42,011 bases of DNA. It comes from an uncultured Bacteriovoracaceae bacterium. GTDB lineage: Bacteria > Bdellovibrionota > Bacteriovoracia > Bacteriovoracales > Bacteriovoracaceae. Each line of letters starts with the position of its first letter. Positions within the stretch are counted from its first letter, which is position 1. This document shows, in pieces, positions 1-42,011 of the stretch. Made by a program: the position numbers and the translations under genes. The DNA is taken from positions 1 through 42,011 of the forward strand of contig CAXGUD010000033.1 of NCBI GenBank assembly GCA_964012805.1, given 5' to 3'. Below the pieces are notes generated by a model. The model was not told where the DNA came from. It searched no databases and saw only the letters and a list, made by a program, of their open reading frames with translations.

Positions 1-1
1 G

Positions 2-685
2 AAGAAGGCCACTAAGAAAAAAGTCGCTAAAAAGAAAACAACTAAGAAGAAGGCCTCTCTTTCAAAAGCTGAGAGAAAAAAATTACTTCAAAGCCTTTTT
101 AGAAAACATGAAAAAGTTGCCAATAAAAGCCATGAAGTCTTTCAAAAATACTTTTTTGTTGATGCAATAGCTGAAAAATTGGGTGTCCTTCCTGAAGAAA
201 TTAAAAAATGCTTTAGCCTGGTCATGGAAAGTGAAGACGAATTTATGAAGAACTTGGGTGACGCAAAATCCTCATATCGTCAAATTAATTGGTTTGGTGA
301 ATTTGATTTAGATGGAGAGGTCACAGCGGCTAAAATTACGGATATTAAGCAGCGGGCGAAAAGTTTTTATGGTAATCACGGGACAGAAGGAAAATTCGCT
401 GGCTATATAGATATCGAGGATGATGAAGATCAAAAAGGCCCTTTTTGGAGGGTTGAGGCGAAAATGATTCGATCTACTCTAGGCAATGAAAAAATCGAAG
501 GTCCGCATAAAGAAGATCTTATTCAGGAAGTTGTCGCTTTTGCGGAAACATTAACCTTTATCTTAACAGGCATTAAAAATAGCAGGTTTCAAAATTTAAG
601 TGGCCTTGACCAAGGTGAGAGTGAAGCGCTTACTAGAAGCGAAGATAATCTTTCGAAACCTTTCAAACCTCTAAAAAAGAAGTAA
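2..685 (+). CDS. Hypothetical protein, 5'-truncated by the window edge, with a Lys/Ala/Thr-rich histone H1-like segment
   Basis: The frame of the 179..685 ORF is open back to base 2 and reads KKATKKKVAKKKTTKKKASLSKAERKKLL...AEKLGVLPEE, so the TTG at 179 is internal; C-terminal domain not recognised. Confidence 0.75.
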   Translation, partial: KKATKKKVAKKKTTKKKASLSKAERKKLLQSLFRKHEKVANKSHEVFQKYFFVDAIAEKLGVLPEEIKKCFSLVMESEDEFMKNLGDAKSSYRQINWFGEFDLDGEVTAAKITDIKQRAKSFYGNHGTEGKFAGYIDIEDDEDQKGPFWRVEAKMIRSTLGNEKIEGPHKEDLIQEVVAFAETLTFILTGIKNSRFQNLSGLDQGESEALTRSEDNLSKPFKPLKKK

Positions 686-694
686 ATTTCCAAA

Positions 695-719
695 ACCGGG
701 GTCTACCATGGACCCTGGT
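695..719. terminator. Hairpin between convergent genes, probable terminator
   Basis: accggggtc-taccatg-gaccctggt (9-bp stem with one G-U on +), followed by ctcttcttt on + and tttgg on -; lies between stops at 685 and 740. Confidence 0.55.
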
Positions 720-739
720 CTCTTCTTTCATCATCTAAA

Positions 740-1918
740 TTAAACAAGACTCATCTCAAAACCTGGAGGAACTTCGCCAACAATGGGCATCGCACTATCC
801 TTTCCAGCTTCTTTTCTTCTTTGAACAAGAAACAAAGACAATAACGTGTCATGTTTTATATAACCTTTTAAATCATCAATAGGAGTTCCTTCAAAAGCAC
901 AGTAGGAAAGGGCATGATAGTCTTTTGATATCGGGAGACCATAAATATACTCGATCATGGAAGTGAACAGCATGGATTTCTGATCTTTTGGTAAGGATCC
1001 TTTAAGCTCCAAGAAATTAAGGTATAAAACCTCAAGCTCACCACCCTCTTTAGGTGACTTTTTAAAAACTTTCTGGAGTTGAAAATATAATTTTAGAAAA
1101 GGCTGAAGCCTATCTATTTTAATTTTTTTTGAAGGAGAAGGAGTCCATAAGAGAGTGAGACCGACTATTTTATTTTTTGAATCTCGTGCCAAAATAAAAT
1201 TTTCTAAAAGGAGGTTATTCCACCTTTCAATTCTAAAGTTCAATTCGTCAAATTTTTCCTCAAAGCAAAACCCGAAGGACCTCTCTCTATTTTGATTCCT
1301 CAAAAATTCTGTTATCGCATCCTTATCCTCCATAGAACCTCTAGAAAATTTGACTCCCTCGATCCTTTTTTTAAAAATATTAGTTAAGTAATGACCAGGG
1401 TGTCGAAGCAAAATATTAACCATCTTATATTGAACAAGTGGAAAGTACTGAAAAGGATTTTTTTTATTATAAACAAGAGCATTCATTGCCTTTTGATTTT
1501 CTCTTAAAATACTCGTATAAAAAAACTCACACCCCCCAAACTCCTCTATCAAGTGGGCATGTTCTACAAGATCACCATAAAATTTTCTCCATATGACGCT
1601 AGCGCGTGGTCCAGGTTGAATTCTTAGATCACCCAAATAGCCAACCCACTTTTTCTCCCCTTTTATAAAACCTGGCCTTAAAACCAATGTTCCTACGCCG
1701 CAAATCCCAGCCTCTTTTTTAAGCCTCACAAGAAAAACAAAAAAAAGTGGCCCACAAAAAGATAAAAATTTAAAGAAATCAGGTTTCCGATCATAACTTA
1801 TCGCTGTTTTAGTGCCTTCCATTGGTAAAGTGGAAAAAAAAGAAAGAATTTCTTTATTGTCTTCTTCTGTGGCCAAGGATACTCTAGGATGCTTTAAAAA
1901 AAGATCATTTAATTTCAT
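740..1918 (-). CDS. GNAT/N-myristoyltransferase-like fold protein, putative acyltransferase
   Basis: RLAT-like start (SLATEED), motif A-like GYLGDLRIQPGPR, FYTSILRENQKAMNAL; size fits a tandem GNAT fold; GGGAGG RBS upstream. Confidence 0.6.
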   Translation of the reverse strand: MKLNDLFLKHPRVSLATEEDNKEILSFFSTLPMEGTKTAISYDRKPDFFKFLSFCGPLFFVFLVRLKKEAGICGVGTLVLRPGFIKGEKKWVGYLGDLRIQPGPRASVIWRKFYGDLVEHAHLIEEFGGCEFFYTSILRENQKAMNALVYNKKNPFQYFPLVQYKMVNILLRHPGHYLTNIFKKRIEGVKFSRGSMEDKDAITEFLRNQNRERSFGFCFEEKFDELNFRIERWNNLLLENFILARDSKNKIVGLTLLWTPSPSKKIKIDRLQPFLKLYFQLQKVFKKSPKEGGELEVLYLNFLELKGSLPKDQKSMLFTSMIEYIYGLPISKDYHALSYCAFEGTPIDDLKGYIKHDTLLSLFLVQRRKEAGKDSAMPIVGEVPPGFEMSLV

Positions 1919-1942
1919 TAAGTTGGCCTCCCGGACCTCTTT

Positions 1943-3016
1943 CTAAATCCAAAAGGAGATTTCTTTTTTACCCTCGTAACTCATTAACTTAGAATCTCCC
2001 TTAACCCCATAATGACGAAGCCTTTCAATTTCTTTATGAACCTCATCAGCTTCCGTGGAACGGAAAGTTGTCCTAAAATCAGACCTTAAACAATCTCCCT
2101 GATTTTTCATAATAACTGTATCCTGCTCAATCACTTTTCTTGTATAAAAAGAAATAATTGGTTTAAAAAGCATTCCAAAAAGAGGGATCTTATAGGCAAT
2201 ATAAGTGTAAACCCGACTTTTTAAAGTACTTACAGGAGATATCTGGGAGTTAATGATAAAACCATTTTTTGAACCAAAATTATAATCAACTCTAGTCAAA
2301 TTAGGCATAATAAATTGATCTGTATGAGTCATAGGATGTCCACCTGGGTTTAAAAGCATCTTGGCACCCCAGCTAAACTCATCTTCCTCTTGAAAATATG
2401 TAACCGTTACAGCACCATTTTTAGTTTCAACAACTGTAGGAACTTTCTTTGGTACGGCTTTTTCATCTCTAAACCAGCCTCTATGGACAAAAATAGTATG
2501 GGGGACATCAACAAAGTTTTCGGCAAGATTTGTGACTTCATTTTCAAAATCAGTAATCATAAAATAGCTAATCCAATCGGGGTTTAAAGCCTCTGGAAAC
2601 CTCCAGGGAGGTGTAGCAGGACATGGAACATCAGTATTATTATCACTCGGGCCCATCCAAACCCAAATGGCACCATCTTGTTCTACGCATGGAAATGATT
2701 TCAACTTTAAATTTTGGGAAGGCTTACTTTCTGGTCCCTCAGAGGGAACACAACTTACCTGCCCCGTATGATCGTACAGCCAGCCATGGTAGGGGCATAC
2801 TAACTCACCTTTAAAGACCTCACCCTTTGATAAGAATGCATGCCTATGAAGACATCTATCGTTAAGACAAGAGACCTTGCCATCATTATTTCTAAAAAGA
2901 ACGAGGGCCGTATCATATAAGGTCCTCTGTATAGGTTTTTTACCAACTTCCCTGCTTAAAGCAGCTATATACCAATTTTTTAAGAGCAGGCCATCCCTTT
3001 CCGTCAAAGATTTCAT
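1943..3016 (-). CDS. Rieske non-heme iron oxygenase alpha subunit (VanA/KshA/PaO-like)
   Basis: Rieske ligands CLH...CPYHGW; mononuclear Fe motif ENFVDVPHTIFVH; C-terminal VIEQD. Confidence 0.92.
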   Translation of the reverse strand: MKSLTERDGLLLKNWYIAALSREVGKKPIQRTLYDTALVLFRNNDGKVSCLNDRCLHRHAFLSKGEVFKGELVCPYHGWLYDHTGQVSCVPSEGPESKPSQNLKLKSFPCVEQDGAIWVWMGPSDNNTDVPCPATPPWRFPEALNPDWISYFMITDFENEVTNLAENFVDVPHTIFVHRGWFRDEKAVPKKVPTVVETKNGAVTVTYFQEEDEFSWGAKMLLNPGGHPMTHTDQFIMPNLTRVDYNFGSKNGFIINSQISPVSTLKSRVYTYIAYKIPLFGMLFKPIISFYTRKVIEQDTVIMKNQGDCLRSDFRTTFRSTEADEVHKEIERLRHYGVKGDSKLMSYEGKKEISFWI

Positions 3017-3028
3017 TGAGCTAACCCT

Positions 3029-4618
3029 TTAAAGGTTGTTAACTTTTGTCAAAAGATCAATCTTTATATCCCCTTCGACCATTCCGGATTTTTTTTTCAG
3101 GTCTAAATAATAATCTGTAGCAGCTGGGAAAACTTTGACCCTCAGATGACCTAATTGGTTCAGCTCTCGAGCTAGTTTGTAATGAAAATGGTTCAGTAAG
3201 GCTTCTTCACCTCTTTCCTCCAAACTTTTTATTTCATCCTTTTCTAACTCCTCTCCTTGAAATAGTGCAAGGTAAAAAGGTCTCTCTTGACCATTTTGAA
3301 CCCCCAAAAGAGAAACAGGCTTTTTCTTATCAACACCTAGAGACTCGAGTAGATTCCTGGCCACCTCCTCACCCATTTTTTCACCAACCATGTCCAGTCC
3401 CTCAACCCGTCCCTGGAAAACCAAAGATAAAGGTGATGAGACACCCTTTTCAACCCTCAATTCGTCTTTCAAATGATACCTTAAAAGTCCATTTCCTGCG
3501 CTTATCAAAGGCGAAACCCTCATTCCCACCTCAAGCTCCCATGCAGGAATGACTTTTCCCGAATCTAGAGAAAGAAATTCATAAAAGTGACTACGATATG
3601 CAAGTGTATAATCCCCGCGAAAAGGGATTGTCACAACTCCTTCTGTTGCGAAAAGTCCCTTCCCCTGAATATAGGTGCGTGGGAAAAGATCTTGCAGCTT
3701 TTTTGCATAAACTGAAGAAGTCCCTGTGTCCCAACAACTAATAAGCGATAAACGTGGCCAAAGCTTCAATAAATCTTCTGAATTAAGCTTGTCCTTAAAG
3801 CTCTTCAAAAGAAAAGCAGACTCTTTATCTTTTATCGGCTTAACCGACTCCAGATCAGAACTGAACTCTTCCCAAGAACCCTTTTCAAGCATTGAAATAA
3901 TCAATTCCCGATTGGACATCATAAACTCAATAAGTTCGAGAAAAAATGTAGGCCCCCAAATAAAAATAAAGGTTAAATTCCTAGCAGTAACCAAATAAAC
4001 GCATGTAGCCAATCTGGACGCTTCCACTGTGTTTGCCAAAGTCACAGAAGGTGGAACACACAAACATTTTCCGATGAGCCAACGATGGAGAGTAGGAAAA
4101 TAAGAAAGGTCATCATTGGTCCGCCCTTTTCCCCTCATATTAGTTGGCAACCAAGAAAGTGACCAATAATGATCTCCTTTACCAATCTCAGGAAAATTCT
4201 GAAAAAGGTCAAAAAGCCATGGGAAAATAGCACTTTTAAACTCATCCATCATAGATTGAGTATAAGGAATCCATTTTTCTTTATGAGAGCTCCCGCTTGT
4301 AGGCTGATAAAGGAAAGGCTTTTCTGCAAAAACACGCTCACCACTTTTTTCCCTCTCAATGAAATCTAGCCAATCATTGTATTGACTTGGCCCAAACGCC
4401 TTGACGAAAAAAGAGTAGCCTACTTGACCCTTAGAGTTAAATTTTCCTGCGAACTCTGTTTGTTTTAGTCCGTCACACAGTTTATTTAATTTTTTTTCTT
4501 GGACTTTTTTAAGGCGCTTAAAATTGCTTCGAAAAAGAAAGTAAGAGGGAAAAATGGCCAACTTCAAGAGCGGCACAATAAAAAACCTCAAAAAAGCTTG
4601 CCGGAAAAATCGTTTCAT
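3029..4618 (-). CDS. GH3 family (acyl acid-amido synthetase-like) protein
   Basis: PTSGSS..KWIPYT P-loop, GKGLFATEG (YxxSEG-like), HFYEF, GLLRYHLKD (GLxRYxxGD-like), FQGR...DMVGEKM. Confidence 0.85.
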   Translation of the reverse strand: MKRFFRQAFLRFFIVPLLKLAIFPSYFLFRSNFKRLKKVQEKKLNKLCDGLKQTEFAGKFNSKGQVGYSFFVKAFGPSQYNDWLDFIEREKSGERVFAEKPFLYQPTSGSSHKEKWIPYTQSMMDEFKSAIFPWLFDLFQNFPEIGKGDHYWSLSWLPTNMRGKGRTNDDLSYFPTLHRWLIGKCLCVPPSVTLANTVEASRLATCVYLVTARNLTFIFIWGPTFFLELIEFMMSNRELIISMLEKGSWEEFSSDLESVKPIKDKESAFLLKSFKDKLNSEDLLKLWPRLSLISCWDTGTSSVYAKKLQDLFPRTYIQGKGLFATEGVVTIPFRGDYTLAYRSHFYEFLSLDSGKVIPAWELEVGMRVSPLISAGNGLLRYHLKDELRVEKGVSSPLSLVFQGRVEGLDMVGEKMGEEVARNLLESLGVDKKKPVSLLGVQNGQERPFYLALFQGEELEKDEIKSLEERGEEALLNHFHYKLARELNQLGHLRVKVFPAATDYYLDLKKKSGMVEGDIKIDLLTKVNNL

Positions 4619-4637
4619 AGATTTATCCTAATTTTAC

Positions 4638-4663
4638 AAAAAAAAAGCCCCATCCATGGGGCT
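4638..4663 (-). terminator. Intrinsic terminator of the HU gene
   Basis: Minus strand AGCCCC-ATGGAT-GGGGCT followed by a T run, about 40 nt after the HU stop. Confidence 0.8.
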
Positions 4664-4703
4664 ATTGTACAACAGAAAACAATTAAAAAGGGTTTTCTAT
4701 TAT

Positions 4704-4979
4704 TTAAAGCATTTCTTTCCAGGCCTTCCCTGGACGGAATTTTGGAACATTCTTGGCCTTTATTTTAATTTTCTCACCAGTTGCTGGATTAACACCAGTT
4801 CTAGCTTTTCTTTTAACTTTACTAAAGCTACCAAAACCTACCAAAGAAACATCTTCACCTTTCTTTACTGTTTTTTTAATAACGTCGATGGTCGTTGCAA
4901 GAAAGATATCTGCATCCTTTTTCGTGATTTCAATATCAGCTTCTTGTATGATCTTTTCGATTAACTCTTGTCTGTTCAT
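4704..4979 (-). CDS. hup: HU family DNA-binding protein
   Basis: MNRQELIEKI; VSLVGFGSF..VKRKARTGVNPATGEKIKIKAKNVPKFRPGK; GGAGG RBS. Confidence 0.96.
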   Translation of the reverse strand: MNRQELIEKIIQEADIEITKKDADIFLATTIDVIKKTVKKGEDVSLVGFGSFSKVKRKARTGVNPATGEKIKIKAKNVPKFRPGKAWKEML

Positions 4980-5191
4980 AAAGCCTCCAACCTTCTTAAT
5001 TTAAAATGTTATTAATTCAAGAACAATTATAGTCAGCTAAATTTCTTAAAGACAATCATTTTTTTAAGAAAAAACTAAGATTTTGAGCCAATAAAAGCAT
5101 AATTGAGATATAAAAATAAAAGGATAAAAAAAAGAATAATAGAAAAAACTAATTAAAATAAACTTTTTACATTTTTCCGAATAATTTAGCC

Positions 5192-5203
5192 AAGCCTAGG
5201 CTT
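5192..5203. promoter_or_regulatory. Perfect 12-bp palindrome in the divergent hup/response-regulator intergenic region
   Basis: aagcctaggctt is self-complementary; function unknown. Confidence 0.25.
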
Positions 5204-5295
5204 TAGTACAAGTGCGTCCGACCTCTAAGCTCAACTTTTCCCTATTCATTTTTTACACCCTATATTTTTTCTTAATATTAGATTATGATTTAGAT

Positions 5296-5745
5296 ATGAT
5301 GATACCTAAAAAAGATGATGATTACAAAGCCCTTATAGTAGATGACCACGAAGACGTCTGCCAGGTAGTTGAAGCTCACCTTTGTCAAAATGGTTTTAAA
5401 GCGCACCTAATAGATAAAGCCTACTCGGGACAAGAAGCCCTTCAGCTGCTTAGAGCAACGACATATTTCTTTATATTCTTAGACGTCAAACTTCCTGATC
5501 TAGACAGCACCAGCTTAATTGAGCATATAAGAAAAGATGATTCAAGAAATAAAGACGCAATTCTCATGATGTCATCAGGCCAAGATTTAGATGAAATGAT
5601 AAAAGAATACTTAAATCAAAAGATTGAAAAAGATAAAGTTGATATATTTTTACTTAAACCTTTTAACCAAAAAGACTGCGACAATTATTTTGATCTCGAA
5701 TTTATCATAAAACAGCAAAAAAAAAGACAAGAAAAGAAAAGTTAA
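5296..5745 (+). CDS. Single-domain response regulator (CheY-like receiver)
   Basis: LIVDD, phospho-Asp in FLDVKLPD, MMSSG, LLKPF; ATG at 5296/5299 preferred over GTG at 5212. Confidence 0.88.
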   Translation: MMIPKKDDDYKALIVDDHEDVCQVVEAHLCQNGFKAHLIDKAYSGQEALQLLRATTYFFIFLDVKLPDLDSTSLIEHIRKDDSRNKDAILMMSSGQDLDEMIKEYLNQKIEKDKVDIFLLKPFNQKDCDNYFDLEFIIKQQKKRQEKKS

Positions 5746-5891
5746 AATAATCCAATCTGATTCAAAAAAAAATGAATGACACTTTCCCCTTTCTGTCTAC
5801 AAAATCAGTTAGATTTTTTCCACCTATCGACAAAATCAATAAAGAATTACTATGAATTGTAGAAAACTCTATTTAAGAGTAGGAAAGCCAA

Positions 5892-6224
5892 TTGAAGATA
5901 AGTATTGAGGTTACCGAAAACAGAAATATCTTTATCGTTGAAGGAGAGGTAGATTCGTTTTCAATTTCTCATTTTATCCAAGAGTTAGAGCTTCTTGAAA
6001 AAATAAGCGGCCAAAAAATTGTTATCGACCTCTCCAATATGAAATCAATAAATTGGCGCGGGCTATTAATTCTTTCAAGGAAAATTTTAGAAGCGAAAGT
6101 TAGGGGTGATGAATTTACTCTGGTCTGCAAAGACCAAGAAATCAAGGAAACTCTAACGCTTTTTACTCATCCCATGCAACTCTCTTTCTTCCCAACGTTG
6201 GAGGACCTTCTTGTATCACTTTAA
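5892..6224 (+). CDS. STAS domain (anti-sigma antagonist-like) protein
   Basis: VEGEVD, KIVIDLSNMKSINWRGLLIL, FFPTLEDLL follow the SpoIIAA/RsbV pattern; overlaps the next gene. Confidence 0.8.
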   Translation: MKISIEVTENRNIFIVEGEVDSFSISHFIQELELLEKISGQKIVIDLSNMKSINWRGLLILSRKILEAKVRGDEFTLVCKDQEIKETLTLFTHPMQLSFFPTLEDLLVSL

Positions 6225-7647
6225 TTTATTAAAAAAAATTATAAATTATTTCATTGCTTTTATTTTTGTAAAAGTTCTAATATTAAGTAATCATAATTGC
6301 CTGGCTTCAGATTCTAAAAAAACCAATAAATTAAAAAGAGTTCCATCATATAGCTTTAAATTCTTTCACGATCAGCTTTTACTGACAAATGATGAGCTGA
6401 AAATGAAGAAAAGAGACCAGATTTTGGCCGAAGAAAACCTCACCGTTTCAAAGTCTGGTCATTATCCCAAATTGGATTTAAAAGTTGGTGTCAACGGGGG
6501 CAGTGAACAAGAAGCCAGTTCATCCAGTGTAGATCCATCCGGAGGTGCTGGTAAAATGGGTCTTTCCGGAGGCTCAGAGGGTACTTCCAACTACAAGGTA
6601 AATTCTGATTCAATATCCGGAAGCTTCGGTCTTACTTATAATATTTTTTCAAGATTTGCGACACAAAATTCTGTTTTGAATGCACGAAATGGAGTCAATC
6701 AAAAGTTATTAGAAAGAGATATATTATTAGATCGAAAAAAAAAGGAACTAATCCACATTCTTCTTGAAATGCAGGCCTTAATAAAGGTAAAAAAAGTTTT
6801 ACTGAGAGCAGAGAATTTATTAGAACGCCTGGCCTTAAAAAGTAGAAATAAAACAAGAAAGCTTTTTTTTGGATCGAGCAGGGGTCTTAAAATTGATAAA
6901 AAATACAAAGAAATCCTTTTCCAAAAAGCAAAAGTTACAGAATATATTCATACAGGCCATTTGGCCCTTAGAAACTTAATCCCTCACTACAAGCAAAATT
7001 GGCTAAATGGCCTAAGAACTTTATCAATTACCTACAAACTCCCAAGTTTTGATTATGCCTCGAAAAAGTATTTAAAAAGGTCAAAAAAATCTAAGAACCT
7101 TTCCTTGGATATTCAAAATTACAAGAATATCCATAATACAACCACATGGGAAAGAGCTTGGATTCCCCTGGCCTTTTTATCTGCAAGTCAGACTACAACA
7201 CAGTCATTAAAGACAAAGGAAGTTTCTAATGGCTGGAGCGCTAGCCTAGTTTTCCAGTTCAATTTATTTGATGGTTTCTATTCGAGCGCAAGAAGATCAC
7301 AAGCCTTTAATATGTATAAAATAAGCAAAATAAAAAAAAGGGATCAACTTTCTAAAGGTATTGTTCTTTTAAGAAAAGATTATGCCCAGATAAAAACATC
7401 GTTACAAAAGAAAATTTTCATCCAATCTATTATAAGAGAAAAGAGATTTAAAATAAAAAATTTAAAAAGAATACGCGAAAGAGGTGTCTCTACTAAAACT
7501 GAAGAAAGTTTTATGCTACTTGAGTTAGCCAAAAAAGAATTGGATAAAAGAGAGGCCCAGAAAGATTATGAAATAGCACTTTTAAATATAGCTACCAATA
7601 TAGATGAATTAAATAAGGTAAAAATAAATGAATCAACAACCCCATAG
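6211..7647 (+). CDS. TolC family outer-membrane efflux protein
   Basis: Signal-like N-terminus, HYPKLDL, SFGLTYNIF, WSASLVFQFNLFDG, RGVSTKTE, long helical segments; adjacent to adaptor and RND genes. Confidence 0.8.
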   Translation: MYHFNLLKKIINYFIAFIFVKVLILSNHNCLASDSKKTNKLKRVPSYSFKFFHDQLLLTNDELKMKKRDQILAEENLTVSKSGHYPKLDLKVGVNGGSEQEASSSSVDPSGGAGKMGLSGGSEGTSNYKVNSDSISGSFGLTYNIFSRFATQNSVLNARNGVNQKLLERDILLDRKKKELIHILLEMQALIKVKKVLLRAENLLERLALKSRNKTRKLFFGSSRGLKIDKKYKEILFQKAKVTEYIHTGHLALRNLIPHYKQNWLNGLRTLSITYKLPSFDYASKKYLKRSKKSKNLSLDIQNYKNIHNTTTWERAWIPLAFLSASQTTTQSLKTKEVSNGWSASLVFQFNLFDGFYSSARRSQAFNMYKISKIKKRDQLSKGIVLLRKDYAQIKTSLQKKIFIQSIIREKRFKIKNLKRIRERGVSTKTEESFMLLELAKKELDKREAQKDYEIALLNIATNIDELNKVKINESTTP

Positions 7648-8329
7648 ATCATTCAAATCAATATTATTTTTAATGTCTTTTTTCTTTATGACAATCCTAT
7701 TGTTTTCTAACAAAGTAAAAGCAGAATCACTGAGAGAGTTGATACCATCTTATGGAGTTATAAAACCAAAATTTGTTTCCACACAGGTCGCCATAGGAAA
7801 CGGCATAGTCCACAAAATTAGGTATAAACTAGGTGATAAAGTAAACCGGGGAAAAATTCTCATCAGCATCATTGAAAGGGAAACTATAAGAAATTACAGA
7901 AATACACTTAAAGGTACTGTTGCAAAAATTCATGTCACCCCAGGAGCAGCAATAAGTGCAGGTATGCCACTTGTTACGATTGTGAATTCTGATAAGAAAT
8001 ATATGGAAATCGCTTTTTCTCCAGACGAATCAAATAAAATATCCAGAGGTTTGAGTGTTTTGTCTCAAAATAAAAATGTCAAGATTGGAACAATTAACAG
8101 ACTCTCTCCAATTGTTGATCCAGACACAGGAACTGTCCTTTCATTTGTAGATCTTAAATCCTTTGGAAGACCTTATCGAATTGGTGAAGTCCTTCCTATT
8201 TTCATTGAGGGTAAAATAAAAAAATGTAAAAAGGTTATAGGTTTAAAAGAGTTAGGACTTTATACAAATGGTTACAAAGTCAATTTCATTGCAGGGGACA
8301 AAGTTTGCTTGGAAGGCAAAGCACCCTAA
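7628..8329 (+). CDS. RND periplasmic adaptor (MFP) lacking the alpha-helical hairpin
   Basis: Lipoyl half-motifs GIVHKIRYKLGDKVNRGKILISI and GTVAKIHVTPGAAISAGMPLVTI; beta-barrel motif GTINRLSPIVDPDTGTV; only 233 aa. Confidence 0.8.
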   Translation: MNQQPHRSFKSILFLMSFFFMTILLFSNKVKAESLRELIPSYGVIKPKFVSTQVAIGNGIVHKIRYKLGDKVNRGKILISIIERETIRNYRNTLKGTVAKIHVTPGAAISAGMPLVTIVNSDKKYMEIAFSPDESNKISRGLSVLSQNKNVKIGTINRLSPIVDPDTGTVLSFVDLKSFGRPYRIGEVLPIFIEGKIKKCKKVIGLKELGLYTNGYKVNFIAGDKVCLEGKAP

Positions 8330-8360
8330 ATAATAATCTATTTTAAAAGAACTTAAGACT

Positions 8361-11318
8361 ATGGTTCAAGCATTTATTAAAAAAGGGGTTTTTACTATTT
8401 GTTTAAACCTCCTCATTCTTTTAATAGGCTATTTTACAATACCTAAGCTCTCTAACGAATTTATTCCATTAGTTGAAGTTCCTGCAGTTGCTGTAGTGAT
8501 TCCCGCTCCCACCATGAGTGAAGAAAATATAAAATATAATATTGTTTATCCTCTTGAAAAAGCTCTTCTTCGAACTGGAGAGCTGAAATCAATTGAAGCG
8601 GACATCGAAGAAGGGAAAGCTGTTTTTAAGCTTTTTTATAAGTGGGACTTCCTACCAGAAGAGTGCCTAAGAAAAGCAAGACAAACTGTTGAAAACTTAT
8701 CTCTTCCTGACGGTGTACTGGACCCTATCTTTGTTTTGTATAAACCCAGTAATAACCCAATTCATAGAGTCGTCTTTTATGGTCTTAATATAGAATCACT
8801 CTCTTCACATGCCCTAAAGATAAAAAGTAAAGTTGAAAGAATACCTGGCATCTCAGAGGTCTTGATCGCAGGACAGTACCTTGGAAAAACCTATGTAAAT
8901 ATAAAAAATAAAAAGCTTTCTCAATACCAAGTTAGCTCTCAAAACATTATTGACGAGGCTTATAATACATGGAAACTTAGAAAGTTTTATAAAGGATTTC
9001 CCCTCAACCACACTCTTTCTTTGCCTATAAAAAAACCAGAAGACATGAAACTCCTCCCCATATTAAACTATAAAAATGATCACATATATTTGAAGTGGAT
9101 AGGAGACATCACCAAACCACCAGGAAAGCCCCAAGTTATTTATGGAAGGGAAAAACCCGCCGTTGTTTTAGAAATTATAAAATCGGCAGGTGCCGATACA
9201 ATTTCAATTATAAATAAGTCTAAAAAGATAATTGAAAATTATAAAAATCCATCTATCCAAACTGAAGAAATATATAACGAAGCAATTAAAATTAAGGAAA
9301 GTCAAAATGGAGTATTTACAAACTTCTTCATCGGAGTTGTTTTAAATTCTTTAATTCTTATGATATTTCTAGGCTCCACAATTGGGGTATTGGTTGCTTC
9401 TGTAGTTTTCCCGACGGCACTTCTCGGTACATTTTTTACAATGGATCAATTAAGCATTTCAATAAACCTTTTTAGCCTGAATGGCTTTTCTTTAGCTGTT
9501 GGAATGATAACTGATGCCTCCACAGTTGTTTTAGAGTCTATAACTCAAAGAATAAATAGAAAAGAGCCTCTGTTTATGGCGTGCTTGAAAGGGGTTAAGG
9601 ATGTCAGTCTAGGGGTTTTGGCTTCTACTCTAACAACAGCAGGAGTTTTGTTACCAATAGCCTTTCAAAAAAATGTCTCTAGCAAACTTTTTTCAGACCT
9701 TAGTCTTACTGTTGTTTCCACCCAGATTTTCTGCCTTATCGCCGTTTTTAGTCTGGTACCATGGCTTTGTTTCAAAATGTTAGGAAAAAACACCAAGGCT
9801 CCTTCTTTAATCTTTTACCTTTTTAAAAAATCGGACACTCTGGTAAAAAGTATGATCAATCTGGCAAAAACCACTCAAAGCTTTTGCCGAAAAAAAGTAT
9901 TCTTTCGCCTTGTTATTCCTGGTATAGTTATCTTCCTTAGTTTAGGTTCTGTTGTTTTTTTACCAGATATGGAGTTTCTACCGCAGGTATCATCCCGAGT
10001 TTATTCATTAAAATATCCAATTAATTCATCTCGACAAAGCGTGGAAGGAATTGAAAAAAGAGATTTGATGGCCAGTACATTAAAAGACTGGAAAGAAGTC
10101 GTTTGGTCGGTTTCATCGTTTAGCAAAAACACAGTAGATATACTCTTTTCACTAAAAACCTCCAAATCTATTGAACAAATTAAAGATAAATTTAAAGGAA
10201 AAAACTTAATTTTTGAGAAAATAAATATATTGCCAGTCGGACCAGCTCCATCCGGAGAAGCCTATGGATATGATGGTCTCTACTTTATAAGCCAAAACTT
10301 ACCAGATGATAAGATTTCTAAACTCATCCAAAGTTTTTGCAATAGTAAAACCGTCAGTACTTGCTTAGGGCCTGAGTTTACCAAAAGTTATAACTTTCAT
10401 CTAAGCCCTGATCATTTAACAACCTACAGAATGGGCATATCAACATATCATGGTCTCAGCCAATTTTTTATTCCCTTACAGGAAATTGACTTATCATCAA
10501 TAGCCGACTTTGAATTTAAAAACCCATCAATTATGAAGATATCCTTTGAAAATTCTTTATTAGACTTACCAATTATCAACTCTAAAGGCGAACGAAACGT
10601 TATAGGAGATCTCTATAACCATAAAGTTGAGAAGTATGACACCATATTAAAAAGAAAGAACGGGGATGACTTCTTTCCACTATTTTTTAAACTCAAAGGA
10701 TCAACAATTGGATTAGCCGATAGTAGCATGAATTCAATTAGGCAAGGATTAGGCATAAAAGAGAAGAAAATTATTGGTATGGGAACTCTTGAAACAATGA
10801 ATGAAAGCTTTGGAGGACTCATAACGGCCCTTACAATTTCGGCATTTATTGTTTTTATAATACTGGTAATACAATTTAATTCTATCAGGCAAGCTTCCGT
10901 CATTATGGGTACAATCCCACTTACTCTTGGTGGTGCTATTGGTGGACTCATTGTAATGGGTGAAACAGTAAATGCAAGCGTTTTAGTTGGATTCATTCTT
11001 CTTATTGGAATAGTCGTCAATAATGGGATCTTTTTAGTCGAGGCAACCAACCAAAAGCTTTTTTCTGGAGGCAGTAAGGTCGATGCCATCGATTGGGCAG
11101 TATCGAGTAGAACAAGACCTATTTTAATGACCTCATTTTCAACAATCTTGGGAATGTTGCCTACTTTAATTATTGGTGGAGAAGGCTCAGAATTATATAG
11201 AGGTATGGCCATTGTAAATGTTTTTGGGATGATAACAGGAACATTTCTTTCCATCGTTGTCACGCCTATTTTTATAGAATATTTAGGTTTACCGAAGAAC
11301 ATTAGTAAGGGACGATAA
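8361..11318 (+). CDS. RND efflux transporter permease (AcrB/AcrD/AcrF family)
   Basis: 985 aa with two large periplasmic loops; TM4 AVGMITDASTVVLESI, TM10 GIVVNNGIFLVE, TM11 RTRPILMTS. Confidence 0.93.
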   Translation: MVQAFIKKGVFTICLNLLILLIGYFTIPKLSNEFIPLVEVPAVAVVIPAPTMSEENIKYNIVYPLEKALLRTGELKSIEADIEEGKAVFKLFYKWDFLPEECLRKARQTVENLSLPDGVLDPIFVLYKPSNNPIHRVVFYGLNIESLSSHALKIKSKVERIPGISEVLIAGQYLGKTYVNIKNKKLSQYQVSSQNIIDEAYNTWKLRKFYKGFPLNHTLSLPIKKPEDMKLLPILNYKNDHIYLKWIGDITKPPGKPQVIYGREKPAVVLEIIKSAGADTISIINKSKKIIENYKNPSIQTEEIYNEAIKIKESQNGVFTNFFIGVVLNSLILMIFLGSTIGVLVASVVFPTALLGTFFTMDQLSISINLFSLNGFSLAVGMITDASTVVLESITQRINRKEPLFMACLKGVKDVSLGVLASTLTTAGVLLPIAFQKNVSSKLFSDLSLTVVSTQIFCLIAVFSLVPWLCFKMLGKNTKAPSLIFYLFKKSDTLVKSMINLAKTTQSFCRKKVFFRLVIPGIVIFLSLGSVVFLPDMEFLPQVSSRVYSLKYPINSSRQSVEGIEKRDLMASTLKDWKEVVWSVSSFSKNTVDILFSLKTSKSIEQIKDKFKGKNLIFEKINILPVGPAPSGEAYGYDGLYFISQNLPDDKISKLIQSFCNSKTVSTCLGPEFTKSYNFHLSPDHLTTYRMGISTYHGLSQFFIPLQEIDLSSIADFEFKNPSIMKISFENSLLDLPIINSKGERNVIGDLYNHKVEKYDTILKRKNGDDFFPLFFKLKGSTIGLADSSMNSIRQGLGIKEKKIIGMGTLETMNESFGGLITALTISAFIVFIILVIQFNSIRQASVIMGTIPLTLGGAIGGLIVMGETVNASVLVGFILLIGIVVNNGIFLVEATNQKLFSGGSKVDAIDWAVSSRTRPILMTSFSTILGMLPTLIIGGEGSELYRGMAIVNVFGMITGTFLSIVVTPIFIEYLGLPKNISKGR

Positions 11319-11320
11319 AT

Positions 11321-11611
11321 ATGAAAGCCGTCATGCTGCTATTTGACTCCGAACTCGTCGAAGAGGCACTCTTAATGATAAGGGTGTCCAACATCCAGAA
11401 CTATACACACTTTACAGGACTTCATGGATCCTCTAAGGCCGGTAAAAAAGAAGGTTCTGCTGCTTGGCCAGGAACCAATGAAATTATTATGATTCTTTTA
11501 GATGATATTAGTCTTAAAAAGTTAAAAAAAGTTATTGGTGATTTTAAAATAAAGCACCCAGGAAGACCTCTTCTCTTTTTCAATTGGCCTTTGAGTGAGG
11601 TAGTTATCTAG
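11321..11611 (+). CDS. PII-like transporter-associated small protein (resembles the PG0541 family)
   Basis: MKAVMLLF...IQNYTHFTGLHG....GKKEGSAAWPGTNEII matches the PII-like pattern seen next to RND genes; 96 aa. Confidence 0.7.
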   Translation: MKAVMLLFDSELVEEALLMIRVSNIQNYTHFTGLHGSSKAGKKEGSAAWPGTNEIIMILLDDISLKKLKKVIGDFKIKHPGRPLLFFNWPLSEVVI

Positions 11612-14275
11612 ATGTTAAAGTTTCTTCAAAAAGTTGCAGAATATAGAAGGATTGTTTTAGTTTTTCTTTTTGTGCCCATAGTTGCTGTTTTTTTAAACTT
11701 TTCAAAGGGTCTTAGTTTTTTTCCTGAAGATAGTTTTATAAGATTTAAAATAGAGTTTTATGTTCCCAGTAAGATAAGCTCTGAAATCGAAAGAAAAGTA
11801 ACGACTACCGCCGAAAAAACTTTCAACGGCTTATCTAACTTAATTTCAATTGAATCCTTAACAAGACATGAAAGATCCGAAATAAACCTTATATTTGATA
11901 GGCTAAATGATCCAAACAAAATTCTTCTTTTTATTCAGGAGAAACTTGATCGATTAAAAATAACACTACCTGGAGATGTCAAACAGATTAAAGTCACCCA
12001 CTTAAAGCCACTTCCTCCACCAGATTTTAAAATAAATACAAATACTGGTTTTGATTTAACAAAATTCCAAAATTATATAAAAAATTTAGGTGCATCTATA
12101 AAAAGAATTGAACCAGAATTAGATGAAGACATTAATTGGAAAATACAACTTAATCCAAAAAAGCTTTTAAGCTACAACATTTCTATAAATCAGATATGGC
12201 ACTCTTTAAAAATAAATGGCTTCGCCTCCCGCTTAGGTTCAAAAGATGACTTAAGTTATTTTGTTGAATCAAACTTCCGCTCTCTTCTTCAATTAAAATC
12301 CACCATTATCGGTTCAAAATCCAATACTCCTATCAAACTTGTTGATATTGCAAGCATTAAACTTATCCCCCCTTCCGCACCTAGAATCATAAAGATATGG
12401 TTTAACAATGAAAGCACTAGTCTTAATAAAGTTAGTAATGAAATAAAAAAGTTATTCCCGTACGTTAAAGTTGAAAGATCGAGAACAAAGCTGTGGATCT
12501 CATTACTAAAAAAGCCCTTACTCTTTTTTAGTATTTTTACAATAATTTCTTTTCTTGTATTTTATTTTGTTTTCAAGGACATTAAAGCAGCAGGAAGTTC
12601 TCTTATTTTTAATTTTGGATTTTTTATTCATTACCTCTTCTGGTGCTTTATATTTAAAAATGGCATTACAATACTTGATTTTTATTCACTAATTTTAGGT
12701 CTTATTTTTGGCTCTTTCTTATGGCTGGTGCTTCTTAGTAAAATTAGGAATTCCTTTTATCACAAAAATAAAACTGGATTAAAAATAACCGTTCAGCAAT
12801 CAATACTTTTTGCTCTTTCAGAACTTATACCAACTTTTTTGATTTTATTTACTTTATTTTATCTATTTTCGCTCCCAACACTTTCTAATACCATCAGTCT
12901 ACCCTCTTCAAAAATTTTAAATCATTTTTTTTCAATTGCGATTCCAATCATATTCTATTTTTTAACTATTTTATCAGTTTTCAGTCCTTTAAATTGGGCA
13001 ACGAAACAAGGCCCCGAAAAAAAGCCCACCAGGCTCTTTTCAAGAAATGTATTTATTCCTCCACTCATTGTTCTTTTTATTCCAATTAGTATTTATTTTT
13101 GGCCTTTAAAGCCTTTAGGTATGAAGGACTTTAAAAGTGAAGAGAAGGTTTTTATTTCAAACCTTTCCCTATACAGAGGTCACCAAAATGCTCTTACATA
13201 TCAAAGCAAGCCTTCAGACACACCAAAAAATTACAAGTTAGTTCCTGAAAAGTTTTTGGAAAAAGAATGGGTAAATCAATGGGAAGTTACACCTAATGGA
13301 CTTCGGTCACTTCCAAATTTAGACATTTCTAGTTTTAAATTGGCGATGGAGGATATCCAACAGGAAAAAAGACTCTCCTTTTTTAACTATATAGATGATC
13401 AAATTGAAACATCAATTCCTATAAAACTTAATCAATTAATATTAGATGAAAGAAATTTTTCTCACCTTCTTATTGGCAGCAGGACCCCTGGAGAAAAGCC
13501 AAGTCACCTGGGGCATATTGCAAAGAAAACTATTGTTACAGTCCCAAAACTTATATTTCATGAGCAAATTAATCGAGTTAATCAATTTTACTTTAAGGAT
13601 TTAAATAAAAACCAATCTAACTTTTTAGAGACCCCAAAAAATGATGAAACGTTTAAAGAAACATCCCTCACTAGGTTCTGGAGAAAACACCATAAAAACT
13701 TCATCAAAGACCACCTAACTTCATTTATATTCATCTTTACATTTCTTTCACTTTATATGAATTCGTTCTATAGAGGATGGATTATAACAGCTATTTGTTT
13801 GGCACAATCTGGGTTATCAAGTGGAATACTTTATTTACTAAATGATGTTATACCACTTGATACGATGTGGCTTGATAATCTGCCGCAATGGCTTTCAGTG
13901 GCCGTCATTTTGCTTCTCACTAGGCCTATGGACTTAGAAAGAGTTAGAGGACTAGATATTGAAGTTGCCCTAAAGAAGCTTAAAAACTTCTACGCTCGCG
14001 CTATTTTAGCCGCATTATTTCTCTTTTCTTCAGGCCCCATTATTCTAGGCCTTCTATCCTCTTTTAATAACGATCTTATTCCACTATCCAGCCTATTTAC
14101 CCAGTCATCTCTTTTTATTGGAGCCCTAACACTTATTTTAGGCCTTATAAGCTACCGCTTTCTTTTTTTCAGTTTTTACATAAGTAGCGAGAAATCTATT
14201 GATAAAATGAGCCTTTTCCTTTTAAAAACCTTTTATAAAATAAAAAATAGTCGGAAAAATAAGGCAAAAGCCTAA
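11612..14275 (+). CDS. Highly diverged RND-like membrane protein (second subunit)
   Basis: PN1-like SEIERKVTTTAEKTFNGLSNLISIES...SEINLIF, KITLPGDV, IQLNPKKLLSYNISINQI, PIKLVDIASI; 1+5/1+5-type hydrophobic layout; proton-relay motifs missing. Confidence 0.72.
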   Translation: MLKFLQKVAEYRRIVLVFLFVPIVAVFLNFSKGLSFFPEDSFIRFKIEFYVPSKISSEIERKVTTTAEKTFNGLSNLISIESLTRHERSEINLIFDRLNDPNKILLFIQEKLDRLKITLPGDVKQIKVTHLKPLPPPDFKINTNTGFDLTKFQNYIKNLGASIKRIEPELDEDINWKIQLNPKKLLSYNISINQIWHSLKINGFASRLGSKDDLSYFVESNFRSLLQLKSTIIGSKSNTPIKLVDIASIKLIPPSAPRIIKIWFNNESTSLNKVSNEIKKLFPYVKVERSRTKLWISLLKKPLLFFSIFTIISFLVFYFVFKDIKAAGSSLIFNFGFFIHYLFWCFIFKNGITILDFYSLILGLIFGSFLWLVLLSKIRNSFYHKNKTGLKITVQQSILFALSELIPTFLILFTLFYLFSLPTLSNTISLPSSKILNHFFSIAIPIIFYFLTILSVFSPLNWATKQGPEKKPTRLFSRNVFIPPLIVLFIPISIYFWPLKPLGMKDFKSEEKVFISNLSLYRGHQNALTYQSKPSDTPKNYKLVPEKFLEKEWVNQWEVTPNGLRSLPNLDISSFKLAMEDIQQEKRLSFFNYIDDQIETSIPIKLNQLILDERNFSHLLIGSRTPGEKPSHLGHIAKKTIVTVPKLIFHEQINRVNQFYFKDLNKNQSNFLETPKNDETFKETSLTRFWRKHHKNFIKDHLTSFIFIFTFLSLYMNSFYRGWIITAICLAQSGLSSGILYLLNDVIPLDTMWLDNLPQWLSVAVILLLTRPMDLERVRGLDIEVALKKLKNFYARAILAALFLFSSGPIILGLLSSFNNDLIPLSSLFTQSSLFIGALTLILGLISYRFLFFSFYISSEKSIDKMSLFLLKTFYKIKNSRKNKAKA

Positions 14276-15261
14276 ATTGATTCTTGCTTTTTACTATTAT
14301 TACTCTTTTTACTATTTGATAAAAAAGCCAAAACCTCTCGGATTGTTTTATTGTCCCTTAAAACTTTGTTATGGCCTAGACCGTGTGAAATTTTCAAAAG
14401 GCTTTTTGGTATCACTTTGCTTAACTTTTTGGAATTCTCAACTTTTGAAGCACGGTCATCTTCATCGTGAAAAATTAAAACGTGTCCCTTCACTTCCGGG
14501 CCAATAATACAAGGGTTAAAATCTTTGAAGCTTCTCTTATATTTTGATTCTAAACCGCTTATTGTTGCTTCAAAAAAATCCTCTCTGACTCCTTCTTGCT
14601 TTGCCCACTGCTTAAAATCGTCTTCAACATCAAAGTTGGGTGCAAAAAGTACAATCTTTTTTATTTTTAAAGAGTTTGCTAATGAAAGAGAAAAACAACA
14701 ACCAAATGAATGACCTACAAAAGCGTAAATTTCTCCAACCACATTCACCACGCTTTCCGCAGCCTCAAGAATTTCCAAAGCATTGGTCATAAACCCTGGC
14801 GACTGCCCATGAGAAGGAGCATCAAAGGCCACAACTGAAAAACCTTTCTTCAAGAGGCTTGGTATAAATTGACAGAATTGAGTACCACGACCTGCCCAAC
14901 CATGTGTAAAAAAGATACAAGGTCCCTTGCCCCACTTCATACCAATCACTTCTTTTTGAGACTTAGGAAGAATCACTTTGAAAGTTTGGGCCCTTTTTTG
15001 CCAATAAACTTCAGCCTCAGCAGGTCTATAATGCTTTGGCCTAAAAAAAATTTTCTCAGCAACCTCCTCCACTTGAGTGGGGAAATAATCCCAGGTTCGA
15101 TTTAACGTATTAACAACAGCTTTTTTTCCAAAAGTTTGGATCTCATTGGGCATCAAGCCTAGAAGGTCATTTTTAATGAATTTTATTTTGGCTTTGGCCT
15201 CTGCTATCTTTGATTCCATAAAAAACCCATATATTTTAATTATACATTCCATCAAGCTCAA
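14272..15261 (-). CDS. Alpha/beta fold hydrolase
   Basis: HGWAG oxyanion motif, FDAPSHG, GHSFG nucleophile, HDEDD, GLGH; true start may be 15252 or 15219. Confidence 0.9.
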   Translation of the reverse strand: MSLMECIIKIYGFFMESKIAEAKAKIKFIKNDLLGLMPNEIQTFGKKAVVNTLNRTWDYFPTQVEEVAEKIFFRPKHYRPAEAEVYWQKRAQTFKVILPKSQKEVIGMKWGKGPCIFFTHGWAGRGTQFCQFIPSLLKKGFSVVAFDAPSHGQSPGFMTNALEILEAAESVVNVVGEIYAFVGHSFGCCFSLSLANSLKIKKIVLFAPNFDVEDDFKQWAKQEGVREDFFEATISGLESKYKRSFKDFNPCIIGPEVKGHVLIFHDEDDRASKVENSKKLSKVIPKSLLKISHGLGHNKVLRDNKTIREVLAFLSNSKKSNNSKKQESI

Positions 15262-15263
15262 AC

Positions 15264-15851
15264 CTAGCTGCTTCTAACAACAAGATCGCTGAAGGATTTC
15301 CTTAACTTTAATTTTGCTTTTTCCTGGTTCATAAGCCGAGCAAAAATATGAAACCCGATCATATAAGAATAGAGTTCATAGACAAACTGGTCAGGACTCA
15401 AATTTTTATGAAATTGCTTTTCATCAATAGCAATAGAAACAGCTTTTTTAAAGCCCTCAAGCATTTCCTTTTGCAAAGACTTTAAATGGTCTCTTAAAGA
15501 ACCCGGGCGGTCGTCAAACTCAATAATCGCAGTTATGATAGGACACCCACCCTGATGCTTATCAGTAGACCAGGTAATCCAATTCTCTACAATGGCCTCA
15601 AGTCTTGGCACTCCCCTTGGTTTTTTTGTCGCCGGCTTAATTACCGTCTGAACAAAGTTCAAAGACGCAAGATCTAGGACCATTTTTTGAAGTGACTCTT
15701 TCGATTTAAAGTGACCAAAAAGCCCACTTTTACTCATTCCTACCACCTTCGCCAACTCACCGATACTTAAATTTACTAATCCCCACCTTGAGCTAAGGTC
15801 TAATGCTACCTCTAATATTTTTTCTTTCGTTTCGGATATAGCTTTTGTCAT
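15264..15851 (-). CDS. TetR/AcrR family transcriptional regulator
   Basis: HTH LSIGELAKVVGMSKSGLFGHFKSKE; C-terminal GGCP...EFDDRPG. Confidence 0.95.
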   Translation of the reverse strand: MTKAISETKEKILEVALDLSSRWGLVNLSIGELAKVVGMSKSGLFGHFKSKESLQKMVLDLASLNFVQTVIKPATKKPRGVPRLEAIVENWITWSTDKHQGGCPIITAIIEFDDRPGSLRDHLKSLQKEMLEGFKKAVSIAIDEKQFHKNLSPDQFVYELYSYMIGFHIFARLMNQEKAKLKLRKSFSDLVVRSS

Positions 15852-15857
15852 AGCCCT

Positions 15858-15866
15858 ATTGTAACA
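15858..15866 (-). promoter_or_regulatory. Extended -10 promoter of the tetR-hydrolase operon, probably leaderless
   Basis: Minus strand reads TGT-TACAAT-AGGGCT-ATG. Confidence 0.55.
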
Positions 15867-15872
15867 CGACTC

Positions 15873-15890
15873 AGCACGACCGTTCGTATT
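15873..15890. promoter_or_regulatory. Probable TetR operator
   Basis: Imperfect palindrome agcACGAcCGtTCGTatt, 22 nt upstream of the tetR start and overlapping the -35 region. Confidence 0.6.
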
Positions 15891-15968
15891 TCTTAGTGAG
15901 TATATATTATTAGGTACTTAGCCAAATTTAAGGGGATTAAATTTAAAAAAAAAATTTCAAAAGAAGGG

Positions 15969-15997
15969 TTTCAAACCAGGTTTAAACATCTGTTTAG
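15969..15997. promoter_or_regulatory. Tandem inverted repeats, probable operator of the second TetR
   Basis: tttcAAAC-cag-GTTTaaa overlapping tAAACA-tc-TGTTTa, upstream of 16112. Confidence 0.45.
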
Positions 15998-16111
15998 AAT
16001 CTGTCTAATTTCGCTTGCTTTACTCGAGAAAAGACTAATTTTAAAATTCATGTATGGTCTTGTAATTTGACCTCCCGAAAAAACCTCCGCAAGCTTTAAT
16101 AAGGTAAAAAA

Positions 16112-16726
16112 ATGTCTGATGCTAATAAAACCAAAGAAAAGATACTTGTTGTTACAGAGGAGCTCATCCTTAATAATGGAATTGAAAAAGTCTCCATTAG
16201 AAATATTGCCAAACAAGCTTCAGTCAATATTGCCTCTATTAACTATTACTTTTCAAGTAAAAGAGACCTTCTAACTGAAATTCTTAAACGAAAGCTTGAA
16301 ACTCTAAAAGAAGACCTTCTAAGCTCTCTTATTCACTCTAGAAAGTTTGAAACTTCCGAACCTATAGACTTTGTTTCTCTCATTTTTGATGCCTTTTTTA
16401 AGGAAAAAGATACATATTTTGGTCATTACAAAATCATTTTAGACCCCGATGTTCAAAACTCTCAAAACCTTGAAGAGTGTGAAAAAGAACTTTATTTCCC
16501 GATAGGACAAGAGCTGCTTTTAAAAAACCTAAACCATTTTTTTCCAAACGCACAACCATCTGAAATAAAAAGAGTTTCCTTCCATATTTGGGGTATTATC
16601 CACCATTCGCTTTTCCTTATGTCTCAGCCTCTCTACCAAACCAATGGAAATTCAGATGATTTTTCATTAGAGTTTGTGAAAACTTCACTAAGAAAGACCT
16701 CAATGGCCATAATTAAAGAACTTTAG
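16112..16726 (+). CDS. TetR/AcrR family transcriptional regulator
   Basis: HTH VSIRNIAKQASVNIASINYYFSSKRDL. Confidence 0.95.
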   Translation: MSDANKTKEKILVVTEELILNNGIEKVSIRNIAKQASVNIASINYYFSSKRDLLTEILKRKLETLKEDLLSSLIHSRKFETSEPIDFVSLIFDAFFKEKDTYFGHYKIILDPDVQNSQNLEECEKELYFPIGQELLLKNLNHFFPNAQPSEIKRVSFHIWGIIHHSLFLMSQPLYQTNGNSDDFSLEFVKTSLRKTSMAIIKEL

Positions 16727-16829
16727 TTTTTTGAAATCTCTTAAAAAATAACCTTTTTTTGACTCACTTTATTTAAAAAAGTTATTTGAATATAATGAGG
16801 GGATGCGACTCAATAAAAAGGTATAAAAA

Positions 16830-17831
16830 GTGGAATCAAACTTAATTAAACTCTTAAAAAAATATGGATGTTTAATTACATTTATCCTGATTTCAATACC
16901 ACATTCATTTGGACAAAAATCGACAGGTAAAAATCTTTCTAAACTCTATAGGGCCCAAAAAGTTATTTTAGGAAACAAAAAGATTCCAGCTTTTTTCTTC
17001 AAAAGCATAAAACCCTTTAAAATCATCCTTATTCCAGGAGTTCTCTCGGAGTCTTTTTTCAAAGAAGCAGACCAAAAACTCAAAATCAACTTTATAACAG
17101 GAAATATTTTTGAAGATCACGAAGAGTTTTTAAATAAATATAAAATCGATTATCAAAAACTCCTTTTGGAATCCGAGAATACACCCTTAAAAAATAGCTT
17201 TAATATAGAAAAGGCGATTCTTGCGTCAAAGAAAAAAGTCCTTCTATTTTCTCACAGCAAGGGAGGACTTGATACTTGGGAAGCAATAAAAAGAAACCCT
17301 TCGCTCCTTTCAAAAATTAAAGGGTGGGCAACAGTCCAAACTCCTTTTAGAGGAAGTGCGGTAGCAGAATTCTTCGATAGCTATAAACCAACCCAAAATT
17401 TATCAAAATGGCTCTTCCAATTTCTTGGAGGAGATTTAGGGGGATTTCAAAGCTTAAGTATCAACATACGAGAGCCCTATATGAATAAGGCCGAAAACAA
17501 AATCCTGACGGAAAAGATTAACAGGAGAATAAAGTTTATTAACTTTGCATCCATTAGACCAGACACAAGAGGTTGGGACTCTCCCCTAGAGCTTTTCAGA
17601 GATTATGCGGACTTCAAAAAAGGAGAAAATGACGGTGTGGTTCACATAAAAAGTGCTCTTTTGCCAGGTGTTGATTATATCATTGAAAAAAATGTCGATC
17701 ACCTTCTCACAGTCGTGAATTGCAATAAAATTAAAAAGGTTTCTTTTAAAAGGAAAGTTTCTCTAAAGAATAGATGGCCTTATGATAGAGTCAGTCACTT
17801 TAAGTCCATCCTTTTTCTATTATCAAATTAA
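16830..17831 (+). CDS. Secreted lipase/esterase-like alpha/beta hydrolase
   Basis: Signal-like N-terminus, LIPG oxyanion motif, SHSKGG nucleophile elbow, QTPFRGS, NDGVV, VDH. Confidence 0.82.
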   Translation: MESNLIKLLKKYGCLITFILISIPHSFGQKSTGKNLSKLYRAQKVILGNKKIPAFFFKSIKPFKIILIPGVLSESFFKEADQKLKINFITGNIFEDHEEFLNKYKIDYQKLLLESENTPLKNSFNIEKAILASKKKVLLFSHSKGGLDTWEAIKRNPSLLSKIKGWATVQTPFRGSAVAEFFDSYKPTQNLSKWLFQFLGGDLGGFQSLSINIREPYMNKAENKILTEKINRRIKFINFASIRPDTRGWDSPLELFRDYADFKKGENDGVVHIKSALLPGVDYIIEKNVDHLLTVVNCNKIKKVSFKRKVSLKNRWPYDRVSHFKSILFLLSN

Positions 17832-17976
17832 GTAATTCTTGAAATTAAAAAAGTAATTAAATTCCTTTTTGGATTTTTCTTTACGTTTACTCAATGGATC
17901 TGGAATGATACTGCCTTTATTTTCACTCGCACTAATTATATTAGGCGCCTTAAATTAAATTGAGGAGTTCTCCTGT

Positions 17977-18750
17977 ATGAACCATAGATTATTCAAGTCC
18001 AAAGAAAGTGAACTACGAAAAAAAATGATTCAAATTGCAAAGCTAACCTACTCTAAAGGCATGATTGCTGCGAGCGATGGAAATATGAGTGCTAAAATTA
18101 CCGAAAACCGTTACCTTGTTACTCCCAGTGGACTATTTAAAGGTTTTTTAGAAGAGGACGACCTAGTTGTGATAGATAAGTTTGGGAAAGTCATTGATGG
18201 CAATCATGGCCCATCTTCAGAACTTATGATGCATTTAAAGGCTTATGAAATGAGGGATGACATTGGAGCTGTTGTTCACGCTCACCCCCCTGTTATAACG
18301 GCTTTTTCAGTTGCAGGGATCGATCTCACAGAAGCTATCTTGCCAGAGACCATTTTTATTTTGGGCGAGATAAAGTTTGCACAGTACTCAACACCAACAA
18401 CAAAAGACGTCCCCAAGGCCATTGAAAGTCTTATAAAACAACATGATGCCCTAGTTCTAACAAGACATGGATCCCTAACAGTAGGTAAAAACCTTGAGGA
18501 GGCTTACCAAAAGCTCGAATCTCTCGAACACACCGCAAAAATAATCAGTGAAGCTGTAAAACTTAAAGGAGGAAAAATGGTGGAACCTCTTCCTTCTAAT
18601 GAAATTGATAAACTGTGGGAAATAAATGAAAAGCTAACAGGAAAAAGGAGGCCTCAGAAAATAAATGATTTTACCAATGATCAGCCGATTTCTCATGAAC
18701 TTATAAGTAAAACTGTAATGGATGTCTTAAAAGAAATGAACTTTCAATGA
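17977..18750 (+). CDS. Class II aldolase/adducin family protein (fuculose-1-phosphate aldolase-like) with C-terminal extension
   Basis: DGNMS, VTPSG, PSSELMMH, VHAHP, RHG metal ligands; GAGGAG RBS. Confidence 0.92.
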   Translation: MNHRLFKSKESELRKKMIQIAKLTYSKGMIAASDGNMSAKITENRYLVTPSGLFKGFLEEDDLVVIDKFGKVIDGNHGPSSELMMHLKAYEMRDDIGAVVHAHPPVITAFSVAGIDLTEAILPETIFILGEIKFAQYSTPTTKDVPKAIESLIKQHDALVLTRHGSLTVGKNLEEAYQKLESLEHTAKIISEAVKLKGGKMVEPLPSNEIDKLWEINEKLTGKRRPQKINDFTNDQPISHELISKTVMDVLKEMNFQ

Positions 18751-18967
18751 AGTTAAGATTTGTTTTTAATTCAAATCAATATTTTAAGACTTTTACTTCC
18801 TAGGATGGGGAGGTTTCTAGAGCATAATCCTTCACTAGAAAGTCCAACAAATGTCTAATATAGAGGGCCCAAAAGCACTTAATGCGTTATTTTTATATCT
18901 TTCCTCTTTACGACCTCTTAACTAGACTTAGGGCCGTGACCTAATTTATTTGAAAAGGATCAGAATA

Positions 18968-19426
18968 ATGTCAGAAGAAAAGCAAAAAGAAATACTCGAT
19001 ACCCTCTATCATAGACCTCCCTACCTCCAAATTGAAAGCTATGAAGAAGTCCAAGGTCAAACCATTACCGTAAAAAAGACTCTTCAACCGGACACTTTTT
19101 ACTTCAAAGGTCACTTCCCTGGGGCCCCTGTTGTCCCTGGTGCAATGATGTGCGAAATGATATTTCAAACCTCTTGCCTTCTCCTAACAAAACTTTACCC
19201 TGAGGATGAGAAGAAGGGGATGGCCGTGGGTGTTCTTACCAAAATAAGGGAAGCAAAATTTAAATCTTTTCTACGCCCTCACGACTCCATTACTATAAAA
19301 GTTAAAATGATAGCCAAAGTAGGAGATCATTTTCAAATGGAAGGCCTCATATCAAAAAGTGAAAAAACAATTGCCTTGGTGAAGTTTAACTGTGCCAACA
19401 TAGATTCTTCGACTTTAGTTCATTAA
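18968..19426 (+). CDS. FabZ/FabA-like 3-hydroxyacyl-ACP dehydratase
   Basis: LYHRPPY, FKGHFPGAPVVPGAMMCEMIFQ, AKFKSFLRP; ATG at 18968 follows an AAGGA RBS. Confidence 0.85.
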   Translation: MSEEKQKEILDTLYHRPPYLQIESYEEVQGQTITVKKTLQPDTFYFKGHFPGAPVVPGAMMCEMIFQTSCLLLTKLYPEDEKKGMAVGVLTKIREAKFKSFLRPHDSITIKVKMIAKVGDHFQMEGLISKSEKTIALVKFNCANIDSSTLVH

Positions 19427-19442
19427 ATTGAAAATAGGTCCT

Positions 19443-20360
19443 TTAATCTAAGGGCCTATTCCTCTTCAAAAACTCATCCTTTTCCAAAAGCCTATTCATC
19501 TCTTGGATTGAAGCTTTCAAAGGGTCCAACTTTCTTGACCCCTCCTGCTTTTTTAAGTCTTTTGTTGAGAAAACCTTTAAGCCTTTTTTCTGTACCTTTC
19601 GCTTTAAATTTTGATCTATTGTTCTTTTGGATGCAGGAAAGCGAACATTAGTAACCTTACTATTTTTTTTAAAATAAGATGCCAATTCGTAGAGAAAGAT
19701 TTTTCCTCCATCGGCCCTTGGAGTTAAAAGAAGTCTAAAAGGCTTACTCGGAATCACTCCCCTCATCGGAGGCCTTAGAAGGCTTCCGGCAACATTATGA
19801 TAAAAAACCATACTTTCCCTTTCCCTTAATATATAAGGGTTCCTGCCCATTTCTTTGGGTAAACTCAACTTTACCTTCCCTTTAAAAATCAAAACTTGCG
19901 TTCTGAAAAGGTTTTTATAGGGAAAAACCCTTACGAGAAAGTTGCTTCCTTTATACTCTATATCAAGCACAGTTGTTTTTATTAAGGAAGTTATTGAAGA
20001 GCTTTGATTATAGGAGGCCATCCTCACGACTCCTTTATACAATCTAAAAAGGCTTCTTGACTTTGCCGAAGTAAAGGATTCAATACGGATGTTAGATCCA
20101 GGTCCCAAATACATTAAAGAATTGTCGGTGAAAAATGCCTTTAAAGCACTAAGAGAAGTTTCTAAGCGATCTCCTGAAAAAATGGGAGACTTAATTTTAA
20201 GATCTTTCCCCTTGCCTATTTTATGAACCTTCCCCACAACTTCGGCCACAAAACCGATAGGCTTTTTGGATAAGTTTCCATAAGCTTTGGGTAGTAGCGA
20301 GCTTAAAAAAATCAGAATAAATAAATTTAATTTAGCTATTTTCAAAGAAAAGAACTTCAT
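19443..20360 (-). CDS. FecR-domain secreted protein
   Basis: Signal peptide, IFSGDRLET, FTDNSLMYLGPGS, LYKGVVR, KGSNF, IFKGKV. Confidence 0.75.
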   Translation of the reverse strand: MKFFSLKIAKLNLFILIFLSSLLPKAYGNLSKKPIGFVAEVVGKVHKIGKGKDLKIKSPIFSGDRLETSLSALKAFFTDNSLMYLGPGSNIRIESFTSAKSRSLFRLYKGVVRMASYNQSSSITSLIKTTVLDIEYKGSNFLVRVFPYKNLFRTQVLIFKGKVKLSLPKEMGRNPYILRERESMVFYHNVAGSLLRPPMRGVIPSKPFRLLLTPRADGGKIFLYELASYFKKNSKVTNVRFPASKRTIDQNLKRKVQKKGLKVFSTKDLKKQEGSRKLDPLKASIQEMNRLLEKDEFLKRNRPLD

Positions 20361-20629
20361 TTTTATGCTTTCCCTCCCTAAAAAACCTAATTTCGCCCCA
20401 TTAGAGATGTGAAAAAAAGTAACTCAAGTCTGATTTTGTGGTGTTTCTTTATCGTCCCTGTTAAAACTTTCCTTGAAAAATTATCCTCAAAAAATCGAGT
20501 TTTTGAGACATAGAAAAGTAGGAAAAACCTGGGATTGACCAAAAAGCTTTAATAAATAGGCTTACTTATTAAAATGCCTGAACTTTTTTAAAGCTGAAAG
20601 AAGACTTTTTTAACTGAGGACAAGTCATT

Positions 20630-22099
20630 ATGAAGGGAAACAGAAAAAAAAATTCATTCCTAAAAAGCTTGACGATATCTACGCTTAAAAACTTTTTCAA
20701 GAAATACTTAATACTTTTTGCAGTTTTCTTCCTATCCTTTCCAATTGCCTCGTCTTTTTCTTACTACGGACGTTATGCCGTTGAAACAAAGCTAACCTTT
20801 AAAGGAGAGGTGGAGTTCTACTCTAAAAAAAGAGTCACTTTAAAGTCTGTCCAATCAAATAAAAGGTTAAAAAACCACATTCAAAAGACTATTAAAAAGC
20901 AAATCGATCATCTCATGGGCTACTTCCAAAGTACTTATGCTTTAAACACAATAGGATTTAAAGGCAGTCCTAGTGAAGACTATAAAACTAAGCCTCTATC
21001 CGTTAAAAAAAGTCGATCTAAAAATCACTGGGTCTTAACCTATGTTTTTGACGGAAAGGCAACCTTTGAAAAAAAGATTTTTGGTTCAAAAAAATCAATC
21101 AAAATTTCCCTCCGCCTTCCAAAAAACCCAAAGACTATTTATAAAATATCTAAGAAGGGACACAGAAACCTTTGCACAGATGAAGAGTATGACTCTGAAG
21201 AAGACTTTTTTTACTTTTGGGACCTTTCCAAAAAAGGGTGCTCTTTAGAAAATGACTTTAAAAACGTTCCTCTTATAAAAGCTACTTTAAAACCTTTAAA
21301 AAACACAAGGTGGAGTTATCCTGAATACGATAAGATCTACGGCGACAATGGAAATGGGAAGGACTTAATCATTTATACTTTTTTTGGTTATATGGATTCT
21401 CTAAAGGACACGGATACCCCAAACAAGCGAGATGAGTCATATAAGGCCTTTCAAAAGGTAAAAAACTCCCTTATTGAACGTGGGATGGAGACTATAAAAC
21501 AAGAGAGTGCTTTTAGAATTTTTCCAGAAGATGTCCCTTATTCTAAGCATTTTGGTGAAAATGAAAATTTTGTTATCTATGACGGTTCTAATTATACTTC
21601 CACGCTAACTAAGAAAGTTAGATTTCGCGGAAAATCAGTAAACCTAAAAATTCATCTTCTTCTATCAGATACGGATATTAACTCTGATGACGATACATTC
21701 CGCTACTTTTACGAGAAGGCCTTAAGGACAGCTGATATCATCGAATATGAAGGTCATTCAGGGCTGGGTGCAAATTTAAGCCTTGAAAAGCTGGAAATCA
21801 GCAAACTGAGTAAAAAGAAGTACCAACTCTACTTTTTTAATGCTTGTAGTACTTATAATTATTTTAATAACGAATACTTAAAGGCCAAAGGCGGGCCTAA
21901 AAACTTAGATATTATTTTGTCTGGGTTGCCGACATATGGAGATAGTGCATCAAATAATTCACTTGCATTTTTAGATAATTTTATAGAAGCTAAGTCCCTA
22001 ACTTTTCAGACAATTGTCTCAAGGATCGAAGACTCAAGTGATGGTGGGCCTTACCTTTACAGTGTGGTAGGCGATCATGATAACGCTTGGAAACCTTAA
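20630..22099 (+). CDS. Secreted hypothetical protein, putative caspase/gingipain-fold (clan CD) cysteine peptidase
   Basis: N-terminal hydrophobic export segment; DIIEYEGHSG and YQLYFFNACS about 30 aa apart; GAGGA RBS. Confidence 0.55.
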   Translation: MKGNRKKNSFLKSLTISTLKNFFKKYLILFAVFFLSFPIASSFSYYGRYAVETKLTFKGEVEFYSKKRVTLKSVQSNKRLKNHIQKTIKKQIDHLMGYFQSTYALNTIGFKGSPSEDYKTKPLSVKKSRSKNHWVLTYVFDGKATFEKKIFGSKKSIKISLRLPKNPKTIYKISKKGHRNLCTDEEYDSEEDFFYFWDLSKKGCSLENDFKNVPLIKATLKPLKNTRWSYPEYDKIYGDNGNGKDLIIYTFFGYMDSLKDTDTPNKRDESYKAFQKVKNSLIERGMETIKQESAFRIFPEDVPYSKHFGENENFVIYDGSNYTSTLTKKVRFRGKSVNLKIHLLLSDTDINSDDDTFRYFYEKALRTADIIEYEGHSGLGANLSLEKLEISKLSKKKYQLYFFNACSTYNYFNNEYLKAKGGPKNLDIILSGLPTYGDSASNNSLAFLDNFIEAKSLTFQTIVSRIEDSSDGGPYLYSVVGDHDNAWKP

Positions 22100-22201
22100 C
22101 TGGAAAACTTTAAGGGCAAAAGGTTTTTTAACCCAATAAAGTGCTTTTGGGTATTTAAAAAGCTTTCAATAAAGATGAACTTTATCGAGGATAACAAATT
22201 T

Positions 22202-23377
22202 ATGCAAAAGCCCGGTCTAAACCTTTATTTTGCCTTATTTCTTTCACTTCTCCTTTCTTGTGGCCCTGCCACTGAGAATCAAACCGAAGACATTACTTTA
22301 AGCTCCTCTAAAATAATGAATGGTATAAAAGCTGACGTGGAAGAGTTTCCAGAAGTTATAGGGATTGTGTCTGATGACTCTATCATTTGCTCAGCGACCG
22401 CTGTGCGTAAAAAGCTGCTTTTTACATCGGCTCATTGTTTTTTAGACTTTGAAGAAGTTCAAGTTGAAGACGGAGACTCAGAGTCGTTTGACGAATTATT
22501 TGGAATTCTAAGTGATGACTTCTGCCAATCATACCAAGATTGCCTTGAAGAATTAAACCTTATGACATGGAAATCAACAAAAAGGCGGTTTCTAGATGAC
22601 CATTTAGATGAAATTATTAGATTAATTGGTGAGGATATTACCATCCACCAAGGCATTGGCCACCCAGGTGGAGAAGTAGAGAGTGAAGACATTGTTAAGG
22701 AAATCAACTTTGATCCCAACTGGATACACCTAATTAAACTTAAACTCTATGAAACCTTTGGTGTATTGAAATTAGGTCAGTCCCTATACCTAAAAAACCT
22801 AAACGAATATGACGAGTATGCCTTTGATTACGCACAAATTCGCCTAAAAAGGAAAGTGGAAGCAAGCTCACTTACTCCTATGATGAAAGAGGATGAGCTG
22901 GAAGAGGGGCTCCCCGATGGTAGTAGAATAGTTCTTGTTGGGTATGGGCATCAATTTCCATCAGGGGAAAGTGACAGAGAAGACGAAAATTCAAATAGCG
23001 ATGAAAGCACTTTAAGTATAGGACCTCAAGGTGAGGAAGAAGAGGAAGAGGAAGAAGTAGAAGAAGAAGAGAATGACGAGGAAGAAGAAGTTAATCTATT
23101 TTACGGTGAAAAAATATACACAACACTTCCTATCTCTGGTTTGATAGAAAATGAATCAGGTTCTTTCGTAATCGCTGCAGGGGAAAATGAAGGTGCTTGC
23201 GAAGGTGACTCCGGGGGTGCCGCTTTCATCAAATTTCCAAATGGAAAACTAAAATATATTGGAATTATAACAGCCGGAGCTAATAGTTGTGGTGACCATA
23301 TTATGTGGGATACCGATAGCGGTTCTATACAGGGTAATACTATTATCAATGTTCAGTTAGATACATCGGAAATTTAA
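22202..23377 (+). CDS. Trypsin-like (S1) serine protease lipoprotein
   Basis: Lipobox LLLSC, IMNG activation-type motif, TSAHC, FDYA, CEGDSGG; alternative start at 22175. Confidence 0.88.
   Translation: MQKPGLNLYFALFLSLLLSCGPATENQTEDITLSSSKIMNGIKADVEEFPEVIGIVSDDSIICSATAVRKKLLFTSAHCFLDFEEVQVEDGDSESFDELFGILSDDFCQSYQDCLEELNLMTWKSTKRRFLDDHLDEIIRLIGEDITIHQGIGHPGGEVESEDIVKEINFDPNWIHLIKLKLYETFGVLKLGQSLYLKNLNEYDEYAFDYAQIRLKRKVEASSLTPMMKEDELEEGLPDGSRIVLVGYGHQFPSGESDREDENSNSDESTLSIGPQGEEEEEEEEVEEEENDEEEEVNLFYGEKIYTTLPISGLIENESGSFVIAAGENEGACEGDSGGAAFIKFPNGKLKYIGIITAGANSCGDHIMWDTDSGSIQGNTIINVQLDTSEI
23033..23089 (+). repeat. GAR-rich low-complexity tract encoding poly-Glu
   Basis: Encodes EEEEEEEEVEEEENDEEEE using mixed GAA/GAG codons. 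Confidence 0.85.
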
Positions 23378-23380
23378 ATA

Positions 23381-25237
23381 CTAAAGGTAGATAGGAAGGA
23401 AAATAACAAATGTTGTTCCCTCCTCTATCTTTGATAAAACTCTTATAGTACCTTTTAACTTTTTGACTTCGTTTTTAACCGCTTCAAGTCCAATCCCTCT
23501 TCCCGAAACTTCATCAACATTGTCTTTGGTAGAAAACCCTTGCTTAAAAATGACTTGAATATAATCCTCATCCTTCACTTTAGAAAACTTTTTTTCTAAC
23601 TCAGAAGATGATTTTTTAACAACTTTCTTTAACTTACCAGGGTCGATTCCTCGACCATCGTCCTTAATTAAAATTTTTATTTCATTATCATTACTTTTAC
23701 TTATATCAACTTTTATAAGACCGGCCGGTGACTTATTTTTGGAAATCCTTTCTTCAACACTTTCTATTCCATGATCAATGGCGTTCCTAAAGATATGAAC
23801 GCAAGAGGCAATAAATGGTCCATATGCTTCCTGATTAACAACGACAGAGCTTTCTGAAACTAAAAATTGGGTTTCCTTGCCTTGGGTCCCCGATAATTGC
23901 TTAATTAAAGATGAAAAACCTTTGAACCTTAAATTGAGAGAACCTAGCAAAAACTTGTTTTTATAATTTATAAAATGCTCGGAATTTTCCCCAAGCTCTT
24001 TTTCAAAAAAACTAGTCACAGTTTCGATTTTAACAGTTCTGAAGTTGCCTTCATCGAGAAAGAAAACTTTATTGGCCAGCTCGAGCAAGTTTTTATTTTC
24101 AGTTTGAAAGTCTTCTAATTCCTTTTTCAAAGACTTTAAATACCCTAAGCATAGACTCCAATCTTTCTCATCTAAACTTTCTTTTTCCATTAAGTTTGCT
24201 AAATAATTTTCAAACTCATGAGCTTTTTTTACAAAATCGCTCATTTTAAAATAGGCAAACCTAGCTTTTATAGTATGTATTTTCCTAAATACTTCTTCTA
24301 AATGGATGCGGTTTTTTTCTTTCTCAAGGTAAAGTTGAATATTCCAAAATGAATCAACTGCATCCATCATCAAGTCTAGAAACTCAATAGTATTTGTAAT
24401 GATTAAGTTATATGTAATTCCTTTTTCTTCTTCTTTTAAGGCCTTTTTTTTCAGTTCCCATTCTTTCGTTTTGTCTGAAGCAATACAAATAACACTCTCA
24501 ATAATGACTCTTTTTTCATTTGGCTTATAAATAGGCCGATACTCTAATGAAAAGTAAGACTTATTATTTTTAACATAGGTTTGAGGAGCAAGGGAAACCA
24601 AGTCCTTGAAACTTATTTTTCCACTCCACACGTTTTGACACCACTTTTTAAAACGGTTTCTTTCGTCACTATTTAATTCAAAGATATCAGCTAGGTTCTT
24701 ACCTGTTGGTTCATGGCCAAAGAACTTTTTAACTACTTTTGTAGAGCCTGGTTTTACAAAACCTTCTTTGTCAAAAATCATAAAACCCTGACCTAAATTT
24801 TCAAGTAAGGTCATTGTTTCTTGTCTTTGGTTTATAAGTTTTTCTTTAGTATTTTTAATATCTAAATGATTTTGTACTCTTGCTAAAAACTCGGGTTCAT
24901 TCAATGGTTTCGCAATAAAATCCACACCACCCATTTCAAAGCACTTAACTATATCATGAGGCTCTGTTTTAAGAGTTATAAAAATAATTGGTATATGCTG
25001 GAGCTCAGGATTAGATTTTATTTTTTGACAAACATCAAAGCCATTCATTTCAGGCATCATAACATCTAACAAAATTAAATCTGGTTTAATTAATGCTGCT
25101 ATTTCAAGGGCCTCTCGCCCACTTTGAGACAGGCTTACCCTATGTCCTTTTTTTTCTAAACTCTTGCCGGCTACCTGAAGGTTCTTCAAATCATCGTCAA
25201 TTATTTGAATAAGGGACCTTTTTTCATTCTTTTCCAC
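23381..25237 (-). CDS. Hybrid REC-PAS-like-Hpt-HATPase (CheA-like) histidine kinase
   Basis: IIDD/LLDVMMP/IAKP receiver; Hpt FRKIHTIKA; HIFRNAIDHGIE, DDGRGI, GFSTKD..DEVSGRGIGL; no CheW domain. Confidence 0.9.
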   Translation of the reverse strand: MEKNEKRSLIQIIDDDLKNLQVAGKSLEKKGHRVSLSQSGREALEIAALIKPDLILLDVMMPEMNGFDVCQKIKSNPELQHIPIIFITLKTEPHDIVKCFEMGGVDFIAKPLNEPEFLARVQNHLDIKNTKEKLINQRQETMTLLENLGQGFMIFDKEGFVKPGSTKVVKKFFGHEPTGKNLADIFELNSDERNRFKKWCQNVWSGKISFKDLVSLAPQTYVKNNKSYFSLEYRPIYKPNEKRVIIESVICIASDKTKEWELKKKALKEEEKGITYNLIITNTIEFLDLMMDAVDSFWNIQLYLEKEKNRIHLEEVFRKIHTIKARFAYFKMSDFVKKAHEFENYLANLMEKESLDEKDWSLCLGYLKSLKKELEDFQTENKNLLELANKVFFLDEGNFRTVKIETVTSFFEKELGENSEHFINYKNKFLLGSLNLRFKGFSSLIKQLSGTQGKETQFLVSESSVVVNQEAYGPFIASCVHIFRNAIDHGIESVEERISKNKSPAGLIKVDISKSNDNEIKILIKDDGRGIDPGKLKKVVKKSSSELEKKFSKVKDEDYIQVIFKQGFSTKDNVDEVSGRGIGLEAVKNEVKKLKGTIRVLSKIEEGTTFVIFLPIYL

Positions 25238-25243
25238 GATCTA

Positions 25244-25270
25244 TTTTCGGAAAGGAAAGTACTAAGTTTA
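25244..25270 (-). promoter_or_regulatory. Sigma-28 (FliA)-like promoter
   Basis: Minus strand TAAA-N15-TCCGAAAA versus consensus TAAA-N15-GCCGATAA. Confidence 0.4.
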
Positions 25271-25331
25271 ATGGTTATTTTTTAAAATAAAATAAAAATT
25301 ATTTTACTATTTAGGAAAAAAGGAATGGGTT

Positions 25332-25517
25332 TTATACGTCGTCTTCGTTGTTGGCCAAATCATTTTTAAAATATCTACCATCTGAATGTTGATAAAGGTC
25401 TACACCTTTTTCAAAAACTGGTGAATTATCATCCACTTTATTAAGTCCACCGTCTTGAGGTTGGACAATATCAACTAACCAAATAGTTGCCGGAATTACT
25501 AATAGGTACCAAAACAT
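25332..25517 (-). CDS. Small hypothetical membrane-anchored protein (61 aa)
   Basis: AGGAGA RBS before the ATG, hydrophobic N-terminus, acidic tail; fills an otherwise empty gap. Confidence 0.65.
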   Translation of the reverse strand: MFWYLLVIPATIWLVDIVQPQDGGLNKVDDNSPVFEKGVDLYQHSDGRYFKNDLANNEDDV

Positions 25518-25797
25518 TTCTTCTCCTAATATAGACTCTTATTTTTATTGAAATGCTAAAAGCCTTAAAGACGAGGTACCAAACCGTTGGTCTTTTTGCA
25601 AACAGAGAATAAACTTAATTTAATTAAGTAAGAAAAACGTTTTTAAAATAAAGTGCTTATAGCTTTTGGGGACTTACAGGGGTTATTTTATTATCACAAT
25701 CATTTCTGAGAAGTATCAAAATATAAATTATTTAATACTTTTTGGCAGAAGTTTAACAGACCGATTGCCGAAACGTATTTTTTAAGGGGGATAACAA

Positions 25798-26739
25798 GTG
25801 GCATTAAAAAAGAAAAAATCAAAAGAAAAGGCTCCAGAAGCTTCCATTGGACTGACGCCAAAAGAAGTTTCAAGCTCAAAGGGACAAACTAAAAAGTTAA
25901 AGAGCTTAATTCTAAATGTTGAAGACGATGGTGGCAAAGTATTGTGTTCTTACAAAGACCCACTCGGAGGACATTGGGTTTTACTAGTATCCCTCCCTTT
26001 AAAACAGGTAGAACCAACTCCTTATCAAAGAAAACTTTCCTCACCTCATGTAAAAAATTTAGCAAATGTTATTCAAAAAATAGATAGGTTTTTAGACCCC
26101 GTTATTGCAATAAGGGTAGGACCACGATCTTACCAAGTTCCAAATGGTTACCATAGACTAGGGGCTTTGAAACAATTAGGAGCAAAAACTGTCACGGCCC
26201 TCTTAATGGCCGATGAAGAAATGGCAAGAATGATACTTGCACTTAATGTTGAAAAATCGCACAACCTTAGAGAAAAGTCTCACGAAGCTATCTCACTTGC
26301 AGAGCATCTTATTTCGGAAGGTAATTATAAAGAAACTGACCTTTCTTTGGAATTTGAGTCACCAATTTTTTTAACCTTAGGATTATGCTATAGAGAAAAT
26401 GGCCGATTTTCTGGATCTGTTTATCAACCCTTTTTAAAAAGAATTGATAAATTTCAAAGGAAGTTATTAGACAGATCAATAGAACAAAGGATAATTTGGG
26501 CCAGTATGCTTTTGGAGGTAGATGAAGGAGTTTCGGAGATTGTTATTGAGTTAAAAAATAAAGGTTTTGAATCTCAGTTTTTAAAAAATCTTATTTTTTC
26601 AAGAATTAATCCTCTCCGCTTTAATTTAAAAAGAAATCACGGTATAACAATGGAAACGGGACTTAAAAAGGTCTTAGAAAACTTATCCAAATTAAACTTG
26701 GAAAAAATATCAAAATCTGATTTCCTAAAAGCCAGTTAA
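25798..26739 (+). CDS. ParB/Srx N-terminal domain protein
   Basis: VEPTPYQR, LANVIQKIDRFLDPVIA, NGYHRLGALKQLG (GxxRxxA), LALN; AAGGGG RBS. Confidence 0.8.
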   Translation: MALKKKKSKEKAPEASIGLTPKEVSSSKGQTKKLKSLILNVEDDGGKVLCSYKDPLGGHWVLLVSLPLKQVEPTPYQRKLSSPHVKNLANVIQKIDRFLDPVIAIRVGPRSYQVPNGYHRLGALKQLGAKTVTALLMADEEMARMILALNVEKSHNLREKSHEAISLAEHLISEGNYKETDLSLEFESPIFLTLGLCYRENGRFSGSVYQPFLKRIDKFQRKLLDRSIEQRIIWASMLLEVDEGVSEIVIELKNKGFESQFLKNLIFSRINPLRFNLKRNHGITMETGLKKVLENLSKLNLEKISKSDFLKAS

Positions 26740-26741
26740 GC

Positions 26742-29534
26742 TTATTTCTTTAATTCTTTTATAATAATTAAATATTTATCGAGTAGGTCTTCAATTGAAT
26801 CGATTTCAAAGTTAGTAGTCTTTATGATAAGCTCATCCGCCCAATTTTCTAATTCGGAAACATTATGCTCTTCCGACATTTTTTTTATCTTTGAGGCGAA
26901 CTCTTCAATTTGATTGATTTCCATTAAGTCTTTAAGTCTTTGATAATCTATTTGGATTAAATCTATTTTTTTTATTAACTCTTCTATATTTTTAACTTCA
27001 AGCTTTTCTAAAGGTTTAAATCTGAATTTTTCCATACTGGTTTTTATATTATTAAAAACCTTCATATAAATATTAAGGGGGTCATCATAAGTATAAATTG
27101 AATCTTCCAACTTTGTTTGATTTAACAATATTTTTAAAGTAGGAACCTCCTTAAGTGGGAACATCTTTAAATGAACGAACTGAGTGTAAGAGCTTAACTC
27201 TCTTTGAATAAGAACTAAATTTGCTTCTGAAAAGCTTATGTAACCTGAAAACTCTTCTATACTCGAAAAGGTTACAACTTTTAAGTTAAAATTCTCCAGA
27301 ACAGACCTTAAATGATCTTTTGAAAACTTATTTTCATCAATTATTGCAACGATCTCTCCATTAAATTGTTTATATGTTGTATTTTCATTATTCTTTAACC
27401 CTTCAATAATTCTTATATTTGGAATTTTAACTTTAACTTTTGTACCGCTTCCTTCTTCACTCATGATATCTATACTACCTCTCATTTGGGTTACAATAGC
27501 ATCAACTAAGCTAAGGCCTAAGCCTAGCCCTGAATCACCCATAATGATATTTTCAATTTTAAAAAATGGTTTAAAAACCTTTTTTAAATTATCAGAACTT
27601 ATACCAACACCGGTATCTTTAACTTCAAAAATAAAAGTTGCGTAATCTCCTTCCTTTTTAAATTCAAGAAAAACCTCAACCTTGCCTTTTTCTGTAAACT
27701 TTATAGCGTTATCTATAAGGGAGTGAATTAATTCCTCAAAACGAAAAGGGTCTACTTCAATACTATCCATTAATTTTCTTTCCGAGTTAAATTTAAAGTC
27801 TATGCCTTTTTCCTCACATAATTCAGAGTATCCTTTCAAAATTAAGTTTTCTAAATATTTAATCTCTAAAGGAGCTTTTCTTATTATTATATCTCCCGCT
27901 TCAATTTTTGAAATATCAATAATTTTATCTAATGTTTGACTCAACTCAATACCAGATTCACTAATAGATTGAAGATAGTCCCTTTGAGCCTCACTGTGAT
28001 AAGCAGTCTTTAAAATTTCAGAAAATCCAATAATTGCATTTAAAGGCGTTTTGATTTCATGTGAAATATTTGAAATAAATGTTGTCTTTATTTTATTAGC
28101 GTCTTCTAATTCTTTTAAGGCACCCTCAAGGTCTTCAACATTTTTCATTAATATACTTGAAAATGAACCAAGATCATCAGCTTTCTTTAATAAAGCATCT
28201 TTGGTTTTAATTAGATCAACTGCTCTAACCTCCTTCTCAATTATTTTTTTTCTTAAAGAAAAAAAGACAAAAGCCAAAAGAAAAAATATGTTAGTTAGAA
28301 GACCTAAAAAAATTATATTTTTAAAAATATAAAGATCTCTTAAAATTCCAATACTCCAAAATAAATGTATAAAAAAAGTTCCATATAAGAATCCAACCGA
28401 GCTTATCAATAATTTTCCCTCAACTTTTCTTCTAAATTTTTTGATGTAATTTAAAATCAAATATGAATAATAAAATAGACTAGGGATTAGAAAATATGGA
28501 AAAAACCACCATTTATTTCCGAGAAAAACATTAATTGTTAATAGAGCAGAAGTTATAAGAAAAAATTTATCATGCAAATAATAATTTAAATCATGTGACA
28601 AGCGTCCCTCAAAGTAGTTCTTTGAAAAAGATATAAAAATAAAAAAGTAAAATATTATGGCATAATTAAATAACTCATTTTGAAAAAAGGGAAAATTAGA
28701 ATAAATTATTTTTGACCCAAAACCACTTAAAACCAGTGAAAGGTAGATTAAGAATATTTTTAAAAATATATATAAAAATATTCCTCTTAAATTTGAAAAA
28801 AAGGATAAAAATAAAACAAAAGAAAAAGAAAAGAAACAAGTGAAATAGAAGAAACCATAAAATAAAACATCATAGGATCTTTTTTTTTCTAACTCTTTTT
28901 TTGAAAACACATTAATAGGGAATAAAAAAAACGATGTAGAATTTACTTTTACATAATAATCCTTCAGAGTTTTATCTCTTTTTAATTTAAATACAAAATC
29001 CCTATCCTTGGTTTCTCTTGAATTAAAAGATCTTGAATCTCCAGTAAATGTTTTAAACCATTCACCTTTTTCAAATTTATAAAAAGTGATATGATCTAGA
29101 GTTGGTTTTTCTAAATTTAAAAATAAATCTTCCTCTAAACCGTATAAAAATTTGTTTAAAGTAATTTTGAACCAAAAAGTAGATCCACTAAAGAAGGTTT
29201 TTATGAGATCAATATCTTTAAACTTTTTATTTCTTATTTCATTAAATTTTATAGCTCCACTTTTATCCTCAAAATAACTTATACTAAAACTTTTATTATC
29301 AAATAAAACGTTTATTTCTTTTGGATAAATAGGACTTAGAAAAATAAAGGACAATATAACTAAACAAGTTAGTGCAATTGAAATAATTTTTTTTCCATTA
29401 AACTTCACCAATTTAAACCAAGCCTGATAGATCACTCCCTGATTATTTATATCGGCTTTTCCCAATACTAAAGTGAGTAGTTTTAAAAGCTTAGATTTTT
29501 TTTTGGCTGAATTAAAATGATTTTCTTGAGTCAA
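26742..29534 (-). CDS. 7TM-DISM-type sensor histidine kinase with degenerate receiver
   Basis: DISMED2-like YFEDKSG...TFWFKI...LDHITFY...TGD; multi-TM region; FISNISHEIKTPLNAIIGF, NAIKFT, DTGVGI, GLGLGL; start codon uncertain. Confidence 0.88.
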   Translation of the reverse strand: MTQENHFNSAKKKSKLLKLLTLVLGKADINNQGVIYQAWFKLVKFNGKKIISIALTCLVILSFIFLSPIYPKEINVLFDNKSFSISYFEDKSGAIKFNEIRNKKFKDIDLIKTFFSGSTFWFKITLNKFLYGLEEDLFLNLEKPTLDHITFYKFEKGEWFKTFTGDSRSFNSRETKDRDFVFKLKRDKTLKDYYVKVNSTSFFLFPINVFSKKELEKKRSYDVLFYGFFYFTCFFSFSFVLFLSFFSNLRGIFLYIFLKIFLIYLSLVLSGFGSKIIYSNFPFFQNELFNYAIIFYFFIFISFSKNYFEGRLSHDLNYYLHDKFFLITSALLTINVFLGNKWWFFPYFLIPSLFYYSYLILNYIKKFRRKVEGKLLISSVGFLYGTFFIHLFWSIGILRDLYIFKNIIFLGLLTNIFFLLAFVFFSLRKKIIEKEVRAVDLIKTKDALLKKADDLGSFSSILMKNVEDLEGALKELEDANKIKTTFISNISHEIKTPLNAIIGFSEILKTAYHSEAQRDYLQSISESGIELSQTLDKIIDISKIEAGDIIIRKAPLEIKYLENLILKGYSELCEEKGIDFKFNSERKLMDSIEVDPFRFEELIHSLIDNAIKFTEKGKVEVFLEFKKEGDYATFIFEVKDTGVGISSDNLKKVFKPFFKIENIIMGDSGLGLGLSLVDAIVTQMRGSIDIMSEEGSGTKVKVKIPNIRIIEGLKNNENTTYKQFNGEIVAIIDENKFSKDHLRSVLENFNLKVVTFSSIEEFSGYISFSEANLVLIQRELSSYTQFVHLKMFPLKEVPTLKILLNQTKLEDSIYTYDDPLNIYMKVFNNIKTSMEKFRFKPLEKLEVKNIEELIKKIDLIQIDYQRLKDLMEINQIEEFASKIKKMSEEHNVSELENWADELIIKTTNFEIDSIEDLLDKYLIIIKELKK

Positions 29535-29544
29535 AGACTATAAT

Positions 29545-29575
29545 AAAAAAAAAAGAGGCCAACTGTGGCCTCTTT
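29545..29575 (-). terminator. Intrinsic terminator
   Basis: aaagaggcca-actg-tggcctcttt with an A run at 29545-29554 giving a U tract on the minus strand. Confidence 0.85.
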
Positions 29576-29610
29576 CTATGTTTTAAATAAACATAATCTA
29601 TAAAAATAAT

Positions 29611-29871
29611 TTACTGATTCCAATCTAAAACTTTTTTTGCCCAAGATGATTTTGTTTTTTCAACCCAAGGGCAATCTTTTAACTTATGGCTAACAAATTG
29701 TTCTAAAGCATCCGGCCCATCAGCATCAACCCATAATGTAAGATCCCATTCTCCCATTGTTGACCAAGCCCACTTTACTTCCTTCCACTCTTTTAAAAAA
29801 GACCAATCCCAGTCAGAAGAAGCATCGCCTTTCCATTTAACATCGACCTTTGCATACCATTTAGTTTCCAT
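29611..29871 (-). CDS. Stand-alone Lrp/AsnC ligand-binding (RAM)-like domain protein, Trp-rich
   Basis: EVKWAWSTMGEWDLTLWV...ALEQFVSHKL...VEKTKS follows the AsnC C-terminal pattern; no HTH; AAGGGG RBS. Confidence 0.7.
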   Translation of the reverse strand: METKWYAKVDVKWKGDASSDWDWSFLKEWKEVKWAWSTMGEWDLTLWVDADGPDALEQFVSHKLKDCPWVEKTKSSWAKKVLDWNQ

Positions 29872-29905
29872 TCGTTTTAACCCCTTAAATTACTTATAAA
29901 TTCAA

Positions 29906-30367
29906 TTACATATCAAAAAGAAAATGAATCGCTTTTGAAAAACACTTACCGGCTCTTTCTCCAACTTCTTTTAATTTGTCATTTGTACTTATGTTTTTTC
30001 CTTCAACTGTACTAAAACGGATGAACATATCAAAAAATATTGGATCTTGAGGGTCCTCACTATGAAAAATTTCTAGGTCTAGGTTAAAAGAATTATATAT
30101 CCAAGTGTTGGCAGCTCCAAAATCAGGTGCCCTCAATGACCTCACACGCTTCAAAATTGTATCCTTTTGATCATCGGGTAACTCTTTATGGGCCTTGATG
30201 GCAATATTAAAATCTATTTTATTATCACCTTGGACAACATGGAGCTTAAAGTCTTCTGATATCCCAGAGCTATTGACCCCTTCCAAAAAAGAATTAACAA
30301 GTCCTAATGCATGGCTATCTTCTCCAGCTTCTGCGTCCCTCCACAAAAACTTAATTTCTTGGCCCAC
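29906..30367 (-). CDS. Hypothetical protein
   Basis: 153-aa ORF, GTG start with AGGAAGG RBS; no recognised motif. Confidence 0.7.
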   Translation of the reverse strand: MGQEIKFLWRDAEAGEDSHALGLVNSFLEGVNSSGISEDFKLHVVQGDNKIDFNIAIKAHKELPDDQKDTILKRVRSLRAPDFGAANTWIYNSFNLDLEIFHSEDPQDPIFFDMFIRFSTVEGKNISTNDKLKEVGERAGKCFSKAIHFLFDM

Positions 30368-30500
30368 GGAACTACCTTCCTTTATAAAGAGGTTTTATAT
30401 CTCATTACATTCTAAAAAAAAAAGGTTCGAAAAAAAAGGAACTCTATCTTTGCCTATTGCAATTCGATTTTCTCATGACTTTTTAGCTTGATATGTTGAC

Positions 30501-30533
30501 TAAGGGCCCTGGTTATAAAAGCCAGGGCCCTTA
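30501..30533. terminator. Strong GC-rich hairpin (terminator or 3' stability element)
   Basis: taagggccctgg-ttataaaag-ccagggccctta, perfect 12-bp stem 20 nt after the stop at 30554; no clear U tract. Confidence 0.55.
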
Positions 30534-30553
30534 AAATTTAAAAGACCTAATGC

Positions 30554-31198
30554 TTACTTTAGGTCAAATCCCATTTTTATTTTGTAGTTACGAACTTTTC
30601 CTGTAATATTCATTTTTATAACACCTAAAGCTGGAACCGAGGAATGGGTTACTATAGAAGCTTCCAAATCTTGAACTTCCTCAGATGAGAGATTTTTTTC
30701 ATTGAGAATACCCAGTTCAAGTGCTCTAAACGCAATAAGGTCTTTCAGATTTTTTTCATCCTTTCCCTTAACATCATAAATTTTTAAAACTGGACACTCT
30801 TCATAGGTTATCCCGTTGTGTTCAACCCTCTCTTTGATATCTTCCAATTTTATTTTTAAGTTTGAGGTTTCAACAACACCTCTACGAACCTGCCCCCAAA
30901 AGGAATCTCCGAAGTAACTCTTAGGGACCATTAGAGTAATAACGCCACCCCTATCACCATAAAAAGAGACATTTATTTTAAAAGAATAGTCTATTTGGTA
31001 CTCTTCACCTTTCTCAGAATCAAATAAACCCTTCACCTCAAAAAAGCCATGACCCTTTTTAATCATACTTGTTGTTCTGGCCCTATCCTTGATTAAAACC
31101 ATGTCGCTTTTTTCACCAATAGGGTCCACAATGTCATTAGAAAAACCTGCAGTAATGAAACTTAAAACAAAAGAAAAAATTAGAAATGCCCTTACCAT
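30554..31198 (-). CDS. Secreted hypothetical protein
   Basis: Signal peptide MVRAFLIFSFVLSFITAGFS; GAGGT RBS; beta-rich-looking sequence. Confidence 0.75.
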   Translation of the reverse strand: MVRAFLIFSFVLSFITAGFSNDIVDPIGEKSDMVLIKDRARTTSMIKKGHGFFEVKGLFDSEKGEEYQIDYSFKINVSFYGDRGGVITLMVPKSYFGDSFWGQVRRGVVETSNLKIKLEDIKERVEHNGITYEECPVLKIYDVKGKDEKNLKDLIAFRALELGILNEKNLSSEEVQDLEASIVTHSSVPALGVIKMNITGKVRNYKIKMGFDLK

Positions 31199-31272
31199 AA
31201 GATAACCTCACTCTTTCAAATTTTAATTTATTTAAAAGTTTAGGTTATAAATGTTAAGGTAAAATTGTCAAA

Positions 31273-32598
31273 TTAATCAAAGCCATTAAGCCTAATTTCT
31301 TCATCAAGAGGTCCACGATATTTTTTCATGGCGCGAACCCAATTGACTCGAGAGCCCCAACGTCTTAATTTAAGAAAAAGTCCTAACGTAGAACGATCCA
31401 ACAAAAAGAACTCTTCCCTTGGAAATTTTCTTTTTTTAAGATCAATTGTTTTTATGAAATCTTTAACTTTTAAAAATGGATTCACTTCTAAAAGGGGGTA
31501 AGATCCTTCTTTAGTATAAGGGTTATAAGTTTCTTTAATTAATTGGAAATGGCTTTGAAAGATGTCTTCTGAATCAGTTTCCAAAAAAACACCGAGATCA
31601 ATAATAACCTTTTTGTATAAAGAATAGTCATCCTCTTCCATTGCCAAAAGTATTGCTGCGTACCTCTTAACAAAGCTTAGAGAAAACTCCCTTGTACTGC
31701 CATAATCTAAAAGTTTGATATTTTTTCTTGAAAAAAAATAATTTCCATTTTGTGGATCAGAGTGAATTTTTCTTTCCCTAAAAAGAGAATAAATATAAGA
31801 ATCGAAAAGTAATTGCCCTAAAAAGTCTCGTTCTTCTTGAGAATATTTTAGAGTCTCTTCAAAGTCGTCTCCATCGAGAAACTCCATTGTCAAAATAGAG
31901 TCTGAACAAAAAGTTTCAAATGTCCTCGGGACATGGATATTGGGAAACTCCTTCTCAAAAGAGTTCCTAAACTTTAACATTTCATTTCTTTCTTTTACAT
32001 AATCACATTCCTGAAGCACAGACCTTTTCATTTCCTTAACTAAATTTGTCACATCAATGATATCTGGAAAGATTAAGGAGAAAAACTTTTTAATTTGATC
32101 TATATTTTTAAAGTCATTTTGAGTCGCCTTCAATATATTTGGGTATTGAACTTTAATAGCAACATCCTCACCAGAGGGAAGGACAGCTTTATGAACTTGA
32201 CCAATACTCGCTGCGGCCAGTGGCACTCTATCAAAGGACTTAAATAAACCTTCAGGTATTTTTCCAAAGTTCTTTAGAAAAACCTTGTCTAAGTCAGATC
32301 GGGGCATAGGTGGTGCATCTTTTTGAAGCTCTTTAAAGAGGTCCGAAATTTCTGGTGGTAAAATTAAGTCATCACTAATCGATAACATTTGGCCCATTTT
32401 CATGAAGGCCCCTTTCAACTCTCCCATAGACTGAACAATATCTTTGGCAACATCGATTTTAACTTTTAAATCTTTTGCTTCTTTTAAAGTCCTATCAAAA
32501 GTTTTTTTGACAAAGAACTTTCCCGTGGCTTTTGCCAAGGTGGTTCCCATTTTTGTTAACCGGCCAATTTTCGTAGTCTTAATAGTTTTACTTCCCAT
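31273..32598 (-). CDS. ABC1/AarF/UbiB family atypical kinase
   Basis: LKGAFMKMGQ, AAASIGQVHKA, VAIKVQYP, ECDY..E, HSDPQNGN, LLDYG. Confidence 0.93.
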   Translation of the reverse strand: MGSKTIKTTKIGRLTKMGTTLAKATGKFFVKKTFDRTLKEAKDLKVKIDVAKDIVQSMGELKGAFMKMGQMLSISDDLILPPEISDLFKELQKDAPPMPRSDLDKVFLKNFGKIPEGLFKSFDRVPLAAASIGQVHKAVLPSGEDVAIKVQYPNILKATQNDFKNIDQIKKFFSLIFPDIIDVTNLVKEMKRSVLQECDYVKERNEMLKFRNSFEKEFPNIHVPRTFETFCSDSILTMEFLDGDDFEETLKYSQEERDFLGQLLFDSYIYSLFRERKIHSDPQNGNYFFSRKNIKLLDYGSTREFSLSFVKRYAAILLAMEEDDYSLYKKVIIDLGVFLETDSEDIFQSHFQLIKETYNPYTKEGSYPLLEVNPFLKVKDFIKTIDLKKRKFPREEFFLLDRSTLGLFLKLRRWGSRVNWVRAMKKYRGPLDEEIRLNGFD

Positions 32599-32601
32599 AT
32601 C

Positions 32602-33621
32602 CTACAACACTCTTCCATAAAAAAAGTCATCTATTTTTGAAGAAATATTAGCGCTTAACTTTTGGAAAAGCCCTTTGGATTCTTTTACATAACACAATTC
32701 AAAAATATCATGAGTTTCATACTTAGAGAGAAGATAATCGTCACTTGTTATAATTTCGTCAATTAAGTTAAGATCTAAGGCCTGAGTCCCATACCAATGT
32801 TCACCTGTAGCAACCTTCTCTAGATCTAACTGTGGTCTTGCATCTTTCACAAATGATTTAAATAATCTATGAGTTTCGTCGACTTCAATTTGGAATTTTT
32901 CCCGTGCCTTATCTGTATTTTCACCAAACATGGTTAAGGTCCTTTTAAACTCACCTCCCGTTATTTGTTCAAATTCAATATCGTTTTTCTTTAAAACTTT
33001 ATTAAAATTTGGAATTTGGGCCAAAACCCCAATAGAACCTACAATGGCAAAGGGTGAGGCCAAAATTTTGCTTCCCTGACAGGCCATCATATAACCTCCA
33101 CTTGCAGCCACTTTGTCAATGGATATAATCAAAGGAATTTTTCTATCTCGAAGCCTTTTCAATTGTCCTGCAGCGAGACCATAACCAGGAACTATTCCTC
33201 CAGGACTTTCTAAATGAACAAAAACCTCGTCCTTTTCTCTTATTAATGTCAAAAGAGCTGTTACCTCTTCCCTTAGTGATGCTGCTTCTTTTGCCCTCAT
33301 ATCACCTTGGAAATTAAGAACAAAAAGCCTTGGTCTTTCTTCTCCTGTCTTTTTTTTTGCTAATTTAACTTTTTCCTTTTTTTCTTTTTGATAAGTCTTT
33401 ATCTCTTCTTTTGTAAAAACCTCTGCCTGAAGAGATTCTTTAACTTCTTGAAACCGGTTATTTAAATTTTTTATTTCTAAAGTTCCTTGTTTAGGTTTTT
33501 TCTTTCTTGAAATTATTGCAATTCCAGCGAAAAGAATAAGCAAACCAATAACTAAAGTCCCAACTTTAGCGAAAAAGAGGATAAATTGCCCAAGTAATTC
33601 CATAAAGTTTATCATCTCCAA
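32602..33621 (-). CDS. sohB: Protease SohB (S49 family)
   Basis: N-terminal TM, LREEVTA, LESPGG.V.GYGLAA.QL.RL, DKVAASGGYMMAC, GSIGV, VATGEHW. Confidence 0.93.
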   Translation of the reverse strand: MEMINFMELLGQFILFFAKVGTLVIGLLILFAGIAIISRKKKPKQGTLEIKNLNNRFQEVKESLQAEVFTKEEIKTYQKEKKEKVKLAKKKTGEERPRLFVLNFQGDMRAKEAASLREEVTALLTLIREKDEVFVHLESPGGIVPGYGLAAGQLKRLRDRKIPLIISIDKVAASGGYMMACQGSKILASPFAIVGSIGVLAQIPNFNKVLKKNDIEFEQITGGEFKRTLTMFGENTDKAREKFQIEVDETHRLFKSFVKDARPQLDLEKVATGEHWYGTQALDLNLIDEIITSDDYLLSKYETHDIFELCYVKESKGLFQKLSANISSKIDDFFYGRVL

Positions 33622-33643
33622 CTCCTCTTATTTTAAAATCTTT

Positions 33644-34264
33644 TTAATAATTTAATAAGTAATAAACCCATTTCAAGTATTCATTAAAAACGCTTAAAAA
33701 GGCAGCTTCTTTCTCCCACCAATTTTTAGGCATTTCATTTGGCACAGATATTATTTCAATCCCAAATGAATTAACTTTTTTAAAAATCCACTCGGCGCGG
33801 CTAGAGTGGTACCAACTTGTCACTAAAATAACTTTTTTCGCATTTGGAAATCTTTCTTTTATTGCCAATAAAAGAACTTTTGCTTCATCAAATGTTGAAG
33901 TATTTCTCGTTTTCTGAATAAAAATGCGATCTTCCTTTGGCACTTCCAGATGGTCTAGCATCTTATCCACCATCTGACCCTGAGATAAACCGATCCCCAA
34001 TGCCTCTGCTTTCCCAATCTCAGCTTCAGCATAAATAATCTTTTTAACCCATTTTTTTTTATACAACTTTGCCATTTGCACTGAACGGTCATAAAAACCT
34101 CCCATCAATATAATTCCCACCTGACCCTTTTCACTTAAAGCAGATCTTTTTTCAATTAATTTGGCAGGTAATTGAAGGAGGTCATTACGAAATAAAAAAA
34201 GAGACGTAAAAATAAAAAAAACAAAAAAGATGGAAAGGTTTAATTTTATAATCTTTTTTTTCAT
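33644..34264 (-). CDS. YdcF/DUF218 (ElyC/SanA-like) protein
   Basis: N-terminal TM, IILMGG, TSTFDEA, ILVTSWYHSSRA, NEYLK. Confidence 0.87.
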   Translation of the reverse strand: MKKKIIKLNLSIFFVFFIFTSLFLFRNDLLQLPAKLIEKRSALSEKGQVGIILMGGFYDRSVQMAKLYKKKWVKKIIYAEAEIGKAEALGIGLSQGQMVDKMLDHLEVPKEDRIFIQKTRNTSTFDEAKVLLLAIKERFPNAKKVILVTSWYHSSRAEWIFKKVNSFGIEIISVPNEMPKNWWEKEAAFLSVFNEYLKWVYYLLNY

Positions 34265-34288
34265 TCTTTTACTTCTACTTAATTATTC

Positions 34289-35173
34289 TTACCATCTGCC
34301 ACAAGCAACCTTTTTATGGGGACAATTTTTTTCAGAAAACAAGCTATTTTTTAACTTTGTTTCTTCAATATTTAAATTAAAATCTTTTTTCAATTTATTT
34401 TTTAATTTTAAATTCTTATTTTTAGCATCCTCCAAAGATTCCTGGTATATTTTCACAGTCCTATCTGAAACTGACTTATTTACAGCATACCAAAGCTCAC
34501 TTTCCGCTAATGTATAAACTACTTCAAAATCACTCAACTTTAAATTAAGTTTTTTAATTAAGTGAAAAGTTGTTAATTCACCATAAGACATAAACTTAAC
34601 CCTTCTCCTTTTTAAAAGTCTAAACATTGCATCTGCGCTATTGGCAATGACAAAGTATTTTTCTGATACCCCTATTTTGCTGGATACGTAATTTAATCCG
34701 ACATCTCCCCTGATCCCTGTAACTTTACCTTGTTGAATGGCTCTTTTTATATTTTCTTTTTTCAATTTTGCCTGCCCCTTTAGGGCGAATAAAACGTTTT
34801 TGTTACTAGCGATGGGTCCAAACCATTTAAATAATTTTTCTCTTTCCTCAGTCCTTGTTGTTGAAAAAACAACATTTTTTCGACCTTTCTTTAAAGCCTT
34901 ATTATAGGCCCTTTGCCATGGAACAAGCCGATAGTTTTTTCTAGATACTGACTTATTAATCTTTCCTTTTTTATAGAGATTCCTATGAGTCGCTTCAAGA
35001 AGCTCAATTGCTATACCAGAATTCATCTTCCCATCCGCGCTACGGTAATTAAAAGGTGGATAGTCTTCTGTATACCATTTAAGAGATTCAATTGAATAGG
35101 ATTCCAAAATTATAAGATTTGAAAATAAAAAGAACAATAGATACTTAATTTGAATTTTAAAATTAAATTTCAT
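34289..35173 (-). CDS. Periplasmic substrate-binding protein, family 3
   Basis: Signal peptide, YTEDYPPFNY, PWQRA, STTRTEEREKLFKWFGP. Confidence 0.85.
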   Translation of the reverse strand: MKFNFKIQIKYLLFFLFSNLIILESYSIESLKWYTEDYPPFNYRSADGKMNSGIAIELLEATHRNLYKKGKINKSVSRKNYRLVPWQRAYNKALKKGRKNVVFSTTRTEEREKLFKWFGPIASNKNVLFALKGQAKLKKENIKRAIQQGKVTGIRGDVGLNYVSSKIGVSEKYFVIANSADAMFRLLKRRRVKFMSYGELTTFHLIKKLNLKLSDFEVVYTLAESELWYAVNKSVSDRTVKIYQESLEDAKNKNLKLKNKLKKDFNLNIEETKLKNSLFSEKNCPHKKVACGRW

Positions 35174-35213
35174 CCTAAACTCCCTCTTTTTTTCTTTATT
35201 TTTTTATTTTTTT

Positions 35214-37382
35214 TCAATTTACTGGAGTAATTTTAACTCTTGTTGTCGTGAAAGCAGCATTTCCGGAGACCTCATCTCTCTCGAGGTCACTTGTCAAATC
35301 ATTTATGCTGACACCATGATTTTCTTTAGCAACCCTCAATCTAATTCCTTCTTTGTCATGGCCATACCCATGAGGTAATGAAACAACTCCTCTCAAAATA
35401 TCTTCAGAAACCTCAAGTGGGACCTCAATTGAACCTGTCTTTGAGGTAATTTTTACAATTTCTCCATCGCCCAATTTTCTTTTTTTGGCATCTTCAGGAT
35501 TCATAAGAAGTATACACCTATCTTTTCCCTTAATAAGCCTCTCTGAATTATGCATCCAAGAGTTATTGCTCCTAATATGACGTCTACCGATTAGATAAAG
35601 CTCATCATCTCCGATTTTCTTTTTCAAATATTTTTTCAGCCTTTTTTCATCTTTTAAAAGAATAAAGGGGGCTATATTTATTTTCTTTGAAGGTCTGTGA
35701 ATCCGCCAAGGTAAAACAGGCTTCAAAGGACCAAGGTCTAACCCATGAAGTTCTTTTTTAACTTTTTTCAAAGTCAGATTCATTTTAAATTTCTTTATAC
35801 CAAACATACCATAGGGGCCAGTTCTTAGCGCAAGATCTATTATCCTTTGGGATGTCATAAAGTCCCTTACTTTCTTTCTGAAAAAAGCCCTAATATTCTG
35901 AAAGATGTTTCCCTTTTCCATCCTCCATTGAAGTTCCTTTAAAATTTGTCCTTCTGTTAATGAACCTTTTTTTCTTAATAGTACCTGAGGACTAAATTTC
36001 GCCGTATTTCGAATGGCAAAGTTATTAAAAATTATGTCATAGTGGGGTGACTGTAAAAAATGTGTGGGAGGTAAAATTATATGCGAATGCCGGGTCGTTT
36101 CATTCATATAAAAGTCAACAGAGGCCATAAAGTCTAATTTCTTCAGATGACTTTCAAGAGTTTTTCCATTGGGCGTAGACAAAACAGGGTTACCTGCAAA
36201 AGTCATTAAAGACTTCACTTGTCCTTGTCCCATAGTTTTCATCTCAGTTATTAAAGTGGCCACAGGAAATTCACCACAGACCTCAGGTAAAAGCTCTACT
36301 CGGCTTTGGTACCTGTTATAACCTCCTGCTCCTACAAACTTATGCACATCAAAAGCAGGCAAGGGAAACATAGCGCCTCCCTCACTATCAAGGTTGCCTG
36401 TTAAAATATTGAAAGAATTAATAAGCCAATGGCATAGAGATCCAAAAGGTTGCGTAGACACACCAATTCTTCCATAACAGACTGCTTTTGGAAAAGCAGT
36501 GAAGTCAAAAAATAACTTTAATATGCTTTCTTCACTAATCCCCGTATGTTCAGAAACAAAGGCAGGATTATAATCCCGGACCATTTTTTCAACTTTTTCA
36601 ATTCTCCTGGTAAATTTAGATAACTTGCCCAACTTCACCCTGTCCTCTCGAAAAAGAAGGTGAAGAAGCCCCAAAAGAAGAACTGCATCAGTTCCAGGTT
36701 TAATATAGTAATGTTCACTTGCAACTTCCGAAGTCTCTGTGAACCGCGGGTCAATAACTACAACTTTTCCACCGCGGTCTTTTATATTTTTTAAATGATT
36801 AAAAATGTCTGGGGAAGTCATTAAACTTCCATTTGAAGCCATGGGATTCCCACCTAGGATTAAAAAATACTGTGTTCTCGAAATATCTGGAATGGGTATC
36901 ATTAGTTGGTGGCCGAACATAAAATGGGCCACGAGTTGATGAGGAATTTGATCCACGGTTGATGCCGAAAAACGGTTTTTGCTTCCTATAGACTTTATAA
37001 ACTGTGTCCCGTACAACATAGCGTCTAAATTGTGGACATTTGGATTGCCCCGATAAGTGGCAACGGCATCAGGGCCATACTTTTTAATTACCTTTTTCAA
37101 AGAAAAGGCAGTTCTATCTAAAGCTTCATCCCATGAAATTTCTGTCCAACTATCCTTTGATCTTTTCATGGGCCTTTTAATTCTATCAGGATCTTCATAA
37201 ACGTCCTTTAAACCAAAAGCCTTGGGGCAAAGATGTCCCTTCGAAAGAGGATCTTTTGGATCACCTTTCAGTGTTTGAATCTTATTTTGAAATACCTGAT
37301 ACTCAATTCCACAAATGGCTTCACAAAGGTTACATACACCAAATATATTTTTCTTCTTGGATAACTTTTTCTTTGCTTCCAA
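35214..37382 (-). CDS. Molybdopterin oxidoreductase (DMSO reductase superfamily) with N-terminal 4Fe-4S cluster
   Basis: CNLCEAICG...GHLCPK, VVIDPRFTET, GNPVLS, RSNNSWMHN, C-terminal dinucleotide-binding domain MNPEDA...GVVSLPHG. Confidence 0.92.
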   Translation of the reverse strand: MEAKKKLSKKKNIFGVCNLCEAICGIEYQVFQNKIQTLKGDPKDPLSKGHLCPKAFGLKDVYEDPDRIKRPMKRSKDSWTEISWDEALDRTAFSLKKVIKKYGPDAVATYRGNPNVHNLDAMLYGTQFIKSIGSKNRFSASTVDQIPHQLVAHFMFGHQLMIPIPDISRTQYFLILGGNPMASNGSLMTSPDIFNHLKNIKDRGGKVVVIDPRFTETSEVASEHYYIKPGTDAVLLLGLLHLLFREDRVKLGKLSKFTRRIEKVEKMVRDYNPAFVSEHTGISEESILKLFFDFTAFPKAVCYGRIGVSTQPFGSLCHWLINSFNILTGNLDSEGGAMFPLPAFDVHKFVGAGGYNRYQSRVELLPEVCGEFPVATLITEMKTMGQGQVKSLMTFAGNPVLSTPNGKTLESHLKKLDFMASVDFYMNETTRHSHIILPPTHFLQSPHYDIIFNNFAIRNTAKFSPQVLLRKKGSLTEGQILKELQWRMEKGNIFQNIRAFFRKKVRDFMTSQRIIDLALRTGPYGMFGIKKFKMNLTLKKVKKELHGLDLGPLKPVLPWRIHRPSKKINIAPFILLKDEKRLKKYLKKKIGDDELYLIGRRHIRSNNSWMHNSERLIKGKDRCILLMNPEDAKKRKLGDGEIVKITSKTGSIEVPLEVSEDILRGVVSLPHGYGHDKEGIRLRVAKENHGVSINDLTSDLERDEVSGNAAFTTTRVKITPVN

Positions 37383-37518
37383 ATTTTCCTCTTTGCTTAT
37401 CTATAATTTCGAAAAGCGGCCGTTTAAGCTTATTAAATTTTTTTTTTAAGGTATAATATAGCATTCAATAAGTTATCTGAAAAAGGTGTTAAATAAAATA
37501 AATAGCTCGGTGGGAAAT

Positions 37519-39201
37519 ATGGAAAGAAAGTGGTACCAATCATACGATAAAGAAGTAAAAAAAGAGGTAGATCTAGACAAATATCAGAATCTTCCGCATT
37601 TATTTGATGAAATATTTCAAAAATTCCCAGAAAAAGATGCCTTTATCAGTATGAATCATGCCATGACCTTTCGTGAGACTGATGAACAAAGTAATAGACT
37701 TGCCAATTACCTTACAAATGAGCTCAAGTTAAATAAAGGCGACCGTGTTGCTATAATGATGCCCAATTGCCTCCAATATCCTCTCTGCCTTTTTGCTATT
37801 TTAAAAGCAGGTCTTGTTGTTGTTAATGTAAACCCCCTCTACACACCTAGAGAATTGGAATACCAACTTAATGATGCTGGAGTAAGGGCCATTTTCGCCT
37901 GGGAACCGGCCATGAAAACACTTGAAACCTGTCTTTCAAAAACGGCCGTAGAACATGTCATTTGCACAAAACTAGGTGACCTTCTTCCCTTTCCAAAAGG
38001 TTTTATTATAAATAGTGCTATCAAATATATAAAAAAAATGGTCCCAAAATGGAATATCCCTAACGTTATTTGGTTTAAAGACACTCTTAAAAATACGAGC
38101 CCACAATTTGAACGACCTTCTATTTCTCAAGATTGTAATGCTTTTCTTCAATATACGGGTGGTACAACTGGAGTTTCCAAGGGCGCAATACTTACCCATA
38201 GAAATATTATTGCTAATATCCAACAAAGTCTCAATTGGTACGAGTTTAAAGCTGAAGTAGGTAAAGAAATCGTTATCAATGCACTCCCTCTCAGTCATAT
38301 CTTTTCCCTTGTTGCAATTTGCTTTTGTACACTGATCATTGGGGGAGTCAACGTTCTTATTACAAACCCAAGAGACATCGGTACTTTTGTTGGAGTCTTA
38401 ACAAAAATAAAATTCACAAATTTATCAGGGGTCAACACCCTTTTTAAGAAAATAATGGACCACCCGAACTTTTCAAAAATTGATACAAGTGAACTCAAAT
38501 ATTGTGTCAGTGGTGGAATGGCCACCGAAGAAGCTGTCGCAAAAAGGTGGGAAAAACATACAGGGACAATTCTCTTGGAGGGTTACGGGCTTACTGAATG
38601 CTCCCCCACCGTTCTTTTTAACCCTATCAATAATAAAGAATTTACGGGAATGACGGGTCTTCCCCTTCCTGAAACGGATGTTCAAATAAGAGATGAAAAA
38701 GGTGCTGAGCTACCAGAAGGAGAAATAGGAGAAATCTGCGTTCATGGCCCTCAAGTCATGAAAGGCTATTGGAATCACGAAGAAGAAACTAAAAAAGTTT
38801 TCCACGAAGACGGGTATTTACGAACAGGTGATATGGCCTATATGGATTCACGGGGCTATGTAAAAATAGTCGATAGAGGCAAAGATATGATCCTAGTCTC
38901 TGGTTTTAATGTTTATCCAACGGAGCTTGAAAATGTTATTACAAAACACCCAAAGGTTTTTGAGGCCGCTGCAATAGGTGTACCCGATGAAACGACAGGC
39001 GAGGCGATTAAACTTATTGTTGTCAAGCATGATGAAGACCTAACAGAAGAAGAGCTGAGGGCATTTTGCAAAGAAAATCTAACGAATTATAAGATTCCAA
39101 AAATTGTTGAGTTTAGAAAAGAAGAACTTCCCAAAACACCTGTTGGTAAAATTTTAAAGAGGGCCTTAAGAGAAGAGGAAGAAAAAAAGAGGAAAGGCTA
39201 A
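37519..39201 (+). CDS. fadD: Long-chain fatty acid-CoA ligase
   Basis: LQYTGGTTGVSKGAILTH, EGYGLTECSP, GPQVMKGYW, LRTGD, KDMILVSGFNVYP, PKTPVGKIL; ATG at 37519 preferred over GTG at 37486. Confidence 0.93.
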   Translation: MERKWYQSYDKEVKKEVDLDKYQNLPHLFDEIFQKFPEKDAFISMNHAMTFRETDEQSNRLANYLTNELKLNKGDRVAIMMPNCLQYPLCLFAILKAGLVVVNVNPLYTPRELEYQLNDAGVRAIFAWEPAMKTLETCLSKTAVEHVICTKLGDLLPFPKGFIINSAIKYIKKMVPKWNIPNVIWFKDTLKNTSPQFERPSISQDCNAFLQYTGGTTGVSKGAILTHRNIIANIQQSLNWYEFKAEVGKEIVINALPLSHIFSLVAICFCTLIIGGVNVLITNPRDIGTFVGVLTKIKFTNLSGVNTLFKKIMDHPNFSKIDTSELKYCVSGGMATEEAVAKRWEKHTGTILLEGYGLTECSPTVLFNPINNKEFTGMTGLPLPETDVQIRDEKGAELPEGEIGEICVHGPQVMKGYWNHEEETKKVFHEDGYLRTGDMAYMDSRGYVKIVDRGKDMILVSGFNVYPTELENVITKHPKVFEAAAIGVPDETTGEAIKLIVVKHDEDLTEEELRAFCKENLTNYKIPKIVEFRKEELPKTPVGKILKRALREEEEKKRKG

Positions 39202-39237
39202 AAAGAATCAAAATTACAATTTATACAAAGATGATTT

Positions 39238-40326
39238 ATGAATAGTAAAAAAGAAAGAGTTCTTGTTACAGGCGCAACTGGATATATCGCAAGCCATGTT
39301 ATTAAAAATTTGCTCGAAAAAAACTACACAGTTAGAGGAACAGTAAGAAGCCTTAAAAACAAAAAATGCGAAGATTTGAAAAAAGATAATATTTTTGGAC
39401 TCATTGGTCACAAAATAGAACTTGTCGAAGCAAATTTAGATAAAGATGAAGGTTGGAAAGAAGCGCTTTCAGATTGTGACTATTTGATTCATATGGCATC
39501 TCCAGTTCCTAAGGGAGATAGCTATTTTAATGATACTTCAATTGTTGAAACAGCACTTAATGGAACAAGGTCAGTTTTAGAAGCGGCAAGCGGTGTCGTT
39601 AAAAAGGTCGTTATGACGTCTTCGTCAGCGGCCATTATGTTCCCAGAGGGAACCATGAACGACTCATTTAATTTCAAAGCTCCTCCTATTACAGAGGAAA
39701 CATGGAGTAAGATAGAAGGAACTTTAAAAACAATTGGAGCTTACCCAGTTTCTAAAACAAAGGCAGAGCTCTTTGCTTGGGATTTTTACAAATCACAAAA
39801 AGGTAAAGAGGCTTTTAACCTTACGACAATTAACCCAACAGTTGTCATTGGGCCTCTTCTATCCCCAAAAATAAGGGCCTTGAGTTTATCTTTTCCTTAC
39901 TTTGCAGTATCAGGAAAAATAGGATCTTTACCAAAAAGAAAAATACCCCTTCCCTATGTGGATGTTAGAGATGTGGCCTCCGCTCATGTTGAGTCACTTA
40001 AAAACCCTAAAACAAATGGAGAGCGTTACATTCTTCATAATGGATATTATGATCTGGCAGACTCTTTACAAGAATTGAAGGAGGAATTTCTACCTTTGAG
40101 TAAAAAGTGGCCCAAACATGATACGCCAACTTTTATTTTTCACTTATTATCTCTCTTTAGAGAGGATGCTAAAATGTTGACTAGCTTCATGGGGCCTGCT
40201 CATGGCAAGGTAAGAGAAATTATATCGACAAAAGTTACTGAGCACCTAGGCTTTGATTATAGAACTATGGAAGAGTCTTTAAGAGATACCATTAATTCTT
40301 TTAAGCTACATGGAATGATTCAATAG
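39238..40326 (+). CDS. Extended SDR, NAD(P)-dependent aldehyde reductase/dihydroflavonol reductase-like
   Basis: VTGATGYIA, HMASP, MTSSSAA, YPVSK, INPTVVIGP, VDVRDVA. Confidence 0.9.
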   Translation: MNSKKERVLVTGATGYIASHVIKNLLEKNYTVRGTVRSLKNKKCEDLKKDNIFGLIGHKIELVEANLDKDEGWKEALSDCDYLIHMASPVPKGDSYFNDTSIVETALNGTRSVLEAASGVVKKVVMTSSSAAIMFPEGTMNDSFNFKAPPITEETWSKIEGTLKTIGAYPVSKTKAELFAWDFYKSQKGKEAFNLTTINPTVVIGPLLSPKIRALSLSFPYFAVSGKIGSLPKRKIPLPYVDVRDVASAHVESLKNPKTNGERYILHNGYYDLADSLQELKEEFLPLSKKWPKHDTPTFIFHLLSLFREDAKMLTSFMGPAHGKVREIISTKVTEHLGFDYRTMEESLRDTINSFKLHGMIQ

Positions 40327-40330
40327 TTTT

Positions 40331-41161
40331 TTAGGATTTATTAGATGGTTTAGAAATAACCAAAAGGGTTTTTAAGAGCCCTTTGGCCCTCCAAAAGGTT
40401 GCCTTAGCATACCCCGGCATATGAACCAAATTCATAAATGAATCAATCGTTGGATACTCCATTATAGCAAGCTGATTCCACTCATCTTCAGTATCATTTA
40501 TAACCCGACCTATAAAAGCAAGCCTTCCACCCAAAAAGATGACTCCTCTCAAAGCTACAAGGCCATACTTCTGATAATCTTTAAAACCTTGTTTTCCTTT
40601 AAAGGAAAGAAAATTAATCATATGATATGGACCTTCTAGCTTACTATCTTTAAAGGAATTTATCTGATCAAGCCGTGGGTTAATTCCACCAAAGTTCTCA
40701 AAGTCATTTTTTTTCTGGCCTTTAAATTTGGAAAATGGGATTAATTTTCCAAGGGCTTTAAAAATCACAATTAAAAGTTTTAAAACTTTTGGCAATGGTC
40801 GCTCTTTTAAAACCATTATTTCAAGCTTATCACCATTATTTTTAAAAAATTCTTGTAATTTATTTAATATAGGAGATTCCAAAAAATTAATCAAATCATT
40901 CGTATCGGTAAATCTTAAAAGACAAGCTTTATCAAATGGAAGATCACCTTCGCCAATGAATAAATGTTTAGAGTCAGCTTTCCAGAATAAATCAAAAAGA
41001 AGTCTATTACTTTTTTTCTCAATTTCTTCTTTTAGCATTTTTTCAACCATGAAACGGTTCTTTTGATCATAACTTTTCCAAAAGAGGCCACAGACATTGG
41101 CCCTTTCCTTTTTTAAATTGTCGACTTGAAATCGTTTTTTTTCATTTTTAACAAAGACCAT
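40331..41161 (-). CDS. DUF1330-like (dimeric alpha/beta barrel) protein
   Basis: C-terminal MINFLSF...YQKYG...GGR...WNQLAIMEYP...F...Y...RAKGL; degenerate similar segment in the N-terminal half. Confidence 0.65.
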   Translation of the reverse strand: MVFVKNEKKRFQVDNLKKERANVCGLFWKSYDQKNRFMVEKMLKEEIEKKSNRLLFDLFWKADSKHLFIGEGDLPFDKACLLRFTDTNDLINFLESPILNKLQEFFKNNGDKLEIMVLKERPLPKVLKLLIVIFKALGKLIPFSKFKGQKKNDFENFGGINPRLDQINSFKDSKLEGPYHMINFLSFKGKQGFKDYQKYGLVALRGVIFLGGRLAFIGRVINDTEDEWNQLAIMEYPTIDSFMNLVHMPGYAKATFWRAKGLLKTLLVISKPSNKS

Positions 41162-41238
41162 GATAAACCTAGGTTGAGATTTTAATTTTGTACTATATTA
41201 TAAAAGGAAATATAGTTTAATTTAAATAGGGTTTTTAA

Positions 41239-42011
41239 ATGTCTACAAGAGATAGATTAAGAGGAAAAATTATAAATTTCATTTTAAGCGAAAAGGTAGA
41301 AAATAGCACAGAACTCCTCCATCGGTATATAAATTTGAAAAAAGAAAAAATTCATTTTTATTATAACTTAGGGGATTTTCATGGCTACCTCCTTTTAACT
41401 CTCCTGCAAAATTTTAAAGATCATTGCGGTTTAGAAATAAAAATTATTCTAATCCCAGGTCCAAAAGGTGAATTCGATTTAGTTCCAAAATTAAAAAATG
41501 AGTGGTCTTTTAGGGATTCCAAACTTTTATCTTCTTTTTGGGATCTTGATAATAATATTTTAGAAAAAATCAACGAAAAGCCTATTTTAAGTGGTGATGA
41601 TCTTAAATTAGCTGAAAGGGTTGCAATTCAGATTATTAAAAAGGAAAAGGGGCATAACGTTCTAAAGTTAGTAAAAAGTATAAATGATGCTTTATTTACT
41701 AATAACATAAGTGATCTTAAAAAAATTCAAAAAAAATATGGTCTAGTAGATGAACAATTTAGAGTTAAGCATTTAAACATAAACCAAAGTGATCAAAGTA
41801 AAAAAGGACATTATCAAAGTGGTGTCCTTTTTTATAATGGTTTATGGTACTGGGGTATAGACCGCTTTCTTTTTCTAGAAAAAAGGCTTAAAAAGAGGTC
41901 CCTCTATGAAGGGAGTATCCTCAAAGAAAAAAAAGTCACTTTTCAAAAAGAAAAATCATTAATATTAAAAAGCAAATCGAAAAAATTAGATTTTTACTTT
42001 TCTTTTAGGAG
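41239..42011 (+). CDS. DsbA/HCCA-isomerase (GST kappa)-like tandem-domain protein, 3'-truncated by the window edge
   Basis: Not in the ORF track; manual translation MSTRDRLRGK...IHFYYNLGDFHGYLL...GHYQSGVLFYNGLWYWGIDRFLFLEKRL...LDFYFSFR stays open to the edge. Confidence 0.75.
   Translation, partial: MSTRDRLRGKIINFILSEKVENSTELLHRYINLKKEKIHFYYNLGDFHGYLLLTLLQNFKDHCGLEIKIILIPGPKGEFDLVPKLKNEWSFRDSKLLSSFWDLDNNILEKINEKPILSGDDLKLAERVAIQIIKKEKGHNVLKLVKSINDALFTNNISDLKKIQKKYGLVDEQFRVKHLNINQSDQSKKGHYQSGVLFYNGLWYWGIDRFLFLEKRLKKRSLYEGSILKEKKVTFQKEKSLILKSKSKKLDFYFSFR

Follow-up and report, generated by a model that had tools for sequence, protein, structure and literature searches.

The three adjacent genes analysed here are best explained as part of a larger module, dispersed over the genome, whose likely product is an oxidised, multiply acylated amide lipid destined for the cell envelope or for export, a reading to which we assign a probability of roughly 0.55. 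The module comprises at least five genes that co-occur in many genomes and would do without the usual assembly-line enzymes. The original prediction had placed these genes in a compact activate-oxidise-acylate cassette that makes or inactivates an N-acyl amide, aminolipid or signal molecule. An N-acyl amide or aminolipid product is still the best reading, but the compact, self-contained cassette is not sustained, as a GNAT-fold protein (S263), the most constant partner of this GH3 clade, and an RnfD-like/FG-GAP fusion, the most constant partner of this Rieske oxygenase, are encoded on another contig (C44), outside the window, the whole stretch of 42,011 nucleotides that was analysed.

The trio encodes a ligase of the GH3 family, a Rieske oxygenase and X3, a protein with a tandem-GNAT/NMT fold. 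All three genes are intact and co-directional with gaps of 12 and 24 nt, as first described, and the family assignments hold, including the GNAT/NMT guess originally made from sequence alone. The features of the locus are as follows:

740..1918, minus strand: X3, a tandem-GNAT/NMT-fold predicted acyltransferase, 392 aa
1943..3016, minus strand: Rieske non-haem iron oxygenase alpha subunit of the VanA/DdmC/SxtT type, 357 aa
3029..4618, minus strand: predicted GH3-family acyl-adenylating ligase, 529 aa
4646..4663, minus strand: terminator-like hairpin followed by a U-tract, 27 nt upstream of the GH3 start codon
4704..4979, minus strand: HU (bacterial histone-like protein) gene, directly upstream of and co-directional with the trio
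5026..5055, minus strand: sigma70-like promoter match TTGTCT-18-TATAAT, upstream of HU
695..719, plus strand (where it is stronger): hairpin between the X3 gene and a convergent gene (2-685)

The hairpin at 4646..4663 is conserved among aligned close relatives and reads as the terminator of the HU gene, which is no part of the pathway but from which transcription may read through into the trio. On this strand, no consensus promoter match upstream of the trio lies nearer to it than the one upstream of HU, whose TATAAT is kept in all five aligned sequences, a near-identical pair among them. The hairpin at 695..719 is possibly bidirectional. Hairpins do bound the trio on both sides, as had been noted, but both probably belong to the neighbouring genes as terminators rather than to the trio itself. 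An RND system at 6211-14275 was considered as a module component and rejected; it is divergent, is separated from the trio by three genes and is not adjacent in genome G002.

The GH3 protein scores 109.9 bits against PF03321 (curated cut-off 23.6) and keeps the nucleotide-binding motifs PTSGSSxxxK (106-115), GKGLFATE (319-326) and GLLRYxxxD (377-385), assigned by eye with roles taken from the accessible text of PMC12493201. Residues T107-S108-G109..K115, T325-E326 and G377..R380-Y381..D385, the essential motif I serine included, are invariant in 40 of 40 sequences. The GH3 motifs are intact, as first noted; motif II has no tyrosine. A profile search matched the solved plant structures AtGH3.15, GH3.6, GH3.5, GH3.12 and JAR1 (E 2e-17 to 5e-9), and a single-sequence search matched no solved plant GH3 at E<=0.001. 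The clade numbers 954 proteins at E<=1e-10 among 7997 candidates scored, a family size that derives from word-indexed searches. Backbone support in the GH3 tree is weak, and we therefore claim no order of events. A viral scan returned one distant GH3, with the partner genes absent.

The Rieske protein carries a Rieske domain and a VanA_C domain. Its best solved relatives, DdmC (E 1e-26) and SxtT (E 9e-23), align over the N-terminal half only, and all 13 of its NCBIfam matches lie far below their cut-offs. Here too the motifs proved intact: C55, H57, C74, H77, D170, H173, H178 and D299 are invariant in 24 of 24 sequences, residues that we take to be the CxH...CxxH cluster ligands, the mononuclear iron triad and the bridging aspartate. 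No reductase gene lies beside the Rieske gene, and the frequent neighbours in the 29 Rieske-type loci described below include neither a dedicated reductase nor a ferredoxin; ferredoxin-like genes are present elsewhere in the genome. VanA-type Rieske enzymes include catabolic demethylases, and the best solved match is DdmC, an observation that runs against a lipid product.

X3 combines two GNAT domains in one chain, with a two-GNAT fold across its full length. R99 and N141 are invariant, and in 61 of 61 relatives the chain ends exactly four residues beyond an acidic one; residues 390-392, at this C-terminal end, have a pLDDT <50. The top Foldseek matches are N-myristoyltransferases, with structural matches at 8-12% identity. 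The NMT family is absent among the Pfam hits of the 61 X3 members and in the solved-structure searches, in which neither sequence nor profile comparison of X3 gave anything at E<0.04. Both the Foldseek ranking and the invariable C-terminal position would suit a true NMT-like protein acyltransferase, with the module lipidating a protein or peptide such as the FG-GAP membrane protein; we regard this as quite improbable. S263 is a separate GNAT-fold protein of ~260 aa that belongs to no Pfam or NCBIfam family and has no significant solved-structure match by sequence or profile. Both S263 and X3 have a degenerate version of the canonical CoA-binding loop. GNAT folds as such do not reveal donor or acceptor.

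The link between GH3 and S263 is close to obligate. With a cut-off of E<=1e-37, picked after the data had been seen, a search of 401 genomes from the phylum finds the GH3 clade in 72, S263 in 73 and both in 71. Related genomes in these counts are non-independent, and the GH3 and S263 profiles drew in part on the same loci. With the same provisos on kinship and profiles, S263 is found in 56 of 56 GH3-positive genomes at E<=1e-57 and in 72 of 115 at E<=1e-10.

Of the 61 genome loci fetched, 29 have a Rieske gene (>=43% identity) close to GH3. X3 is within ~9 kb in 23 of these 29 and elsewhere in the genome in 6; the RnfD-like/FG-GAP protein is encoded in all 29 genomes, nearby in 24 and elsewhere in 5; and S263 is likewise encoded in every one. 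Five of another 33 genomes encode the full fusion, and four of these five are exactly the four with a Rieske protein of at least 48% identity. That the trio is a complete stand-alone cassette would agree with its contiguous, co-directional arrangement, seen in 18 of 29 related loci from Bdellovibrionota, and with same-genus relatives, in which it stands alone at this locus. We nevertheless consider this highly improbable: S263 and the fusion are present not only in all 29 genomes with Rieske near GH3 but also in this genome and both same-genus genomes, and in split clusters (G097, G227 and G387) the Rieske gene can travel with X3, S263 and the RnfD-like/FG-GAP gene instead of GH3. The three genes do co-occur widely. 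The Rieske oxygenase, though, is a variable add-on to the GH3 core: 65 of 71 metagenome GH3 loci without Rieske retain the tandem GNAT.

In this genome, the further module members are scattered:

C44:19835-23532: S263 GNAT and RnfD-like/FG-GAP fusion
C1:231988-232590: 200-aa membrane protein
C2:33941-37722: two B12 radical-SAM genes and a second Rieske gene
C6:62299-64111: two desaturases

The best intact-cluster match for these genes is locus L111, at 66, 71, 48 and 49% identity. An MMPL protein and its partner in the genome match the cluster families weakly (20-30% identity), and neither a PAP2 of the cluster family nor an OlsB-type PF13444 gene was found in the genome. The fusion contains UnbV_ASPIC, FG-GAP and RnfD-like domains, the last being RnfD-like only, with 35.7 bits against the RnfD NCBIfam model (cut-off 207). 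It matches adjacent genes annotated 'CRTAC1' and 'enediyne biosynthesis protein' in Streptomyces plasmid clusters at 25-28% identity, a pair that is presumably E4/E5 (UnbV/UnbU) of the enediyne core cassette. Three other candidates, namely a polyamine link (speD/speE beside the C6 desaturases), an OlsF-like acyltransferase on C1 and a hydrolase near S263 on C44, were dropped because they are unmatched in the fetched GH3 loci. A PF14378 search matched in 11 of 14 controls and is thus uninformative.

The neighbours at the 29 Rieske-type loci are of lipid type: 21 loci have a desaturase or fatty-acid hydroxylase, 19 have MMPL and 9 have PAP2. Since desaturase-type neighbours also occur in 20 of 32 loci without Rieske, they are not specific to the trio, and tailoring genes differ widely from locus to locus. 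Metagenome loci of the type that lacks Rieske have HxxxD condensation-like proteins and MFP/RND as neighbours. A GTDB-wide scan with a single X3 protein returned one close relative only; the range outside the phylum thus rests on other records, namely plasmid-collection records, metagenome contigs and source-given names. Named records with the core are Acinetobacter baumannii, Citrobacter portucalensis and Burkholderia arboris, in the last of which GH3 adjoins a 38%-identical Rieske gene.

The same chemistry could instead yield a secreted bioactive small molecule, such as a signal, antibiotic or surfactant, which we judge somewhat unlikely. The core shows tight linkage to MFP/RND in metagenome loci that lack Rieske (MFP in 51 of 71) and is linked to HlyD-MFS-outer membrane factor genes in A. 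baumannii, a Streptomyces PKS cluster holds a more distant GH3, and the Streptomyces matches of the fusion and the variability of the tailoring genes point the same way. However, no carrier protein, PKS or NRPS occurs among the frequent annotated neighbour families, the MMPL and PAP2 neighbours suggest lipids, and a role in cell structure fits at least as well for genes that sit on several contigs yet are all retained.

A catabolic or detoxifying module, in which an external acid (an aromatic compound or a prey-derived lipid) would be conjugated by GH3, acylated by the GNATs and oxidised by the Rieske enzyme for inactivation or export, appears unlikely. It would draw on the nearest solved Rieske protein, a demethylase, and on named GH3 relatives from Oleispira, Oleiphilus, Thalassolituus and Oleibacter, which are hydrocarbon degraders. 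Plant GH3s, moreover, conjugate hormones and auxinic herbicides, according to the accessible text of PMC12493201. Yet no ring-cleavage enzyme, uptake system or reductase appears among the frequent annotated neighbours of the Rieske type, the B12 radical-SAM pairs and desaturases are biosynthetic, and in most metagenome loci the core persists free of any oxygenase.

For the dispersed amide-lipid module, the steps may be as follows. By analogy with OlsH, the GH3 would adenylate a fatty or other carboxylic acid at the expense of ATP and then form an amide with a small amine. S263, its near-obligate partner, may make or acylate that amine. X3 would draw on acyl-CoA or acyl-ACP to attach another long acyl chain, with its fixed C-terminal carboxylate as a putative base; in NMT and Eis, the C-terminal carboxylate is the catalytic base. 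The Rieske protein, jointly with the membrane RnfD-like/FG-GAP protein, could hydroxylate or otherwise oxidise the product. Chain modification could fall to desaturases and radical-SAM enzymes, and export to an MMPL, RND or MFS system.

More broadly, and quite tentatively, these genes might represent a widespread, carrier-protein-free assembly of acyl-amide lipids, with GH3 and its obligate GNAT as the invariant core and lineage-specific tailoring blocks, of which the Rieske protein and the fused enediyne-cassette homologue would here oxidise the acyl chain in an unusual way. If so, homologues of the enediyne core cassette would gain a role outside polyketide clusters, and predatory bacteria would have a new class of lipid or natural product, of which simpler forms would occur in Acinetobacter and marine Gammaproteobacteria. 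The module defines a second large GH3 clade, in 72 of the 401 genomes of the phylum. With a defined partner set the product can be sought directly; the trio expressed alone would probably fail, because its two most constant partners sit on another contig. The same core lies in an uncharacterised A. baumannii efflux operon and may explain the cargo of that pump. In the mostly open-access literature searched, we found no description of the module and only one biochemically characterised bacterial GH3 (OlsH).

X3 shares the two-GNAT fold and a fixed C-terminus with N-myristoyltransferase and the tandem GNATs MAB_4324, clostridial glucosamine N-acetyltransferase, Eis and MshD, but at 8-12% identity and with no significant sequence match. 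The Rieske protein has the domain pair and intact ligands of VanA/DdmC/SxtT-type monooxygenases; unlike them, it is linked to an RnfD-like/FG-GAP protein, with no reductase alongside. The C44 fusion, with its UnbV_ASPIC, FG-GAP and RnfD-like domains, resembles the presumed E4/E5 pair, but is fused, in reversed order and 25-28% identical, and no iterative PKS or DUF1702 partner, as in the enediyne core cassette described in the accessible part of PMC10760148, occurs among the frequent annotated neighbours. The GH3 resembles plant acyl-acid amido synthetases through its profile matches to solved structures, and differs in belonging to a bacterial multi-enzyme module.

The closest characterised enzyme is OlsH from the planctomycete Singulisphaera acidiphila, a bacterial GH3 that forms N-acyl-ornithine from fatty acid and ATP and has been characterised biochemically and genetically, as given in the accessible text of PMC12493201; its activity was seen only in extracts to which free fatty acid had been supplied. 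Hence functional work on bacterial GH3 proteins, held in the original prediction to be scant, does exist. The review PMC12971839 sets at least 30% identity and at least 70% coverage as the criterion for OlsH homologues, and the orders listed with such homologues in its accessible part do not name those of Bdellovibrionota. The two GH3s are similar in length (526 aa for OlsH, 529 aa here) and share three nucleotide-binding motifs, with motif II reading GKGL[WF]ATE in this clade and TYPCSE in OlsH. ATP-dependent fatty-acyl amide formation followed by a second acylation, the order of the OlsH/OlsI pathway, would by analogy be expected here too. No OlsI-type alpha/beta-hydrolase O-acyltransferase occurs in the trio or among the frequent annotated neighbour families. 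The partner genes are different: the alpha/beta-hydrolase OlsI and the methyltransferase OlsG for OlsH, and two GNAT-fold proteins, a Rieske oxygenase and the RnfD-like/FG-GAP protein here. The OlsH authors themselves expect other bacterial GH3s to produce different N-acyl compounds (PMC12493201, accessible text).

The window carries one part of a cluster that other genomes have whole, as is evident from partners of its trio (a GH3 ligase, a Rieske oxygenase and X3, a predicted acyltransferase with tandem GNAT/NMT folds) that lie on four other contigs of the source genome:

C44:19835-23532, paired genes for an RnfD-like/FG-GAP fusion protein and for S263, a GNAT-fold protein
C1:231988, a 200-aa membrane protein
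C2:33941-37722, two B12 radical-SAM genes with a second Rieske
C6:62299-64111, two desaturases

and from an intact cluster (L111) that contains the closest counterparts of the C2 genes and of one C6 gene. What the original prediction described as a compact cassette amounts to a fragment whose two near-obligate partners are encoded elsewhere in the source genome, a result added here; that the trio stands alone is extremely unlikely.

The module itself is real, intact, and widespread. A GH3 profile search over 401 genomes of the phylum matched 115 of them at E ≤ 1e-10, and we compared 61 loci (60 regions around the stronger matches, in 58 genomes with a few near-duplicates skipped, plus one earlier locus). 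A Rieske of at least 43% identity lies near GH3 in 29 of the 61; 23 of these Rieske-type loci have X3 at a distance of up to about 9 kb, and in the other six it is encoded elsewhere in the genome. The predicted co-occurrence of the three genes in other genomes was borne out by this neighborhood check, the trio being contiguous and co-directional in 18/29 loci, nine in the source-genome order and nine as Rieske-X3-GH3. Among 454 confirmed metagenome relatives, the best 80 were kept and three near-copies of the window excluded; in the resulting 77 loci, many on redundant contigs, X3 is near GH3 in 71 and a source-type Rieske in 6. Outside the phylum, Burkholderia arboris carries S263-X3, then a desaturase, GH3, and a Rieske at 38% identity, a Citrobacter plasmid carries S263-GH3-X3 with B12 radical-SAM genes, PAP2, and a desaturase, and Acinetobacter baumannii has the following operon:

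L021:6626-13990 (NZ_CP104448.1), HlyD-MFS-S263-GH3-outer membrane factor-X3

Neighbor clustering identified S263 (~260 aa), which is not encoded in the window, as the commonest GH3 partner. It matches no Pfam family, and its structural model (pLDDT 94.5) predicts one GNAT fold that carries an insertion and is related to X3's first domain. S263 is encoded in 73/401 phylum genomes, as a rule in single copy. With the GH3 cut placed at E ≤ 1e-37 it accompanies the GH3 clade in 71 of 72 genomes, at 1e-57 in 56/56, and at 1e-10, which lets in other GH3 clades, in 72/115, counts for which the cut was picked after the data were viewed and the related genomes are not independent. A distant homolog in Azospirillum brasilense (L173:7464-8831; about 19% identity, profile E 2e-33) lies in a 16-kb region in which GH3 was not detected.

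The constant partner of the Rieske combines an RnfD-like membrane domain with FG-GAP/UnbV repeats, as one fused protein or, in some loci, split. It occurs near GH3 in 24/29 Rieske-type loci versus 1/32 others, and the remaining five Rieske-type loci have it elsewhere in the genome. Five of 33 further genomes encode the full fusion, and four of these are precisely the genomes in that set that have a Rieske at ≥48% identity; the fifth (G299) gave neither a GH3 nor a Rieske match. The 200-aa membrane protein likewise tracks the Rieske type (13/20 versus 0/10 genomes, from a single-protein query).

The GH3-S263 core comes in different types: the source type, with Rieske, fusion, desaturases, PAP2, and MMPL; one with MFP/RND and HxxxD condensation-like proteins; one with several B12 radical-SAM genes; and one with AurF-like di-iron proteins and other Rieskes, X3 not being nearby. 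In a FastTree of 101 GH3 sequences (OlsH not among them; near-duplicates and truncated loci removed by hand), the efflux and AurF types each form a well-supported clade, with a weak backbone. The 15 AurF-type loci (within L143-L165, e.g., L150, L152, and L165) carry two AurF/ferritin-like proteins, several Rieskes, a ferredoxin, a fatty-acid hydroxylase, and a hexapeptide-repeat transferase.

Both hairpins predicted to flank the trio are present. The upstream one has its minus-strand U-tract immediately behind the HU gene, stops 27 nt short of the GH3 start, and is retained in the close relatives aligned; for the downstream one, the better fold is on the convergent neighbor's strand. The region shows no enrichment in terminator-like sites (6 versus 6.0 ± 2.8). 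Because a promoter scan listed none between HU and GH3, the nearest lying upstream of HU, read-through from HU would be the simplest account of trio transcription in the source genus.

Several other loci of the source genome were noted as well. A second GH3 (C5:48779-51454; L011:706-3381, minus strand) belongs to another clade (23% identical), is part of an 891-aa fatty-acid hydroxylase-GH3 fusion, and adjoins an FMO-like monooxygenase gene; other phylum genomes have ORFs of comparable size (about 850 aa) that match GH3 weakly. X3 paralogs at C4:42516-44477 (L013), between a 215-aa unknown gene and an RND gene, and at C107:1861-2976 (L014) have no GH3 nearby; similar copies in two other genomes (G017 and G006) occur together with an HxxxD condensation-like gene, and in G006 with a desaturase too. 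Within the window, 6211-14275 (plus strand) encodes an outer membrane factor, an MFP, and two RND proteins, with a response regulator and a STAS protein ahead of them; the 96-aa gene that separates the two RND genes has no Pfam match and is P-II-like by eye. C1:88219-96724 (L168) is a separate lipid locus, with a fatty-acid hydroxylase, MMPL and a 482-aa partner, an OlsF-like O-acyltransferase domain, and a CrtI-like oxidoreductase, followed by ketosynthase-like and ACP-like genes.

The closest characterized enzyme, OlsH, uses free fatty acid, ATP, and Mg to form N-acyl-ornithine (PMC12493201). By analogy, GH3 would likely adenylate an acid and then form an amide. The presence of two GNAT-fold proteins would imply further acylation or amine supply, the Rieske, desaturases, and radical-SAM enzymes a modified chain or head group, and the MMPL, RND, or MFS neighbors export of a hydrophobic product. 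A modified amide lipid is our favored product, at a probability of roughly 0.55. Two observations count against it: desaturase neighbors are not commoner with the source-type Rieske (21/29 versus 20/32 without), and the MMPL pair of the source genome shows only weak similarity to those of the clusters. A secreted small molecule is conceivable as the product, if doubtful; that the module serves catabolism or detoxification is quite unlikely. Protein acylation we regard as very improbable. X3 and NMT share a fold in the predicted structures, but by sequence X3 is not an NMT.

The fusion is 25-28% identical to paired genes of Streptomyces enediyne clusters, and its domains presumably correspond to E4/E5 of the enediyne cassette. 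According to PMC10760148, PKSE, a thioesterase, and E3, E4, and E5 give rise to the enediyne core. A type II PKS/FAS-like cluster on the Serratia proteamaculans plasmid NZ_MT039191.1 (L172:2051-16920) also has homologs of enediyne cassette genes (DUF1702, VCBS-repeat, and RnfD-like), without an iterative type I PKS. On a Streptomyces sp. SGAir0924 plasmid (L024:1-11587), a more distant GH3, which may close an amide in a polyketide, lies directly 3' of genes for a type I PKS, a P450, an aminotransferase, and a dehydrogenase. Judged by gene order and locus numbering, the A. baumannii operon may be the AmfAB locus, A1S_1769 included. AmfAB is A1S_1772/1773 (PMC10812440), and lipoprotein-trafficking stress induces A1S_1769, which is TolC-like (PMC11784087). 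An A. baumannii GH3 gene appears among uncharacterized interaction neighbors of an efflux channel (PMC5997985). The literature searched, mainly open-access papers, gave no account of the module. Its action may be likened to that of OlsH, but its partner content sets it apart from the OlsHI pathway, and the module would represent a new form of amide synthesis by GH3 enzymes.

Follow-up and report, generated by a model that had tools for sequence, protein, structure and literature searches.

A six-gene cassette in an uncultured Bacteriovoracaceae bacterium appears to encode an asymmetric export machine of the RND superfamily, in which one permease, RND1, carries a proton relay and its paralogue, RND2, carries none. 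It is reasonable to infer that the pump is asymmetric. The reading we favour, at a probability of about 0.5, is a mixed RND trimer in which RND1 powers export and RND2 serves as a passive scaffold on which regulators dock. Three of its features have separate precedents, namely PII genes next to RND pumps, pairs of RNDs and adaptors that lack the hairpin. A literature search covering few subscription journals found no description of the cassette or of any RND subunit lacking its relay.

The cassette lies in a stretch of 42,011 nucleotides, referred to here as the window (Table 1). Its genes are separated by -14, -20, 31, 2 and 0 nt, exactly as an earlier note on this DNA had given. That note listed four departures from the AcrAB-TolC model, namely a STAS protein without the DSSG motif, an adaptor without its hairpin, a PII-like gene between the RND genes and a second RND without relay residues, and all four were recovered. 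RND1 does not carry the AcrB relay either, having one TM4 Asp, Ala or Ser in the second position and Asn for Lys.

Table 1. Genes of the six-gene cassette, in window coordinates.
Feature	Length (aa)	Coordinates	Strand	Support
STAS protein	110	5892..6224	+	PF01740 E 9e-8
TolC-family outer-membrane channel	478	6211..7647	+	OEP PF02321 E 2e-12
Minimal periplasmic adaptor	233	7628..8329	+	HlyD_3/lipoyl
RND1 permease	985	8361..11318	+	PF00873 (ACR_tran) 362 bits
PII-like protein, PG0541 family	96	11321..11611	+	NF045581 48.2 bits, cut-off 45
RND2, relay-less RND paralogue	887	11612..14275	+	PF00873 (ACR_tran) 52 bits

The arrangement is neither unique to the source genome nor under relaxed selection, a combination which the earlier note had held would refute its reading. 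Whilst the initial homologue searches returned close kin alone, broader ones reached distant cassettes with RND2 copies at 23-33% identity. The order STAS, TolC, short adaptor, RND1, PII-like protein, RND2 is kept in 13/13 Bdellovibrionota genome loci within the limits of each contig (nine complete cassettes; locus L052, a false match, was left out), with intergenic distances of -55 to +32 nt in seven loci and flanks which change from locus to locus. The order is identical in the 14 close metagenome loci examined out of 50 returned. A full-length RND2 match is present in 4 of 401 phylum genomes and the same four carry the PII gene in the cassette; NF045581 hits too weak to pass the cut-off (G176, G292, G454 and G427) sit outside such cassettes. 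All six genes are under purifying selection (dN/dS 0.02-0.13), although these ratios are rough because dS, at 1.0-3.5, is near saturation. Values are 0.08-0.10 for RND2, 0.04-0.09 for STAS and 0.04-0.10 for neighbouring control genes.

RND1 has the hallmarks of the superfamily, with ACR_tran in both halves, the TM4 Asp and the TM11 Arg and Thr. Its relay is of the single-aspartate type (Asp385, Glu392, Asn887/Asn888, Arg919, Thr924), the first five residues being present in 13/13 copies and T924 in 12/13. Pumps of the AcrAB-TolC type (HAE-1) use the triad D407/D408/K940 (PMC8277102), where RND1 has D-A/S and N in 13/13 copies. The missing second Asp and Lys were considered as a further oddity of the cassette and rejected, since 50 of 81 generic RNDs retrieved are alike; the single-aspartate relay is the commonest type in that set, which was chosen by likeness to RND2 and is not random. 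Scores on all HAE-1 NCBIfam models were far under the cut-off. RND1 also falls short on the HME model TIGR00914 (135 bits versus 701) and on the models for MdtB (173 versus 1584) and MdtC (171 versus 1774). The best PDB sequence match is MdtB (E 2e-44) and, in quick trees, RND1 clusters with the first RND of an intact sister cassette described below. RND1 is likely to be the proton-driven subunit.

RND2 forms a subfamily of its own in which, by contrast, the relay is gone. None of the 27 aligned rows has Asp at either TM4 position, Glu at the E392 position, Asn or Lys at the TM10 position or the TM11 R-P..T motif. The PF00873 match, over the cut-off of 28 bits, covers residues 25-274 only. The predicted model has an RND fold, with some 12 membrane helices and both periplasmic loops (mean pLDDT 57, residues 468-716 unreliable), and Foldseek matched it to MtrD/AdeB at an E value near 1e-16 and a TM-score near 0.47. 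The best conserved of all its 50-residue blocks is 51-100 (45% identity), and the N-terminal periplasmic stretch carries QE[KR].D in 25/27 rows; we take this stretch to be equivalent to the AcrB region forming the central pore helix of the trimer. Compared with the intact second RND, the second periplasmic loop has been shortened to about 200 aa by several deletions. Placement tests on the quick trees allowed RND2 to group with either of two partners, the second RND of the intact cassette (p-AU 0.45) or RND1 (0.21).

The PII-like protein, encoded directly after RND1, belongs to the PG0541 family by its NF045581 score. It has no Pfam P-II match itself, whilst 11 of 24 relatives match PF00543. 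Its model (pLDDT 86.6, low at residues 45-49) predicts the ferredoxin-like fold with a flexible T-loop of the PII superfamily, the closest folds being CPII (Z 10.6, rmsd 2.8, 84 aligned), DUF3240 (Z 9.9) and SbtB (Z 9.8). Canonical PII proteins carry a C-terminal RxR and a B-loop GDGK. By eye both are absent from this protein, which stops at residue 96, and metabolite sensing, which the earlier note had suggested for the exporter, may thus be reduced or absent.

A putative docking site for it on RND2 is the cytoplasmic motif D-x-[ED]-R-x-R-G after TM10, found in 27/27 RND2 rows and 0/13 RND1 copies. The shorter R-x-R-G recurs in 4/4 PII-adjacent RNDs of the phylum Bacteroidota and in 6/7 and 4/6 RNDs of the intact cassette, sets which are kin. 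It also occurs in 26/80 generic RNDs and in 1/9 other RNDs of the source genome, against 0/13 RND1 copies, and a motif found in a third of generic RNDs may be structural rather than a PII site. Furthermore, the Bacteroidota PII adjoins a single canonical RND in four loci, so a PII protein needs no passive subunit. The papers searched describe no complex of a PII protein with an RND.

The adaptor consists of lipoyl and beta-barrel domains and resembles BesA rather than HAE-1 adaptors in having no alpha-hairpin. It aligns gap-free to contiguous lipoyl domains, the 69-column hairpin of intact-type adaptors being missing, and is 214-238 aa long in 12/12 copies, with Cys200 and Cys227 invariant and with a C-terminus that stops some 40 aa earlier than that of the intact-type adaptors. 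None of the 12 copies has a lipobox pattern, the mark of a BesA-type lipoprotein anchor. Between profile positions 104 and 453 the channel aligns with E. coli TolC, interrupted by short gaps only, and it bears a Ser/Gly-rich insert in its N-terminal half (11 copies aligned). The unusual pump-channel coupling posited in the earlier note is real, but less special than it seemed, given the BesA precedent and a second hairpin-less adaptor in the source genome; hairpin loss was rejected as a peculiarity of the cassette on the latter ground. In the ESM Atlas, clusters of short adaptors (231-313 aa), taken as leads only, are commonest in Spirochaetota, Pseudomonadota and Bdellovibrionota.

The STAS protein matches PF01740 (32 bits, cut-off 22.6) and falls short of TIGR00377 (27 bits versus 53). 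At the phosphoserine position 10/10 cassette copies have a hydrophobic residue, as against Ser in 7/7 intact-type copies. The source genome, estimated to be 100% complete, has no match to PF07228 and none over the cut-off to PF13581 for SpoIIE and RsbW partners. Judged from its sequence, the protein is an orphan anti-anti-sigma-like protein. The missing serine is explained by the intact sister cassette (Bdellovibrionota family f7; loci L025, L026, L028-L030, L033 and L035), which encodes an RsbW-type kinase, STAS, a SpoIIE phosphatase, TolC, a hairpin adaptor, an RND, PII and a full RND. STAS, TolC, adaptor, RND, PII and RND follow in the same order in both cassettes, whilst only the intact one has the kinase and phosphatase genes, the STAS serine, hairpin adaptors of 376-392 aa and a full-length second RND whose relay is of the single-aspartate type. 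No description of the intact cassette was found, as far as searched. The window cassette is likely to be its streamlined descendant.

A number of parallels can be drawn with known systems. Two RND genes with one adaptor are also found in the heteromeric HAE-1 pumps MdtABC-TolC of E. coli and MuxABC-OpmB of P. aeruginosa. However, MdtB and MdtC are adjacent and about 50% identical, whereas RND1 and RND2 are 16% identical with the PII gene between them and do not form a pair of this kind, which stems from the proteobacterial duplication; the relay reads DD/K in MdtB (by alignment), D-A/N in RND1 and nothing in RND2. MdtA-type adaptors carry the hairpin. P. gingivalis PG0538-PG0541 (NF045581) shares the order TolC, adaptor, RND, PII-like, the small protein lying directly after the RND. 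All four Bacteroidota-phylum PG0541 loci over the cut-off have one canonical RND (DD/K) and a full-length adaptor of 337-374 aa, with no second RND after the PII-like gene and no STAS match seen, in contrast to the window cassette, which has both. In Geobacter the czcABC operon GSU2134-2137 includes a PII-NG gene whose product has a PII fold and whose role there is untested (PMC7726332); such operons encode heavy-metal pumps, unlike RND1, given its TIGR00914 score. In BesABC of Borrelia burgdorferi a short link replaces the adaptor alpha-hairpin and the channel has no compensating extension (PMC3807786), and the cassette TolC has none either. BesA is a lipoprotein and retains a membrane-proximal domain, whilst the cassette adaptor is free of a lipobox and has the shortened C-terminus and invariant Cys pair, and BesB is a single RND where the cassette has two. 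PII trimers bind trimeric transporters (PMC10710835; bioRxiv 10.1101/2023.08.10.552651). SbtA-SbtB and AmtB-GlnK offer a functional model for the PII-like protein, albeit with a transporter family different from RND.

In the mixed trimer that we favour, RND1 and RND2 would probably assemble together, with proton-driven pumping likely supplied by RND1. Since much of the second periplasmic loop is missing from RND2, RND1 would also be the subunit that takes up the substrate. The PII-like trimer would bind to the cytoplasmic face of RND2, possibly together with STAS as an accessory independent of phosphorylation, and the PII trimer may gate the pump from the cytoplasm by analogy with SbtB on SbtA. 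The permease would contact TolC directly with the small adaptor bracing it, as proposed for BesABC. The default substrate for such pumps is a small envelope-derived or toxic amphiphile. A more specific version, which we put forward tentatively, makes RND2 a pseudo-transporter that has lost proton coupling and most of the drug-binding porter, and an obligate regulatory protomer filling one or two trimer places. Its invariant D-x-E-R-x-R-G loop would couple the PII trimer and the serine-less STAS to a pump with fewer than three proton motors, docked to TolC without hairpins, the intact RsbW-STAS-SpoIIE cassette being the starting point.

It is possible, if rather unlikely, that RND1 pumps as a homotrimer and that RND2 stays outside it, or enters only to switch it off, as a decoy, an assembly factor or a membrane anchor for PII and STAS. 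The two permeases are 16% identical, which makes it uncertain that they could meet in one trimer interface. RND1 is almost complete in length and has an entire relay of the type commonest among the generic RNDs retrieved, and RND2 retains cytoplasmic motifs rather than the transport core. Yet the N-terminal periplasmic trimer region is the part best kept in RND2, and two full RNDs at the same positions of the intact cassette suit an inherited heteromer. A split of the MdtBC kind, with energy from RND1 and substrate binding by RND2, seems less probable again. Labour is divided unequally in MdtB2C, which depends above all on the relay of MdtB and has MdtC as its main site of substrate binding (PMC4338810), and it is precisely the relay that RND2 has lost. 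Against such a split, loop 2 of RND2 is reduced and, over residues 451-700, distant RND2 copies share just 22-28% identity, versus 25-46% for RND1 blocks 451-800, and the invariant residues of RND2 are mostly at membrane ends and in cytoplasmic loops.

We consider it improbable that the cassette is an envelope-spanning signalling device rather than mainly an exporter, its permeases sensing the periplasmic or outer-membrane state and relaying it to PII and STAS. Signalling folds make up two of the six genes, with RsbW and SpoIIE also present in the intact cassette, the adaptor is too small for the usual tunnel, and the neighbours gave no substrate clue, the one flanking gene to recur outside close kin being an upstream predicted lipoprotein (L042, L050, L073/L074). 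However, the RND1 relay is retained along with a full-length TolC, the source genome has no RsbW or SpoIIE output for STAS, and a hairpin-less pump is functional in Borrelia (PMC3807786). The notion that the operon carries RND2 and STAS along as relics in decay is largely refuted. Long branches, an RND2 rate about twice that of RND1 and the patchy distribution would fit decay, but RND2 frames remain open (857-919 aa) across divergent copies, its motifs are invariant in 27/27 rows, and the dN/dS of both genes is low.

The cassette brings three open questions about RND pumps into one natural system. How many protomers need a proton relay could be addressed with a paralogue that is relay-free yet selected, going beyond the unequal roles reported for MdtB2C. 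What PII-like proteins do in RND operons, where in czc and P. gingivalis they have no tested role, may be approached through the candidate docking motif of RND2. The third question is what makes the junction between pump and TolC tight when the adaptor has no hairpin. For all three the intact sister cassette is a matched natural control, although the reach is limited because the cassette is rare among the phylum genomes sampled and has no assigned substrate.

Around the cassette, the CheY-like gene (5212/5296-5745) that the earlier note had placed ahead of it does sit 146 nt upstream, but was rejected as a member since it is upstream in just two of the ten genome loci reaching past STAS. Promoter and terminator scans (28 found versus 33 expected, and 9 versus 5.9) did not rise above shuffles and are silent on co-transcription. 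An antisense ORF at 10613-11302 was taken as a shadow of RND1.

The six genes of the cassette lie close together on the plus strand, and the overlaps and gaps listed in the earlier note (-14, -20, 31, 2 and 0 nt, in order) are reproduced from the coordinates. Downstream of RND2 the next gene runs in the opposite direction, overlapping the stop codon that ends the cassette. Across seven loci the inter-gene gaps range from -55 to +32 nt, which suits a single predicted operon.

Genes of the cassette in the window
Product	Coordinates	Strand	Assignment
STAS protein, 110 aa	5892-6224	+	STAS family match
TolC channel, 478 aa	6211-7647	+	OEP (TolC) match
Adaptor, 233 aa	7628-8329	+	HlyD/lipoyl adaptor match
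RND1, 985 aa	8361-11318	+	ACR_tran, 362 bits
PII-like protein, 96 aa	11321-11611	+	NF045581 PG0541 family, 48.2 bits (cut-off 45)
RND2, 887 aa	11612-14275	+	weak ACR_tran, 52 bits, residues 25-274

The cassette is not confined to the window's genome. The complete set, in unchanged order, is also present in both same-genus genomes. A search of 401 genomes of the phylum with NF045581 gave 16 matches, 13 above the cut-off, and three of the matching genomes, from other genera of the host family, carry the full cassette, with RND2 29-33% identical. Scanning all species genomes with an alignment of the PII-like protein returned 13 loci (12 true, one false), 12 of them from Bdellovibrionota; five of the true loci are contigs already in the set, and the seven new ones keep the order over each contig's extent, three being complete. 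The total, window included, is 13 genome loci, nine complete, with the order kept within contig reach. The order is likewise the same, within contig reach, in all 14 close loci (E <= 9e-36) inspected among 50 from an adaptor-alignment search of metagenomes, a partly redundant sample, with some contigs or genomes represented more than once. A full-length RND2 match was found in four of the 401 phylum genomes (two candidates scored per genome), every one inside the cassette, and a homologue 76% identical to the window's RND2 comes from a Bacteriovoracales bacterium. The CheY-like gene, previously placed ahead of the cassette, does not hold as its lead gene: it lies upstream of STAS in two of the ten genome loci whose contig reaches there, and is missing from the same-genus genome G002, where the flanks are unlike those of the window. 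One metagenome contig carrying the cassette (L076, 61% G+C) is much richer in G+C than the other carriers (28-53%).

An arrangement unique to one genome and under relaxed selection, which the earlier note had set as grounds for abandoning its proposal, is contradicted both by the 13 loci and by Nei-Gojobori dN/dS ratios among the three same-genus genomes. These are rough values, dS being 1.0-3.5: STAS 0.04-0.09, TolC 0.10-0.13, adaptor 0.03-0.08, RND1 0.05-0.06, PII-like 0.02-0.09 and RND2 0.08-0.10, with 0.04-0.10 for five adjoining control genes. RND2 is not a pseudogene.

In the predicted model of RND2 (mean pLDDT 57, under 50 at residues 468-716) the N-terminal periplasmic domain is RND-like and about 12 helices cross the membrane; the model resembles MtrD and AdeB (E about 1e-16). 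When a profile of 12 copies was run against 1.84 billion representatives, 32 proteins matched at E up to 1e-30, of which 16 are close to full length (835-919 aa). Past the 32 came generic RNDs at E 1.5e-22 or weaker, mainly matching at the N-terminus; by this profile evidence RND2 is thus a distinct subfamily. The claim that the second RND lacks proton-relay residues was borne out: across 27 aligned rows, near-duplicates included, the TM4 positions never carry Asp, the E392 position never Glu and the TM10 position neither Asn nor Lys, and the TM11 motif is absent throughout. Compared with the second RND of the intact cassette, an eight-gene version in family f7 of the Bdellovibrionota, a 67-residue stretch after TM6 is gone, and the second periplasmic loop has several further deletions of 10-42 residues. 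Residues 51-116, an N-terminal periplasmic stretch whose counterpart makes the central helix of the AcrB trimer, are retained, with QE[KR].D in 25 of 27 rows. So are cytoplasmic loops: R379 and E404 lie around TM4-5, N-S-F-x-R follows TM8 and D-x-[ED]-R-x-R-G follows TM10, the latter two motifs in 27/27 rows.

RND1 retains a relay: D385, followed by Ala or Ser, E392, N887/N888 and R919 are present in 13/13 copies and T924 in 12. The AcrB relay (PMC8277102) consists of D407, D408 and K940, plus R971 and T978. A relay with a single TM4 aspartate also occurs in 50 of the 81 full-length generic RNDs taken from the RND2 profile search, in the second RND of the intact cassette and, by sequence alignment, in the solved zinc pump ZneA, which has one Asp at the same site and no Lys. 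Judged by this comparison the relay of RND1 is of an ordinary type, which makes it likely that RND1 is proton-coupled. R-x-R-G is found in 0/13 RND1, in 4/4 PII-adjacent RNDs of Bacteroidota-phylum loci, in 6/7 and 4/6 RNDs of the intact cassette, in one of nine other RNDs of the window's genome and in 26 of 80 generic RNDs. With the relay kept in RND1 and this loop in RND2, the retained features of the two permeases thus read as complementary. The loop is a candidate docking site for PII, a hypothesis weakened by the motif's presence in one third of generic RNDs and by the kinship of the compared sets. Elsewhere, the window's genome encodes a tandem RND pair (L018:4417-12239, contig C18; 1086 and 1040 aa), both single-aspartate, with a full-length adaptor upstream. 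On contig C11 (about 105,000-107,100) a 512-aa RND-like open frame directly after a TolC match matches RNDs over their N-terminal loop and over the membrane helices of the C-terminal part, and may be a half-size permease.

The adaptor was confirmed as hairpin-less: compared with intact-type adaptors it is missing the hairpin, 69 alignment columns long, and about 40 residues at the C-terminus, alignment to contiguous lipoyl domains is gap-free, and 12/12 copies are 214-238 aa long. Cys200 and Cys227 are invariant in these copies and may form a periplasmic disulphide. None of the 12 has a lipobox, a difference from Borrelia BesA, which also lacks the hairpin yet is lipidated and keeps its membrane-proximal domain (PMC3807786). 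Aligned to E. coli TolC, the cassette TolC shows short gaps only, and so no extension able to replace the adaptor hairpin. Hairpin loss as a trait special to the cassette is ruled out by a second hairpin-less adaptor in the window's genome, adjoining another RND (L019:4163-8093, contig C34); it is 287 aa long, keeps the C-terminal part and precedes a 1036-aa single-aspartate RND.

The gene between the two RND genes is indeed PII-like. Its predicted fold (pLDDT 86.6, flexible loop 45-49) is closest to CPII (Z 10.6, rmsd 2.8, 84 aligned), followed by DUF3240 (Z 9.9) and SbtB (Z 9.8), a result with which Foldseek agrees, and 11 of 24 relatives match PF00543. In P. gingivalis the PG0541 family member is preceded by TolC, adaptor and RND genes (PG0538-PG0541; PMC12094164 and PMC1887533). 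Four NF045581 matches above the cut-off were found in 61 Bacteroidota-phylum genomes, and all four loci read TetR-like, TolC, full-length adaptor, a single RND with the AcrB-type DD/K triad, then the PII-like gene; the cassette, by contrast, has two RNDs and a short adaptor. The STAS protein does lack the phosphoserine motif, the serine being replaced by a hydrophobic residue in 10/10 copies. In the window's genome (estimated 100% complete) SpoIIE gave no match and RsbW-type kinase none above the cut-off, so the cassette STAS protein is not a phosphorylation switch.

All nine sampled f7 genomes have the PII gene. The seven with contigs long enough (two more are short) read RsbW-type kinase, STAS with serine, SpoIIE phosphatase, TolC, hairpin adaptor, RND, PII, RND, although one has a split TolC and in two the contig ends within the second RND. 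One genome from family f16 reads RND, PII, RND. The f7 cassette (L025:2608-13404, L026:3304-13925, L030:2719-13398) joins a partner-switching module to an RND operon, and its first RND has an unusual relay, with Asp/Glu at the TM10 lysine position and an extra TM11 Asp, each in 6/7 copies. RND1 clusters with this first RND (SH-aLRT 98 with 34 rows, and 94 with 19 rows when a mixture model is used), and a topology uniting it with the second RND is rejected (p-AU 0.0001). The RND2 branch is very long, and union with neither the intact second RND (p-AU 0.45) nor RND1 (p-AU 0.21) is rejected; the mixture-model tree places the four cassette groups on one side of a branch (support 89). The place of RND2 in the gene order speaks for the second RND of an intact-type cassette as its ancestor, and the losses, rather than a rooted tree, suggest a direction from intact to streamlined.

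We favour, at a probability of about 0.5, a mixed trimer. RND1 and RND2 would assemble together, with RND1 driving pumping by the proton gradient and RND2 as a passive protomer whose cytoplasmic face would receive the PII trimer, perhaps along with STAS; the top of the permease would contact TolC directly. The boldest reading, RND2 as a regulatory pseudo-transporter protomer, is tentative. It seems unlikely that RND1, which carries the relay, forms a homotrimer while RND2 serves as a decoy or an anchor; an MdtBC-like division (cf. PMC4338810), in which RND2, shortened in its second periplasmic loop, would be the substrate-binding subunit, is somewhat less likely still. It is improbable that the cassette is a signalling device, and very improbable, at dN/dS no higher than 0.10, that RND2 and STAS are relics.

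Precedents exist separately, as the earlier note held, for paired RNDs (PMC7015380, PMC10872679), PII genes beside RNDs (PII-NG inside czc operons, PMC7726332) and hairpin-less adaptors; within the data set of PMC10872679 tandem permease pairs are confined to the MdtBC clade. PII proteins have been reviewed as regulators of trimeric transporters (PMC10710835; bioRxiv 10.1101/2023.08.10.552651). The combination, earlier not recognised as described, was not found in a literature search that covered a minority of subscription journals, which also returned no description of the intact sister and no RND subunit without any relay. The cassette, known here from its genes, is likened to a heteromeric RND pump, and its proteins fall outside the AcrAB, MdtABC, Czc and anti-anti-sigma families by their defining tests.

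Several other features of the window were observed. An ORF running off the contig start (1-685; cf. L016:1-777) opens, in the same-genus genome G001, with Lys/Ala/Thr-rich repeats which we take to resemble histone-H1-like tails. On the minus strand, 740-4618 encodes a GH3-family acyl ligase, a Rieske oxygenase and a 392-aa protein without clear Pfam match, all kept in G001. The stand-alone receiver domain at 5212-5745 is probably 149 aa in true length, since its G001 homologue begins at an ATG equivalent to 5296. A 489-aa ORF (20630-22099) that matches nothing in Pfam at E 0.01 lies upstream of a trypsin-like gene. G+C falls to 23-29%, against 35% for the genome, at about 27000-30000, a stretch spanning the N-terminal half of a gene for a 930-aa 7TM-DISM histidine kinase and beyond.

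Follow-up and report, generated by a model that had tools for sequence, protein, structure and literature searches.

An RND-fold subunit lacking the proton relay, kept beside a relay-bearing RND permease in a conserved operon of a Bacteriovoracaceae bacterium

Which role can be played in a pump by an RND subunit that seems to lack the proton-relay residues, when its gene lies in one operon with that of a relay-bearing RND permease? This question is raised by a locus of the window, i.e., the whole stretch of 42,011 nucleotides analysed here (contig CAXGUD010000033.1 of the uncultured Bacteriovoracaceae assembly GCA_964012805.1). Six genes, located on the + strand like all features given below, are arranged in a conserved order: a STAS-domain (anti-sigma-antagonist-like) protein at the operon head (5892..6224), a TolC-family outer-membrane factor of 478 aa (6211..7647), a periplasmic adaptor of 233 aa without alpha-hairpin and with a shortened C-terminal part (7628..8329), the RND permease RND1 of 985 aa (8361..11318), a PG0541-family transporter-associated, PII-like protein of 96 aa (11321..11611), whose stop codon abuts the start of the last gene, and the relay-less subunit RND2 of 887 aa (11612..14275). 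One adaptor gene and one TolC gene serve the two RND genes.

The RND2 frame begins with ATG and contains no internal stop, in DNA of about 31% GC, in agreement with the uninterrupted frame in AT-rich DNA described in an earlier note on this sequence. Its match to Pfam ACR_tran (PF00873) reaches 52.4 bits, for a cut-off of 28 (E 2.6e-14), and is confined to residues 25-274. Beyond residue 274, RND2 is recognised by fold search, multiple alignment and language-model search, the latter assigning residues 480-887 to ACR_tran clusters at 0.92. The structural model (pLDDT 85.2, pTM 0.83, input alignment of 35 sequences) displays the hallmark of the RND superfamily, with 12 predicted membrane helices, two repeats and a large periplasmic loop following each of TM1 and TM7. 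Its best Foldseek matches are AcrD, AcrB and AdeJ (E ~1e-32, TM 0.70-0.72), and a fold search with the model superimposes it on AdeB (7b8q) with a Z of 29.8 over 811 residues and an rmsd of 4.8. As modelled, RND2 has the whole RND fold, and the RND kinship claimed from the sequence is borne out both by profile, for the N-terminal part, and by structure.

The relay positions of RND2 were mapped by aligning the protein jointly with AcrB, MdtB, MdtC and CusA of E. coli. AcrB D407, D408, E414, K940, N941, R971 and T978 correspond to F369, L370, S376, A764, V765, Y794 and A801, the first three being located in TM4 (residues 351-380; 12662..12751, by alignment) and the other four between TM10 and the start of TM11 (13880..14014). 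In an alternative alignment, which includes gappy Leptospira rows, TM4 has a gap at 407/408, still without any Asp, and the other five positions are the same. The absence of Asp and Glu from the TM4 relay positions and of an AKN-type motif had both been noticed beforehand, and both observations hold, the TM4 string concerned being residues 352-378. The reported reduction of RPILMT to RAILAA calls for a refinement: the string is present (residues 796-801) and Y794 stands at R971, but the Arg of the string aligns to AcrB R973, not R971, and is conserved in just 6/34 RND2 orthologues.

This loss is shared by the orthologues. Asp is absent from the TM4 core in all of them (33/33), one Glu occurring elsewhere, in one orthologue, and an acidic residue is found in the helix core in 1/33 orthologues for TM4, 1/34 for TM10, 0/34 for TM11 and 1/33 for TM5. 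When 12 orthologues are considered, K, N or E at 940, N at 941 and R at 971 are each found in none, and T at 978 in one. Among background RNDs of at least 900 aa other than RND2, a sample biased to the searches made here, D407 and R971 are each kept in 217/222, and Asn is the commonest state at K940 (163/222). A metagenome scan, in which the matches listed were mostly unrelated RNDs, was used as background only. Judging from these alignments, RND2 has lost the entire proton relay, and this family-wide. Conservation of the membrane segments, TM1 and TM7 aside, is 0.39-0.55 in RND2 vs. 0.68-0.78 in RND1, for two sets that differ in diversity.

Ions could nevertheless be conducted by RND2, alone or with RND1, along a new, non-canonical path involving H340, D356 and position 334, or another energy source could be used. 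H340 of TM3 is indeed found in 28/32 orthologues and D356 of TM4 in 31/33, and the TM3 core contains an acid in 14/32. However, position 334 in TM3, an Asp in 13/32 orthologues, is Asn in RND2 itself, both D356 and D750 are at helix starts, and the core of TM4, TM10 and TM11 is hydrophobic and variable. D356, in a T-x-x-D context at the periplasmic start of its helix, is probably a helix-capping residue outside the relay. The earlier note had envisaged that other buried acids might form a relay; among the 33-34 orthologues compared, none of the helix cores contains a conserved acid. We regard ion conduction by RND2 as very unlikely.

The very long stem branch of RND2 (4.6 changes per site in a quick tree) might suggest a functionless, decaying duplicate, as might a TAA found ten bases from a contig end in the orthologue of genome G721, the other G721 piece being open up to its own contig end. 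The dN/dS of RND2 is, however, below 0.1 in three within-genus pairs (0.085, 0.083 and 0.057), as compared with 0.04-0.05 for RND1 and 0.09-0.11 for TolC, all these ratios being rough because dS is near saturation. RND1 and RND2 are found in the same 10/237 genomes of the family and in the same 6/390 genomes of a second class. In these 16 genomes, the RND2 frame is whole and open in 13 and broken at contig ends in 3, and a length of about 857-919 aa is held down to about 25% identity. RND2 is intact, under purifying selection and not decaying. The argument against decay first drawn from the intact frame is thus reinforced, the possibility that orthologues are frequently frameshifted or absent is answered, and decay, refuted by selection and conservation, keeps practically no probability. 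In one RNA library, a single 163-base contig overlaps the final 160 bases of RND2, which says nothing on transcription.

What RND2 has kept outside the membrane was deduced from subdomain boundaries read off the secondary-structure strings of the RND1 and RND2 models. The N-terminal periplasmic loop has 264 residues in RND2 vs. 285 in RND1, and the C-terminal one about 218 vs. about 307, i.e., about 89 fewer (TM7 ends taken from the models, TM8 anchor N717 in RND2 and N840 in RND1 from the alignment). Both periplasmic halves are therefore shortened, as first noticed, but very unequally. The TM6-TM7 linker has 18 residues vs. 44. RND2 is predicted to keep PN1, PN2 and both funnel subdomains, of which the PN1 pore helix and the funnel are the parts that build the trimer, and to have PC1 and PC2 mostly deleted: DSSP of the models and alignment point to a remnant of PC1 with the first half of PC2 at residues 500-549 (13109..13258), for about 140 residues in RND1, and, for the other half of PC2, to a remnant at residues 653-684 (13568..13663). 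The model of RND2 accordingly lacks a four-subdomain porter, while in RND1 the porter domain is complete, with 12/99 columns of PC1 conserved at a level of at least 90%. The most conserved region of RND2 is PN1 (18/100 columns at that level), including its central helix (residues 101-118, LFIQEKLDRLK; 11912..11965), which by AcrB homology would point toward the trimer axis. G209 of the funnel hairpin is also invariant.

These features bear on whether RND2 could select the substrate, in the way proposed for MdtC, and be energised by adjoining RND1 protomers. There is a precedent in the B2C trimer in which MdtB energises and MdtC binds (PMC4338810), PN1 and PN2 are kept, R522 of the PC remnant is invariant, and the relay-less subunits of Leptospira, which are full length (960-1047 aa), could act in this way. 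But the access pocket lies between PC1 and PC2 and the deep pocket between PN2 and PC1 (PMC8277102), and, besides the deletion of most of PC1/PC2, the PC remnants and PN2 are the least conserved periplasmic parts of RND2 (0.34-0.36), beside an RND1 whose porter is full. As the subdomains forming the drug pockets are mostly deleted in the model, a scaffold fits better than an MdtC-like partner, and substrate selection seems to us distinctly improbable. The earlier proposal of a scaffold or substrate-selecting partner is retained in its first half, a non-energised scaffold being in line with the missing relay and with the constant presence of RND1.

RND1 itself carries D385, E392, R917 and T924, with Ala at D408 and Asn at K940. 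Among 38 orthologues, D385 and E392 are both found in 38, R917 in 37 and T924 in 36, and CusA likewise has a D-A pair at 407/408 in the joint alignment. We therefore favour, as a probable though by no means assured reading, that RND2 has a passive, structural role as a protomer of a trimer shared with RND1, and that proton-driven export is performed by RND1, by way of the adaptor and TolC encoded in the operon. RND2 would complete the trimer, in a 2:1 or 1:2 ratio, and would supply funnel and adaptor-docking surface, but would neither conduct protons nor hold cargo in the usual pockets. If RND2 is passive in the trimer, the RND1 protomers would cycle in another way than by the three-step rotation known from AcrB. 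As for the cargo, our guess from the family would be something small and hydrophobic or lipid-like. The case of AcrB, where a single inactivated protomer suffices to stop the pump entirely (PMC8277102), speaks against a permanently dead protomer, except if the RND1/RND2 pump cycles differently. Furthermore, MdtB is able to form an active homotrimer (10.1101/2025.04.25.650598), so that an obligate heterotrimer does not necessarily follow from tandem RND genes.

The neighbouring genes and the cytoplasmic face of RND2 suggest another role, compatible with a mixed trimer: RND2 could be a regulatory or coupling subunit, whose cytoplasmic face would take a signal, e.g., from the PII-like PG0541 protein or from STAS, and gate or remodel the RND1 pump. 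Its TM10-TM11 cytoplasmic motif, R771-D774-E776-R777-R779-G780-D782, is near-invariant (D774, R777 and R779 in 34/34 orthologues, E776 in 32 and D782 in 30), as are R721 (34/34) and E404 (32/33), although the orthologues share just about 25% identity. In 15/15 loci where its position is visible, the PII-like gene stands between both RND genes, and the STAS gene precedes TolC in 12/13 loci reaching that far. The same operon occurs in a sister lineage, where the PG0541 gene is flanked by two relay-intact RNDs (RND_A and RND_B), with additional genes that we read as a putative anti-sigma factor and a putative PP2C phosphatase. However, the RxRGxD loop resembles an ordinary RND loop, so that the motif might have a structural function. 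Moreover, PG0541 genes are found after relay-intact RNDs with no relay-less partner seen, in loci L100, L101 and L110 and in the PG0538-PG0541 table (PMC12094164), hence PG0541 proteins do not need RND2. A complex prediction of RND2 290-887 with three PII-like copies gives a score of 0.00, which speaks neither for nor against binding. We hold such a coupling role to be unlikely.

The PG0541 assignment relies on NCBIfam NF045581 (48.2 bits, cut-off 45; 58.9 and 50.5 for two orthologues), the protein also giving a weak profile match to the PII entry 5d4n (E 0.08). The adaptor hairpin is missing in 10/10 aligned orthologues. Neither this loss nor the PG0541 identity of the inter-RND gene figured in the earlier note.

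As to the origin of the pair, no significant match between RND1 and RND2 is found by BLASTP, and profile-profile comparison relates them with a probability of 95% but in a poor C-terminal register. Of 94 rows, 13 were left out of the N-terminal set and 42 out of the joint alignment and quick tree, and 24 of those 52 were left out for the AU tests; the tree with Leptospira used 35 of the 94 rows and 8 Leptospira rows. RND1 groups with the sister-family RND_A, outside MdtB/C, and a 2-residue deletion is common to RND1 and RND_A and not present in RND2. RND2 is unplaced in the trees, no placement being rejected by the AU tests (p of 0.66 with RND_B, 0.55 with RND1 and 0.63 with MdtBC), and its descent from RND_B is thus argued from gene position and from the missing deletion. 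The RND of locus L046 is an ordinary one. The ancestral operon would have comprised two intact RNDs around the PG0541 gene, as the sister family still shows; during a streamlining, the first RND would have kept the engine, the second would have lost relay and pockets, and the adaptor its hairpin.

No description of a naturally relay-less RND subunit was found in a literature search that fell short of most subscription papers. Tentatively, and with less confidence than for the passive role of RND2 itself, we propose that obligate mixed RND trimers exist around a permanently dead protomer, without proton path or cargo pocket, that would complete and perhaps regulate the assembly, dispense with three-step rotation and have arisen at least twice, in the predatory-lineage bacteria considered here, together with an adaptor devoid of hairpin and a PII-like partner, and in Leptospira. 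Whether RND protomers act in concert or independently is called open in the CmeB passage of a 2024 review (PMC10924465). A selected natural pump with a protomer lacking relay and pockets would be a ready-made test of concerted cycling, the intact-pair sister lineage providing the before-state. The operon is also a compact system for finding the function of the PG0541 family. Finally, automatic 'efflux RND permease' labels hide relay-less subunits, as in Leptospira.

When compared with known systems, RND2 shares with the HAE-1 homotrimers AcrB, AdeB and AcrD the fold (Z ~29-30 over ~810-830 residues), the 12 helices and the PN1, PN2, DN and DC subdomains, at an identity of 10-13%. It differs by the absence of D407, D408, K940, R971 and T978, by the reduction of PC1/PC2 and of the TM6-TM7 cytoplasmic helix and, in the model, by an extra C-terminal helix. 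Its locus has the adaptor and TolC genes of proton-driven HAE-1, NFE or HME pumps, but RND2 not their TM4 and TM10/TM11 relay. MdtBC of E. coli, MuxBC and SmeJK are alike in having two RND genes in one operon with one adaptor and a proposed split with one energising subunit (PMC4338810, PMC10872679). Tandem RND genes with a common adaptor are found here too, with a PG0541 gene between them, but not a relay in both subunits: MdtC retains every relay residue (D401, D402, K919, R950 and T957), binds substrate and is about 50% identical to its partner, whereas RND2 has no relay, a collapsed PC1/PC2 and no BLASTP match to RND1, so that it is, as anticipated, more extreme than MdtC.

BesA of Borrelia burgdorferi BesABC is likewise an adaptor without helical hairpin (PMC8277102), in what is listed as a three-gene pump, unlike the six-gene operon described here; BesA is absent from the PDB sequence matches of our adaptor, and no sequence relationship is shown. 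PG0538-PG0541 of Porphyromonas gingivalis has the same succession of TolC, adaptor, RND and PG0541 (table of PMC12094164), but lists one RND, whereas here a second, relay-less RND follows PG0541, STAS stands in front and the adaptor is hairpin-less. A further likeness is seen in the Leptospira two-acrB clusters (PMC4956267). The accessible text of that study does not mention a relay loss, the two loci scanned have no PG0541 neighbour, and a homologue search with the relay-less Leptospira protein at a strict cut-off retrieves only itself. In 2/2 plasmid loci, an adaptor and a D407-bearing RND are followed by an RND without TM4, TM10 and TM11 motifs, and these second subunits form their own clade (100/100), with a membrane domain even more eroded than that of RND2.

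RND2 (11612-14275, 887 aa) is, as the earlier note had claimed, an uninterrupted frame, and it is the final gene of a tightly packed run of six. It is preceded by genes encoding a STAS protein (5892-6224), a TolC-family factor (6211-7647), an adaptor (7628-8329), the permease RND1 (8361-11318) and a 96-aa protein (11321-11611). The latter exceeds the curated cut-off for PG0541-family transporter-associated proteins and shows a weak match to a PII structure (E 0.08), and its stop codon directly abuts the RND2 start. The closest named relatives are bins assigned to Halobacteriovoraceae (82% identity in RND2), Bacteriovoracales (76%) and Bacteriovoracaceae (33%). Gene order within the operon is identical across genomes wherever contigs permit, and no conserved flanking genes are found across the loci compared. 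In the window, one neighbouring run (740-4618, minus strand) contains a GH3-family acyl-adenylate synthetase-like gene, a Rieske oxygenase and a 392-aa ORF, possibly a small-molecule pathway. On the other side (14272-16726) lie an alpha/beta hydrolase gene, which converges on the RND2 end, and two divergent TetR genes; these are shared with genome G001 and do not adjoin the operon at the remaining loci read. The genome to which the window belongs carries another tandem RND pair (G000:C18:67866-74238), with the TM4 Asp kept in both.

Alignment with E. coli AcrB, MdtB, MdtC and CusA bears out the earlier proposal that RND2 is devoid of proton-relay residues. All seven AcrB relay positions are replaced, F369, L370 and S376 standing at D407, D408 and E414, and A764, V765, Y794 and A801 at K940, N941, R971 and T978; RND2 is thus without the relay of a proton-driven permease. 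As MdtC keeps all these residues in the same alignment, RND2 is indeed the more extreme of the two. Among 222 other RND proteins (at least 900 aa, drawn from our homologue searches), D407 and R971 are each kept in 217. An otherwise ordinary RND from Candidatus Coatesbacteria (P0218) has Thr-Asn at the D407/D408 positions and retains R971.

Across the aligned RND2 family, the helix core contains an acidic residue in 1/33 sequences for TM4, 1/34 for TM10, 0/34 for TM11 and 1/33 for TM5. The exceptions lie in TM3, where H340 is found in 28/32 and position 334 is Asp in 13/32, Asn in RND2 itself; conserved charges also stand at helix starts (D356, D750). A new ion path via H340 and D356 could be drawn from these residues, and we consider it very improbable. 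Further conserved charges (R379, E404, R721, R771, D774, E776, R777, R779, D782) are placed at the cytoplasmic face, sidedness being deduced from RND topology; read through this face, RND2 could be a regulatory subunit, an unlikely alternative.

RND1 retains its relay residues across 38 orthologues (D385 and E392 in 38/38, R917 in 37, T924 in 36). Since its Ala at the D408 position is shared with CusA and its Asn at the K940 position is the commonest state among background RNDs, RND1 is plausibly the engine of the pump. In its PC2 region, Cys residues 660 and 668, invariant in 38/38 orthologues, likely form a periplasmic disulfide.

Pfam recognition of RND2 is limited to residues 25-274, and RND1 and RND2 give no significant match by BLASTP. 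The RND fold presumed earlier is supported by structure search: the RND2 model, built from 35 family members (pLDDT 85.2, pTM 0.83), best matches AcrD, AcrB and AdeJ (E about 1e-32), aligns with AdeB over 811 residues (Z 29.8, model range 1-863) and contains twelve long helices at the expected membrane-helix places. With subdomain boundaries taken from our own reading of the secondary-structure strings of the RND2 and RND1 models, PN1 (the most conserved region of RND2), PN2 and both funnel subdomains would be kept, whereas the segment from TM7 to the C-terminal funnel would be reduced to about 50 residues versus about 140 in RND1, and the stretch after this funnel to about 32 versus about 48. 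The C-terminal loop counts about 218 residues versus about 307, the N-terminal loop 264 versus 285, and the TM6-TM7 linker 18 versus 44. In AcrB, PC1 and PC2 flank the access pocket, and PN2 and PC1 the deep pocket (PMC8277102). As these pockets border the parts that are reduced in RND2, both would be lost, and the model does not show the porter domain of a proton-driven permease. The missing pockets speak against a substrate-selecting MdtC analogue, an option of the earlier note that we now regard as quite unlikely.

RND2 represents a distinct family: when 1.84 billion representatives are searched with its profile, 29 proteins reach E below 1e-30, beyond which significance falls abruptly to ordinary RNDs, aligned chiefly over the N-terminal part. 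Both genes, RND1 and RND2, are carried by the same 10/237 genomes of the bacterial family and the same 6/390 genomes of the class holding a 'Bdellovibrionales' record, figures that are counts rather than a test, kin being non-independent and many genomes incomplete. In these 16 genomes, the RND2 frame is whole and open in 13/16 and broken at contig ends in 3/16; in G721, one of the three, the first piece stops at a TAA ten bases short of the contig edge, and the second runs open up to the edge of its own contig. Within the genus, dN/dS is 0.057-0.085, versus 0.04-0.05 for RND1, with dS near saturation. These findings argue against decay, a reading that retains almost no probability.

In the small sister family f7 of the same phylum, the PG0541 gene is present in 9/9 genomes and lies, at the loci read, within a longer operon that encodes a full adaptor and a pair of RNDs. 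There (L147:2608-13404, L148, L160-L163), apparent anti-sigma, STAS and phosphatase genes precede TolC, adaptor, RND_A, PG0541 and RND_B, in this order; the operon under study might be called a streamlined machine. Both sister RNDs keep D407, E414, R/K971 and T978 (5 + 5 alignment rows, one RND_B row coming from the neighbouring family f16), and the K940 position of RND_A is acidic (Asp or Glu), as in CusA. RND1 groups with RND_A (support 97* in one tree, 100/100 in another). The trees give no placement for RND2, whose branch is very long. As RND2 is located, like RND_B, after the PG0541 gene, and is without the 2-residue deletion common to RND1 and RND_A, its descent from RND_B is likely but unproven. 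The TolC orthologues carry, unlike sister-family proteins, a Ser/Gly-rich low-complexity insert (residues about 100-130), and in G058 the TolC gene is broken into two ORFs that overlap (L149:7738-9134), by a frameshift or an assembly error.

We moderately favour a mixed trimer with RND2 as its passive protomer; RND2 would keep the parts building trimer and funnel, and would have shed those moving protons and holding cargo. One adaptor and one TolC are always common to RND1 and RND2. Counting against this reading, a single dead protomer kills the AcrB pump (PMC8277102), and MdtB is able to work as a homotrimer (10.1101/2025.04.25.650598).

A second case may exist in Leptospira. The membrane halves of four background proteins are unalignable, two of them being named Leptospira permeases. 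On two Leptospira plasmids (L169:5796-11952 and L170:5801-11967; listed with proteins P0180, P0190, P0220 and P0270), an adaptor is followed by an RND that keeps D407 and has R971 and T978 replaced by Val and Asn, then by a second RND without recognisable TM4, TM10 and TM11 motifs. Genes for Ig-like, lipoprotein and TPR or hypothetical proteins lie upstream, and L169 also has TolC there. The second subunits are near full length; they constitute a separate clade, which the tree neither unites with RND2 nor excludes from it. This cluster was recorded as 'two acrB genes' (PMC4956267), the accessible part of that paper containing no mention of relay loss.

The adaptor has a signal-peptide-like N-terminus, lipoyl halves colinear with plain biotinyl domains, and a shortened C-terminal part with two conserved Cys. 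Its alpha-hairpin is missing in 10/10 orthologues aligned, as in the known hairpin-less adaptor BesA (PMC8277102).

The literature searched, most subscription papers lying outside its reach, yielded no account of an RND subunit that naturally lacks the relay; within that literature, the RND2 system is a real, previously undescribed form of two-RND pump. It would make concerted versus independent protomer cycling, a question raised in PMC10924465, testable in a natural system. All 203 tandem RND pairs in the dataset of PMC10872679, as far as its accessible text goes, were traced to MdtBC duplication, an origin that RND1 does not share. By analogy, RND2 and RND1 would nevertheless work most like MdtBC, with its division of labour between the two RND subunits (PMC4338810), except that RND2 has neither the relay nor, in its model, the porter domain of a proton-driven permease.
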